Positions 1-64,000 of a DNA stretch of 64,000 nucleotides are shown here, piece after piece. Within the stretch, counting starts at the first letter, position 1. Each line of letters opens with the position of its first letter. The position numbers and the translations under genes were made by a program. The DNA comes from Tubulanus polymorphus (lineage: Eukaryota > Animalia > Nemertea), in NCBI RefSeq assembly GCF_964204645.1, contig NC_134026.1, forward strand, positions 9,571,950 to 9,635,949, written 5' to 3'. The notes beneath the pieces are model-generated. The model saw only the letters and a list, made by a program, of their open reading frames with translations, did not search any database and was not told the origin of the DNA.

Positions 1-789
1 ACATCAAGAGAAAGCGATTATATTTCTATTAACTGGCAATAAATTTTATTGTTATATTCAACCACTGTGGGGAAATAAACATTAAAAAATGTGTCAGGCA
101 TATAACTTTGTCTTCATAAAATGACCTTAACATTCATACTTTGATGTGCTAGCACACAATAGGTAGTATTTTAAACAGATTGCTTAGTCATCCCTAGGCA
201 ATCAATAAAAAAAAAGTTAATGTTAAACAGTAGATTATCCTAAGTTTCGTTTCCATAATACTTAGTCGTCCATCAATGAATTGTAAAAACATTTTAGTGC
301 ATTTATAACCGTAATCAATACCATAAAATCTAAGCTAGCATAATCACTTTTACTTAAAACAGTAGATAATGCAGTGTCACACATGTAACTAGAAGTAAAG
401 TCTACAAACAGTTTAACAGATTATAATCCAGCAAATCACGGTTATGACCTATGCCTCAGTGAAAGTTTGGCTGGCATTTTTTATTGCTGCATCCATATAA
501 CATTTAAACAATTCGTAAGAATTGTGTACCGGCACCGAAAGAACATTGCCGCATGTGTTTGCAATGGGAAAGTCTTTAGTACAGTCACCAATATCTCCCG
601 GATGTCGAAACTGCAGGGTTAATTTAGGGCTGAACCCTAAAACTGGAATCTCTTCTAGGCCAGTGATGAAACGTATGAAATCCGTAATGAATTCACCTAA
701 AAAACAAATTTAATCCGAAAAATACTTAATTTGCTATGAAAAACGCCACCTGGTTGTAAAGCAACCACATTTTAGAACCACCAAATATC

Positions 790-998
790 AAAAGGATCCA
801 TAGAAGCGTCTTCAAAATTTCTCAAACTAACTGGATTCTGTCTAGGGACGAATGAAAAGTGAACGCAATAGCCCGCTGAGACTCAAGTTCCAAGTGGGCT
901 AAAAATTGGTATTACTGTCTATTACAGCTAAAGTCCCAAGTGGGCTAAAAATTGGTATTACTGTCTATTACAGCTAAAGTCCCAAGTGGGCTAAAAAT
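790..998 (+). repeat. Fragment of an interspersed Helentron/HINE-like repeat with a local ~45-bp tandem duplication
   Basis: gaaaagtgaacgcaatag...aagt(t/c)ccaagtgggctaaa matches 24660-24709; aagt(t/c)ccaagtgggctaaaaatt repeated three times at 885-998. Confidence 0.5.
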
Positions 999-3229
999 TA
1001 CAACATGGCTAAATTTACCTTCGATATCAAGGATATATTCCTTGAAATATCCGTATGCTCTGTTTTCCAAACGTAATCGATTTGATTCTGGTTCGCTCCA
1101 GTAGGTTTGTTCCATGTCGAATAGAGCATACACATCCTCGGCTGTATATTTTCTGCCTTCCAGTTTACAAAACGCATCTTTAAAAAGATGTGGGTATGCG
1201 GTTATGTAAAATAACACGCCATTATCCTCCAATCCAGATTTTAACCTGAAAGGAATGATACATTTTAAAGCAAATCGTGGCATCTCATCGACTCAATCAA
1301 TTATATAATGCATTTTTAATTTCTATAGTTTGGTGGCCATTTTTAAAGAATTATTTAAGTGAAAAAACATGTAGTCTGTCCACTGATGTAGCCCTGCTGT
1401 GTATCGTTAACCCTAATTATTCTTTATGTAATGGCTCGAATGTTGCAGCCACTTGTATTATATGGATGATGAACTGAATTACTATTAAATTACTTATTGC
1501 CATTGGGAGTAGGCCTAAGGAAAGAATATACGAGCTTAATAAGTTCCAGGTTTATCATGTTATCAAATTTCAAGATTTTAAAGTTTTCAAAAAGCGGTGA
1601 GATCGAAGCATTGTATTTTGAATTAGTTATTACCCGAACAGCTTTTTCCGCAATTTAGTTAACGTATTGATTTATTGTTTAGAAATCATAGGCCCCAAAC
1701 AGGAAGACAATAATTGAGGTGTGAATCTATATAGCTATATTATAAATGTCCGAATTGCCTTTGAGATAATACTTGTGTCCACAAAATACAACATATATAA
1801 TATAAAGGCACTGAACTTACTGTGCCAAAGGTACACTCAGTCGCTGAACAGCCAGAAATTTACATAGTCCTTTGATTAGTCGCTCCTTGTTGTTATATAT
1901 TGCCAGAGTCATGCAGCCAGAAACTGAGATGACGCATTCATGTTTTGCCACCATCTCGTTGAAGCTTTCTTCATCTTCACATCCTGCTATCTATAGAATC
2001 AAAAATACATGTATTTTTGATAGAATTCAGAGAAAAAAGATAACTGTTGCTGTGAATACATGTTTACTTGATCTTGCCCATCATCTGGGGAAATTTGTTT
2101 ACATGAAGGCTTGGCTGCGTTTCTAAGCTACGTTCAAGAGGTAATTTTTTCTTTATAAAAATGTATCAGATTAAGAAGACATTTCCTTACCTGTTCTAGA
2201 GTATCTTTCTCATCCCCGCAAGCTTCCAACGGTATCTCATTCCCTCTAGTCTCGTTTGCAATCATCGCATACGTAAATGGATCCAAGAAGGTTGGTAGTG
2301 GTCCTCTGTGCGTTATGCTGTACGAAAGTATGCGTTCAGCTGCCAGATAATACTGCTTTTCAACGGCTTGAATTAATGGAATACAATTAATTAATCATTC
2401 TGTGATACACTTACAATGTATAAATTATTTTTGTTTAATTTTTCTTCCTTTTACACATTTCTGTCAGTCTAGCATAATGCATACTGAGCCGTCCTTGTTT
2501 AAGACAAGTGTCACCAATTACTGTAATAAATATTTTTCCAGAGATTCGCGATGGTAAACTACAGGTTAATCATTCTTACCAATAAGCTGTTGAATGATGC
2601 CAAGTGATTAGTATGTGATTATATAAACAACAATTTTTGGGAGCTGTATGAGTTTTTGAGATGAAATGATGTGCCGATAGATATTCACCTGATGCGCTCA
2701 AAGCCAAGAATTTTTTCTCTTCATTTCCAGTGAACAAACACGAATTACTCAGCTGTTTGACGAATAAAGTAAGAAATTCTCTCGTTGGACCACCTCCATC
2801 AATTGCAAATTCCGCCTCAAACAATACGTTTAATCTGTTTCGGGCGCACCACTGTCTTCTTAAAGCAGCTCGAAATCCGACGTAGAGTGCCTCACTGCGG
2901 TCCCCTACATTTATCAAATTTACCCCATTTGCGTGTTCATCGGGCTGAAGCATGTTCAATATATCTCTGAGTGTCATGAGATCGTCTGTGTCACGAATGA
3001 TAATTGTACTACTAGCACCGTCAATAATAGAGTCCTGATCTGAAACCGAGCCTGCTATTGGACTGAGAACAGTCGCAGAATGTTGAGAAGTACTTGCAAC
3101 AGCTACTTGGTTCATCTGAATGTGCTGATTCTGTGTTGTTGGTTGTTCCATCATCTGATGAATTTCAGGGGGGCGAAACTCGTCAGAAGAGAAAAGAAAT
3201 GCTGACATCGAACTTCCATTTGTTTGGCC

Positions 3230-3475
3230 GAGTGCTGACTGTGAGGGGGTTGATTGGTTAGGTTGACCGGTTTGGAAAGGCGGGTAAGAGAGTCCAGTGG
3301 TGAAATCAAGTGCTGACTGTGAGGGGGTTGACTGGTTAGGTTGACTGGTGACCGAAGGCTGATGAGATCCGAATGCTGATATTGAACTTCCAATTGTTTG
3401 ACCGAGTGCTGACTGTGAGGGGGTTGACTGGTTAGGTTGACTGGTGACCGAAGGCTGATGAGATCCGACAGCTGA
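3230..3475 (-). repeat. Coding tandem repeat (GSHQPSVTSQPNQSTPSQSAL-type, ~3 copies) inside the HECT gene
   Basis: Repeated gtgctgactgtgagggggttga(c/t)tggttaggttgac, also visible in ORF 2576-3667. Confidence 0.75.
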
Positions 3476-4004
3476 TAAAGGGTCCGTATCTGCTTCATGT
3501 GTCGACAGTTCTTCACAACGCGTATGTAGATAAAGTCTTATGGGAAAATTGTTCACCGATGTCGCATAAGTCCCGAGACAGAATGGTTCTCCATTTATAA
3601 GATTTGGTACGGACCGAAACATCCGTAAGATCGGAGCATTGTACATTATTGGCTCGTGACAAACCATTCGGAAGAAAATAGTTTTGTAACTCTTGTTTTA
3701 GTTCTTCGTAACTGAGGGATTTTTCTAAGTCCAATTTAAACGATCCTCCTCCTCTACTGATTGGCACCAGTTCGTATTTGCCGTTTGCCTTCGCATGTTT
3801 CCACCCAATTCAAATTTTGTAAGTTGTTTTGACAGCGTTTTGGTTTCCTATTTTACTATTCTCAGCTGCTTTATCCTTGTTGCTTACGCCTTGTTTAGTT
3901 TTCAGTCGCCGGTACGAGTGAAGTCTGTGAAGGACGCTGCTTGAACTTGTCCCTGAAATAAGAATTCATATAGTAAAATGCTGGAATCAAATTTTAAAAT
4001 TATC

Positions 4005-4403
4005 CATTTAAAGTGCGTACGCTTGACTTCTGGGTATTTTTAACCCCCCTTCCCCCCATGTACGCTATCTGTACATTTTTATAACCCACTTGAGTAAATA
4101 CTTCAGTAAATACTAAATAACCCCCCTCCCTATAAAACTAAATTTTTCAGGATTCATGGTTTAAAGAAGGCAAAATTCTCCAGCCTTCATCAGAGCTCCG
4201 ACGACGATGTACCGTATCCACAAAGTGAAAATTCCTGGGAAATCCCAAGAAATATAGGGGATATTTGTAAAAATCACAATAAACTTCCCCCCTTAGAAAG
4301 TATGTACACTTTTAGCTCACCCCTCCCCTCCCCCTGTACGTTTTTGTACGGATTTTTAAAACCCCCCTTCCCCTATGGGCATACGTATTTTATGCACGGC
4401 TCC
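4005..4403. mobile_element. Degenerate MITE-like insertion in a HECT gene intron
   Basis: Imperfect inverted ends (tccatttaaagtgcgtacgc / gcatacgtattttatgcacgg) with C-tract gtacg repeats inside. Confidence 0.35.
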
Positions 4404-6374
4404 ATATTTTTCACAATCAGAATCCACAGATTAATGCATGAACTGTTTCTACTTTTTAGAATTAGGCAAATGTAGATTAATGAGAGATTAATAATAGAAC
4501 AAATTCTTAGTATAATCAGATCACTTACCAGTACTGTTCCGAGCTACTCTGCATCGTTGTTTCAGACGATTTCGGTCACCAACCGTTGTGATTCCTATCG
4601 TACAAAAATCTTCATCGCTCAACATCTCTACATCTTCTAAGCCGATCTAGAGTAAAGATATGAATTGATTAAATAACAGCCATAGCCCATAAGCTACAAC
4701 TTAATAGATGGGACGCGTATATGTGGATACTACAATGTGTCTGAAATATATTTCTTTTATCAGATTTAATGTCGTTTGACCCTTAAACCTCGATGAGAGT
4801 CCCTGTAGAAGCGATTTGCCTTAAAGCCTTGCGGCGAACAGGCACCTCGCTCGAGCAGCAACGTCGCGGTCGGCAAAACATTTAGTTGCCGCCCCTTCCT
4901 CACCAAAAATGGAACTCTCAGCCACGTACACCATTTATTTTGAACCGTACATTCCCGGCTCGCGCGATATTTTGACAGAAAAATTTTTTTCAAATCAATT
5001 TTGTAACTAATTGTATTAATAATGTTTTCCTAGGGAATTTTCGGTAACTTTTCTTGCAGAAAAATATATTATTTAGATTTATTACACTTATCTAGATTTC
5101 ATCTATTACATATTAACTACTTGTTAGCAATCTGAGCCAGGCCAGCACTACTACTTACCTTCTGTTCTTTGAATATACTAATGAATTGCCCGAGACCAAG
5201 TTCCTGTAATATATCCACAAGCTGAAAAACGAATTACAATTTACTTCTGGGTTCATACGACCTTGACGTGTTGCTGGAACCGAAATTGACACAGAAAAGG
5301 AGTGTGATTTGGAGCTGTCGGAGCACACGTCGGAGCATAGTAACTCCGATATCGCCATCGGAAATTACCATACACTTCGGATATATAAATTATGGACCGG
5401 GCCCTCACTATCACGGATAGTTTTGTAAAATTACAATTGTCTTTGCTTTATAGGCTTTGATTTATTCATTTTTACCAATTCTATGAGGCCCGGGAAAATT
5501 TTGACCGGCAGCGCCCTTTTCGGGTTTCCAGCGCGATATCCATAGCAACGTAGGCTACCTGGTTAACATACCGGTACGCACGTGCTATTATATCCCAAAT
5601 CAATGTAGGCCAACAGACGATGAAAATATATACGTATAGTATTGAGTAGTTCCTTTGAGATGACCACAATAAAATCGGGTCACTGATAAAGTATCTGATG
5701 ATGATGATGATGATGATGAAATAACAAGAGAAAAAGCTCACCTCAACAGCGTCCATGATTGCGAAGAAGGCGATCGATACAGGGGTCGTCTCAAAACTTC
5801 TAGTCCTCGAAACCCTCTTCCCGATGATTTTAAAGAGCACCCTTCTTTTACAGAAAAATGACACTTCTTTAGATGAGAATAGAAGGGCCCAGACACTATG
5901 ATGCCAGAGTTAATCGTTTAATTTGAAAATAAATCGAGTTGAACCATTCTGTTTCCAAAAGCACGCAACCATGAATTAGATCTTCGAAAATAAAAACTCA
6001 AGGGAGTTCATAACTCGATGTGCACTGGGCATCAATATCGGCGTTTAGATAGACCTAACAAAATTTTGAATTATATGGCGTTTATTGTAATTAGACAAAT
6101 TTCATGATATATTTTCTATTTAATAATTTTTTCGTCATTAATGGGCTTACTGATCAATTCAATGTTTTTCACGCCGTCAATAAACTTTCAATTTAGTTTT
6201 CTTGTTTTTCCACGATTTCGGGAAGTGGGGGCTAGTTAGTCAAGTAAGTGAATTAGTGCCTTGGGCTCTAAAATAGGCTACGTTTTAGGATGAAGTGTTG
6301 AACTTTAGAGATGGGCCCCGAACGTGGTGCCGTTGTGACCTAGAATGCACGGCTCGGGACTGCACCACGTGGTA

Positions 6375-7143
6375 AAAATGGACGCAGAAACGAAGTTCGT
6401 TTTTGCGGGGCGCTAAAACGAGAAATCACCGCGCTAAAACGCGCCAAAACGGGCGCTAAAACGAAAGTTCGTTTCTGCGCTCTTTTTGGCGCGTTTCTGC
6501 GCGGTAAATTTCGTTTTTGCGCCCCGCAAAAACGGACGCAGAAACGAACTTCGTTTTTGCGGGGCGCAAAAACGAGAAATCACCGCGCCAAAACGGGCGC
6601 TAAAACGAAGGTTTGTTTCTGCGCGCGTTTCTGCGCGGTAAATTTCGTTTTTGCGCCCCGCAAAAACGGACGCAGAAACGAAGTTCGTTTTTGCGGGGCG
6701 CAAAAACGAGAAATCACCGCGCTAAAACGCGCCAAAACGGGCGCTAAAACGAAGGTTCGTTTCTGCGCTCGTTTTGGCGCGTTTCTGCGCGGTAAATTTC
6801 GTTTTTGCGCCCCGCAAAAACGGACGCAGAAACGAAGTTCGTTTTTGCGGGGCGCAAAAACGAGAAATCACCGCGCTAAAACGCGCCAAAACGGGCGCTA
6901 AAACGAAGGTTCGTTTCTGCGCTCGTTTTGGCGCGTTTCTGCGCGGTAAATTTCGTTTTTGCGCCCCGCAAAAACGGACGCAGAAACGAACTTCGTTTTT
7001 GTGGGGCGCAAAAACGAGAAATCACCGCGCTAAAACGCGCCAAAACGGGCGCTAAAACGAAATTTCGTTTCTGCGCTCGTTTTGGCGCGTTTTAGCGCGG
7101 TAAATTTCGTTTTTGCGCCGCGCAGAAACGGACGCAGAAACGA
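6375..7143. repeat. GC-rich tandem array, ~154-bp internally palindromic unit, ~5 copies
   Basis: aaaa(c/t)ggacgcagaaacg recurs at ~6375, 6529, 6663, 6817, 6971 and 7125; each unit has tttttgcggggcgcaaaaacga and its reverse complement. Confidence 0.9.
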
Positions 7144-7178
7144 TGCAATATATTTTTTGCATGGTATATTGCACGAAA

Positions 7179-7216
7179 TTTTTTTTTTTTTAACTTGGCC
7201 CTAATCAGCCACCATA
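7179..7216 (-). mobile_element. Putative terminus of an IS3EU-like DNA transposon that carries the HECT gene
   Basis: Minus strand reads TATGGTGGGCTGATTAGGGCCAAGTT-(A)n and then enters the subterminal array; TAYGG ends recalled for IS3EU; the other end is not in the window. Confidence 0.45.
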
Positions 7217-7947
7217 CCGAATAGATAACTTTGCAGTGAAAGTGATTTCCCTTCTCAACCGTCAACTACTTACTGTGTGCCACTATGCAGCATATGTTAA
7301 GTCATTTTCCAGTTTTTACTACTGGTCTTCACCTTTTCTTTTGAGGAGCTGTCTCATGGGATGGCAATTAATACTGAGGAAGTCACACCATAGATCTACT
7401 TTCATAGTGTGACCTTTATATAGTGGCTACCAACAGTGACCTATTGGATGTTTCGGGGCAAAGATAGACTGTGGAAGATCTATTCTTGTAGTGCGACTTC
7501 TAGGGGGTACCGATTGTGACACAGGTTTAAACCCCAACATATATAGTGCAAATTAAGTGTATAATAGATAACCAAATTCGGAGGGGAACGCTGAAAGCTA
7601 GACCCTGTGATAGTCGTATATGGTTCGAACCACTTTTTAGGAGGGATTATACCGCTATAGACAGCAGGGGTTGGTTTTATCTTTAACCCAGGGTTAACTC
7701 AGTTGAATATGAATTGAGTTAGCCCCTGGGTTAAAGATATTATCAGTCCCAGGAATTTACCAAAGAGAGGACTACCGACCTTAACCATACACAAGTGGAG
7801 ATTGAAGCAACACAGACTTAAGTCATGTGATACTAAGGTGGTATGAGAAACTTATGCCTAGATTTGCAATCTAGGTCGGCTTATTGGGTTGATTGGTAGG
7901 GAACGATGGCAAGGTCAGACACCTTATAAATAATTGAACATATACCC

Positions 7948-7948
<1 letters not shown>

Positions 7949-8007
<59 letters not shown>
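7949..8007. repeat. (TA)n microsatellite directly abutting the left end of the recombinase element
   Basis: About 29 TA units. Confidence 0.95.
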
Positions 8008-8008
<1 letters not shown>

Positions 8009-8072
8009 TGAAAACATACTATTAACGGGGTTTGTGGGCTCAAACCCAATTGTGTGGTGCTATTTTAATACC

Positions 8073-8244
8073 CGTTTCTGGGGCATATATGTATAATTAT
8101 ATGCTAATGATATGCAAACCTCACAATTTATATAGGCCTATATGCCCCATGAATTATATACGTTTCTGGGGCATATATGTATAATTATATGCTAATGATA
8201 TGCAAACCTCACAATTTATATAGGCCTATATGCCCCATGAATTA
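8073..8244. repeat. Subterminal 88-bp direct duplication, each copy with ggggcatata...tatatgcccc inverted arms
   Basis: Near-identical copies start at 8073 and 8161. Confidence 0.85.
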
Positions 8245-9757
8245 AATACATGCACCTATACATGTAACATAACTGAAACTATGCCCTTCGTGTGGAATAC
8301 CTGAGGCCAAACGCTTAGACATTACTAAACAGCGAATTATCTCACTGCCTATTCTATTGTAAGCGACCGGGCAACAGTCGGTTCTAACAGGTCTGGGTCG
8401 ATTCATAACAATTGCGATAGGCTTTCCTACAGAGCTTCGTCCAAGTAAGGTATACAACTTCCATATTTCTCCTTGCTTTGTCGGAATATTCTCTACTCTT
8501 CACTTCTATTCACATTTTTGAAATATGGCTCTAATTGAGGGAATGAAAGTCCTTTCAAAGCTTTCAATATCCAGATACATCTGACAACAGAAACAAAACA
8601 AAATTTTCAATGAAAATTGGAAATCTCTTTATTAGGAAAAAAGCATTAGCAAATTTACAAACTCTACAAGATAATTCTGATATATTTATCAACCCTAGAA
8701 TTGTAAACCACGAGGAAGTTGGATATTCTGCCAATGGAATATTTTAATATTATTCATGTCATACATTCAAAATACAGTCGATACCTTCTGACTCAAATCA
8801 TTTAGGACCAGTGATTTTCGTTATTTCAGTTAGGCGATAATTCAAGTTCCAATATGGAAATTCATGCTATGTTTCATAAGAATTGTGTAAAGATTAGCTG
8901 ACCTGGAACTCGATGCGTTTACTATCCCAAATCAAATATGTTATACCGGTAGTCATTGGATTGTATGATATTTTGTCAACTGCAGATAAAACAGAAACTA
9001 ATCACATTTTTTAATCATTATGTTCTCAACCTGAAATCAATGGCCTACAACAAATATACCTGATAGGAATGAGATTAGTCTACAAAAATACACCATTTAC
9101 TTATGTTCACATCATTAAAAAAAAAACCTTCTCCACATTTTCTCCTGTAATCTAGTTCATTACATTTCTATAACAGGTGTAAGACTGGCATGAGGGAAAT
9201 TCTAACATTTATTCAGATCGGTCATTTTTCATTTACTGCTTTAACAATTTATATACCGGTAATATATTTGATTTTGTTTAAACATTTTCTTCTAAACAGT
9301 AATCATTGCGCTTTAATAAAAGGAGAAATCGATCAGAACAAAAACAAGCAATCATTGAAAGAAAACTCCACATACGGAATATCAATATATAGATATTATT
9401 TACATTGGGCACAGTGCTTAGTGGCAAAAACAAAGTTTCACATATCTTTAATTAGGACCATGGGTCCAGTACGACCAAATGAGTAAATTTTAGTTTTGAG
9501 CGAAAAAATGTATTTTTCTCGGATTTACGATCGCTATCTTGGTGCATTATATATGCATGTCCAACTTTCTCCAAAACTCACTCGCATGGCAAAACAATCA
9601 ATACTATGTTCTATATGTACGTTCTTGCTACAGCTAAACAATAACGTAATTATTACAAAACATAAATAAAGTGAATTTGACGCATCGATTGACGCGTCAA
9701 AAATGCTATTTTAATTTTGACAGTATATTTACGCCATACATTTAGAGGTTCCCTATA

Positions 9758-12700
9758 TTATTTCGTTTTCTGCTTCTTCGAGATAATATTATGTAGCCTC
9801 GTTCGAACCTGAGGCAAAGTTCGGCTACCACCAAGTTCTTCAACTACTTTTCTCAAGTCTACTGCTGGTGCCATTCGCTTATTATTCAAATAGTTATGCA
9901 ATATCTTACAAAAAATATCTGTTTCTCCCTTTGTCCAGGGTGCCCTCTTAATACGTGACTTCTCATCTGAAACAAAATCATATAAAAATGCTACACAAAC
10001 CATTGCATCAAGACTACTGATAGGTTCTCACAATAGGCCCCATTTCCCCTAGGATTGTTATACCGTCCATAAGGTGGTTTAATCACTATGGACCCTATCC
10101 ATGAACTTACTTTGCGCTTCAGATTGGTTAGTTTCCATCTTTGGCGGAACTTCTGCATCGACCATGTCATTGTCATCACTGTCATCACTGTTTTCACTGT
10201 CTTCACACTCAGTCCACTTATCGGCATAATCCAAGGATAATGGGAGTGCTAAAACGTGTGAATAAATGCACATGTACACATACACACACACGGGTGACTG
10301 CTGTCATAGCAGAGAATACTAAAATATTTAATCTATCAGTAAAGTCAGACTTACCATCGGGATCAATATCCTCCAATGACTTTCCTTTGAATCTTGCCAT
10401 AATGCCATTTTCGGCAGCCAATAGCACCTTCGCTACCTTCGCTTTTTCAACGAGTGAAGATTGGAGGCAATATACATCTGCGTGAATTTTCACATCGTGC
10501 CCCATATGATCAGCCACCATCTTCAACTCGTTGGGCTTCATAGACAAAATCTGAAGTTATAAACCCAAATACTGGCTTTAGGGCTTTCATCCATTTCAAA
10601 TCACTTCACAATATAATTTCCATTCACAAGTATCATTATAGCCGATCATTGATTTATTATAATCATTGCTTGTTATGTCTTTCGAAGACCAGAGCTTTAC
10701 CTTCTTTATAGATATTCTTGATGAATGAAGGTTCTATTTTATATTCTTAAAAATTTCATTCACTAATACATACAGGGCTGGAAATTAGGCTTGTATGATA
10801 GTACATGTAAAAGCACTTCATGATAAGGTATGTCCTGATACGGATGTTTTAGGCCTATACAGGATCCGATATCAGCACTTGTCTATTATCACTTGTCATC
10901 CTTTTATGATAGGTTTTATATACTGGTTAACTGAATGTAGAATTGTGGGACATACATAAATAGGAAAAATCACTTCATGGTCAGGTAGTGTCTTGATATG
11001 ATGGGTTTTATATGTCACTTAACTGGATGTAGAATTGTGGGACATACATAAATAGACACTTCATAAATAGGTAGTGTTCTGATATGATGGGTTTAATATG
11101 CTATTTTACTGCATGTAGAATTGTAGGATATATATATAATGGGAAAATCCTTTCATGATCAAGTACTGTCTAGATGATTACATGACCTTAACGGTCACAT
11201 GCCCTCTTAATTTCAGTAAGTAATTAACCTAATGATTCTTTTGAATATAGATAACACCTGATATCAGGAAGACAGAAAAAAATCCCCCATATACATGTAG
11301 TCTTAAATTGTCAGGTTATTAATCAGGTAATATAAATATACAACATTTATAATTGTAATACTGTGGTTTGTATTTTAAAGAGGTTTGTAATGCTTGCAAT
11401 AAGACTAATCCTAGTTCATTGGTAAATGATAAACCTACTTGTAGTGTAGTTGCAAAGAAAGATCGGAGCTTCGTCGATCTAATTCGTTCAGGTGCATTCA
11501 GTCCGGGACACAATTTTGTCATTTCACGCATTGCAGTACAACCGTCAAGTGGTGTGTCAGCACGTTTCCTAAAATGAATGATGGATTTGCAATGCTTGCA
11601 CAAAACCTGTCACGATATGAACTAAAAAAGGTTCAGATTGTATTGCTTTGTAAAGTATATACTGTATACAAAGACATTTTTCTAAAAAATGGCTGCATGG
11701 CCTGGTAAGCACTAACTTATTTGATTATTCAGCATGTAGATGCCCACGAACAAAACCGTGTATATCAGTTGTGATGAGAGATTAAGATTTTTATCAGGAC
11801 TATTAATCAATTGACATTCAAAAAGGGAATGATTGTACCTTAATAATAATAAAATAAACCTTGCATTAATCGAATCCATTCAAGAAACATTCAAAATCCG
11901 TATTGCAATTGTTAATGGGTTAATGTTATTTGAATAGGAAAGTGCAAACACTGTATAAATCAGAAAATAGCATTCTTCCTAGAAAGACCCACATAGCTTT
12001 ATCTGTGAAACTTTACACTGACATTTCAGATAGACTTCTATCCATCTTCAGAGTTATATAAAAACTCTTCTAAATCGCTGAAGATGGATAGAAGTAAAAT
12101 CTATCCAAATTGTCAATGTCAACAGATATACGTTGTTGAATGTTCTTATTATACACGCTATATACACGTCTTTTATACACGTCTTTTATACATGCTAAAT
12201 AGAATGCCACAAGTCTAATTGATTTCAGAATTGATGTTACCTAGCAAAAATGAAGTCACTTGTACTTTGTCTGGTATCGAGGATATGTTCGATAGCTTTA
12301 ACCATCTTCTCAGTAAGCAGAATGTATACACCTCGAATACTGCGAGTGCTCTTCCCTCGGATTTCTATTACACGCATTCTACAAAAAACTCTCCAAAATC
12401 AACCCAACATATCTTGTAAATTAGATAAGAGCATATGACTAAGACAATTTTAAAACAACAATTACCGTTTGACCAAAAGCTGCTCAGCTAGAGACAGTGA
12501 TTGCAGGATCTCTTGATTCTGATCGGCATCCGGCACAATATTTTCGAAATCGCTCATGATCATTTCTTCCACTTCTGATATCCGCCTTCGGTTGAAAAGG
12601 ACTATACGGACAAGAACAGCATAAGCAAGATGTTTCCACTGTTTTGAAGTAGGCTCATGTATCATCAACGCTTTATCAATTTCAGAGTCGAGCCAATCTT

Positions 12701-15700
12701 TAAAGACTACTAAGTCATCTGCCACTGGATGTGTATTGCCTTGATTGAGTTTCCTAAGTTTAATCCTTCGATTAGCAACACACGAAACAGTATTGTTCCA
12801 ATGGGCCCGATAAACTACTTCGAAATCTCTTCCCTCTTCTTGCATAATTTTGTCTCCTTCAAAAATCCCCATGCTCATTTTGAGGACAATGCAATGTTTG
12901 ATGTAAATCCCCAAATTTATTGCCACACTCGGGGAATCTTTTTCCAAAGCTAACTTCTTAACACATTTGACTATCTGATGGAAATGTGGCCCTCTCAGGT
13001 ACGAGGAAAGCGATATCCAGTTTTCTTCGCCATTGTTCTCATTCAGGGCTTTCAGTAGCATACCGAGTAAACGGACCTTTGTTCTCAAGTTTGCTAGGTC
13101 TTTTCGGCGCTGCTCCTTTGCAGTGCCTAAACGCGAGTACAATGACAAAGCAAATTCACCAATTAATTCGTCTTTTTCGCAAATGCCAGGAATGCCAGGG
13201 TTTGCAACTGTTTCTCGCATTCTGCTGAATATCAAGTTTAATGCAACCGTATCCTCATCGATTCTTGGTACAAATGGTGATAGCATGTTTCGAGAGGTTC
13301 TTATGTAATTGATGTCTGGTTGTTTTGCCATTGGTTTGAAGTGGCAACGTGTCGCATGCTCGGAAAGGCATCCCTTGTAGAAAAAACCCTTACAAAATTC
13401 GCATGGTACGTAGTCCACTGCATTTGGTGGTTTATCCGTTTTATTGGGTCTACGGACAACGACCAACGTACCATGTCCTTCTTTTATCACTTTACAATTG
13501 TGCCGAAAGTTTCCTTCATTCTGAAGTAAGCGCATATGTTTTTTTTTTTCATTTGGATCGCGTATCAGATGGTACTTTATAATTTCTGGTTCAGACGCGT
13601 GAATACTGCACAAATGCGAGGATATTTTCGAAGTAAACACACGCTTACAATACAAACAATAATCTGCCTTTCGGTAGTCCCGCTTGCCATCTACTGACTG
13701 GTATGTCGGAACAGTAACATGTTTCAAATGAGCCGACAGTCTTGACAGATAATCTCCAAAGTCTTCTTCCTCAATATCGTTATCATTTGGATCAATTTCA
13801 TGGAGATTATCATCATCACTATCACATAGATCGTCATCAGGAATGTAATCATCTTCAGAATCTGATATACATTTTCTTTTTTTCCGCTTTTTTGGAATGT
13901 CAACATCAATTGACTGATCTTCAGAGTCAGATGAGTCAATTTGCCTTTTTTTCTTTATAATTGCATCCTGTTGTGAAGAGGTTCCAGCTTTCGGTTCAAA
14001 TACATCTTTTGGCAGTAAAGGGGCAAAATGATCCGGATTCCAGTGTCCAGGTTTAAGTTCTGAATGTGTAGTCCACATTACGAGTAAAGGTGCTTGCCTC
14101 AATGTGCCAGTCAAATTTTTTCTTGGATTTAATATATGGTTCATTATAGGCACACGATTATCCAATAACCCATTAACCGAGGGGTATACTGATCTTATCC
14201 TCCTATCAATAACTGTTGCGAGTGCCTGTATTGTCAGCATCGAAGAATAACTGTTGTGTATTGCACAAGCAATACATGCATCTGCGAAGGATGGTGAAAT
14301 CAAATCGAATCCAAATTCGATACTTCGAGTTTGATAGAAGTCAGAATTCTCAACCATTTCGATACAAGTGCGAACACGAAGTTCAGTTGCTAGATCTTCA
14401 CACCCACAAAGACCGACTGATACTGCATTGAACAAACAGTTACCATCACCAGATACATCTGCAGGCATGAGCACCCCATTTACCATATCACCACATTTCT
14501 GCATAATTTCTAATGACCTGCCATGTACCATCAGTTTTCTGTCCAAACACTTATACTCAAGTTCCCGTATCCTACTTGCAAAATAGCCAACAGTAGTTTT
14601 CAGATTCTCATAGCTTTTCTGTGCACTCAGAGTGAGCATCTTCAGAATGTTTGAGTAATCAATAGTGGTAGTAGCTGAAGATAAAATAAAAGACATCTAT
14701 CAAGTGTTAATGAATACCTAGGAAACTACCACCAAAATTTAACATGTTTGGTGTTGCAGATCTATTCTTATGAATTTAAATCAAATCTGGTAGACCTAGC
14801 CATTTTACATGTACCCAATTCAATACAATCAAAAGTCAATTTTCCGGCTTCTCAATAAAAATCTTGTCAAAGTTGTATCTAAATCCAATATCTAAAAAAC
14901 AAATATCCTACTGAACTGAATTTTTGACTTTTTGACCTCGTAGAAACTGTTGAATTAATATTCACATACATTGATAACATCTTTGCGTTATTTCATGTTA
15001 TTTTTGAAGGCATCATTGGACTACAAGTTTTTATCACTCTAACCTCTGTCTAACAATACTTCAATGTTCAATTCCTGCTGGTGCGAATACACAAACTATT
15101 TTCCATGAAAATCAATGAAATGACAGAAAATTTCATGTGCTTTTTCACTTTGCAATAGATAATAGGTACAAAACTGAATGGTTCCAAAGTAAATTTCAAA
15201 TTTCCAAAGTAAATTTCAATGTTCAAATTAATCCTAGTGGGGAGAACAATATCGGATAATTTCTATTCAACAAAACAAATTCAACATAAATAACAACAAC
15301 ATAAATAACAAGTTAAAATTGTTGGTACCCTCCTTAAAAAAAAAACCATTCCAACCATGAGCGAGGACTGGTGAGACTAAGATGACTCAAAATTTGCCTG
15401 ATCCAAACATATCTAAAGATCTAGAAATTGAGACTACAGATTACAGAGACTACTACAGAGACTACGCCATTTTCCTCTGATTGATCCAATTTTTCCAGTA
15501 GTAATAGGCTCTGGGCAGAGATACATATATTATATATACCAAACATCAAACAAGTTCTCCATGAAAACTTTTGTTGAACAAATGCTGTTGGTCACATATC
15601 TTGAATCTGATAAGACCAGTTTTTGAGCTGCAGTTGTCTCAAAAGTACTAGATACATGTATTAAGACAATCCTTTAAAATATCTCCAAAGCTTCCTAAAA

Positions 15701-18700
15701 TGCTTTGATTCTACCTATGGATGGACAATTGACACTAGAACGCAATATGCCTAATACAACTTTAGAACAAGATTTTTCAGTTAATGTGTAAGATTTTTCA
15801 GTTAATATGCACCTTTTTAAGGTAGATAAGATCATAACGTTCACTTACCGCAGGTTCCCTCCTTGTTTTCATAAAAAAATGGTAATTCTTCATCGCTATC
15901 ATAGTCATGTGGCAGAAAACCTAAATAGATTAGTTTCAATTATTTCAATTATCCATACTGGCATAATTTTTCGGCATTGACCCTCCCCCTTAGTATCTAC
16001 GTGTTAATGACACAAGCTATGCTCAACACTTTCAACGACCGAAGGATATTTTTTATGAAATAGGGAGTGTAAAGTAATATGGATTGCAATTTATTTTTAT
16101 ATCACAGTTTTTGATGCATTTTAGGACATGTCTTGTCCACAAAGTATGTGCTCCTTGAAAGACAAAAGTTCGTACAATGTGCTCTAATCCCCACCCACAA
16201 AAGAAGGGAAACCACTTTTACATGATTTCACTCTCTGAAGACCGATTGCATTTTGACTTTCTTCTCGCAAGGCATTATCTTGCAAGTCGATCGTTTTCCT
16301 TACACTCACAAAATATGAATGTTTAGGATGAACAAAAACCAGGTTTAAAGGTATAGTACACTTCAAATGTAACGTACTTATTATAGCTTGAGATATCGAA
16401 GATTCAAGTAATTCCTCGCCATCTGAAAATTCTAAAAGTAGAGAAAAGCCAAAACATCTCAAAAACTATTTGAAGAAAATATATATTTCAATTATCAGTG
16501 GGTAAGTAGTGTTAGCTAGTCCAATTTTGGGAATAAAACAAATTCCAAAGATAACTATATTGGCAGCTCATTGATGTTCAATCATTCAAATAGCTGATTA
16601 TTGGAAATGTGCATCTTGTGAATAATAAAGCTATGTAACTATCAGTAACTGCATAAATACGGTAGATATCATCGATACAGCTATTAAATTGTGAACAACT
16701 ATAACTGCTTATGCAAACAAGTGTTATCTTACCAGAACAGGTGGATTCAGAATCATTGTCAACATCACCAGAAGGGCCACATGTCAATGCATCATCTTGA
16801 AAAATAAATGATATGGTGACAATTATTGCTGCATGTTACAAGTTAAAGAATTATGCAATACGTTAATTTACCAGAGCAGGTAAATTCAGAAACTTTCTTT
16901 ATATCATCACATCAATACATTATCTTGAAAATCAAATGACAGATATAATGATACAGCAACCTGACAATTATTGCAACATAACATAAGTAAAGCATGCAAT
17001 GGTGATATAATGTATTAGATTATAATGTAACATAGAATTGTGATGCATAAAATTGTTCAAATTCTTCATGAACAGGAAAGGTCTATTTCAACTTGTTTGA
17101 AAAGGATATTGGGTTTGGGATAGTGTCCTGATATGGGATTTATATGCTGAATGTAGAATTGTAAGATATGCATAGGTAGTAAAATCACTTCATCATTAGG
17201 CAGTATCCAGATATTGTGGGTTTTATATGCCACCTAACTGAATGTAGAATTGTAGGACATATATGAATAGTAAAATCACTTCATCATTAGAGAGTGTCCC
17301 AATATGAAGGGTTTTATATGCCACCTAACTGAATGTAGAATTGTAGGACATATATAGACAGTAAAATCACTTCACAATTAGGTAGTGACCAGATATGATG
17401 GGTTATATATACTACTTAACCAAGTACAGAATTGTAGGACATACATAAATAGTAAAATTATTTAATGATTAGATAGTGTCCTGATGTGAATGGTTTTATA
17501 TGCCACTTAAGTAAATGGAGAATTGTAGGACATATGGTGAATCTTTTCTCATTAAGGTAGGATAGGTTTTATATGCCCCTTTACTAAATATAGAACTTTT
17601 AACACATATGAATAGAGAAATAGAGTTTATTTACCAGAAACTGTGAATTCAGAAATTTTCTTTTCACCAGAACACTCACGAATCAATGAAATATCTGTAA
17701 AATAAAATGACAGATACAATGATACAGCAACCTGTTGACCACTATTACTGCATTATACAAGCTAAAAAGTTACATAATGAGTAAACTTACCAGAACACGT
17801 GAATTCAGAAACTTGTTTTGAATCATCACTGGAACATTTACTCGTCAATACATTATCTAGAAAATCAAATGACGGATACAATGATACAGCAACCTGTTGA
17901 CCACTATTACTGCATTATACAAGCTAAAAAGTTACATAATGAGTAAACTTACCAGAACACGTGAATTCAGAAACTTGTTTTGAATCATCACTGGAACATT
18001 TACTCGTCAATTCATTATCTAGAAAATCTAATGACGGATACAATGATACAGCAACCTGATGACCACTTTTACTGCATTATTCAAGCTAAAACGTTACATA
18101 ATGAGTAAACTTACCAGAACACGTGAATTCAGAAACTTGTTTTGAATCATCACTGGAACATTTACTCGTCAATACATTATCTAGAAAATCAAATGACGGA
18201 TACAATGATACAGCAACCTGCTGACCACTATTACTGCATTATACAAGCTAAAAAGTTACATAATGAGTAAACTTACCAGAACACGTGAATTCAGAAACTT
18301 GTTTTGAATCATCACTGGAACATTTACTCGTCAATACATTATCTAGAAAATCAAATGACGGATACAATGATACAGCAACCTGTTGACCACTATTACTGCA
18401 TTATACAAGCTAAAAAGTTACATAATGAGTAAACTTACCAGAACACGTGAATTCAGAAACTTGTTTTGAATCATCACTGGAACATTTACTCGTCAATTCA
18501 TTATCTAGAAAATCTAATGACGGATACAATGATACAGCAACCTGTTGACCACTTTTACTGCATTATTCAAGCTAAAACGTTACATAATGAGTAAACTTAC
18601 CAGAACACGTGAATTCAGAAACTTGTTTTGAATCATCACTGGAACATTTACTCGTCAATACATTATCTAGAAAATCAAATGACGGATACAATGATACAGC

Positions 18701-21700
18701 AACCTGCTGACCACTATTACTGCATTATACAAGCTAAAAAGTTACATAATGAGTAAACTTACCAGAACACGTGAATTCAGAAACTTGTTTTGAATCATCA
18801 CTGGAACATTTACTCGTCAATACATTATCTAGAAAATCAAATGACGGATACAATGATACAGCAACCTGCTGACCACTATTACTGCATTATACAAGCTAAA
18901 AAGTTACATAATGAGTAAACTTACCAGAACACGTGAATTCAGAAACTTGTTTTGAATCATCACTGGAACATTTACTCGTCAATACATTATCTAGAAAATC
19001 AAATGACGGATACAATGATACAGCAACCTGTTGACCACTATTACTGCATTATACAAGCTAAAACGTTACATAATGAGTAAACTTACCAGAACACGTGAAT
19101 TCAGAAACTTGTTTTGAATCATCACTGGAACATTTACTCGTCAATACATTATCTAGAAAATCAAATGACGGATACAATGATACAGCAACCTGTTGACCAC
19201 TATTACTGCATTATACAAGCTAAAAAGTTACATAATGAGTAAACTTACCAGAACACGTGAATTCAGAAACTTGTTTTGAATCATCACTGGAACATTTACT
19301 CGTCAATACATTATCTAGAAAATCAAATGACGGATACAATGATACAGCAACCTGTTGACCACTATTACTGCATTATACAAGCTAAAAAGTTACATAATGA
19401 GTAAACTTACCAGAACACGTGAATTCAGAAACTTGTTTTGAATCATCACTGGAACATTTACTCGTCAATACATTATCTAGAAAATCAAATGACGGATACA
19501 ATGATACAGCAACCTGTTGACCACTATTACTGCATTATACAAGCTAAAAATTTACATAATGAGTAAACTTACCAGAACACGTGAATTCAGAAACTTGTTT
19601 TGAATCATCACTGGAACATTTACTCGTCAATACATTATCTAGAAAATCAAATGACAGATACAATGATACAGCAATCTGCTGCCAATTATTACTGCATTAT
19701 ACAAGCTTAAGTTATTTCATGAGTTTACTTACCAGAACAAGAATCATGATTTTTTTTTTCACCAGATTTGTGTTGACGAAAAGACTTGGAAGTCAATACA
19801 TTATCTTGAAAATGAAATTACAGGGTGTTAATACAATACCTAGAGTAGGTAATTTCCCAAAATATAGGCTTACATGTTGCCAGTAGACCATCTTGAATGT
19901 GATCCATGAAAATTACATGGTTTTATATCAACCTCATTTTGAGTGTGTCAAGAGAAAGTAAAAAATCGACAAAACATGTATGCCTGGTTACTGTCTTTTT
20001 TCCAATCCTACCGTTCAATTTGTAGGGAAAGAAATCAAATTACCTGCCAAGGGTAGAAATAGGAAAATTGCAAGGCGGGTTCAAAAAGTAAATACGAGGC
20101 ATTTTCGGTTAAAGCAGCCATATCAAATTCGTTAAGGGGGGTCCCTCCATCTAGGGTTAGATACACTTTTGAATAAATCAACCCTTAAAGATGAAATTTC
20201 TGAGATGTTAAATTTATAGGTTTAAGTTATCTCTGTACGAAGGGCAACTTCAAAGGGAAGGCACGAGTCTAGACCTTCGAGACCACCCGCTTGATACGCC
20301 CCTGCATGCATTTCAAAGATCATGTTTACTTCATGAGAATGGATTATTTCTAACATAAATAATAACCAATTTCATTGATGTTAAAAATATATTTTTATCA
20401 AACGATACATACTTAGACCATCAGGAAATTATAGCACTGTATAGTATTCACCTTAAAACAAAACATTTATCATGGTGGGTGGCCAATAGGACTGAACCTA
20501 AGTTTTTTTACACAAAGAATACATGCTTAACATTGCTCATTATCTAAAATATGCATTATGAGATAATTCAATGAAACAAAAGGGAACCATAAAAATTGAA
20601 AAGCATACAACAGATATATATATATAGAATATATATAAGGTTAGAATATATATAAGGTTAGGCCTATCACATGCAAAATGATTCAAATTCGTCTATTTCT
20701 GCTGTTCTGGTGGACGGCTCAACAAAGTATACCGGTAAATGTATAAACTGAGTTTATGGACATACAAATCTTATAGAGAAAAAGAGCAACATTTCTGAGG
20801 GGTGGATGCAAGCTGGATTTATATGTGCATAATAAAAGGCATAATTCAACTACCCGCCCTTGGTTGTGTTCCAACCTAATGCTTCTAAGCCAATACTGTA
20901 TCATTCACTTATACAAATTGGGTAATGATAGTTTATGGTCGTTGGTGTATCAAAATGAATCATCTACCATCATAGGGCATACCTATAAGAAGCAAGTTGC
21001 ATCTAACATAACCTATCTTATCTTCAAAGTCCAATGATATTTATTAACCGCAGAATTAACACATATTCCTGATAGACACCCTCAATTCAGATTCATGCAC
21101 AGTTATCACACACAGTACATGAAGAAAATCTCATGGCGCAAATGTAGCCTGTATACAGCAAGTTTTTATGTAAGCCATGAAATGCAAGGCAAATCTGAAA
21201 TTTACATTTGAATATGATAGACTCATTTTGCTTTTATTCTCCATGCTTAAACCAAATTCCATCTACATAGGCCTAATGACAATCGCAAGCTTCAGCATGC
21301 TGGGTGTACTTTGCAAGTTTGACTCAATCTAGAAAATTTTAATCCCAACAGGTTAACAAGCTTACCTGAGGCATTAAGTTCTTTTTTGTTAGAAGCCTAT
21401 TTATATGTTGAATACAAAAATAATTTTCCAGAATGGCATAATGGAAGCAGTGAAGAAATCAGCAAATAAGCAAATGTAGCTCATTCATGCAGCACAGAAA
21501 TACAATATGGTACCCAAATGCATCAGTAGAAACAAAGATACTACACGGCGTATCTATAGTACAATGATTAGTTGTAGAGGAACTTTTATCGTGATTAAGA
21601 AATTGATCAGTCGATGTTCTTAGGATCAGTACATACACACAGAGAAGGGTGAGGGGGTTTGAAAATTTGTATTAAAATGTCTATGGTTGTGTATGGGAGG

Positions 21701-24700
21701 GGGTTTGCATTTATAAACTGCTGTATGCACCATACTCCATGTAGTATGATCATTGATGTTGGACCATCGTAACTCATAACCAAAGTTTAATTTTTTCAAC
21801 ACCAGCATAAATCATTTACTGATAATTCATTAATAAAGACAAGCGTTACGAATCATAAACTGCTTTCTTCTCGGGACCCGCTGTCAAGGATAATTGGAGA
21901 TATTGAGGTTATGTTCACGATACTTTTTTTTCAATTGACAACTTCAGTCGTCATTCTGATAAAAATTACAAGCTTTGAACTTAGGGCTAATTCTTTGATG
22001 CACAAATGCTTGCATTAGAGGTTGTTACTATAAGGCACTAAAGCGTATACAAAAAGTATGGATGTATGGTGAAGGGGAGGGTAAGGTTCTAACTGAATGA
22101 GAGCTTCGCTGCAACAAAATTGGATGAAAATAAATCATCATAATTTACCTGTCTCCACCAATAATCAGTCACCCCGTAATCATACCGCAATTCTGTTTTG
22201 GGGGGTATGTCCTTAATAGCAAAAAATGCAATATGGGGCCTTCCTTCAGATATGACGGTTTTGGCTTTACAGTTTTCTTTGCCACCCCACCCATCATTGA
22301 TGAGCCGTCCCAAACTACCATCATCAATTGAGGCATCAATGCTGAAATGGTAAAAGTCATATTTAGAGTATTCAATTAGGCCTAATATACTTTAAGAAGA
22401 TGGGTGGTATCAAATTATGATACAGGCCTACAGGTAACAGTTAGGCTTTGAATGACTTATTTTAGTTAAAGTGTAAACTAAGTAGCCTGATGGGCAATAT
22501 CTGGTTAGAAAATCAATAGACCTACATACCACAGAGAACTGAACTTTTTGTCTTGAAATTCAAAGACATATGTATCGTCATCCCCGATTTCCTTCACATC
22601 ACGGAGTAGCCCACGATATTCCACCAAAAAATCCCCTCTACAAACTGCTTTCTTTGTGAATAATCCATATCCTTAATCAGAAAAAAGTATTATCTTTGAT
22701 TAAAAACCATTCCTTCAGGTCCTACATTAAAACCTAGGGTCCAGGGACACCATGCCCAGATGAGAAAAGGTTTGAAATGCTCAACCATCTGGAAATGTTA
22801 ATATTCAACGTCTGGTGAACTACAGAAACCATGACATAAATTTTGCATTGATTGTTTATTTATGTCTTTACTATGTATTGTGGTAACAAAATATGCCAAT
22901 GTATTAATAGGTATGATATGGAAATACTCAGTTTCTGCTATTAAGTCAAGGAAGCTACCGATATAGGTTTTTGAGGATTTCAGACTGAGATTTTTGAGCT
23001 ATATGGGCACCAAAAAGGTCACAGGACGGACTTCTTGTGTCTGATCAACTCAATTGTTTTAATGCTGATGGGCCCCTAGGCATTAAAAATATTATTTGAA
23101 AGATCAAGATAATTGAAGCGTCTTAAAAGATTTCCCTTGAAAACATCAAAATCTGTAAAAATGCTGATTTCGGCAAACAGAAATCTGCCATCTTGATTCT
23201 GACAGGACCAGTCTTTGGGCTGTAGGTGTTTCAGGGTAATATATGTATAAACCAAACATCAATCCATGTGTTTTCTAAACTTCCCAAAATAACTGGATTC
23301 TGTCTACGGACTGACACAACAGATATTCTATAAAAAAGTGGATATCATACAGATGCAGCAGTAATTTAGTAAACTAGTGGTCCAGGGACACCACGCCCAC
23401 TTGGGAAGTGGTTAGAAATGCTTAACAAACGGAATATTCAACGCCCCCTGGTGAACATATTAAGAAAGCAATGACCTTACAACTCACCACAATCAATGAT
23501 GGAACATGTCATGAGCTACAATTTTGTAATTGATTGTGGTTACAAAATATCCTTAGAGACCAATACAATATGAAAATACTAATATAATATAATAAAAGTT
23601 ATTTAGCTCTTCAATGCCCCTGGTGGCCTAGGGCCGATTCTTTTATGCAGTACGGATAATCCGGACGCTCCATTTCCATTCTTTTATTGATCAGGTGACT
23701 ATTTCTGGAGAGTTCGGAGAGTCCATTCTCTCCAATCTGTCGACCGGTGTGATTGCGGAGAGACCACGTGACAAAATGGCGACGCATGAATTTTGCCTCC
23801 TAAAACTCAGAAAAGTTACGGAAGCCGCCATTTTGATTCTCAACAACTATTCCATTATGCACAAATCAGGATATTCAATCCGGAGAATACGGACTGCATA
23901 AAAGAATCGGCCCCATAATCATAGAATATGTCACAAGATACAATTTTGCCATTCATTGTGGTTACCATACCAATGACCTTGAAACTCATACAAAATATCA
24001 ATAGGTACCAATTCTGTAATTCTGTATGTAATTCTATATTCAACTCTCCCTGGTGGTGAGAACAAAAACCCGGGTAACCCCAATTCCACGTGAGGAGATG
24101 AATACTATGACAGCGATACTATAGGCCTATATCAAATATCAAGACTATAAGTCAAAACTTGTCCATAGTTTCCTTCAAAAACCTTTTTCTGAGGACTGAT
24201 GACACGAAGATGGTCACTGATTGCATCACGCTTGACTGATCAAAGTATCTGTCTGATAGGCCTGTGTAAGAGCCCTTCTCATAGTATAACCAGATCTCGG
24301 AATTCAGGCCAAAAATGACCTTGGGCATAAAAAAGGTCACATGATGGCCATGTTAAGTCTGATCTACACAATTTTTCTTATGCTGATGCACCGGGGATAC
24401 AAACAGATGTGAATGATCAAGATAATTGATCAAAGGGTTTCAAAATTTCCCTTAATAACATCAAAAATATGTAAAAAGTGCTGATTTTGCTGAACAACAA
24501 TGGCAACCAGTCGGCCATCTTGATTCTGATCAGGCCAGTTTTCGGGCAGAAGATGTATCTAGATACATGTAAAAACTAAAGATCAAGACAATCCATTGAA
24601 GCGACTTCAAAACTTCCCAAAAGAACTTGATTCCGTCTATGGACAAACGGACGACAGATGAAAAGTGAACGCAATAGTCCACTGGGACTTAAGTCCCAAG

Positions 24701-24956
24701 TGGGCTAAAGATTATGTTGTCCTCATTATATATCAAAAACACTTCTCGGCCTATAGGCCTCATTAGGTTAAGGATAGGGTTGGGGTCTAGAAGGTCAGGA
24801 GGGTTAGGGTTTGATAGGGTTAAAACATTCCATTTAGGTATAATTTAGCCTACCTATTTCGCTATTGACAACTTTTTTTTCGAATGCCTCTTCTGGATCT
24901 TTGCCAAATTTAATAAATTCAAGAGCCACCTGACTTGGTGTCATGCGTCTCGGCAT
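9758..24956 (-). CDS. Multi-exon SET - OTU (vertnin-like) - zinc finger - tyrosine recombinase - Myb/SANT-like polyprotein, roughly 1500 aa, apparently intact
   Basis: Exons 24854-24956 (MPRRMTPSQVAL), ~22530-22671 (GYGLFTKKAVCRGDFLVEYRG), ~22149-22342 (IDAS..GRLIND..ELRYDYG), micro-exons ~21366-21396 to ~15849-15920, 12466-14674 (GDGNCLF..PDHFAPL; YCLYC..HLCSIH; VLFNRRRISEV), 12241-12378 (IEIRGK), 11439-11568 (IRSTKLRSFFAT), 10355-10550 (ADHMGHDVKIHADVY), 10111-10248 (acidic), 9758-9966 (RAPWTKGE..RTLPQVRTRLHN). The splice phases I checked are compatible and I found no stops. Confidence 0.85.
10800..11175 (-). repeat. Inverted, degenerate copies of the 91-bp satellite in an intron
   Basis: actgaatgtagaattgt(a/g)ggacata and gtcctgatatgatgggttt are reverse complements of the 27180-30080 unit. 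Confidence 0.7.
17115..17600 (-). repeat. Inverted copies of the 91-bp satellite in an intron
   Basis: About 5 units of gaatgtagaattgtaggacata...agtaaaatcacttca. Confidence 0.75.
17695..19810 (-). repeat. 162-bp tandem array, 12 near-identical units, each holding a 66-nt phase-1/phase-1 exon
   Basis: cagaacacgtgaattc every 162 bp from 17791 to 19573; minus strand ttttctag|AT AAT GTA...TGT TCT G|gtaagt encodes DNVLTSKCSSDDSKQVSEFTCS. Confidence 0.9.
22735..24710. repeat. Fragments of a non-autonomous Helentron/HINE-like interspersed repeat in a SET-domain intron
   Basis: Repeated ggtccagggacacca(t/c)gccca, gccatcttgattctga, caagataattga and a terminal agtcccaagtgggctaaa shared with 790-998. 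Confidence 0.45.
23631..23913. mobile_element. MITE with GGGCCGATTCTTTTATGCAGT terminal inverted repeats (PIF/Harbinger-like ends)
   Basis: gggccgattcttttatgcagt at 23631 and actgcataaaagaatcggccc ending at 23913. Confidence 0.75.
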
Positions 24957-27179
24957 CTCACCTGAAAAATACAACCAAGAATAAGGTGCTATGATAATGG
25001 GCAGGCTTATTTGTATCTTTGCCCTATTAACCGAGATATTAATACTGCAAATTGGGCAGAACACAAATCCTCACCTTGAAACATAAAAAAAATAAAAAAG
25101 AATTAAGCGATTGATTTTTGCAAAAAAAAAACCATTTAGACCAACGGCCACGTCACTGCATATCATATCAATAGCAGTAGCACTTGATATAAATTACAAA
25201 AATTGGCTGTCAAAAATATACAATAAAGAAAAAATTCATTGTGCAACACCGGTGCTTAGTTCCAAGCTTCAAGGCCTAAATATGCTAGAATTCTGTATCA
25301 CTATAGGCCTACTACTAGGGGGCCTAAATAAGTGAAACTAATTAGTAAGCAGGCATGGCTATAGGCCGGTCCATGTCCTACAATGAACCTGTAACAATGA
25401 CAGGTTGGTACCGGTATTTGGATTATAATCTAGGCTGATTCAGCAGGTTAGCTGTAGCCTACTGTGCAGTGGTAAAAGTATCAGCCTGTAGCGCGGAATA
25501 TCAGTCAGCACATCAGGTTTGGTTTCTATGATGATCGGACTGTTTTACAAACCACGACAATTCCTATACCGGTAGGTATTTGTAGGCCTATTTGTATATA
25601 CTCTAGGGCCTCTCTAAGTTCTGGATATTATCAACGTTGGCAGTAAAAGTACAAATTACAAGCCTATCTGAGATGACTCGGTCAAGACTAGAGATAGGGC
25701 CTAATACTACTAGTAAGGTCAGATGTAGTCTAGTACCTAGCCGTTGTTTTCCAAACAGGTTGTAGGTAGGGAACCGTAACAACAACTGTTGAACAGCAGT
25801 TGTTACAGTCTGTTCAGACTAGTACTAGGTCAGATGGTATTCAGGCCATCAGGGATTAGCTGGGAGGAGGCCTTTATTTTATTAGATAATAGCTTACCAC
25901 CAACCGATTACTAAATACTAACAAGGACAGGTTACTCACATCCAATGTGCTAGTGCTGGTGTACTATAGGCCTATAAGTATAGTTGAATGTGTGTGTAAA
26001 TGAATTTAGCGTTTTCTGCAATCCTGATTAGAAATGCGGTACAATGTATGTCAATATAAGAAATTTTGTAGCCAGAATTTTAATGAAACGGGCGTAAATG
26101 TAGTAATGAAAATATTGCACGTCCACCGGTTGTTTACAACGCAGCAACGACCTTCAACGTAGTCTGAATACCGGTCGTTGTTACCGGTTCCCTAGAACGA
26201 CGGCTAGGTACTAGACTACCTTCAACGCAGCAACGAACTAACCGGTAGCCCTAAATACCGAACAAAACCGTTAAATACCGACTTTATGTCACTAATCAAT
26301 TTTAGATGCGGGCATAAGGCTAATTTATTTTCGTGTGAAATCGATCTTTTTGGGATATTTCGCTTAACTTTTTGAACACATACCCTAAATTGGTCTTAAC
26401 GACCAGTGTACGGTAACTGTGCAGCCTGAATAAATCCTCGTTTTATAGCCATTTTAGACTGTATTGAATTATTGCCAAAGGGTTTTCATTTTCTCGTGTC
26501 GAAAACAGAAAAGATCAGCCATTTTTTGAAATTCTAAGATGTTTCTTGTGTTTCCGTGCCTACGAACCATGATTTTCTTTGAATAATTTGCAAACATTTT
26601 CAAATGGCAAGGGCCTAGGCATAGAAAAATATTGTTAAAATTGATTTACGTAACGGTAGTTCATTAAATGGGGTCTATTTTCTCTAATTGAAATGAGTTA
26701 AAGAAGACTTTTTTTTAGTAATCCTCCAATGCAAAACAGTTTAAAATGGATAAAACGATGATTTACTTACAGTTTCACTGGTCGTATTAAGACCTAATTG
26801 AGGTACCCGGTATGTGTTGAAAAGTTTAGTTTATAGGGAACTCAAAAAATCGATGTCAGACCAAAAAAAAATTAGAATTTAGGAACGGACATGCAGATAT
26901 GTCAGGCATACACTGCTAGTCTATTCACTTTTGTGTTTCATCAGTTTTCTCGAGATAATTTGTAACTTTTGTGAGCAAATACTTCAAACTAATGCCATTC
27001 AAGCCAGAACTGTGCAGTCGGACATCGTTTTTGTATCCATCTTAAACACTGTATTGAAGGATTGTTAAAAAGTCTTCTTAAACTTATTTATGACAGAGAA
27101 AAGAGACTTCACGAATCGCACCGGTTCTTGAAAGATCATAATTACATCAGGGCAATATCTAATCTTGCATTGATTGTAC

Positions 27180-30080
27180 TAGTCATGTCCTACAATTCTA
27201 CATTCAGTTATGTGGCATATAAAACCCATCATATCTGGACACTACCTAATCATAAAATGATTTTACTATTTATGTCTATTACTACATATGTCCTACAATT
27301 CTATATATACAATTCTATATCGCTGGCATATAAAACCCTTCATATTGGCACATTTCGTAATGATGAAGTGATTTTACTATTTTTATATGTCCTACAAATC
27401 TATAATTAGTTAGGCAGCATAGAAAACTCGACTCGTAAGAAACTACCTACGGTAATCATAAAGCATTTTACTATTTATATATGTCTTACAATACTGCATC
27501 AGCTAAGTGCAGTACAAATTTATATTCAGTTAGGTGGCATATAAAACTATCATATCAGGGCGCTATTTGTGGATGTCTTACAATTCTACATTCAGTTGCG
27601 TGGCATATAAACCCACGGCATCAGGACACTGCCTGATAATTTTACTATTCGTATATTTCCTACAAATCTACATACATTTTAAGTGGCGTATAAAACCATT
27701 CATATTAGGACAATGGACACTCTCTAATTATGAAGTGATTTTACTATTTATATATGTCCTACAATTCTACCTTCAGTTAAGTGGCATATAAAACCCTTTA
27801 TATTGGGACACTCTCTAATGATGAAGTGATTTTACTATTTATATATGTCCTACAATTCTACCTTCAGTTAAGTGGAATATAAAACCCTTTATATTGGGAC
27901 ACTCTCTAATTATGAAGTGATTTTACTATTCATATATGTCCTACAATTCTACATTCAGTTAAGTGGCATATAAAACCCTTTATATTGGGACACTCTCTAA
28001 TGATGAAGTGATTTTACTATTTATATATGTCCTACAATTCTACCTTCAGTTAAGTGGCATATAAAGCCCTTTATATTGGGACACTCTCTAATGATGAAGT
28101 GATTTTACTATTTATATATGTCCTACAATTCTACCTTCAGTTAAGTGGAATATAAAACCCTTTATATTGGGACACTCTCTAATGATGAAGTGATTTTACT
28201 ATTTATATATGTCCTACAATTCTACCTTCAGTTAAGTGGAATATAAAACCCTTTATATTGGGACACTCTAATTATGAAGTGATTTTACTATTTATGTATG
28301 CCCTACAATTCTTTAATCAGTTTCGCAACATATAGAACTCATCATCAAATTTATATTCATTTAGGGGGTATTTAAAACTATTCATGTCAGGACACTACCG
28401 AATCCTGAAATGATTTTACTATTTGTGTAGGTCCTACAATTGTACATGATCAGTTGCGTGGCATATAAAACCTACGGCATCAGGACACTGCCTAATGATT
28501 TTACTATTCGTACATGTCCTACAAATCTACATACATTTTAAGTGGCGTATAAAACCATTCATATTAGGACAATGGATAATCATGCCATTATTTTACTATT
28601 TGATTATGTCCTGCAATTCTACATCCAATTAAGTGGCACATATATCGGGACACTGCCTAATCGTGAAGTGATTTCACTATTTATATATGTCTTACAATTC
28701 TACATCCAGTTAAATGTCATATGAAAAAAATCGTTCATACCTATTGGGACACTCTCTAATTATGAAGTGATTTTACTATTCGTATATGTCCTACAATTCT
28801 ACATACATTTAAGTTGCGTATAAAACCATTAGTGTCAGGACACTAGATAATCATGGCGTTATTTCACTATTTAAATATGCCCTGCAATTCTACATTCAAG
28901 TAAGTGGCATATAAAAACATTAAAATCCGGACACTACCCAATCATGCAGTAATATTATTTATCAAAAATCCATAGGAGCAAAAACAATACAAATCTCATT
29001 TTCTAATGAGTAATATATATTTATTATAGTAAACGTTTTCGGGAGTTACATTATCCCCTCTTCAGGCATAGCGCGCAAGTGATTAAATTTTCATATAATA
29101 CGTTTTTAGATAATTAACTACTAGTCAAATATATTCACTCAGTAATTTAGATTGTGTATAATTAATTATCTTTATATTGTAATCATCTTGTCACTCAGTT
29201 AATTGAAATTGTTTGTAATTAGCTTCGTCCTATTCTATATAAATACCAGTATGATATGAACATTTAATCACTTGCGCGCTATGCCTGAAGAGGGGATAAT
29301 GTTACTCCGGAAAACGTTCGCTACAATAAATATATATTACTCATTACAAAATGCGATTTGTATGGTTTTTGCTCCTATGGATTTTTAATTATCTTGACCC
29401 TCTACCTAAGAACTAATATTATTTATATATGTCCTGTAATTCTACATTACGCTGCGTGGCATACAAAAGCATATCAGGACACTGCCTAATCATGAAATGA
29501 TTTTACTATTCATATATGTCCTACAAATTTACATACATTTAAGTGGCGTATAAAAACCCTTCGTATCAGCCCACTAGATAATCGCGACGTTATTTTACTA
29601 TTCATTATGTCCCGCAATTCTACATTCAGTAAAGTGGCATATAAAACCCACCATATCTGGACACTCCCTAATGATGAAGTGATTTTACTATTTATATATG
29701 TCCTACAATTCTACATGCAGTAAAATAGCATATAAAACCCATCATATCACACACTACCTAATTATGAAGTGATTTTACTAATTGTATCTACACATCTACA
29801 TTCAGTTTATTGGCATATAAAACTATTCATATCTGGACACTACCTAATCATAGAGTTATTATAATATTCATATTACACACTACCTAATTATGAAGTGATT
29901 TTACTAATTGTATCTACACATCTACATTCAGTTTATTGGCATATAAAACTATTCATATCTGGACACTACCTAGTCACAGAGTTATTATAATATTCATGTC
30001 CCCCAATTATGCATTCATTTAAGTGGCATATAAAATCAATTATATCAAGACACTACGTAATCATGACGTGATTTTACTAC
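27180..30080 (+). repeat. 91-bp satellite array, homogeneous core with degenerate flanks
   Basis: gaagtgattttacta at 27732, 27823, 27914, 28005 and onward. Confidence 0.9.
28964..29386. mobile_element. Foldback/MITE with ~125-bp inverted arms inserted in the satellite
   Basis: aaaaatccataggagcaaaaac...cttcaggcatagcgcgcaagtgattaaa mirrored at ~29263-29386. Confidence 0.8.
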
Positions 30081-31771
30081 AGTCAATCTTGGTGTTTGCC
30101 TATCACTCAGGACTCGGCTTTTTAGTATAGATTAGGTGATGTACGGATACAAGATAACCCATAGTTCTACTAATGAATTATCAACCATATAAACTGATTT
30201 AAGTGCATAACCAGTACAATAGCCGGTTTACAGATGTTTAGATTGTCTACGTAAACTCTTGAACTTAAACTACTATCACACTTGAAAGCAATACGAAATA
30301 CCAGCCATCATTAAATGGAGAAGCTTTAGACTTAGACATTGAGCGATTACTTCTAAGTTACTCATATTTCCCACTGACCTCAATTACTAAATTAGTTGTT
30401 AATATTCTTTTCACTACAGATGTAGGTCTACGTTCCCGACAACTGATACGGGTTACATACATAGTCTAACATAGAAATGGAGAATGGGTCTACGAATTAT
30501 TGAGTACAAATTAGACACACATTATAATGATAAAGCGGGGATGGCATAGCCGAGGTTGACTGTATTCTATTTGTTCCCTGGTACTAACTACAGATAAGGA
30601 AAAAACCTTCCTATCTGAATACTGCCTGATAACAAAATGATTTTCATGATTATGCAATATGGCCTACAATTCTATTAAGCATATCAAGCGTATTTGTTTG
30701 TATCATTAAATATCCCATAAATGGTTTCTGACAATGACAACTACTTTTGAGTTTATCAAGTCGGCAAACCATGGTTTTGATGATTTCAAAATATCAATGC
30801 AATACATACTTCGGACAATAAACAGTAATGATACACTTGTATTGATCTAATCAAAGAATGAAGTCCATCTCTATTCGATTTACATAAAAAAGAATTCCTT
30901 CAATGCAGTGTATGTAAAACGAATAAAGAATCGACGGTTAAGTTCAAAGCACGTGCTGGTCGTTTTAAGGCATGTACCTCTAAAGCAGAGTACATAATGG
31001 TACCCTTCGTCCATTTAAAAAAGTTGAAATATACTGCATTTGGCCTATGGATAAATGTCTCCAATGATGTTACATGTAAAAAGGACATGCAAGATCGGCA
31101 AACTAATAAAGAAAGCTTACCTTTTTCCTTTTTGGCTAGGCTTAGACTCAATGTTCTCGCATCACCGCGAATAGTAACTGGACATGCGCATTGACCTATC
31201 GGTCGAGTTCATTGTTTGCTGTAGGAGATGAACCCTACCGAACCTCGAAGCAAAGGATTATTTTAATTGCCCAATGAATTTCATATGAACAATGTGTTGA
31301 GAACACGCGTTTTTGGAAAAAAATATATCTTAATGTTCTTGAAGATTCTTGCAGTTTGTAAGTGTAAATCATATACACACTACACAGCCGTACACCCTGC
31401 TCTGCTCTGTATGGGCTCTCCCGAACTTCCGGAGTTCTGCCAGGTGATGGTTTCTCCTAACTTCTGACGTAGAAAAAGGGGCGGAGCTTATCTGTTCTAA
31501 CCGTCAGATGGGGCTGCTGTATTGCTTTATATATAAATATCTTTGTCAGACCCGATTACGCCTACGACTGCAAGTGGGTGATTGAACAATTTTCTGAGCG
31601 TTTGCAAGGTGTAACAATTACGGGACACTTTGTATGCCCCGTAATTTTTCACCACCCCGCAACAAGGAAATTAAAAAGACAAACGCCCCGTTAATCGTAC
31701 ATTATCTTAGTATATATATACACATATCAGTAAAACTGCATGTGGTTTATTAAACTTTCATACAATAACAA

Positions 31772-32300
31772 CAAGAGGCCCACGGGCCTTGTACTTTCAT
31801 GATGCAGTAGAGGAAGAATGATTCAGTATATAAAGTTTTACATTGTAACGATGTAACAAGTTTTAAAATAGTTAAGAGGTATAGCCGATAGGCTATGTGG
31901 CGATAATGTTCATTTTCTGTTAATATATCCTTCCATGAAAAGACAAGCCCATTTTAGCTGCCCCAAAGATCATACTACATGAAAAAATGCATCAAGAATT
32001 GGTGTAGGCATCGTGCTGAAAAGAAATCCAAGATGGATAGCAACCCTGGTGGCCATACTTGAACTCAATGAATTTTCAATAAGGGGTAGACATTTCACCT
32101 ACCAAGTCTGACACCTAGTATCCTTAAAATGCATCAAGAATTGCAAGATGGCTGACCTGGCGGCCATATTTGAAGGCCGATGACCTCCATATACAAAAGG
32201 CATGGACAGCTTGACCCTGATCCTGACACCACATTTTGTGGAAATCAATCAAGATCTGGGGCTGCATCCTGCAAACAAGAAATTAAAGATGGCCACCCCA
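31772..32300. repeat. HINE/Helentron-like non-autonomous repeat
   Basis: Starts aacaagaggcccacgggcctt; repeated aagatgg...ggccata motifs, similar to 50720-51470. Confidence 0.4.
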
Positions 32301-32314
32301 CGATGTAATTGTTA

Positions 32315-32756
32315 TTGACTTCCTATTGTATAGGCCTAACCCAGGCAGTCCTCCTTATTACCGAGATGACATGAAATATAGCATATTTATTTATTCCTTA
32401 TCGATTTTAACACTTGAAATGATGTTATATCAGTAAAATAAATACCTTCTAGTCATATTTTAAATATTTTTCCGGATATTTTGTAAAAAAAATTTTGACT
32501 TCAAATACGTAATCTCGGTTAGCAATAAAATTTTATTAAATTTGATTGATCGACGATCTCTTGGTAAAGTTAAAAATTATTTTTCTACAAAAATATCTGA
32601 CAAAATATGTAAAATATGACTCCAGCAGGCATTTATAACTGATATAATATGATTTCAAGTGTTAAAATCGATAAGGAATAAATAAATGTTATATTTCATG
32701 TCATCTCGGTAATAAGGACTGCCTGGGTTAGGCCTATACAATAGGAAGGAGTCAAT
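32315..32756. mobile_element. Long foldback element with inverted arms over 130 bp
   Basis: ttcctattgtataggcctaacccaggcagtcc...cttatcgattttaacacttgaaat mirrored at ~32610-32756. Confidence 0.85.
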
Positions 32757-33257
32757 TAAGATTCGACTTTTTGAAAAACCAGCACAGATGCCTCTTCAAA
32801 TCACATGTAATTAAAACATTCAGTGCTGCTTCTTAGTTTGATGTCCCTATTTTCATCGCGCATGTGGTTAAAATTATTGTCTACATCGAACGTCTTCAAC
32901 AGCTGATACAACCGCACCCGCCTTATCACAGGTGCACTCTGCCGCCGTGATTCGCCCATTCAACGATAAAAACTTTCCCACGGTCTTATTTTTGGCATTT
33001 TCTAATAATTTGGGGAAATATTTTTAAAAAGCGAAATTTCACAGTCTGCATTAATAAGATTAAAGTATTTATTCGTTTGACAAATCTTCCTCTGAACTCC
33101 CAACAAGTTATAAGTGGCGACACGAAAATGACGTCATCGACTCACTACCATCTTATAACCTTCATGACTACGTCATGAAGGTAAAAATCACCAGCACTTC
33201 AAAATTTTGGGTGAAATAACTTCAAAAGTGGAGTTCCACAAAAGTCTACGTTAATAC

Positions 33258-33380
33258 CAATCCCCTCACAGGATTCGAACCTGATGGCATCGAGACAGCC
33301 TTGGTACGAACCTGCAACACTGGTTTCTAGCTATGGTTGAGTTAAGCGATACCTTCAGGTTTGAATCCCAGTCGAGGATG
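33258..33380. mobile_element. Short member of the tRNA-box foldback MITE family (see 63651-63975)
   Basis: ggattcgaacctgatggcatcgaga shared with 63667-63691; inverted caggtttgaatccc..gaggatg. Confidence 0.6.
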
Positions 33381-33389
33381 TTGATATCT

Positions 33390-33679
33390 AGGCCACACCA
33401 AAAGAAAAGCCTGTTTCTCGGACCCGACCGACACGATATTTCGTCGTTTCAAATAATAATTTTCAGAATAAAATATAATTGCCTACCGACCCTTTTTCAA
33501 AATTTTGGGTGAAATAATATTTTAAAAAAATTGGTCCAGTAAAAAGTATATTTACGACGACCTACCCCATTTTCAAAAGTAGACCCAAATTTCTTTTCTA
33601 TGAAAAGACTCCCTACCTACATACCCATTTTGGAGATTGCCCCGCCGGAGAAACAGGATTTTTTTTTTTGGTGTGGCCT
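33390..33679. mobile_element. MITE with AGGCCACACCAAAA terminal inverted repeats
   Basis: aggccacaccaaaagaaaagcctgtttctc ... gagaaacaggattttttttttttggtgtggcct. Confidence 0.8.
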
Positions 33680-35967
33680 TTGTGTATGCCATTATTTCAT
33701 CATTTTCTTTTTCTCAATCAGATTATACATTTTACTTTTAATTACTAGCCAGTTTCTGTTTTGTAAGCAAGGAGCCAGCCTCTTGCATTGATCTATTTGG
33801 TGCCTTTTAGGCACAACTAAAGTCCGTAAATTTGTAGCTAAATGCTTTTCTAAAGCAGCAATTTCAACGTCTGACCAAGGCTGACGATTCGTCACCGATT
33901 TTCTCTTTTTTGCATCATTCTTTCCGCATTTCTTTGATATATCTCCAGTCGTGGATGATACTACAATATAAAAAGACCAATTAGCAGACAAAATTAAAGA
34001 GGCAGCTAACAAAGAAATTAAAAGCATGAGGCACAAGTGTTGGGGTGATCAGTTTGCACATGTGTAATAAACCAATGTGAAGGCTTTAGCTCTCAAAAGA
34101 TTGTGCATTCAAAGCTTACATGATGCATTGGTATTTCGTCTCATGAAGAAGAAATTTAAAGGAATACTTAATCATAACCTTTTTCTGTAACCTATAAACA
34201 AAGTCAGAAATTTGCATGCTATATAATATACGCACCATTAACTTCTCGCTTTCTTTTTGCGGCAAGACCAGCAGATTTTGGAACTGTAATGAAATATTAT
34301 CACAGCTTAGTAAAATGTTGCAAGAGCAATCATATATTGATTCTAAATAATTTGACTCTAAAGAGTGCATGCAACCATTTCTGGATCAAGAGTTCACATG
34401 ACAGAGTTCAATCGGCTTATTTATAGATTAACAACAAATGATGTCAACTATTTCCTGTCACCGTGATCAACAAAAAATCTCCCAATATACCCAAGGCTAT
34501 AGGCTAAAATAAAAATGTTATTATTGAAAAAAATCTAAGCAGTATGCTTCACATTTCCAGCTTGGACTAAAAATAAGTCTGAAATGTAAACATTATGTGG
34601 CTAAAGTGACGATAAAGTTATCATAAACCTAGCTTGAAATTTCAATGAAGTTTATTTATGTACATACCTGACTGTGATATCAACACTTTCCACACGGAAC
34701 ATAGATTTTAGAAGATGTTTCTCAAACTTAGATAAAGTTTCATACATTTCATCATCAACATTTTTAGTTTTTCCACCCTTTTGGTAATCGGAAATAGTTA
34801 ATCTGGAGATCTCTCCCTGTCTTCTTTTGTTGAACGACATTACCTCAGCTAATGTTCCAGTAGCAAGATTTGTCCAGTTTGTCGATATTTTCATCATTTT
34901 TCATCTTCAGGTAATCATGAAATCGTTTAACATCTTTCGTTAAGGGTAAAAGCTTTGGCTTGTTGAATTTTTTCAGCCGTACAGTTCTCAGAGCACAACT
35001 TGAGATTTTTGTGTGTCAATCACAAGTACTCAATTTACCAAAATCTTTCGCACGTTTTCTTAATTCTGAGTCACCTGTTCTTAATGCCTGGCCAGAAAGA
35101 ATTTCAGCACATCGATTTAGGTTATGGCCCAAATCTAGCGCTAGTGAAGGTAAACCAAATGAGCCATTTTCATATCTAGATACTTGCCGAACAGCAACTA
35201 CAACTGTGTCAAACTTTCTAGGATCTATGGCATCACCCAAACATTGAATATCAGGGCGCATAACATCCACAAGTCTAGCTAACTGGCGCATTTTTTTTTT
35301 AATGTTGGCATACTGATGCTTCTGACCTTTGCAGCGTTCAAATTTTTTGGTTCCGAATTCCAAAATAAGCGGGTCATTTTTCACAATTAGGCTCAACCGA
35401 TCAGGGTGTAATCTTCCCAATATGTCGTTTTTGAAATCATCATTCAATTCAGTAGCTTTGGAAGGCAAAAGTAAGGCTGACTTGCTTTGGACTCGTCCTC
35501 GGGACCCTGATTCTGAAGAGATACAGGTTTTTTTGTGCCGCCAAAGAACTTTCCGATAATAAAGATTCAGACAGTTATCACAAAGCAAGTAATCATCAGC
35601 GCAGGTGACTTCTGTCGGCCTCTTCTTCGCAACGATAACACCTTCACCTGCTTTTAAAACGTCACAATTGTGGTTGAAATCCCCTTTTGCTCTTAGCGTA
35701 TCAATTAAATCATTTCTCTCCTTTGACTTTTTTGGTAAAGTTAAAATTCTCTGAATTTCAATTTCTGCGCCATGATCACTATACCAATGACGTGGCACCT
35801 TCGAGTAACCTTTCCCACAAAAAACACAAAAATGTTTTTTAGCTCCTTCACTAGTTGATGATGCAACATATATTTTCTGATCACTGCCAGCAGGAACACA
35901 CTTCTGAGAGTTTCCTAGATGAATGAAAAATAGTCATTGCATCGTTTAAATAGACTATAAAGGTAAT

Positions 35968-36265
35968 CAAACCGAGGACATATGTATATCTGATGTGTAA
36001 ACATGTGGAATAAATTTGGCAATCAAACTGAGGACATATGTATATCTGATGTGTAAACATGTGGAATAATTTTGGCAATCAAACGGAGGACATATGTATA
36101 TCTGATGTGCAAACATGTGGAATAATTTTGGCAATCAAACTGAGGACATATGTATATCTGATGTCTAAACATGTGGAATCATTTTGGCGATCAAACTGAG
36201 GACATGTATATCTGATGTCTAAACATATGGAATCATTTTAGCGATCAAACTGAGGACATATGTCT
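35968..36265. repeat. 56-bp tandem repeat, ~5 copies, intronic
   Basis: gaggacatatgtatatctgatgt at 35974, 36030, 36086 and 36142. Confidence 0.85.
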
Positions 36266-38412
36266 GGAAGTTTGATAATAACACATAACTATTTTGACAG
36301 ACAACCCCTGATATACCACCATCCCATATAGCGTTACCTTCGCCTACCACCAGCCAGGTTGTCTCAATGTACATCTCTATACATAGTATATATATAATAC
36401 CGCCAAAATCGATCTGCCCTGATGTGGGTGGTATATAAAGCTTAAAAAATAATTACCATCGATAATTGTAGCTGTTGTTTGGCTCTTAGTGTCAGTGTCT
36501 TGCTTCAGGGAATGTTCCACAATTACTTTTGCTGTGACATTTTCTAGAATGAAAATAAGCCTGATTTGAGACCTTACATTTTATCGAATTAAGGATGATT
36601 TTTAAACAAGCGGACACATAAAACCAATTTAACCGAGGACATGATCTCTACCCAACACAAATATTCTTAAAACAACTACCTCTTCCGAATCTAGCAGATT
36701 CTCTGTCATTACCAGTGTCTAGCGTCTGTGATTTGGCTGAGTTCTCAATCACCCTGGATTTAGCTCCGGACTTTTCTAGGAAATAAAGTATACAAGGTTT
36801 TAATTTAAGGCTACACATTTATACCAAACATAAAAGATATACATGTATATCTTTTAACCAGATGCAGTCTTTCAAGGGGGATACCGGATTATGCGATCCT
36901 TGAATCTCACAGGAAACTAATAACAAAACTTATCTTGAACCCGGAGGACTAATTAAATAGAGGGGATAGTAGGTTGATTCCACTGAAAAATATTGGGCTT
37001 GCTATGCACTATTAACAGGGTTTATTTCTTCCCTGCTGACCAAAATTCACTGCTTTTCAATACCACATGAGTTCCCGAAATGGTGTGGCAAATCCAATAC
37101 CCCAATCATCATGTTCAAAAAATACAAAAATGATATATTGTCAGATAAAAATAATTCTATTTTCATTTTTTATCAATCTATTTTCTAATTTAAAATTTAA
37201 AGATTATCCATTTCAAAATTAGTGCCTAAAGAATTATTACCAGTCAAAAGCGGATGAGATAGATACTTACTAGGTTGTTGGAAGCACTTAGGTTCCAGTA
37301 ATGGAACAAAGTGATCAGGATTCCATTTCTTTAAACGCAGCTCACTGTCCGTGGTCCACATAATATATATAGGATTTTTTCTCCTTTTGTTTCGTGGATT
37401 CAGAGTTGTGTTCAAAATTGACACTCTGTTGTCTGTCATTCCACTGACAGCAGGAAAAACTGAGGTAATACTCCTATCAATAACAGTAGCTAATGACTGC
37501 ATGGTGAGAATTGACGAAAATGCATGGTCTGAGGCACAAGCAATGCAAGCGTCCTCATAATCCGGCGAAATAATATCATGACACAGCATATCAGCCATAG
37601 TCCGATAGTGAATATCATGCGTAACCATCTCAATGCATGTACGGACACGTAGTTCGGTTGCAAGATTTTCAAGCCCAGTAAGGGCTACGGATACAGAATT
37701 GAACAGACAGTTGCCATTTCCTGTTACATCAACTGGCATAAGGTTATCACCACCATATGTCTGTAGAATATCACGAGAATATGAATGCACCGAAAGTTGA
37801 TTTTCATTGAACGGTGTAGAATGCAGACCATTTCGACATACTTTAGGACTTTCCACTGATACAGCATTCTTCAATTCCAGAAAACTGATTTTCGCACTTG
37901 CAGAAAATTTTTGCAAGATATTTTCGAAGAAACCTAGATTTAGACCTAAAAATGAAGCATAAAAATTTTTCAACTGGTAAGTTCAATTCTATAATTCCAC
38001 ATCAAATCTCAGGTGCACAACATCAATCATATCTCCAAAACAATTAAATCTTTTAAGATACATTAATAAAAAGGGTAATACAAAAATGTACATCAATTGA
38101 GTGAACAGGTGTGAAAATCAACAATGCAACAACTCAATAATTACCTCTTACTCGCTTCAAATGTGCACTGATGTTATAAATAGGAAATTCCATATCACCA
38201 TCATCATTTGAGCTACCACAATCTGAACTATATACATGTTCAGTATCTGAAAATGCAAGTGGAACCATTTTAATAAAAGAAAATTAGTAAGTGTAACCTT
38301 AACCATTTTTTACAATGAAACTGAGGATATCCATAATCTTAATGTTTTAACAGGTGGAATCATTTTGAAAATAAAGCTGAGGATATATATAACCTTCACT
38401 AACACGAACTTC

Positions 38413-39030
38413 AAAGCTGCCCGTATTGACCCTGCCTATCACTCCTCAAGCTGCCCATATTGACCCTGCTTATTACTCCTCAAGCCGCCCGTATTGACCC
38501 TGCCTATCACTCCTCAAGCTGCCCGTATTGACCCTGCCTATTACTCCTCAAGCCGCCCGTATTGACCCTGCTTATTACTCCTCAAGCCGCCCGTATTGAC
38601 CCTGCCTATCACTCCTCAAGCTGCCCGTATTGACCCTGCCTATTACTCCTCAAGCCGCCCGTATTGACCCTGCTTATTACTCCTCAAGCCGCCCGTATTG
38701 ACCCTGCCTATTACTCCTCAAACCGCCCGTATTGACCCTGCCTATCACTCCTCAAGCCGCCCGTATTGACCCTGCTTATTACTCCTCAAGCCGCCCGTAT
38801 TGACCCTGCCTATCACTCCTCAAACCGCCCGTATTGACCCTGCCTATTACTCCTCAAGCTGCCCGTATTGACCCTGCTTATTACTCCTCAAGCCGCCCGT
38901 ATTGACCCTGCCTATCACTCCTCAAGCCGCCCGTATTGACCCTGCTTATTAATCCTCAAGCCGCCCGTATTGACCCTGCTTATTACTCCTCAAGCCGCTT
39001 GCATCCGCCCAGACTATTACTCAAGCCGCC
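38413..39030. repeat. 33-34-bp GC-rich minisatellite, ~18 copies, intronic
   Basis: caagc(c/t)gcccgtattgaccctgc(c)(t)at(c/t)actcct repeated. Confidence 0.95.
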
Positions 39031-39409
39031 CCAGATCTATTTTCAGATGCTGCACGAAAACGGTTATAGTGGGATTCAAAGCCAATAGCTTATAAACTAG
39101 ACACCCGAGTCCTCAAAATACCGTACAGAAATCAACATCCTCCTATTACAATTACTCAAGTATTTCGAGTATGAACATGACAGGTCTTAGAGCTCACTTC
39201 AAATCCAAGTAAGTTTGGATGAATTGGGGGTGGGGGGGGGCCATAAGGACACCATTTTGGTGGCCCAGCTCATCAAATCTTATATCATAACACCAACTCG
39301 CAATGCATAAAAATAAACAGCAAATGAGCTATTCGGTATCGTGATGAACTTGGATTTTCCCTAAAATTAATTGACACTACATTGTGAAATTCCTCAGTGC
39401 TAATGGGTT

Positions 39410-40620
39410 AAAAATAATTACCTTCACCGATAATCGTAGTGGATTCTCCATCATCATTGCTAGCTGCTGGTGATGCCGTGACACCGATAAACGTAGGCTC
39501 TCGATCATCATTGCAAAAGTCTTGCTTTTCTGAAGGTTTCTCGATCACTGCTGCAGATGTTGCTGTGACGTTCTCTACAAAGACAAAAAGTCTGGTTTCA
39601 ATTTAAGGCAATATATTTTAGAACATTAAACTGAGGATGATTTTTAGTGGAAATGTTTTGAAAATCAATCTGAGGACATTCATTATCTTGATGTTTAAAC
39701 AAGTGGAAGCATTTTGACAGTCAAAATAAGGACGTGAAACTATTTTGATAAGCAACGGTCAAACTAAGGACTTGATACTTGAAGTTCGATAACGGGAACC
39801 TTTATGACAGTCAACAGTCAAACCCAGGACATGCATGTATACAAATACTAAAAAAATAAAGACATTCACCGATAATCATAGTGGATTCTCCATCATCATT
39901 GCTAGCCGCTGGTGATGCCGTGACACCGATAAACGTAGGCTCTCGATCATCATTGCAAAAGTCTTGCTTTTCTGAAGGTTTCTCCATCAATGCTGCAGAT
40001 GTTGCTGTGACGTTTTCTAGAAAGACAAAAAGTCTGGTTTCAATTTAAGGCAATATATTTCATAACATTAAACTGATGATTTTTAGTGGAAATGTTTTGA
40101 CAATCAAACTGAGGACATTCAATATCTCAATTTTAAGTAACTGGAAGCCTTTTGACAGTCTAAATAAGGACATGAACCCATACTGACAAGTAATGGTCAA
40201 ACTGTGGACATACATAATCTTGAGGTTCGATAAGAGGAATATTCATAACAGTCAAACCCAGGACATACATGTATACAAATACTTAAAAAATAATTACCTT
40301 CACCGATAATTGTAGTGGATTCTCGATCATCATTGCTAGCTGCTGGTGATGCCGTGACACCGATAAACGTAGGCTCTCGATCATCATTGCAAAAGTCTTG
40401 CTTTTCTGAAGGTTTCTCGATCAATGCTGCAGATGTTGCTGTGACGTTTTCTAGAAAGACAAAAAGTCTGGTTTCAATTTAAGGCAAAATATTTTAGAAC
40501 ATTAAACTGATGATTTTTAGTGGAAATGTTTTGACAATCAAACTGAGGACATTCAATATCTCAATTTTAAGTAACTGGAAGCATTTTAACAGTAAAAATA
40601 TGGACATGGAACCATTTTGA
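39410..40620 (-). repeat. Three ~435-bp exon+intron units, each with a 153-nt phase-1 exon
   Basis: Exons ~39421-39573, ~39865-40016 (donor degenerate) and ~40298-40450 encode ENVTATSAA.IEKPSEKQDFCNDDREPTFIGV... Confidence 0.85.
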
Positions 40621-43600
40621 TTGTCAAACTGAGGACAGGATGTTAAAACAAAGAAACTGGGTCAGTAAAACTAAAAATAAATAGTCACATTTGGACACAT
40701 GTCATTTGATATATTACTACACTGTAATTACAATATAATCAAATATTCTAAAAAAATGTTGCCTTTTTGAAATGTGTGGGCACTTATATCATAGGCAGAA
40801 ACTTTAACTTCAACGAGCTTAATAAATTTTGGTACTAATACCCAAATAATCAGGTCAGTTAATGTATAAACCATTGATGCATAAATTTATATGCATAAAT
40901 TTTACGCAACCATTCAAAGTTCACTTTGCCTCAATGATTACATTTGATTATTCAAAGATCAATTCAAACTTAATTGGTATGCATTTTATATTCTAAAAAG
41001 CATTACAATACACTCCTTAAATGTGATGGAAGTATTAAAATTCGACAAATTCAATGAAACAGTCAACTGCTTTCAAATGTTTGCAATGATCTTGACCTTT
41101 TATGAACATTCTATAAAAAATGTGGAAGTAAACATTAAATGATCGCTCAAATGGTAAAAACCAACTAAAAATTATGCAAGTCAAGTCATGGAGGTAGGAA
41201 ATGCTCAACTCGGCAAAACCAACCTCCAGTCTACTGATCGAAACACCATTGATTTGATAATCGACATATTCCGTCACAATAAATTACAGTAAAATCTTAC
41301 AAACCACTAGAACACAAAGGACAACCAATCACCTTTTTAAATTTTAATCACCTTAGTTCGACCACTTGCAAGTTTTCTTTTTATCTCTCAAATCGAAACT
41401 AACAGAGCATAGTCTTGGTTTAGTGGCATTTAAAAAAGGAGTAATCAGTTGTCAATAGCTGATGATCAGTCAGAATACACTGTAAGCTAAAGATTATTAA
41501 TGTTGCTGGCGAAGTATCAACAATAAAACAAGACAAATGAGCATTTGCCTTCTTTTATACTGCCAAATTTTAGCCTACCTGTATAAATATTTTCCTGGAA
41601 TGAGGTCCAAGTATAAATATGAAGCTTCTATATAAATAACTTAGGTAACAGTACTAAAGTACAAACTACTAAAAGGATTTGTTAATTTATGATCCGTAAT
41701 ACTGGGCACAACATTTCCATTTGAATACAAGAGCCCCGACACGGTAGCTTTAAAAATTATGGCCCAAAGACCTGTCTTTCAATCAATTTCATATTCCAGA
41801 TGAAGATTTAAAGGAACAGCTTCAGATAATTATGCATGATTGAAATTATATTTCTTTCAGCTGTCTAAACAGTGCAGCAAAATTTTGCGGATGGAATTTT
41901 ATTTTCGTGCAAAACCATTGCAATACAGCCACGCAGGGGCTGGCGACAGCTTCGCTGCCGCTAAAAATCAAATATATTAAAGTCCCAGCTCCTGATTTAC
42001 TCTGAAAAACCACTGGGTAACTTCAATTAAATGTGCGATAATGCCTAGTTTTTTTTTTTACAAATCTTCTGAAAGATGGTCCAAAATACAGCAAGCTGAT
42101 AAGACACTAAAAGACTGGTAGGAAAACTGTTGTAATCTGTAAATATTTAACGATTTTAATAATTGATGTGAATACCTATATAGTAGTGAATTATAATTCA
42201 CTACATTTCTTACCTGATTATCTTCCCAGGGATAGGAATCTAATCCATAGTCATACAGCAGCTCCTCATTGGCGTCTATGTTTCTAGTTGCGAAGAAACA
42301 TATGACCGGTTCCCCAGTTCCTAATTGCAAGACTTTTGCTCTTATGTTCCTCTCTCCTTTTACTCCATGGTTAATTAACCATCCATATGACCCATTTTCT
42401 CTATGAGCATCTACACTAAATGACAAGACATTAGGTATTCATAAATCAAATTTTACATTCTATCATTAAAAAAAAGAAGTAAATTGAATCCTTAAAGCTG
42501 CAAAAAGAGCAAGACATGGGCTAGATAGTGATCCAATTAAAACAGAATATTGAAATGGGGAGAAAATTGACCTTTCTGATCTGATGATCTGTCTTGATGA
42601 TGTTCAACAAAAATGTCTATATGCAAATATTGATATACTAATCATTCATTAACATGTCGATAACTGTACATAGTGTGAGACAGGCCACACACAAAAAAAA
42701 AAGAAAACAGAATGGCACTTCAACTGCTAACTCTAACCATTACTCATTTCATCCTATGTTGTTAAAATCATCATACCGCCTGTACAAATTAACTTCATTA
42801 AGTGCACGGTTCGAGCTTCATGCTCTTTGTGTAATGTATAAACTGAATTATCTTATGTTATTATGTACAAATATATGCTGAATAAACTACATTATATACA
42901 AAAAAAATTGCGCTTCAAAGAGTTAACAGCACAATTAGTGAAATACAATACATAGGCCCTACACATGACATAGTTTAGACACTTACCAGTAACCACGACC
43001 CTTGAATTTGAAAAAATAACGATAAACAGATGGATCGTTCTTCTCTCTTTCTAAGCCTTCTCTCTCATCAATCAATTCGCCCCGATGCTGGAGTAGAAAA
43101 GATTGATGCTCCCTCCTGACTGATGTTCTAACTCCACGCCCTAAAAATACATTTAATAAGACTAACTGAACACCTGTTCATCGAGTTACAATGAGATTTT
43201 TTGGTCGAGGAGCCAAGCCAAATAATCATATGCAATGACAGGGGGCACTGAGGGAGTTTAGATAGATATTTGAAAGGTTCAACCTAGAATATCCTGTCTG
43301 ATATTTTCCAATGAAAACTCATATACCCAGAAGCCTGGAGAATCTCTTCCTTAAACCCCTTCTACATGATTGAAAATCATAGTGAAAGTTTCAGTGAGAA
43401 GTCAGTGTTTTCAATAAGAAATTAACAAGCCAGGTCCCTTTGAAAAACAGGAGGGTCCCCCTATGTCACAGTCCCTGAAACAAAAGCTGGTTTGAAAAAC
43501 AGGCGGGTCCTTTACAAACAACAGACGGGTCTGGGACCTGGCTCTTATTGAAAACACTGGAAGTAACAAATATAAAATTCTTAGGCATAACTTACCTTTT

Positions 43601-46600
43601 CTCGGAAATTTATCGATGTAGTAACCAGGCGGATCACTTTCTGTCCACAGAATAGCTAGTTCATTCGGGGAATGGCGCTACAAATCATAATATAAACAAT
43701 AAGAAAGGTGTATGCGCAGTAAACTTTGTCTCCGAAAGTGCAGCCATATGTCTGTGATTCTCCTCTTTTGGAGACGTCAACTAACTGCTAAAACCATAAA
43801 GCCTAAGTTAAAATACCATGAAAATGAAGTAGGCCTATAAAGGTGTGGTTTAAAAAAAGAATCAATACTAACCCTGCGTTTCATCGCATTTGTCTTCTCA
43901 CTAAAATAAAAATAGAAAGGACTGAGAAATTCTGGTCGGCCTAAAAAATTGGTCAAGAATTGCATCCTTTAACGACATATTTCATGGCAGCCCCTGATGG
44001 CTACAATTTGAATCAAATTGACCCAAATGTAGATAGGATACAGGCAATAAAGGGATACCAAATCGTGAAACTCAATCACAAACTGGTTGTTGAATAGATT
44101 GGCTGTTATAAGACCAACCTTAAAGCAACTTAACTCGACACACATAACCCTACTTACTTATTGGATATTGTCATGATATTGCATTCAATAAAATAAACTA
44201 GGCCTAATTATTTCATTGAGGCAGCATTCGTCTAAGTCAATACGAAGTGGATATTTAACCGTATACGACAAAGTGTTTACTTCCGCTATTTTACCGTACA
44301 TTACTATATATAATAATAAGTAACAATAAAATCATTTTATTGGGTTTAGGGGCTCTTGACCATTAATTTCACACCTATATTGTAGTAAGGCAGAGAAACT
44401 CCACCGTTGCACGGGCAGCGGTCCATTTTATCCCTAGGGATAGGATTAGGGTAAGGTGAGGTACTATCTAGTTAAAACATTCGGTTGGTTTTCAGCGAGC
44501 TTTACCGGCCCGAGTTCCATGTCTCGCTCTATCCACTCTATTTTCTCTAACTCTGTTCTCCACACTTTCATTGAATTTTCGGCGCTATTGCACTTTCATA
44601 CCCCTCCCAAAAATGTTAATTTCTGTATATTATTAATCAGGGAGGTCTACAGAGTCAAAATAAATTACTTTTGCCAAAAAAAGATTTCCCAAGCCAAAAT
44701 TATGATAATTTGGGGCCGATTTCCTCGATTCAAACTGACGGGTCGGCCATGCTTCCGCACTAATTACCACCTAAAAATATCAGAACATCTTTAAATCAAT
44801 AGCTAAGTATGAAAATAATGCAAACATACGCCTCATTTTCAGAGATGGTTATGTTTGAAAACGTGGTTTTTGCAAAGTTTTAATGTCATGACATTTCAGT
44901 GGAGGGTTAGAAACTTTGATTGACATCCAATATGGCGTTGTTGACGTCGAGAATCAACGAATTTACACATGATTTAGGGCCCAAAATAACAAAATATTAA
45001 CGTAGAAAAAGCAAGTTGTTTGGGTCAAAATTTTCTGATTTCTTTTTTTTCTGAAAGCAAGCGAGAAAGCAAACTGCTTGTATTCATTGTACAGTACTTA
45101 TATAAGCTGCGCTGCTTGGGCAGTGCGCCAATAATCAATATTATTTATGCGTTGTACAAAATGTTTTTATTGATATAGGTACTCTGGTTCTGCACATTAC
45201 CTATATCAATAGAAAACATTTTGTACAATGCATAAATTCAAGCATGGACACGATCCTCACTAGTTACTAAGCATGTACACTTCGCATCTTTTTTATACAA
45301 GTTCAAATCTATTTTCTCTATCTATTTTGTGGGATGAGTTGACTTCATGCTTAGATTTACAAATAACTTTAACTAAATACATTTTTCGAATATCCTTCAG
45401 TTCCAAATTGGTCAGCGATAATTTACGCAGACTAAGGATATTTGTGGGTCTATCCAGATAATAGTGCAGTTCTAACTGCTCAAACCCCTTGTTCCAAAGA
45501 ACACTTTAAGGCTTCCTGTACCTGTTCGTAATCTAGCTTACGTAGTTCAGTTGAAAGTATATCAATGACATGTTCAAACTTAACAGAGTTTACATCGATT
45601 TGGATTTTTTTTGGATTTTTTTTCAGTAAATGAGCCAAGGCAAGTTCAGCCGAACAAATTACTGTCTGATTTACATTGCAATGTTGGTGAACTGATGCGC
45701 TCTCAAGGGAACAAGTGGAAGCTATCAGGGCCAGAGGGTATGGTGGTCTAGATCAATAAACATTTAAAAAATAGCGTGTTAAACAATGATGTAACAACAC
45801 AGAATTACAAATGGTTGATAAGCTTGTGCGATGACTTGGTACCCGATGATAAGGAATATAAAATCATCTCGGAAGTTAGAAACAAATTCGGCCTCAGTTT
45901 GACAGACTCTATCAAAGACGGCCATGTGAACAAAGTGTGCATTAATATAGTCAACTCCGAGCAGTTGAGCAATGAATCAATCCAAAATTTCCTGCCCTAC
46001 CCAATTACATCGTTATCATCAGTTGAAATTGCCAAGCAAAATGATGATCAAACTGCAGCAGTGGCAGTGAAGGCAAAAAAAGCCAAGTCGAAAAGTCCCA
46101 AACCAATAAATATGACAGATATTATGCGACATCGCCCGGACATCACTTGTCAGTTCATGTGTGCAGATCAGTATACAATGACCGATCATGAGGTTCGACA
46201 GCACTATATCATTCTAAAATTAGAAACAATGACGCATATTTGTCCGCAGTGCCGGTTTGCGACAACTGATTTGTGCAACTTCATCTGTCACCAATTGAAT
46301 GGCCATGTGCAGGATGCATTGTTTGTTTGTCACAAGTGTAAAGCTCGACTGGTCAGCCACTTTCACCTGGCATTGCATTTAAGGAGCCTTTGCGCCTACG
46401 ATCCATCCATCGGCCTGCAAAATTTGTGGAGTCAGCGGGTGACAGCAACAACTGTTGAATTGAAAAATACTCAACCAGCCATCAAACCTGTAGCGATAAG
46501 CATTCAGAAAAGTGGCTGTTTCCTATGCAAACGGCAGCATATAATTGGTAAATACATGTGCAGAAATTGCTCTTTCGCGACTTCATGCCCAAGACAGTTG

Positions 46601-47231
46601 GAAGATCATATGTTAAGCATACATCACAGTACGCACATTCATCATTGCCCCGTTTGTGGGTTTAATACAAAGAGCTACAATCAAATTGAAACGCATTTAT
46701 TGAGGAAACACAGGGAAAGTTTTACTTAGCAGGATATGTCGTTTCCGCCTGTTCATCATGCTAACAATGGATTAATGCTCACTTGCGCTTTTTGTATTCT
46801 GAAGGTGCCGTTGAAGTTTTCGTCAACCTGTGATTTGAAAGAACACCTTGGCATGGTGCACATAAAAGAGAATTATTTCGAAAGACCATGGACGTGTGAA
46901 GATTGCCACTTCAAATGTGTCACAGAAACGTACATGAGAAAGCACTACATGGATGTTCATAAGAAAATAATTTCAGTTGGACAAGTCAATAGAAATGCAT
47001 TGGAAACACTGAAACCAGTATTAGACCAGATGTTGCTTGTATGCACTGGTTTTTGTCAGCCTAAGAAATCAAATGATGATTGTTTCGCAAAATTTTCAGC
47101 TACTGCTAGCAGCTTGGAGAATGTCTCGGTATTAACTAATGATGAAGAGCCGATTTTTGTGAATACGTGCTGTGCAGAGACTATGTCTAGCACTACCAGC
47201 CTTGCAGAGAATGTTTCTGCCATTATGAGCC

Positions 47232-47530
47232 ATACTTGTATTCACAATTGTCTTAAATTTAAGTGCCCCCTAGTTTGTCTCTTAACTGCTTCTCTTTAAT
47301 CTGTTTTAGCGTGTAACTGTTTCTACGTTAATTTTCCTTTAGTTAGTATCATCTCTGATTACTTGAATTAGTCTCTTTGTCTCTGGATTGTATGTATCTC
47401 TCATAATTTCTGTATTATTCATTATTTCTGAAGATGACTATTAGGACATAGACGAAACGTTGAATAAACTACTAAAATTTTTGGACTTTTTCGTTATCAT
47501 TGTGGGATTCTCTCTACATCGCTTCAGACG
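47232..47530 (+). mobile_element. Penelope-like pseudo-LTR fragment
   Basis: T-rich segment ending in a hammerhead motif, AATAAA and a ttttggactttt...gtgggattctctctacatc tail. Confidence 0.5.
47422..47467 (+). ncRNA. Minimal type-I hammerhead ribozyme motif
   Basis: ttattt-CTGAAGA-tgactat-taggac-atagac-GAAA-cg-TT-gaataa: stem I ttattt/gaataa, stem II with one mismatch, palindromic ACGT stem III. Confidence 0.6.
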
Positions 47531-47579
47531 GATATAGTGTTTTATCAATCGTGATATCGGTTCTTTCCACTGTATTAAA

Positions 47580-48194
47580 ATGGCAACGGTTGTCAACGAA
47601 ATTATAAATGATGACGATTTTGACGATCTATTCTTTGATAGTGACGAATTGGTTCAGATCGATACGGAAATATTACGGGAATCCTCTGGATCAGGATCAA
47701 CTAATTCGGCCGATTCTAGTGAGTGTTATTCCTTTTGAATCAATGAAATATCGGAATAGTTTCCACCTAATTGCAGGCACTTTATTCTTTCCTTTTCTTT
47801 TTCATATAGGTACTTCTCAGGCTCAGCTGACCAAAGACTGCGATCTGAACACGAGAAAACACACATACAGGTATTTTTTAAAATTTATTTTTATAATCAA
47901 TACAATCCTTTTAGGTTATAAAATAATAAACGAATACAGAAAATAATATATAAACATAATATAAAAAATCCAGATAAGTACATGTTAAAATAATAATCAT
48001 TATTATTATCTTCGCAGGAACACTATATATTTGGAAAAGGCTATGACTGAAGTGATTAACCATCGAGTATTTAAATTCAGTTCAAATGGAATGGCAGCAG
48101 TACATTATGGAAAATCGATCGATAAAATTTTGACTACAAATACGTCGCCGTCCAGACTTGGAATTGACCAGTGGTTTACATGTCCATTGTTTTA
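47580..48194 (+). CDS. Truncated three-exon ORF with acidic N-terminus, unknown function
   Basis: Exons 47580-47718, 47810-47870 and 48018 onward, matching phases (1 then 2), open frame MATVVNEIINDDDFDDLFFDSDE...EVINHRVFKFSSNGMAAVHYGK. Confidence 0.4.
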
Positions 48195-48414
48195 ATTTGA
48201 TAGTCACAGGGACAGTTTTTTTAACGTTTTTGTTCTTACGCCATTTTTGTAATTTGACACGACACATATTACAGATATATATCGGGTACTGTTCAGTATC
48301 ATCATCAAAATCAATGTTGAACAACTCCTTCACATGGCTTTTGAAATTATTTTTATCGATAGGACGACGATCCGGAGGTTTCGCATTTTTTCCACACAAT
48401 CGACAAACATCCAT
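48130..48414 (-). pseudogene. N-terminal zinc-binding fragment of a RAG1/Chapaev-like transposase
   Basis: MDVCRLCGK...ELFNIDFDDDTEQYPIYICNMCRVKL..W fits the CRxCG...F.ID...D....P...C..C pattern; acceptor at ~48418; no catalytic core follows. Confidence 0.55.
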
Positions 48415-50842
48415 GACTAAAAACAAGAAAAGGTTAATTAAATGAGATTGCTGATGCTATTTAGGCAACTTGGTTTATATGGGGGACAATAATTTGTAGG
48501 CCTAATGTAAGCGTTATTAAGTAACATTATTATGTAGTAAATACACATTTTAAAGATCATACTTCGTGTATATGTTTGTGTCGTAACATAGCAACATGAC
48601 GTCAGAAACGAAAGCTGCGCGAGTCTGGGCCGAAATATTTGACATCTTCAAGGCCCAAATAACGCTAAATTCGGAATCGGAACGAACTGGCAAAAACATA
48701 TGTTTAACACATAAAAACAGACTTTAATCACAATATAAATACTTAATGTTCCGATACCGGGTTTTGGAGATATAGAAGAATGAAAATACATACCTTTTTG
48801 GACAAATTTTACGAGAAATTGTTGAATTTCAACCGATTTTCTAAAGAAAAATATGTGTATACAGAGCCACTTCCACGTTGTTCAATGAGCTGCAGTGCGC
48901 ATGCGTAGTATCGATCGCAGAACATTTATCGGGCTAAAACTATTGCGGGTTGTTCTGCGACCGAATCAAAGTTGATGTTGACTGGTGTTCAGCTGGTAAC
49001 ACACACTCGATAAGCGTAGCTTACTGCTGTTGCGGTAACCTTTGATGTACGGACTGAATTGAATAGCCTACATCCGGCAATTAAAAGCGTCCGTATTCCA
49101 TCTCATCACACTTCCCTGATAAATACAAGTTTCCGTTAGTCATTCCGGAGGTGATTTTAACGAAACGTGACCAGCTATCAACGTACAGGTGTAAGAAATG
49201 TTCGCACACAATGCGTCAGTTTAAACAGGTTGAAGAACATATGATTGATGCACACATGATGGATGCTAAACCTTATCGTTGCGCATTTTGTATGTGTGAA
49301 GAATCTTCTCCCGAACACTTATTGAAGGCGCATTTAAAGCTGAACCACTCTCCAGAAAAGGAAACAATCGTTCAGAATGAAGTCTATACAGAATGCTTAG
49401 GAAAAATTCAAGATACGATAAAGATGGTCGCGGGAACCAGAATCGCCATTCCTGGAGCTGAATTGTACTGCAATTTGTGTCAAGACAATGTGTTAAACTG
49501 CTGCAGTTTAAAAATCATGGAAAATCATTTTAAGGCTCAACATGATAACAAACAGTTTAATGTGACCATAAAATTCCCTATAATCAGGCATCCAACTACA
49601 TATTATCCTCTTCGATATTGTAAAAAAAGGAAGAACTTAGCGAAACAATATTTAGCGCGAGAGGATGATTTCAACACCCCTCATCCGATGCCTGATTATC
49701 CCCGCATTGTTTATGTATCAGATAAGTACAAATGCCGCAATCACAGTCGAGTTGAAGACTGCAGCATTTTCCTGTGTCATCTGTGTGAATGTATTGAACT
49801 CTGCTTAAAGGAAGAAAAAAAGAAGCATCACATGTTAGTGGAGCACTTGATGAAGTCAGGTTTACGGCGTACAGTTAACAGACACCTGCGCATAGTCCAT
49901 AGAAATTGCTCTAAAGAGGTGATTGTTGACGATGCAGCTGCACGACAGTTGAACAGTCAGGTTGAGGAACTATTCAATGACTGTAATGTTCGCCATGAGA
50001 GTTTACGCCTCGATAATGTACTTATAAAACAATCCGATTGTCAACCTCTACTACAGAAACTGAAGGCAGGTAAAGCAGATGACAATGTTTCGTTGTATGT
50101 TCCTGAACCCGATATTGATGATAATGGATCTGCTGATTCAGATGCTGAAACCCTTAAAAAGGGTGCTATAGAAGATAAAATATCAACATGTGAAGATGGT
50201 ACGGATAAAGCATTTCCTAAAGAGTTGAAAAAACGTAGATTGTGTGATAACACACATGATCAACCGATCATTAAAAGTTGGCGAAAATCTGATTCCTGTT
50301 GCTCGAATATGAATATATCGATTGACGAACTTAGTCAAAATGATGCCAAACTCAAAATGCGTTGTGAAATTCCACTTATTGATATTACTAGTAAATTTAT
50401 CCAGCTTCCTTCGTTGCCTCAATGAGACCCTTCTGCACAAAGTGAACAGGTGCCTTATTCCTGCTTTTGATTTGCTAGATCCTGTGCATATACCTTTTTA
50501 TACCACTAGCCACTATAGCTCAGTTGAATCATTTGTTACCTGCATGGGCCAATCCAGGGGTATTTCCAGGTGGCATTTGAAGGAAAAAAAGAGCATTTCT
50601 ACATTTAAAGTGTACCTGTATTACAATGAGGTCCACGATCCATGCCTTGGTAGCACCAACAATTGGTAGCACCAAGAATGTAGATGACATTTTCTATTAG
50701 CAGATGAATCTCAATGGCATTCTACATGGCTGGACTGGCAGCCATCATTGATTCCAAAAATGTAAATTTCGGCCCATCATGGTAGATGTACTTTAGAACA
50801 TTGATTTTTCACATGAGAATGGTAAATGATGGTGTATGTATC

Positions 50843-51105
50843 CATGGTCATCCCCAGGATTTTTTTTTGGGGGGAGTTCGTTTTTAGGAATAGAGGGAGT
50901 TTGGGGGTCCTCCCCCAGAAAATGTTTGAAAATTTCGTGCAAGCTGGGGCATTCTGGTGCAATCTGAGACTGATAAGTAGACTGGTATCCCTTTTACTTT
51001 GCATGTATCGATTTTATTTTGCTAATTTAGCAAATGCAGACTGTGTGCCGACGTTCATCGACATTTGAAAATACAAAAAGGGGGTCCCCTCTAGGGATGC
51101 CCATG
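50843..51105. mobile_element. MITE with CATGG(T/G)CATCCC inverted ends
   Basis: catggtcatccc ... gggatgcccatg, with gtatc directly repeated on both flanks. Confidence 0.55.
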
Positions 51106-53829
51106 GTATCTAAATCTATTTTATAATGTCCAAGATTGTTGACTGGCAGCAATCTTTGATTCCCAAAATGTTCATTTTGGCCTGCAGCTGTGAATGTAAT
51201 CTATGAAGAACATTGATCACATCAGAATATTAGATGATATTACATAACGTTAGATGAATCTATGTCATAATGCCCACCAAGATGGTGGACTGGTGGCCAT
51301 CTTGGATTCGAAAATCGTGCATTTTGGCCTACAACAATGAATTTTTTATGTAGAGCATTGATATTCCACTTGAGAGTGTTAGATGATATCATGTATTAGT
51401 TATTTTTTTAAGGTCAGCATGTCTTTAGAGATGGCTGACTGGTGGCCATCTTAGATTCTGAAACTGTACTTGTTAGTCTGACTACTGTGAATTAATTTTC
51501 AGAATTGACATAATACCTTTGCGCCATGTATTGCAAAAACGTATTTCAGCTACATTGCACAAACATTTGTTTTGAAATATATTTTCTATTTATGGGAATA
51601 GAGATATCCAGGGAATACATGTGGCCCATTCCACCCGTTGATGTTGCACTCTTAAGGCCACCTGGTATGTAAGTTCCGATGGGCTATTGCATTTACTGTT
51701 GATCCAAATTGTTCATTTATCTGTAAACGATCAAGTTTTCTTGTTTGGAAATTCTTGAAATGATTTTATGTATAGTCTTGATATCTGATTATGAATATCT
51801 TATACAATACTTATACGTATTTACCATCTCTAGCCTGAATGGAATCAAAACGGCTGCCTTTTGGCCATCATTGTTCGGCAAAACCAGGGAAAATATCATG
51901 AGGAAAATATCATTTTTTAACTATATAACTTAAAGGCCTGATATTGATGATTGTTAGCGCTGTCATTGTCGTAAGACATCTTTTTAAGTAACCTTTGTTA
52001 ATTTGTCAATACAAATGTATGTTCCCAATAAGGATTACACGTAAGGTGAATGACTAGGCGAGGTTGCCTAGTTATTAGGAATTGGGTGTATTCTCATTAA
52101 CATTCATGCATTTCTAATTATCAAATGTATCATGTATTCTCAATGTACATAGATGCAATTAATCTGTACTGTTTTGTCATTTAACTATTGGGACAATTCG
52201 AAACCTGTATGGATTGAGATAACAAGATGAGGAGACCGCTTTTATGATGAAACATTCGCTTGTAAGGCAATTGGTTTTAAAGGGTTAGAGCTAAGAAAAA
52301 AATCCACTAGCATTCTTAGCTCTTGCGTATAAAATTGGCATGACCTCGATAGGCGGCGTCGTCTCTACGAGCGGGATATACGGGGAATTCCAGCGCTACT
52401 AAAATAATTATGGGAAAGCCATAAATGGTGAACGTTTCATTGGACTAGGTGCCGTATGTGTGAATTTTTAAATGCTCATTGCTGATAAGAATATCATTAT
52501 TTCATATATCGCCATAGGTATTGTAACATTTTAATGCCCGGTGATTGTGTTGATTGAGATTGAAGTGAAGCAAACGTTTACTACACAAGGCCTCCACGTG
52601 TGCGGGAGTGCTTAACATTAGACTGTTGCACACACAAACACACGCTCATACAGACTACTATATGGTGATGCTGTAACGCAGCTTGGTACATGCATGTTTG
52701 GTATGATAACAGGCTGAATAATCGTCGTAGCAGAAGATGAGCGCTGTGTTTTCATTTTTGATAGAATTTGTAATAAATTGTAATTTCTTGTGACCTGAAA
52801 ATACCAAGCAGCAAACTATAGGTATAGGTCAAGGTCTGAATATTGTAGTGGTAAATTCTAGGATTTAAAACGATTTCATACTACGCCCCGGCGGCCATAC
52901 ATTGTAAGAGGTTTCGTTTCCAAGACTCATTATTCAGCCACCCTCTGATATGTGACATCGTATGAATTTTATTTGAATATTTTTTCATATTGTGAAAAAT
53001 ATTTTTTCGAAAATATAAAATAGTCTCCCTGCCGCCCCTACCTGTACCCTACGAATTTTTGGACGTGGACCATAAACAAATGTTTATCTTTGGTCTTATT
53101 TGACTACAAAATAATTCTTTAAGAAAGATAAAATATAATATAAACTTCTAGAACTTTGAAGTCACGAATTAAAAAGATATTTCAAGCAATGCCCTTACTC
53201 CAAACAACCTCTAGCTTTCAAGGTAAACCACACTTTGCCCATGGACAATTTATTTAAAAATCATGATCAGCCTAACAATAACAGACCGGGCAGTTATAGG
53301 AATGAACTGAAAACAAGTTATAATTCGATCTTAGCATAACACAGAAAATGTATATGTACATATATGAGAAACACACCGAATTCCACATAATAAGTATTGT
53401 TAATACTGGTAACATTGAATATCATTGTTATACTAATGGGAAGTCAAGTCTAGCATCAGCAGTTAGCCAGTTACACTGTTGTTTCTCCTTCATGACTTCT
53501 ATCAAAACCTAAAAAGATACACATTGAATAAAGTTCATGCATCTAAGAATTTGCCCTAGCATTTATCAATTCATTTTGGCATAAAATACTCATTGAAATA
53601 TGTTATCATTATAGTCCCATTGATGCACGTGCACAGTCTTATTACAGAAATTTCCAAGAAACACTTAAAACAAGTTACAGACTAGTGAATCTGAAAATGA
53701 TCCTTTACAACTCTTCGGTCAGTACAAGTGTACAAGGGGCGGCCATGCCAAACAGGGATCCTCGTTGATGTCCTTGGTCCGTTCGTGAGATATACGTTCT
53801 TAGATGATTTACATTAGATTATATTAGAT

Positions 53830-55650
53830 AAGTTCTCATGCAACCTTGATGACTGCTGATCTCAGAGTCATGATATCTGCAAATAAGCAAATCAATGAAC
53901 TTCTCAGTTACAGCAAGCTGGAGACAAAACTCTCCTGGCTTTGTCAACATAATCAATCTAAACAACAAGTGATTACAAAGAAGAAACTGTTAAGATTGTA
54001 ATCTGATAACTCGAGCAGCTTTCCTATCTGCAGGTAAAATATTGTGTTCAAGGTAATCGTAAACTGATTTAAGGTGTGGATCACATTTTTGGGGTAGTCG
54101 AAACTGTTGTACATCATACGGAAGAATAAGATTCATATAATCACGAATGATTTTCTGTTTGATTATTTTCAATATTCGGTTGAATTCTTGTTGCTGTGGA
54201 ATGTGCTTGGCCATCAGTTCCTCTATCTCCGTAATCAAGGGTTCAGGTTTTCTGATAAACTCAGGAGTTATCAGACCTAACTTCTTCCTCGATACCTTGA
54301 TTCCTTACTTCCGAACAATGGGTCCACCTGCAAATTAGTTTTTCGGTAAATTCAAACTGAAAGGTAAAATTGGTTTCTCACGGATTTCTGCTCTGTCTGG
54401 CTGATCCACTCCGCAATTTCCTTCTGGACTCTGATCACTCCCCGGAATCTCCGTGAGAACGCTTTGTCGATTAGTATTCTGAACTTTTCCTGAAACAATA
54501 GGATTGACCTGTATCTGTTGTTCTCTAGTGACAGGTCTCTCTGTAGGCATAGCTTTGAAAGGATAAGCCTTTCCAACATCCTGTAATGAAAATGTATTTG
54601 GTGTTATCTTGTCAAATTCATCATCGTCAACTTGTGCCGACCTCAGAAAATCTGCCAAAACTAAATCCGATCTCTTGCAATATGCTAAATCAAAATTATA
54701 AAACGATAGGCATTCAAGCAACTTCTGAAGTCTCAAAGTTGGTGGGTGTTTTCTTCGACTTGAAAATATGCACCAGCACTGAATGATCTACAAAGCAATG
54801 AAAACTGATTGAATATTGTTTTGCTGCATTTGGCAAAGTCTTGGAATGATATGCTACTAATCTCTCTTGACCATTAATGTTCCGAAATAAAGATGCTCCC
54901 GTCATTTCTTTACTAGTATCTGAATACAAGTAAAATTCCCCATCTCCTTGAGGAGCACACAGTACTGGAGGCGAGACAAGTAATTGTTTGATTTTCTCAA
55001 AATTGATCTCATGTTCTTCTGTCCATATATATTTCAAATTTTTCCTAGTGAGACAATAAAATGGTTTTAAATAACGTTGAAGATTAGGCACATACATTGC
55101 CAGATAGTTGACAGCTCCCATAAATCTTCTAACTTCCTTTGGGTTGCGTGGAATCTTCATTTGCCTGATGGCGCTGCATTTGTCACCCATTGCACGAACA
55201 TTAATGGTTCCGTCATTTGTGATACAAATAACGTGACCGACATAGGTAACTCTAGACCGTGATAATCTGCATTTCTTCAAAGAAATCTGCAAGCCATACT
55301 TAGCTAAAACTGAAAAAGTACTCTGTAAATGTTTAATGATCTCGTTTTGATTTGGAAAAGACAATGATATCATCATGAATTGCTACACAAAAATCATCTT
55401 TATCCGGTATCTCAGGTCATTTATCTTCTCTTGCCAACACGCTGGCGACCTGTTCAAGGTAATCTCCTGTAAACGTATGTTGAAGAACCAGGATGCGGAC
55501 ACATTCCTGTATACTGCTGAGATTCTTCGGACAGGGTAATGCATGAAATGCGCTTTTCAAATCAATCGAGCTCACTACTCTCCCTTGAGCTTAACCTAGT
55601 CTGACAAGTACATCAGGTAAAGACCAATAGTTCAGTCGTGCCCATTGGAC
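53830..55650 (-). mobile_element. Degraded Ty3/Gypsy pol fragment (RT, RNase H, start of integrase zinc domain)
   Basis: SSIDLKSA, VAIHDDI, GLQISLKKC..VTYVGH, FMGAVNY, YLYSDTS, LVAYHSKTL; many frameshifts. Confidence 0.85.
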
Positions 55651-55651
55651 T

Positions 55652-58025
55652 CTAGTTTGGTAAGAATTTACCATAATCATTCAACATGCCAAGGTAATTA
55701 CGCAACTCAGAAACACTACTAGGACTAGGTACTGCATGTATAGCTTCAACATTCTTGGATGTTGGATGAATACCTTCACTATCTACATTGTGACCTAAAT
55801 ACTCTACATCAGGTACAAAGAACCGAGACTTTGTAGAACTTGCAGTAACATTATGTTTACGTAATCTACTAAAAATTTCTCTCAACAATCTCACATGTTC
55901 TAATGCAGTAACAGTAGCAAGCAATATATCGTCTTGGCTTGCTGCTGCCTGCGGAATACCTACGAGCAGTTTGTCCATAAATCTCTGAAAAATAGCTGGA
56001 GATGTTTTAACTCCAAATGGTAAACGGTTGTACCTAAAAAGACCAAATGTGTATTAACAATGCATAATTCTCTGGACTTATCAGATAATTCCAATTGAAG
56101 ATACGCGTTTGAAAAATCGATCTTTGAAAAGTATTTACAACCATTTAGTTTTGAGAAAATGTCCTCTGGTGTTGGCAGGGGATAAGGATCACTATCTATC
56201 AAATTGTTGATAGACACCTTAAAATCACCACAAATTCTCACATTGTCATCCTTCTTTGGGACAACTACAATTGGACTTGAGTATTTGCTAGTCTCAACTC
56301 TACTCATAACATTCATTTCAACAGATCTTTTAAGATTGTTTTCTACCTTGTCTAATAATGCATACGGTATAGGTCTAGCTCTGAAAAATATACCATCGGT
56401 TTCCTGTTTAAGTTCTATCTCTGCAGTGTAACCCTTGATTGGCTCTTTATGAGCTTGAAAAATATCTCTGTACTCATCGACACTTGACCTTTATAATCAT
56501 TGACATCAAATGAAGTTACAGAGAATAATTCAGACCAGTTTAGTTTAATAATGCTAAGCCAATTTCTGCCTAAAAGAGGAGGCTTGTTCACCGCCTTTAC
56601 AACAATGACAGGCAGATAGTATTTCTGACCTTTATACTCAACCAAAGCCTGAAAAGAACCTAACACAGTGATATTTTCACCTGAGTAACTAGCAAGTTTT
56701 ACATTTGACCTTGACAATTTTATGTCAGAAAATTTCTCTTTATATAAACTCTCAGGAAAAATTGTGGCTGATGCGCCTGTATCTACCAAAAGATTAACTC
56801 TAACCTCATTGACAAAAATATCAACATTTACATTATTACAATTGCCAGTTGGACCATTCACGGTGTACAAGTCGTCAAAACTAGTGTTGTAATCATAATC
56901 TGTATCGGCAACAGAATTTTCTTGAAGATACGAAGTAGCACCACCATGAAACGATCTGCTTGTACGAATGTCGACACGAGCGGCTGTTTTTCTCCTATCA
57001 GTGTTTTTCAAATTTGTACGACTCGCTTTCGCAATGTGTCCAGTTTTATGACATTTGTGACATGCTTATCCACGAAATCTGCAACTGTCCGCTAAATGTC
57101 CGTTTCCGTGACAACGATAACACTGTTGATTAATCTGCGGCTTTCTACCAAAGTTATTATTATTATTACCGGTACGCGATTTGACCATATTAACATCGCC
57201 TTCACTGGGATTTGAAGTCGACCCGACTGACATCTCCTTTGACACCAGGGATGCCGTTTCCATAGCATGGGCATCCTTACATGCGTCTTTCCAAACTAAT
57301 TTTGACGAACCAAGTAGTTTTTTGCGGATTGGTTCGCTTCTAATTCCAGCGACAAACCGATCTCAGAGTTGATCCTCCAGGGATCCTCCAAACTCACACG
57401 ACAAAGCAAGTTTCTTCAGCGCTACAATGTATTCTGACAAAGTCTCTGTCGAGGACTGGCGCCTCATATTAAATTTGTACCGTTCACCCATTGTTGTGGA
57501 TGGAGGTTTGTGGTGGGCCTCTAACAAGGCTGTGAGATCATTGTATTTTTCATCCGAAGGAGCCTTTGGCATGGTTAGATTTACCAAAAGTTCGAAAGTT
57601 TCAGGTCCAATCATTGATAGAAGGACGTCCGTTTTGCTTTCATTTGCAATTTTATTTACCCTCATCCACGCCTCGAGTCTACATTGGTAGTTTTTCCATT
57701 CTTCCTTTTGCGGAGAATACTCATTTATCGAACCGATATATGCAGAAGCCATACTCATTCCTTCTACACTCGGATGGAGAACGATATTAAGATTTCCTCG
57801 TCGCCAATGTGACGTTTCCTGACCGATTATCAATGAACTACAACGCCATTCATTGTACTCAAAACGGAAGTGCATTTATTCAGTCAAACTAATTACCGAA
57901 AGCTACATACATCACAGGCACGCAAACTATGACGAGTACGCGAACTGCACTGTGCCATGAACACACTCGGCAATAGTGTGATGCTAGTTTTGGCGCGAAA
58001 CTCTTTTAGCGGCGCGAATGCAACA
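55652..58025 (-). mobile_element. Mag-like Gypsy LTR retrotransposon, 5' part (LTR, PBS, gag, protease, RT), frameshifted and 3'-truncated
   Basis: TG...CA LTR 57808-58025; PBS TGGCGACGAGG at 57796-57806 (tRNA-Ser type); gag EEWKNYQCRLE; knuckle CYRCHGNGHLADSC; protease LVDTGAS; RT SPIVVVPKKD..RICGDFK, SQDDILL. Confidence 0.9.
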
Positions 58026-60200
58026 ATAGTTTTCTGATCTTTGGCAGAAGTTGAATGGCAAATTCGCATTTTCAGTATGAAGTAAATTCGAGCAACTTAC
58101 ATCAAATAAGCAATCCTGACGGTGCACACTGAGCAACTCGCTCCGTTGAACACAATTACGGAAAAAGTAGTTTTTAATACACGCGGCGATTTTAGTTGAC
58201 GAAGTCGATGTATGTTTATGTTCGTTACATCATATTTTTTCATCGATGTGTGCCCTCCAAAACCGAGTACGTACATCTCTTGTTTATTTAGGGTTTCTAA
58301 CCCTAGACTTTTTGCTAAGTCTCGTCTTACATAGGACATCATGCTCCCTCTGTCAAACATGAGCCCTGCTTTCATACTATTTTCGCCTTTCGATACTGTT
58401 ACGTAACCCGTTTCCAACATGATTGTGTTGACGCTTTCTCTGGGTGGGATACGGTTGGATTGGCTGTGAATCGTTGCCGTATCTTCAATATTTTCTATCG
58501 AAATGACCGAATCTTTCGACTGGTCTTTGATTTGGTTTTGAATGTGTGACTCGGTTCGTCTTTTTGACGGGACGGCACAGCAAGTGGTGTTGCTCTCTGT
58601 TCTCTGTTTATTTGATTCAATGTGTAAGCTGGTGTGGTGCTTGTTGCCACATTTCATGCATTTCTTCTCGGACCGACATTCGTGGGCTCGATGGCTCCCG
58701 CCTAGACAGGTAAAGCATAAATGTTTACTCACGGCGATTTTCCGTTTTTCTTCAACTGCTACTGGGCAGTTATTGTGTGCGTGTTCTTTGCCGCAAAATT
58801 TACATCTGCGGTTGTTGAAGTTTGTAATTCCTGCGAATTGACTGACTGATGCACGGAGTCGATCTCGGCCCTGCCTTTCTGGCTCAGCCTCTCCACGTTC
58901 TCCTAAATCATCTAGTTGTTTGGTTAATCCATCCATAAATTTATGCAAATCGAATTTCTTATCTTGCTGACTAGTGCCCATTTTGTCGCGAATGAATTTT
59001 GGTAATTTTCTTTCTATGATTGGAACTATGAATGCCGTGCATTCGTCGACGTTGACTCCTAAATTCTCCAGTGATCTGATGTCCCCGTTTGTTTTGTTGT
59101 GAAATTCACTGAGAGACGCGTAGTACATCCGCTGTTATTGTACCCCAAAATGCTGACCATTTTGTAAAGGTACCATCAAAGGTCGGTAATCTTAATTTCG
59201 GTAGTTGTGCTGTTTTGGGTTGGTCCGTGTTTTCTGCTTTTGAAGTGGACCCTACGCCAATTTCCATGAATGATTTTATCTTCAGTAGAGCTGTTCTTTC
59301 TCTCGTTCTTCGAATTCTGGCTTCTTGTACTTCGGCTTCATACTGCTTTTCATCTAAAGCCTCTAACATTTCTCCCAAGTCACCTCCTTTCTGGTGACTT
59401 GTTTTCATCTCCTCCAAGCTGGCTGCAATTGCGAATTTTTTATCTTCGGTTGTACTTCCGGATTTGATTAGATTTTCCGCTCCATCGTGTTCGCAGTCGA
59501 AACCTCGCCTGATCAGTTCTCTTCTATTCTGTAGTTGCTTGACTTCATCTATTCTGTCTTTTGATCTCTTCCTTGTAAACATGAATTAGTTTGACATTGC
59601 GTTGTGTTCAATACTTCTTCGTGGGCAATCCTGGTCACGGCACCATGTAGTTTTTCGAAGGGTTTTCTCCCTTGTGTTACGTGTCCCAGGACCGGAGCTT
59701 TAGAGAGCGTGAGAAATGATAACTGTAGGCTCGAACTGCAATCTAAAAACTGAATCTATATTTTCTGCTATTCTACTCTGAAACATATTTGTGGTTATGT
59801 GACCCATCTTTTAGGGATATAAAACTTCCAGTATCTGTGGTCCTACATCTGGACCGAATTATTGTATTCTTAGAATGTCCAAGAACCCGGGTGCAATACA
59901 TAGAATTAGCGACAATATCGATCCCGGTGTGCTGGTTTCCACCGCGCTGTACTCTAAGCTTATCTGATTCGAAAGAAATTTTGTTCATACATCTGTACAA
60001 TAAAATGTATGAATAAACGAATCGTGAAAAACAGAATGTGAAATCTCATCTTTTGTTGGCTCAATCAAGAAAGGGGGAATAATCGTTTCCACAGAACCTC
60101 TAAATTAATCAAAAACCACGCCGAGATTTACCTAACGTCTTCTTTCTTTTATTACCACGCCAAAAAGAGAACAAAAGAATCCCCACACGATACGGGGTCA
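58026..60200 (-). mobile_element. BEL/Pao LTR retrotransposon, 5' part (LTR, PBS, gag, protease), truncated next to the Mag-like LTR
   Basis: PBS TGGTGCCGTGACCAGGATT at ~59627-59645 (tRNA-His type); LTR ~59646-60200 (outer edge uncertain); LPKLRLPTFDG..WSAFW; three Cys/His knuckles; MFDRGSMMSYV. Confidence 0.85.
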
Positions 60201-60246
60201 CTAAAATACGGATTTGGAGTCAGTAAAAGCAGGATACCGGACTTAC

Positions 60247-61520
60247 CGGTCCATCACAAGAGTTAAAGGCTGTTTCCAGTGCTCTCCCCAGCTCCTGCCA
60301 GTTTATTGGAAAGCATGGTCTTCAGTATTGACTTTGTGGACTCTGTAGTCGTTTGCGCAGAATACAAACTAAGGTACCCTATCTAGAACGTAAAAAGATT
60401 GGTTTCAATTCTTCAAGTTTGCTTGATTTTTCTTCATTTCTGAGCAGCTCCCATGTTGATATAGAACCTCACATATATAATTATATAACTACTTACTAGC
60501 CCTTCTCTGATAACCTGGCTGCAAGTCTCCCCTCAAGCCAATCAAAATGCGCTTTCTCATCAAGAGGTAGTTCTATGTCATCTGGTAATTTGGCAACTTC
60601 CGTTCGGTCGTTTTTGTTAATCTAGTGAGTGCCTTACTTTGGCGCTTTTGTTCTGAATTAATTTAAACTAAAAGCTCCAAAATTTTATCAAGTTTCCTTT
60701 CTAAAAGAAATAAATATTTGTTAAAAATGTAATTGATTTGTTCGACGTTTGATCAATCAAAGGGGAAAAAATCTGCATACTCACCAACTGATACAGAACT
60801 TGTACTGGTATCAACAACAGTTCCACATAGATTTAACGAAATAGGGGGTGATGGAGGGAGTGGTAAAGAGGGACGATTTTTTGGTGTCGATGTTGATGGC
60901 TCAACATGCAGTGAATCAACTCAGGGTGACAAGACTGGGGATTCATCACCGGCACTGGATTCTGAGTCCGTAAAAACACTAGGATTGGGTCTGAAATTGA
61001 ATATTAAGTAAATAACCCTCTGTGATAAGAAAAACAATGTGTGAACTGTCATATGATTGTTGGAATAGATTAGTAGAATTTGATTCACATCATTTTAAAG
61101 AATTGAAAATACCTTGTGCTGCACTTTTTTGGGGACCATCAATGTCTCTGCTGTAGACATCAGATTGTTTTTCAGCTTTTTGCACCATTTTTGTGGCCTT
61201 TCCCTAGTCGCCTGCAAACCATAAACTATACATTGAGGAAATTATTCTAGTATCAGAGTAAATATGTCACTAAACATTTCATTAATCCCTAATCTTGCTT
61301 TACTTACCAGTGACGGCCCGCACACTTACATTAAACACATTCCAGGATCTAATATTTGCAAAGTCACAGTCCTTCACCATTTGAGACACCGATTTATTGG
61401 TACCAGAAGGTGGCCAAAAGCACATTGTTTTTCCATCGAATACCCATTTGGTGGGGACAATATCAACTGTTGCTCCGATGTAAATTCAACAACGCTGTAT
61501 TTATTCTCAATTTTCTGATA
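60247..61520 (-). pseudogene. Spliced DUF4806-type gene remnant (accessory gene typical of animal DNA transposons)
   Basis: YSVVEF..TVDIVPTKWV....CFWPP..W; KAEKQSD; LPDDIELPL....WLEGRL; TTESTKSILKTMLSNKLA; contains stops and frameshifts. Confidence 0.6.
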
Positions 61521-61529
61521 ATCTGAACA

Positions 61530-62620
61530 AAACCCGATCAATTATTTCTTTCGTGGTTGTGGAAAATCTAATAATACTCATTATGCCATGCAATCAATGC
61601 AAGTTACATTCTTTGGCACTTAACAACTGAGAAGATACAAACATATCAATGAGTTCGTTTATTTTGTTTAGAGACTGACTACTTAGGTCCTGCAATCCAT
61701 CCCAAAGTGAATCATTGAGGCCAATGTCATATAATCTTGATTCTACTGTCGCGAAAAACTGATCCGATCTTCTATTGTCCCATCTAATTGATGGCTTGCT
61801 CATTGTTCTCATTATCAGCAATAGTAGGGTCCCTAGAATTTCTAGAACATCTGCCATTGAGTATAATTGATGAATGATTCTTACAGAAATCAATTTACTG
61901 ATAGCCAGTGTTATTCGTTCTTTTGTCCTGATTGTTTCTTACAGTCGGAATGTCTAAGCTAAATAAAAGCTGTGAATCAACAGAGGGGTGTAAATTATCG
62001 TATATTATCTGATTATCAGGCTCTATAAAATCTGGCATGCACAAAGTGTGAGCATTAAAGTCACCCGTAATTAGTAAATTAAAATCATTTTCAATCATTA
62101 GCTGTAATAATTCTAACTCTATTTCACTTATTGCTCTATTCGAATAATATTTACTTGTTTCAGGGGGAATATAAACTACACCTAAAAGTACATTTTTGTC
62201 AAAGTTAAAGAAACTTTTATCCAAGCAGTACCAGGATATAAAAGGGCAGTCAGTTGATAATGGTTCAATCGAATATTCGGTTCAATCTTACTATCTAAAC
62301 AACTCTTATAAATGATACCGGCTCCACCTGAACTCCTTTTCGAAATTTTTTTCCTGTTTTTAAAATGTGACACATACGAACCGGGTAAATCACTGGTTAG
62401 ATTTCCATCAACATCGTCGAGGTGGGTTTCAGTTAAATATACAAAATCATAGCTACTAATAATACAAAATCATAGCTACTAATAAAACCAAATTCAGGGA
62501 CACCGAGTTTACGATTCACTATTGAACCCAGGACATAATCCCACTGTCCAAAATCCCACATGCCGTATTCCCTGATCCATAACGTATTCTATTTAGCGCC
62601 AAAATCTTTAAATCCGAGGT
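61530..62620 (-). mobile_element. Non-LTR retrotransposon (LINE) fragment, APE endonuclease region
   Basis: YDFVYLTETH, RSSGGAGIIYK, GVVYIPP, ITGDFNA, NNTG; frameshifted. Confidence 0.85.
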
Positions 62621-62673
62621 ATTAGCTTGTAGTTAATTAATTGAAAGAATTTTAAATTTTATCTGTAAATTGT

Positions 62674-63290
62674 TTAATTTAGATTAAGATAGATCTGTAA
62701 CATCTCCTGGTATGTGGATTCATCTTTCCTTTCAAGTAGACAATACGCGGCTGTAATTGCAGTTTCTCCGAGTGGCACCAGGATGACGTAAACCTGTTCA
62801 AATAATGGTGGGGCCATCGAAAAGGTTCCGTCCATGAACCATGCTCTTGCTTCTCCCAATTTCCCAATACCATTTTCTGTTGCAAATATAACTATTCGCC
62901 GCCCTGTGGTTCTGTTGTCGTAGAGTAAAAATTGTTCTTCTTGTCCATCGTCAAGGGAGGTAGAAGTCCATTTTCCTTTGATGACTAGTTCCTCGAGACT
63001 TTGCGGCTCTTTAGGTAGATTCTTCCTTTTTTCACGACAAATTGACCTTTTGCAAACTTCTTCCCTTGCCATTCGAGCCCTGACACCATCATCATCAACT
63101 TCTGCCATAACCCTGCTATATATTTGGACTGGATTAGTTGCGGTCGCATCTGATGCAATTTTCTTTATCGCCAATCTTGTTTTGGTGACTGCTACGGCAG
63201 TGGTATCGGCGATATGGTTATGGTCCACTGTTTCCATCGGATTTTCCATCTGTAGATCTGTTATAATAGCACCACGACACCCATCAGCTT
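62674..63290 (-). mobile_element. Mutator (MULE) transposase fragment
   Basis: FLYWCH-like C..A......HNH, WFMDGTFSMAPPLFEQVYVI, AYCLLERKDESTY. Confidence 0.85.
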
Positions 63291-63295
63291 TGTAT

Positions 63296-63457
63296 CACTA
63301 GCTCAAACCTATATATATATATATATATATACTTACTTACTTACTTATATATATATACTTACTTACCCGTACCCGTACCCGTACCCGTACCCGTGCCCGT
63401 GCCCGTACCCGCACCCGCACACGCATACATATACATATATATAGGTTTGAGCTAGTG
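63296..63457. mobile_element. Tiny CACTA-ended element filled with microsatellites
   Basis: CACTAGCTCAAACCTATATAT ... ATATATAGGTTTGAGCTAGTG with AT on both flanks; interior (TA)n, (TACT)n, (CCCGTA)n. Confidence 0.7.
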
Positions 63458-63650
63458 ATAAGATCTCTAATCCAAAATTATTGTCATTGAATTGATTAAA
63501 TTAGATAATTACTTTTGGGTTAGTAGTCATTAGAAAAAACATTCAAACACGTATGGATGTGAGTGATAAGAACTCCAAAATACTAATTAAATATAGATTG
63601 TTAAAAATATTATCATTGGGAATCAATTACATAATTTGCCTTGGTATTTA

Positions 63651-63975
63651 CATCCTCCCCCGGCAGGGATTCGAACCTGATGGCATCGAGATTGCCACGG
63701 CACGAAACCCTGCCACAATCGACTGTGTGCGCAGTTCAGATGATGTGATTTTTAGCCAAGCAGAAACCCTGTTTTATTTTATCCCGGGTTTTCCCATTTA
63801 TAGTTCCTCCTTGAAATTGCCTCAACGATTATACAACGAGCAATCTGATTGGTGCCGCCAGTTTTCGGTCAGATAGTGCGCATGTAACTGCGCACATGGT
63901 CGTCTATGGCAGGGGTTCGTGCCGTGGCTGAGTGTAAGGATGCCATCAGGTTCGAGTCCCTGCAGAGGGAGGATG
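63651..63975. mobile_element. MITE with tRNA-like inverted arms and a 9-bp target-site duplication
   Basis: catcctcccc..gcagggattcgaacctgatggcatc / gatgccatcaggttcgagtccctgc..gggaggatg; tggtattta at 63642-63650 and 63976-63984. Confidence 0.85.
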
Positions 63976-64000
63976 TGGTATTTACTCGATTTGCAGTTGA

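Follow-up and report, generated by a model that had tools for sequence, protein, structure and literature searches.

Gene content of the locus

The window analysed here, i.e. the whole 64-kb stretch of Tubulanus polymorphus DNA, contains a 23.7-kb element that sits inside a TA repeat and carries an intact tyrosine-recombinase gene (Table 1). From its N-terminus, the predicted protein has an OTU domain, a Cys/His zinc-finger-like region, the tyrosine recombinase and a C-terminal HTH. An earlier note on this DNA had placed an intact recombinase between two inverted ends, and this was borne out: all junctions between the six exons are AG/GT, and 1005 codons are free of stops from the OTU exon on. 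The catalytic residues R, K, R, H and Y are kept, and all 44 relatives in the alignment share the H and the Y. Tyrosine recombinases usually have a first catalytic His, and in 41 of the 44 family members a Thr occupies this position.

Structural comparison was carried out for a sister copy (P0002), which scored 29 bits against Pfam Phage_integrase (cut-off 27.1). Its model, whose mean pLDDT was low (42), had XerH and Cre as the top structural alignments (Z 9-10), XerH ranking first (Z 9.9 with an rmsd of 5.1 across 278 residues). With Foldseek as the sole search, nothing matched at E up to 0.001. The C-terminal HTH showed a weak Myb match (E 0.0076) and a homeodomain-like fold (Z 8.7). Further upstream, the 162-bp tandem array (17692-19739, 12.7 copies) offers one spliceable mini-exon per unit, and the gene models of the sister copies differ in the number of peptide repeats from this array that they include.

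Upstream of the recombinase gene, and within the element, lies a gene for a SET domain. When solved structures were searched with the family profile, solely SET domains were found at E up to 0.001, and in 10 of the 44 relatives the SET domain is inside the same predicted protein as the recombinase. No SET match was obtained in 80 relative loci (described below), and a homologue search using one SET exon, which is a weak test, found none.

Most of the 23.7 kb consists of introns and repeats. A 91-bp repeat forms three arrays (3,003 bases) that flank the SET gene on both sides, and all 37 of its 37 matches in the window fall within 8008-31710. The longest array is broken by a 141-bp inverted-repeat insertion (28961-29389), and nested inverted-repeat insertions are also present inside the element. 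Pfam searches of 19 further interior ORFs gave nothing above the cut-off, and beyond the SET, OTU and recombinase domains no cargo was found by an ORF scan that short-exon genes could escape. Likewise, no DDE or reverse transcriptase domain was detected in the scanned interior ORFs of at least 70 aa, a set that left out small exons and ORFs antisense to the recombinase exons.

Table 1. Positions of the element's genes, repeats and ends within the window
Feature	Position	Strand	Details
Left target repeat, (TA)29	7950..8007	.	final TA (8006-8007) may be part of the element
Left (downstream) end	8006..8030	+	common motif 8017-8030; closing GGGG 22-25 nt from 8006
Subterminal hairpin-forming stretch, left	8019..8056	+	predicted -7.2 kcal/mol as DNA, without shuffle control
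Recombinase gene, six core exons	9758..14674	-	14674-12466, 12378-12241, 11568-11439, 10550-10355, 10248-10111, 9966-9758
Recombinase catalytic residues	R 12584, K 12353, R 11465, H 10499, Y 10472	-	
91-bp repeat array in recombinase intron	10905..11170	-	
Upstream small exons	15835..19747	-	per RefSeq models of sister copies; include 162-bp tandem array
91-bp repeat array	17133..17620	-	
SET-domain (KMT5A/SETD8-like) exons	22151..24960	-	~22340-22151, ~22690-22530, weak first exon ~24960-24850
Long degenerate 91-bp array	27150..30674	+	orientation opposite to the two intronic arrays
Subterminal hairpin-forming stretch, right	31602..31663	-	predicted -17.8 kcal/mol for 31600-31710 as DNA, without shuffle control
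Right (upstream) end	31686..31710	-	common motif 31686-31699; GGGG 22-25 nt from repeat
Right target repeat, (TA)5	31711..31720	.	

Ends of the element and target repeats

Both end sequences quoted in the earlier note agree with the letters of the window, and so does the right TA run; the left run begins at 7950 and not at 7949. The 14-nt motif TACNATTAACGGGG occurs exactly at the two positions given in Table 1, on the plus strand at the left end and on the minus strand at the right, and has no other mismatch-free match in the 64-kb window. The two copies point inward from (TA)29 and (TA)5. From base composition, 0.0014 exact matches would be expected on both strands of the window, and about 1e-5 at most 30 nt from any of the 34 TA-run edges. 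When 20,000 random 40-mers from the window were aligned to the left end, none aligned as well as the right end does. The similarity of the two ends is far beyond chance.

In an ungapped comparison, 17 of 25 positions are identical when the left end starts at 8006, versus 8 of 25 when it starts at 8008; therefore, the last TA of the left run probably belongs to the element and lies within its left boundary. In this register, the CT with which both ends had been said to start is a coincidence. The inverted ends themselves are real. The earlier note had taken them to be binding arms of the recombinase; because the motif starts 11 nt inside each boundary, an accessory site is a more likely role for it than an arm next to the crossover core. 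In addition, GC-box-like, CRE-like and TATA-like words are clustered at 31480-31545, 170-230 nt inside the right end, and we take these words to be a possible promoter of the minus-strand genes.

Other features of the window

A second, distinct and broken element with a SET-then-recombinase build was found at 33695-44312. It has SET exons (43156-42989 and 42423-42226), a 434-bp exon array and an OTU region (37928-37278, 48% identical), and its recombinase has a stop and a frameshift and is missing the catalytic C-terminal part, with the HTH at about 33920-33695. A candidate for its upstream end, at 44304, adjoins (TA)4 and has 9 nt in common with the 31710 end; no match was found for a downstream end. 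A start of this second element at 31721, with the (TA)5 common to both elements, was not supported: no matching end is present in 31721-33700 (best score 20).

At 63293-63460, a perfect 17-bp inverted repeat surrounds a compound microsatellite (TA, TACT, TACCCG). Its left side resembles the left subterminal region of the element, a score reached by 7 of 5,000 random stretches. This structure could consist of two element ends that face each other with a repeat in between, or it could be a short non-autonomous element. The window also contains an ORF of 373 aa (2576-3697, minus strand) that has an internal repeat of 46 bp, lacks a Pfam match and resembles at its end the start of a HECT ligase, three ORFs of 325, 189 and 446 aa (45752-50425, plus strand), the first with weak C2H2/POGZ-like zinc-finger matches and the others with none, and coding fragments of an LTR retrotransposon, including RT, RNase H, protease, gag and DUF1759 (54335-59585, minus strand).

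Copies in Tubulanus polymorphus

The window protein matches seven RefSeq models of Tubulanus polymorphus at 99.7-100% identity over 352-1005 residues, and these models are spread over five contigs of 11-32 Mb. Since two pairs of models resemble halves of broken copies, the seven models probably correspond to about five loci, one of which may be the window copy. Given the intact recombinase gene and its near-identical copies on several chromosomes, the element has likely been active recently.

Sequencing reads were placed on positions 7200-12000, which cover the left end. On crossing the left TA run into the element, depth rose about three-fold in two of the four runs. In X5, which consists of raw reads from an independent sample of a separate study, mean depth was 9.0 in three flank bins versus 25.8 in 23 inner bins, means that omit one high-copy repeat bin per side and two bins where reads are cut at the TA run. 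The X1 contigs, possibly from the assembly's own sample, had a depth of about 50-60 in the flank versus 167-175 inside, contig depth not being the same as copy number. One of them (X1-3, depth 149) spans 8017-8102 and reaches another 31 letters to the left without a break; hence, if these letters equal those of the window, all copies would run into at least (TA)11. In X2 and X3, which come from one sample, no clear step was seen at the left end and depth climbs only from about 9000. A divergent sub-family is visible in X5 at 8599-9114, near this rise. Short high-copy repeat fragments with many loose read ends were noticed at 7690-7750 in the left flank and at 9665-9726, just past the recombinase stop codon.

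Microsatellites are common breakpoints of rearrangement, which would favour a spread by segmental duplication with breakpoints in such repeats; a domesticated host gene, with the matching ends as relics, would be another explanation, and movement of the element was not directly observed. However, the copies are scattered across five contigs, are 99.7-100% identical and include two that seem to be broken; together with the rise in depth at the TA run and the equivalent ends in distant relatives, this makes duplication or domestication extremely improbable.

Relatives in other animals

The protein family is very large, with 12,933 representatives when E is at most 0.001, and 8,026 clusters (50% identity) at E up to 1e-10. 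The 20 representatives whose source was checked include insects, molluscs, echinoderms, fish and amphibians, and the proteins are annotated either as uncharacterized or as KMT5A-like host genes. No relatives were found in viral contigs, nor in metagenomes when a single protein was used as the query. Of 363 confirmed metagenome stretches we used the best 80, most of which are too short to include the ends.

GT repeats border several of these loci. L079, a unit of 12.2 kb, has (GT)14 on one side and (TG)22 on the other, and L055 extends for about 14.0 kb from (GT)20 to a degenerate TG tract. The sequence common to L055 and L079 begins at the GT tract, and L060 and L073 have the last 530 bp up to the TG tract in common; in both pairs the flanks beyond are unrelated. 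When six ends of these relatives and the two ends in the window were read inward, each 25-nt stretch closed with GGGG. Across the loci, GGGG at positions 18-30 was present at 5 of 29 inward dinucleotide-repeat edges, being missing from the other 24, and at none of 26 outward edges, with a background of 227/24,000 (0.95%); with this test window picked post hoc, the binomial p is 7e-6 against background and the Fisher p is 0.053 for inward versus outward edges. The polarity of the GT repeat relative to the gene is identical at all six ends of the relatives.

In a quick, unfinished tree (70 rows, 48 of the 80 loci), L055, L060, L073 and L079 form a clade of their own that is not sister to the window recombinase, so that the end geometry they share with the window is either of old origin or in part a coincidence. 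The window ends were also compared with TA-run edges from the 80 loci and did not match them (best score 18). In L035 (5082-5130) and L037 (5074-5120), the sequence immediately past a TA+TG repeat, pointing away from the recombinase, resembles the two upstream ends of the window over ~9 nt, which may reflect a second tandem element or chance.

The size of the complete relatives (12-14 kb) bears on the right boundary. The left end and the recombinase could form a real mobile unit whose canonical form is shorter than 23.7 kb, or the right motif could come from an adjacent non-autonomous member of the family. Nested inverted-repeat insertions and arrays do fill much of the length, and read placement covered the left end only (7200-12000). 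On the other hand, the 91-bp family, confined to the element, links 27-30.7 kb to the recombinase introns, the SET-then-recombinase order recurs in the neighbouring distinct element, and both domains are joined in one predicted protein in 10 of 44 relatives. We thus consider an atypical right boundary or length clearly unlikely.

Nature of the element and its proposed movement

Taken together, the stretch from 8006/8008 to 31710 is quite probably one recently mobile DNA transposon of the CryptonV kind, placed in a TA microsatellite by its own tyrosine recombinase. The presence of several copies, the rise in depth at the left end and the end geometry of the GT-flanked relatives all agree with the proposal of a single unit that is moved by its own recombinase and has no visible TSD. 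Microsatellite targeting by a recombinase transposon is well supported, and we infer that the element forms a circle.

A mechanism can be proposed from the chemistry of tyrosine recombinases and the Crypton model as given in the available part of PMC3212892. The recombinase would pair the two ends in synapsis, and strand exchange within the adjoining TA units would release a circle with a right end-(TA)k-left end junction, which would then recombine with another (TA)n tract. No TSD would be visible, because any duplicated bases would disappear into the TA repeat. The motif 11 nt inside each end might be where a protein domain docks, the C-terminal HTH being one candidate, and the outer 11 nt together with the repeat would form the crossover region. 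The SET and OTU domains may modify chromatin or proteins at the element.

It is also conceivable that the recombinase copies the element out or resolves intermediates in a replicative process that keeps the donor, or that insertion at TA is the work of a different enzyme, for example a DDE transposase. No excision footprint, circle or empty site was observed, and there are precedents for other enzymes: according to the accessible text of the sources, there are cases of DDE-driven (AT)n insertion among sesarmid nimaviruses (PMC10871703), and a Mariner transposase mobilises a Crypton (PMC3212892). Nevertheless, the scanned interior ORFs (at least 70 aa) are devoid of DDE and reverse transcriptase domains, and the single repeat strand polarity at 6 of 6 ends of the GT-flanked relatives is what an asymmetric recombination core predicts. 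Both alternatives appear very improbable.

A bolder interpretation is that, apart from the curated CryptonV, these elements represent a very large and barely described animal lineage of recombinase transposons, with a conserved end code (GGGG, 22-25 nt inside the repeat boundary), switching between TA and GT targets, and an H4K20-type methyltransferase and a deubiquitinase of their own that control chromatin at the insertion site. We regard this as rather unlikely.

Comparison with known systems

CryptonV elements are recombinase-encoding DNA transposons, some families of which are specific for microsatellites (Kapitonov and Jurka 2012, Repbase Reports 12:2034, in cnidarians, as cited in the available part of PMC8869645), and CryptonV appears as a class name in accessible parts of PMC4455052 and PMC5753468. 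Compared by description and not by sequence, the window element is similar in being an animal DNA transposon with a tyrosine recombinase and a microsatellite insertion. Its tyrosine recombinase is accompanied by no reverse transcriptase or DDE domain in the scanned interior ORFs, and insertion into microsatellites is seen in the window copy in (TA)n and in the (GT)n-bounded relatives with unrelated flanks, and would also fit the left-end contig. The window protein family may well be CryptonV. Three supplements of PMC10871703 contained no Crypton entries. In the literature covered, we found neither the structure of CryptonV nor a SET-OTU-recombinase element, its size or its end geometry; Repbase Reports and subscription journals, which lie outside this coverage, may describe them. 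DIRS and Ngaro elements were rejected as candidates, since RT and RNase H would be expected beside the recombinase and no RT match was present in the scanned interior ORFs.

CryptonF, S, A and I are recombinase-only DNA transposons, some with a protease (Ulp1/C48), and like the window element they have a proposed circular intermediate (Kojima and Jurka 2011, available part of PMC3212892). The same text describes them as having no terminal inverted repeats and 4-6-bp direct repeats, whereas the window element has imperfect inverted ends (17/25), and any direct repeat of it would be masked by the TA run. CryptonA recombinases match DUF3504 (same part of PMC3212892), in contrast to 0 of the 44 family members here (Pfam E up to 0.01). 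In the accessible text of PMC10104507, circular intermediates of Cryptons are proposed and had not been demonstrated at that time.

Starships resemble the element in being large, moved by a recombinase and selective for targets, with no true TSD (available part of PMC10104507), and a circular intermediate has now been reported for them (accessible part of bioRxiv 10.64898/2026.09.21.753150). The same part of PMC10104507 presents them as fungal, with a DUF3435 captain and many cargo genes, whereas only SET and recombinase genes were found here. DUF3435 clusters are a weak language-model neighbour (0.89, under the lead threshold of 0.9). The earlier note had seen a giant element conceptually similar to Starships in an animal. 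What stands is a single unit that lies in (TA)n, has inverted ends of imperfect match and is moved by a recombinase. The Starship analogy as a novelty does not: DUF3435 matched 0 of 44 family members (Pfam E up to 0.01), no cargo past SET and OTU was found in the scanned ORFs, and animal microsatellite recombinase transposons have already been named (CryptonV). The element is likely a microsatellite-seeking Crypton type rather than a novel Starship-like cargo carrier.

Endogenous nimaviruses are also giant animal elements with a tyrosine recombinase and simple-repeat insertion, for which end-repeat-end reads are reported (available part of PMC10871703). In the same text they differ as viral genomes of about 265-400 kb that target telomere repeats or 28S rDNA, those inserting in (AT)n using a DDE enzyme.

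With an intact, young and multi-copy element whose ends are defined, excision, circle formation and the targeting of microsatellites become open to direct tests in an animal, and a recombinase homing to abundant simple repeats could serve as a safe-harbour integration tool. With respect to known systems, the microsatellite-targeting mode is already represented by CryptonV, and what is new here is a member of this known but little-documented kind.

Follow-up and report, generated by a model that had tools for sequence, protein, structure and literature searches.

A candidate SET-OTU-tyrosine recombinase protein encoded by a likely tyrosine-recombinase DNA transposon in a (TA)n microsatellite of Tubulanus polymorphus

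In the nemertean Tubulanus polymorphus, a 64,000-nt stretch of contig NC_134026.1 (the window, meaning the whole of the DNA analysed) carries a minus-strand gene that a first-pass annotation had read as a tyrosine recombinase (YR) fused to a SET methyltransferase, an OTU protease and a Myb-like domain. Do these domains form one protein, and does that protein move the DNA in which it lies? Every motif named in the first-pass annotation was recovered in its place on the minus strand. The single open frame it proposed was also obtained, as 27 exons from the ATG at 24956 to the stop at 9758, every exon with AG/GT ends, provided that a 31-nt exon it had not named (21396-21366) is included. The predicted spliced coding sequence of 4,602 nt encodes 1,533 aa with zero internal stops, in the order SETD8-like SET, 12 tandem mini-exons, OTU, two zinc fingers, integrase core-binding and catalytic domains, and a homeodomain/Myb-like tail. 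The features of this gene, and of a second copy beside it, are as follows.

9758-9966, minus strand: last exon, coding for the three-helix homeodomain/Myb-like domain (aa 1469-1533), with the stop codon
10111-10248, minus strand: acidic linker exon, the same exon being used in RefSeq proteins P0001 and P0020
10355-10550, minus strand: YR exon with MGH (H1371) and the nucleophile Y1380
11439-11568, minus strand: YR exon with STKLR (T1342 at the His position, R1345)
12241-12378, minus strand: YR exon with RGK (K1273)
12466-14674, minus strand: 2,209-nt exon with OTU (aa 591-752; C607, H743), an acidic/basic linker after it, two fingers (C2H2, C867-H886; C2HC, C952-C971), the core-binding domain (about aa 1024-1169) and the start of the catalytic domain (R1225)
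15849-17694, minus strand: four phase 1-1 low-complexity exons (17694-17635, 16795-16733, 16431-16378, 15920-15849), used in RefSeq copies
17791-19804, minus strand: 162-bp tandem array with twelve 66-nt phase 1-1 mini-exons and a 72-nt variant exon (19804-19733)
21366-21396, minus strand: inferred 31-nt bridge exon, phase 0 to 1, from SET to the rest
22149-22341, minus strand: SET exon 3 (IDA, RLIND, ELRYDYG)
22530-22671, minus strand: SET exon 2 (GYG, EYRG)
24854-24961, minus strand: SET exon 1, ATG at 24956, a start matching those of fish homologues
33692-43884, minus strand: copy 2, a divergent, broken SET-repeats-OTU-Zn-YR-Myb gene

The joining of SET to the rest of the frame depends on the single candidate bridge exon. 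It is the top of five candidates and has the strongest donor of its intron, together with a weak acceptor; when it is omitted the frame hits a stop at aa 150, and an equally good exon was found in 4 of 12 control stretches. An unlikely alternative is that the locus holds two transcription units, one for a short protein with SET alone and one for an OTU-YR-Myb protein, which is how RefSeq models it. The bridge exon is a prediction, SET is absent from all seven RefSeq models of near-identical Tubulanus copies, SET exon 3 can be read onward to a stop at 22089, and AATAAA occurs at 21238 and 21045. However, SET and YR occupy a single chain in homologues from fish, frogs and sea cucumber, and in copy 2 the equivalent place also offers a candidate bridge exon (41594-41579). 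The RefSeq start, common to four of the seven models, can be reproduced by a 163-nt pseudo-intron within the array and looks like a prediction artefact. Within the array, exon columns vary less (1/66) than intron columns (11/96; Fisher p=0.028). Residues 1-155 share 35% identity with residues 1-161 of a fish homologue (E 1e-24), and one contig from sequencing run X1 covers SET exons 3 and 2 together with the end of the array, at a depth equal to that of the remaining stretch. Depth at 33354 was lower, at 93.7, a difference too weak for use. Runs X1-X3 behaved as DNA, and the one run that is possibly RNA matched with a single repeat fragment, which carries no information on expression. On predicted splicing, there is a good probability that SET, OTU and YR lie in one polypeptide.

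The first-pass annotation had staked its reading on a YR fold, and the predicted catalytic domain matched XerA and XerH (Z 11.8, rmsd 3.5-3.7, 174 residues aligned), with further matches to topoisomerase IB, Cre and Flp. A Foldseek search with this model gave no match at E≤0.001, whereas a wider structure aligner did. Pfam Phage_integrase (cut-off 27.1 bits) scored 29 and 31.7 bits on P0001 and P0020, which are near-identical to the window protein. The catalytic set, described earlier as complete, is R-K-T-R-H-Y: R, K, R, H and Y are intact and kept in 142-148 of 150 relatives, but the His of H-x-x-R is replaced by Thr, as in 132 of those 150. What had been called a helical region proved to be the integrase core-binding domain, with the Brujita integrase as the best predicted-fold match (Z 8.8, rmsd 2.7, 100 aligned), followed by lambda Int. 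The proposed C2H2-like finger is present and is joined by the C2HC finger. The Myb/SANT-like assignment of the tail holds at the level of predicted fold (homeodomains, Z 8.7; telomere-repeat-binding protein, Z 8.0) but not of Pfam, where Myb_DNA-binding reached 16.8 bits, under its cut-off of 24.4.

Both accessory domains retain catalytic residues. Pfam SET scored 34.2 bits (cut-off 22.4) on a single exon, and the closest solved structure is SETD8 (E 7e-6 with one exon, 5e-26 with a fish homologue). In SETD8-type SET domains, YxY provides the catalytic and switch tyrosines, alongside the EYxG and cofactor-binding RxxNH motifs. The window SET retains EYRG and both tyrosines (YDYG), so the likeness to SETD8 stands except in the cofactor motif RLIND, which has N-D where SETD8 has N-H, a substitution found in 73 of 74 motif-matching sequences, many of them isoforms. 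The OTU, whose Cys and His had been reported as intact, scored 27 bits on a single exon (cut-off 23.3) and keeps the pair C607 and H743; across 16 aligned OTU sequences the Cys is nearly invariant and the His invariant. Its top solved-structure match is A20 (E 0.009), and its nearest relatives occur as parts of MULE, Helitron or DUF4371 fusion proteins, the closest transposon-type ones sharing 37-48% identity. Exon shuffling is the likely origin of the domain, with a phase 1-1 exon taken from the MULE/Helitron transposon pool; in copy 2 the OTU is its own phase 1-1 exon (37945-37271). Judged from sequence, the SET is probably catalytically active, the OTU is somewhat likely to be an active deubiquitinase, and histone H4K20 as the SET substrate falls just short of an even chance.

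The element that contains this gene was missed in the first-pass annotation. It spans 8008-31710 (~23.7 kb), with a (TA)n repeat at each border.

7950-8007, no strand: (TA)29 microsatellite, left flank and likely target site (TRF and TA-run list)
8008-8092, plus strand: left element end, with ATTAACGGGG at 8021-8030 and GGGGCATA at 8080-8087
25075-31121, minus strand: likely 5' untranslated exons and introns, with strong donors at 25075 and, by eye, 31121
31626-31710, minus strand: right element end, with ATTAACGGGG at 31686-31695 and GGGGCATA at 31633-31640
31711-31720, no strand: (TA)5, right flank (TA-run list)

At the left end ATTAACGGGG lies 13 nt from the TA run and GGGGCATA 72 nt in; at the right end both are inverted relative to the left, 15 nt from the run and 70 nt in, respectively. 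The ends share two short inverted motifs but no classical terminal inverted repeat, the adjoining (TA)n being a direct repeat of open length. Three further GGGGCATA copies lie near the left end in an 88-bp doublet reaching 8236. Exact ATTAACGGGG occurs twice in the window, once per element end and each time next to a TA run. With one mismatch allowed, three occurrences were observed against 2.8 expected, which is chance level, so only exact matches and their placement count. Among 896 TA-run flank pairs the left/right pair ranked 5th, the four above it all lying within a 91-bp satellite family or a hairpin near 29 kb. Less favourably, in an end-anchored scan the right end ranked only 3rd among 42,080 windows, one additional locus (9648) also passed the shared-motif test for ends, and a search with a long degenerate end pattern gave zero matches. 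Contigs assembled from DNA-type sequencing runs terminate at 31701 and 31727. The X1 contig matches through 31727 with 2 mismatches and 9 unaligned letters, which would fit pure (TA)n running on beyond 31710; a high-copy repeat starting just past 31727 is an alternative cause of contigs ending there. The left end is likely at 8008, as read from the window alone. Within 8008-31710, ORF lists judged by eye held no reverse transcriptase, DDE transposase or other long ORF, and within 25075-31121, which includes the 91-bp satellite (27139-30079) and the hairpin (28961-29389), no second gene was recognised by eye.

Seven RefSeq proteins on five chromosome-sized T. polymorphus contigs differ from the window protein by 0-4 aa outside repeats. 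Some of these dispersed copies are apparently split. With the element ends found, near-identical copies on five contigs and the catalytic residues kept, the earlier suggestion of a mobile recombinase is well supported: 8008-31710 is very probably a mobile element, and likely a DNA transposon of the tyrosine-recombinase type that was active recently and sits within a (TA)n microsatellite.

The gene could instead be carried passively within a larger mobile or duplicated block including the SAM-HECT gene, copy 2 and zinc-finger genes, since the same-strand neighbours that flank the element are a HECT-like gene and copy 2. This is very unlikely: the TA-flanked inverted end motifs enclose this gene only, the recombinase is intact, and no named Tubulanus cluster corresponding to copy 2 came up when its OTU was searched against proteins of 427-2000 aa. 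The frame of copy 2, which lies outside the element, is broken near 35016 and 34880 by a stop and a frameshift, and no second half of its catalytic domain was found within the window. Its SET keeps N-H, with QHRG replacing EYRG. A shared 9-mer next to the TA run at 44305, considered as a possible end of copy 2, may be there by chance. An ORF (48082-48456) taken by eye for RAG1-like was rejected, Pfam assigning it to zf-AD.

We compared the element with known systems. Crypton-type ends have no terminal inverted repeats and 4-6 bp direct repeats. According to the available part of PMC3212892, Cryptons A, F, I and S have a YR as sole mobilising enzyme, a proposed circular intermediate and repeated domestication, animal Crypton A and I lack a C-terminal domain and terminal repeats, and some oomycete Cryptons encode a C48 peptidase as a separate protein. 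The YR is likewise the sole mobilising enzyme in the window element, whereas SET, OTU and Myb are not among the domains described in that part. CryptonA-type DUF3504 (PF12012) had no match on P0001 or P0020 at E≤0.05, and CryptonF-type GCR1_C had none in the window exons, P0001 or P0020, the tail being homeodomain/Myb-like instead. Some CryptonV families insert specifically into microsatellites (PMC8869645, passages available). Compared by description only, the window element resembles CryptonV as a YR-encoding animal DNA transposon sitting in (TA)n; insertion into a microsatellite is seen in the (TA)29 and (TA)5 flanks of one copy and in the right-end contig behaviour as well. The (TA)n location fits the microsatellite targeting of CryptonV, and the element as a whole fits a Crypton-like mode of action. 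CryptonV is not mentioned in PMC13465315.

Accessory cargo has precedent elsewhere. Helentrons carry OTU with intact catalytic residues and sometimes SET as separate ORFs, the SET being compared with Clr4, not SETD8 (PMC4067079, passages available). The C48 peptidase of some oomycete Cryptons is a further precedent. Helentrons and OTU-bearing MULE transposases share the OTU cargo but move by HUH or DDE enzymes, unlike the window YR. SETD8/KMT5A and A20/Cezanne-type OTUs are host enzymes without a recombinase; the OTU similarity is weak, and the SETs differ as N-D versus N-H. Vertnin (VRTN), by its description in the available text of PMC10318531, has an OTU-like domain without catalytic residues, whereas the window OTU keeps the pair. 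In the titles, abstract openings and passages covered, no description of a SET-YR or SET-OTU-YR transposon was found, and the available part of a zebrafish SET survey (PMC2200798) mentions neither integrase nor recombinase. Repbase may already record the SET-YR design under CryptonV.

The explanation we prefer, and hold to be quite probable as a whole, is a ~23.7-kb YR transposon in (TA)n with one gene for a single SET-OTU-zinc finger-recombinase-helix-turn-helix protein. By analogy with Crypton and integrase biology, the zinc fingers and C-terminal helix-turn-helix would recognise and bind the subterminal motifs. Recombination of both (TA)n-flanked ends by the core-binding and catalytic domains would then release a circle, which would insert into another (TA)n tract. 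More speculatively, SET might monomethylate H4K20 on donor or target nucleosomes, and OTU might deubiquitinate the recombinase-DNA intermediate or chromatin close by, which would spare that intermediate from degradation and silencing by the host. If the accessory domains are active, histone marking and ubiquitin removal are both carried out by the very enzyme that mobilises the element, and how an animal DNA transposon handles chromatin and the host removal of protein-DNA intermediates becomes directly testable. A Crypton-type excision/integration assay in animals could be built on this copy, which is intact, has defined ends and was likely amplified recently, and its recombinase is possibly a (TA)n-targeted integrase.

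Similar uncharacterised proteins, anticipated by the first-pass annotation, do exist in databases. The recombinase family comprises 1,577 clusters at E≤1e-10, mostly labelled 'uncharacterized', and SET and YR share single proteins in fish, frogs and sea cucumber, including 12 of 19 matches (from three fish species) and 14 of 150 representatives. The SET-recombinase fusion is thus a family trait, not special to the window locus. Proteins of Brienomyrus (XP_048853094), Ctenopharyngodon (XP_051734581), Pleuronectes (XP_053301945), Apostichopus and poison frogs are multi-copy and share the SET-Zn-YR-Myb order, tandem-repeat linker, N-D SET motif and T-x-L-R YR motif, but lack OTU, at about 30% identity. 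Relatives are dispersed and multi-copy in Lineus, plaice, grass carp, Brienomyrus and poison frogs, and grass-carp isoforms retain SET while differing in length by multiples of 26 aa. SET and OTU together occur in none of the 150 representatives; the combination is seen only in the window, in both copies. Elsewhere the N-terminal slot holds BRCT, chromo, OTU or C1-like domains. Most relatives examined have database entries without SET or OTU, so neither appears essential.

It is conceivable, though on the unlikely side, that the element is real while SET and OTU are non-catalytic or dispensable readers tethering the recombinase to nucleosomes or ubiquitin: the near-universal N-D, the QHRG of copy 2 and the other domains filling the slot all favour this, but the SET tyrosines (YDYG) and the OTU Cys/His are conserved in distant members.

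In 17 fish species, found by an alignment-query search covering proteins of 2149-5000 aa, a ZMYM4-like gene carries a fused double cassette that is catalytically dead; PF12012 scores 212 bits on the ZMYM4 portion of P0078. In this fish gene 31/31 YR domains have lost the first catalytic Arg, with SET motifs still present, and the family appears to have been domesticated in many fish as a conserved double-SET ZMYM4-like gene. The window gene, with its 27 exons, might similarly be a domesticated host chromatin gene, like this fish version or vertnin. Its catalytic residues are intact where the fish gene has lost them, its ends are retained, and its near-identical copies are dispersed and in part apparently split, making domestication here highly improbable.

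Returning to the transposon reading, we tentatively extend it, at clearly less than even confidence, to a large, animal-wide group of microsatellite-targeting YR transposons with a built-in chromatin toolkit: an active N-terminal SETD8-like H4K20 writer, a phase-1 exon slot swapping OTU, BRCT or chromo, writer and deubiquitinase together in the window copy, and the writer cassette domesticated onto a ZMYM4-like gene in spiny-rayed fish. In the family tree, the window copy clusters with Tegillarca and Lottia (100/100).

The window contains a real, intact and recently amplified tyrosine recombinase (YR) transposon with an unusual predicted three-enzyme protein. Its gene (minus strand, ATG 24956 to stop 9758) comprises 27 predicted exons with AG/GT borders, which join into 4,602 nt encoding 1,533 aa with zero internal stops, consistent with the single spliced frame proposed in the first-pass annotation. 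In order, the predicted protein carries SET, low-complexity repeats, OTU, two zinc fingers (where one C2H2-like finger had been noted) ahead of a helical domain, the YR catalytic domain, an acidic tract in its previously described place, and a three-helix tail. SET and OTU, both recognized earlier, exceed Pfam cut-offs on single exons, and the Phage_integrase cut-off is exceeded by near-identical database proteins.

Accessory enzyme domains of the predicted protein
aa 1-148, minus strand: SET
aa 591-752, minus strand: OTU

In a predicted model (mean pLDDT 70.5), the C-terminal 407 aa adopt a recombinase fold over the exons assigned to YR: model residues 46-283 match XerA and XerH (Z 11.8) and also topoisomerase IB, Cre and Flp; Foldseek with the same model gave zero matches. 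Model residues 343-407, in the tail formerly called Myb/SANT-like, match homeodomains. The helical region, previously unassigned, is the integrase core-binding domain: its model (pLDDT 82.8) matches Brujita integrase (Z 8.8) and lambda Int (Z 8.1), values moderate for a helical domain, yet recombinase-family proteins fill each of the first five rows. R1225, K1273, R1345, H1371 and Y1380 are present, but the "complete" YR set of the annotation has Thr in the His place of H-x-x-R. Among the best 150 relatives these positions read R in 142, K in 142, T in 132, R in 147, H in 148 and Y in 147, indicating that Thr is a family trait rather than damage. SET is nearest SETD8, as suggested before, and retains EYRG and YDYG, but N-D replaces N-H. 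Among solved structures, OTU is nearest A20, OTUD1 and Cezanne, weakly.

The weak step of the single-protein prediction is the joining of SET to the remaining protein, because it requires a 31-nt exon (21366-21396) with the strongest donor of its intron but a weak acceptor; an equally good exon occurred in 4 of 12 control stretches. SET is absent from all seven RefSeq models of near-identical copies (0/7). A 163-nt GT-AG jump within a 162-bp tandem array (17791-19804) is enough to recreate the start that four of these models have in common, which is thus likely a prediction artefact. Array-to-tail junctions agree with these RefSeq models, and the twelve 66-nt mini-exons of the array vary less than their introns (1/66 versus 11/96 variable columns, p=0.028). 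Homology supports the predicted SET-to-YR joining: both domains share one chain in 12 of 19 matches, from 3 fish species, and likewise in sea-cucumber and poison-frog proteins, and the first 155 aa of the window copy align with the N-termini of such homologues.

The gene lies within a proposed ~23.7-kb element (8008-31710) flanked by TA runs.

Flanks of the element
7950-8007: (TA)29, left
31711-31720: (TA)5, right

A long-exon search recovered a cluster of seven T. polymorphus proteins on five contigs (11.5-32.1 Mb), differing from the window copy by 0-4 aa outside repeats, which indicates that the gene spread very recently; two pairs sharing contigs resemble split copies. The window has just two exact copies of ATTAACGGGG, inverted relative to each other and placed 13 and 15 nt inward from the TA runs, and GGGGCATA lies 72 and 70 nt inside the left and right runs. 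These dispersed copies, the TA-flanked inverted motifs and the intact R-K-R-H-Y agree with the mobile recombinase envisaged earlier. Similarity between the ends is modest. Among 896 TA-run flank pairs, the end pair was outscored solely by satellite and hairpin pairs, and a global scan for end similarity placed the right end 3rd among 42,080 windows; one other locus also passed the shared-motif test. The left end was placed from the window sequence alone. At the right, contigs from X1, a sequencing run that behaved as DNA, cover 19626-31727 at a depth of ~190-245, the last ending at 31727, where it shows two mismatches and leaves nine letters unaligned, a pattern that would fit pure (TA)n running on in most copies. 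A contig from X2, a similar run, terminates at 31701. A nearby high-copy repeat could also terminate contigs there. A 91-bp satellite family occurs inside the element in both orientations (10874-11175, 17147-17543 and 27139-30079).

Searching with the recombinase part yielded 3,395 clusters at E≤0.001, 1,577 at 1e-10 and 272 at 1e-30. The best 150 include SET in 14, OTU in 2 (P0001, the near-identical T. polymorphus RefSeq protein, and P0213, an unnamed protein whose OTU shares only 26% identity with the window OTU) and both in none, SET plus OTU being seen together in the window copies only. Many of these 150 entries are fragments; 43 have ≥200 residues ahead of the fingers, 13 of them with SET. 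BRCT (2), chromo, C1-like and ATF7IP-binding domains were also present in 30 long members scanned. The SET-YR core is widespread yet unannotated. Family members are also dispersed as near-identical copies in Lineus, plaice, grass carp, Brienomyrus and poison frogs of three genera. A tree of 18 rows placed the window copy with Tegillarca and Lottia (100/100), separate from the fish-type clade. SET-YR proteins of the three poison-frog genera fall into a single 90% cluster (P0160), a pattern that suggests recent activity or horizontal spread.

In 18 of 23 long matches, from 17 fish species (P0078-P0092 and P0094-P0096), one or two SET-Zn-YR cassettes are fused ahead of a ZMYM4-like protein with zf-FCS and DUF3504. 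This conserved fish gene is one YR-element domestication stacked upon another. The first catalytic Arg is gone from 31/31 YR domains in 16 aligned fusions, while SET motifs persist in those checked, indicating that SET is retained for its own function, at least in the fish fusion. Seadragon and pipefish proteins (P0074-P0077) hold two or three tandem SET-Zn-YR units with decayed catalytic motifs.

Most of the 24 other matches to the window OTU are unnamed proteins, and many contain MULE, Mutator, Helitron or DUF4371 domains. A second, divergent copy lies outside the element.

Second copy
33692-43884, minus strand: same SET-repeats-OTU-Zn-YR-Myb plan
39410-40613: tandem exon array, 434-bp unit

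It is broken by a stop and a frameshift, and its catalytic domain is missing the second half. Its recombinase region is 25% identical to that of the first copy and its OTU 49%, and OTU has likely moved between co-resident element lineages. Since this OTU occupies its own phase 1-1 exon amid phase 1-1 repeat exons, shuffled modules could plausibly have landed in the phase-1 array. The TA run at 44305-44312 is a possible right end of this copy.

The element works like a Crypton. In the Crypton model, as outlined in PMC3212892, YR excises a circle and then reinserts it. CryptonV, described in PMC8869645 as targeting microsatellites, is the likely home of the element, and SET may already be recorded within it. 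Membership of CryptonA or CryptonF was ruled out by Pfam scan. Helentrons, as summarized in PMC4067079, encode OTU, and in some cases SET, in ORFs of their own, whereas the window has both in one predicted protein; oomycete Cryptons, in the account of PMC3212892, carry C48 peptidases. Our literature search found no description of SET-YR transposons; related elements may appear in the supplements to PMC3212892 and PMC13465315.

By the same route, the window YR would excise and reinsert a circle, with crossover likely inside (TA)n, which would account for both TA flanks. Fingers or tail may bind the end motifs, akin to integrase arm sites; the end motif includes TAACGG and ATTA, which we take, as a lead only, to be Myb and homeodomain cores. 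YRs go through a covalent tyrosine-DNA intermediate, and hosts clear such intermediates by ubiquitin-dependent routes, so the simplest role for an OTU in cis would be to protect the recombinase-DNA intermediate. SETD8 activity is H4K20me1, and by analogy SET may place this mark on donor or target nucleosomes.

Outside the element, a spliced gene at 945-4650 (minus strand, as is the second copy) combines a SAM domain (weak Pfam match) with HECT-like motifs (by eye), and may belong to a larger unit of greater age. Between it and (TA)29 lies a GC-rich 154-bp tandem repeat (6344-7143) whose subunits are palindromic. A Mutator/FLYWCH-like transposase fragment recognized by eye at 62674-63443, with zero matches in a Pfam scan, adjoins TA runs and a (TACCCG)n array. 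The stretch 45752-50425 holds two multi-C2H2 zinc-finger ORFs on the plus strand, one interrupted by a stop at 46727-46729, and a zf-AD ORF (minus strand, 48082-48456). LTR retrotransposon fragments, Gypsy-like and BEL-like by eye (minus strand, 54335-59585), were also found.
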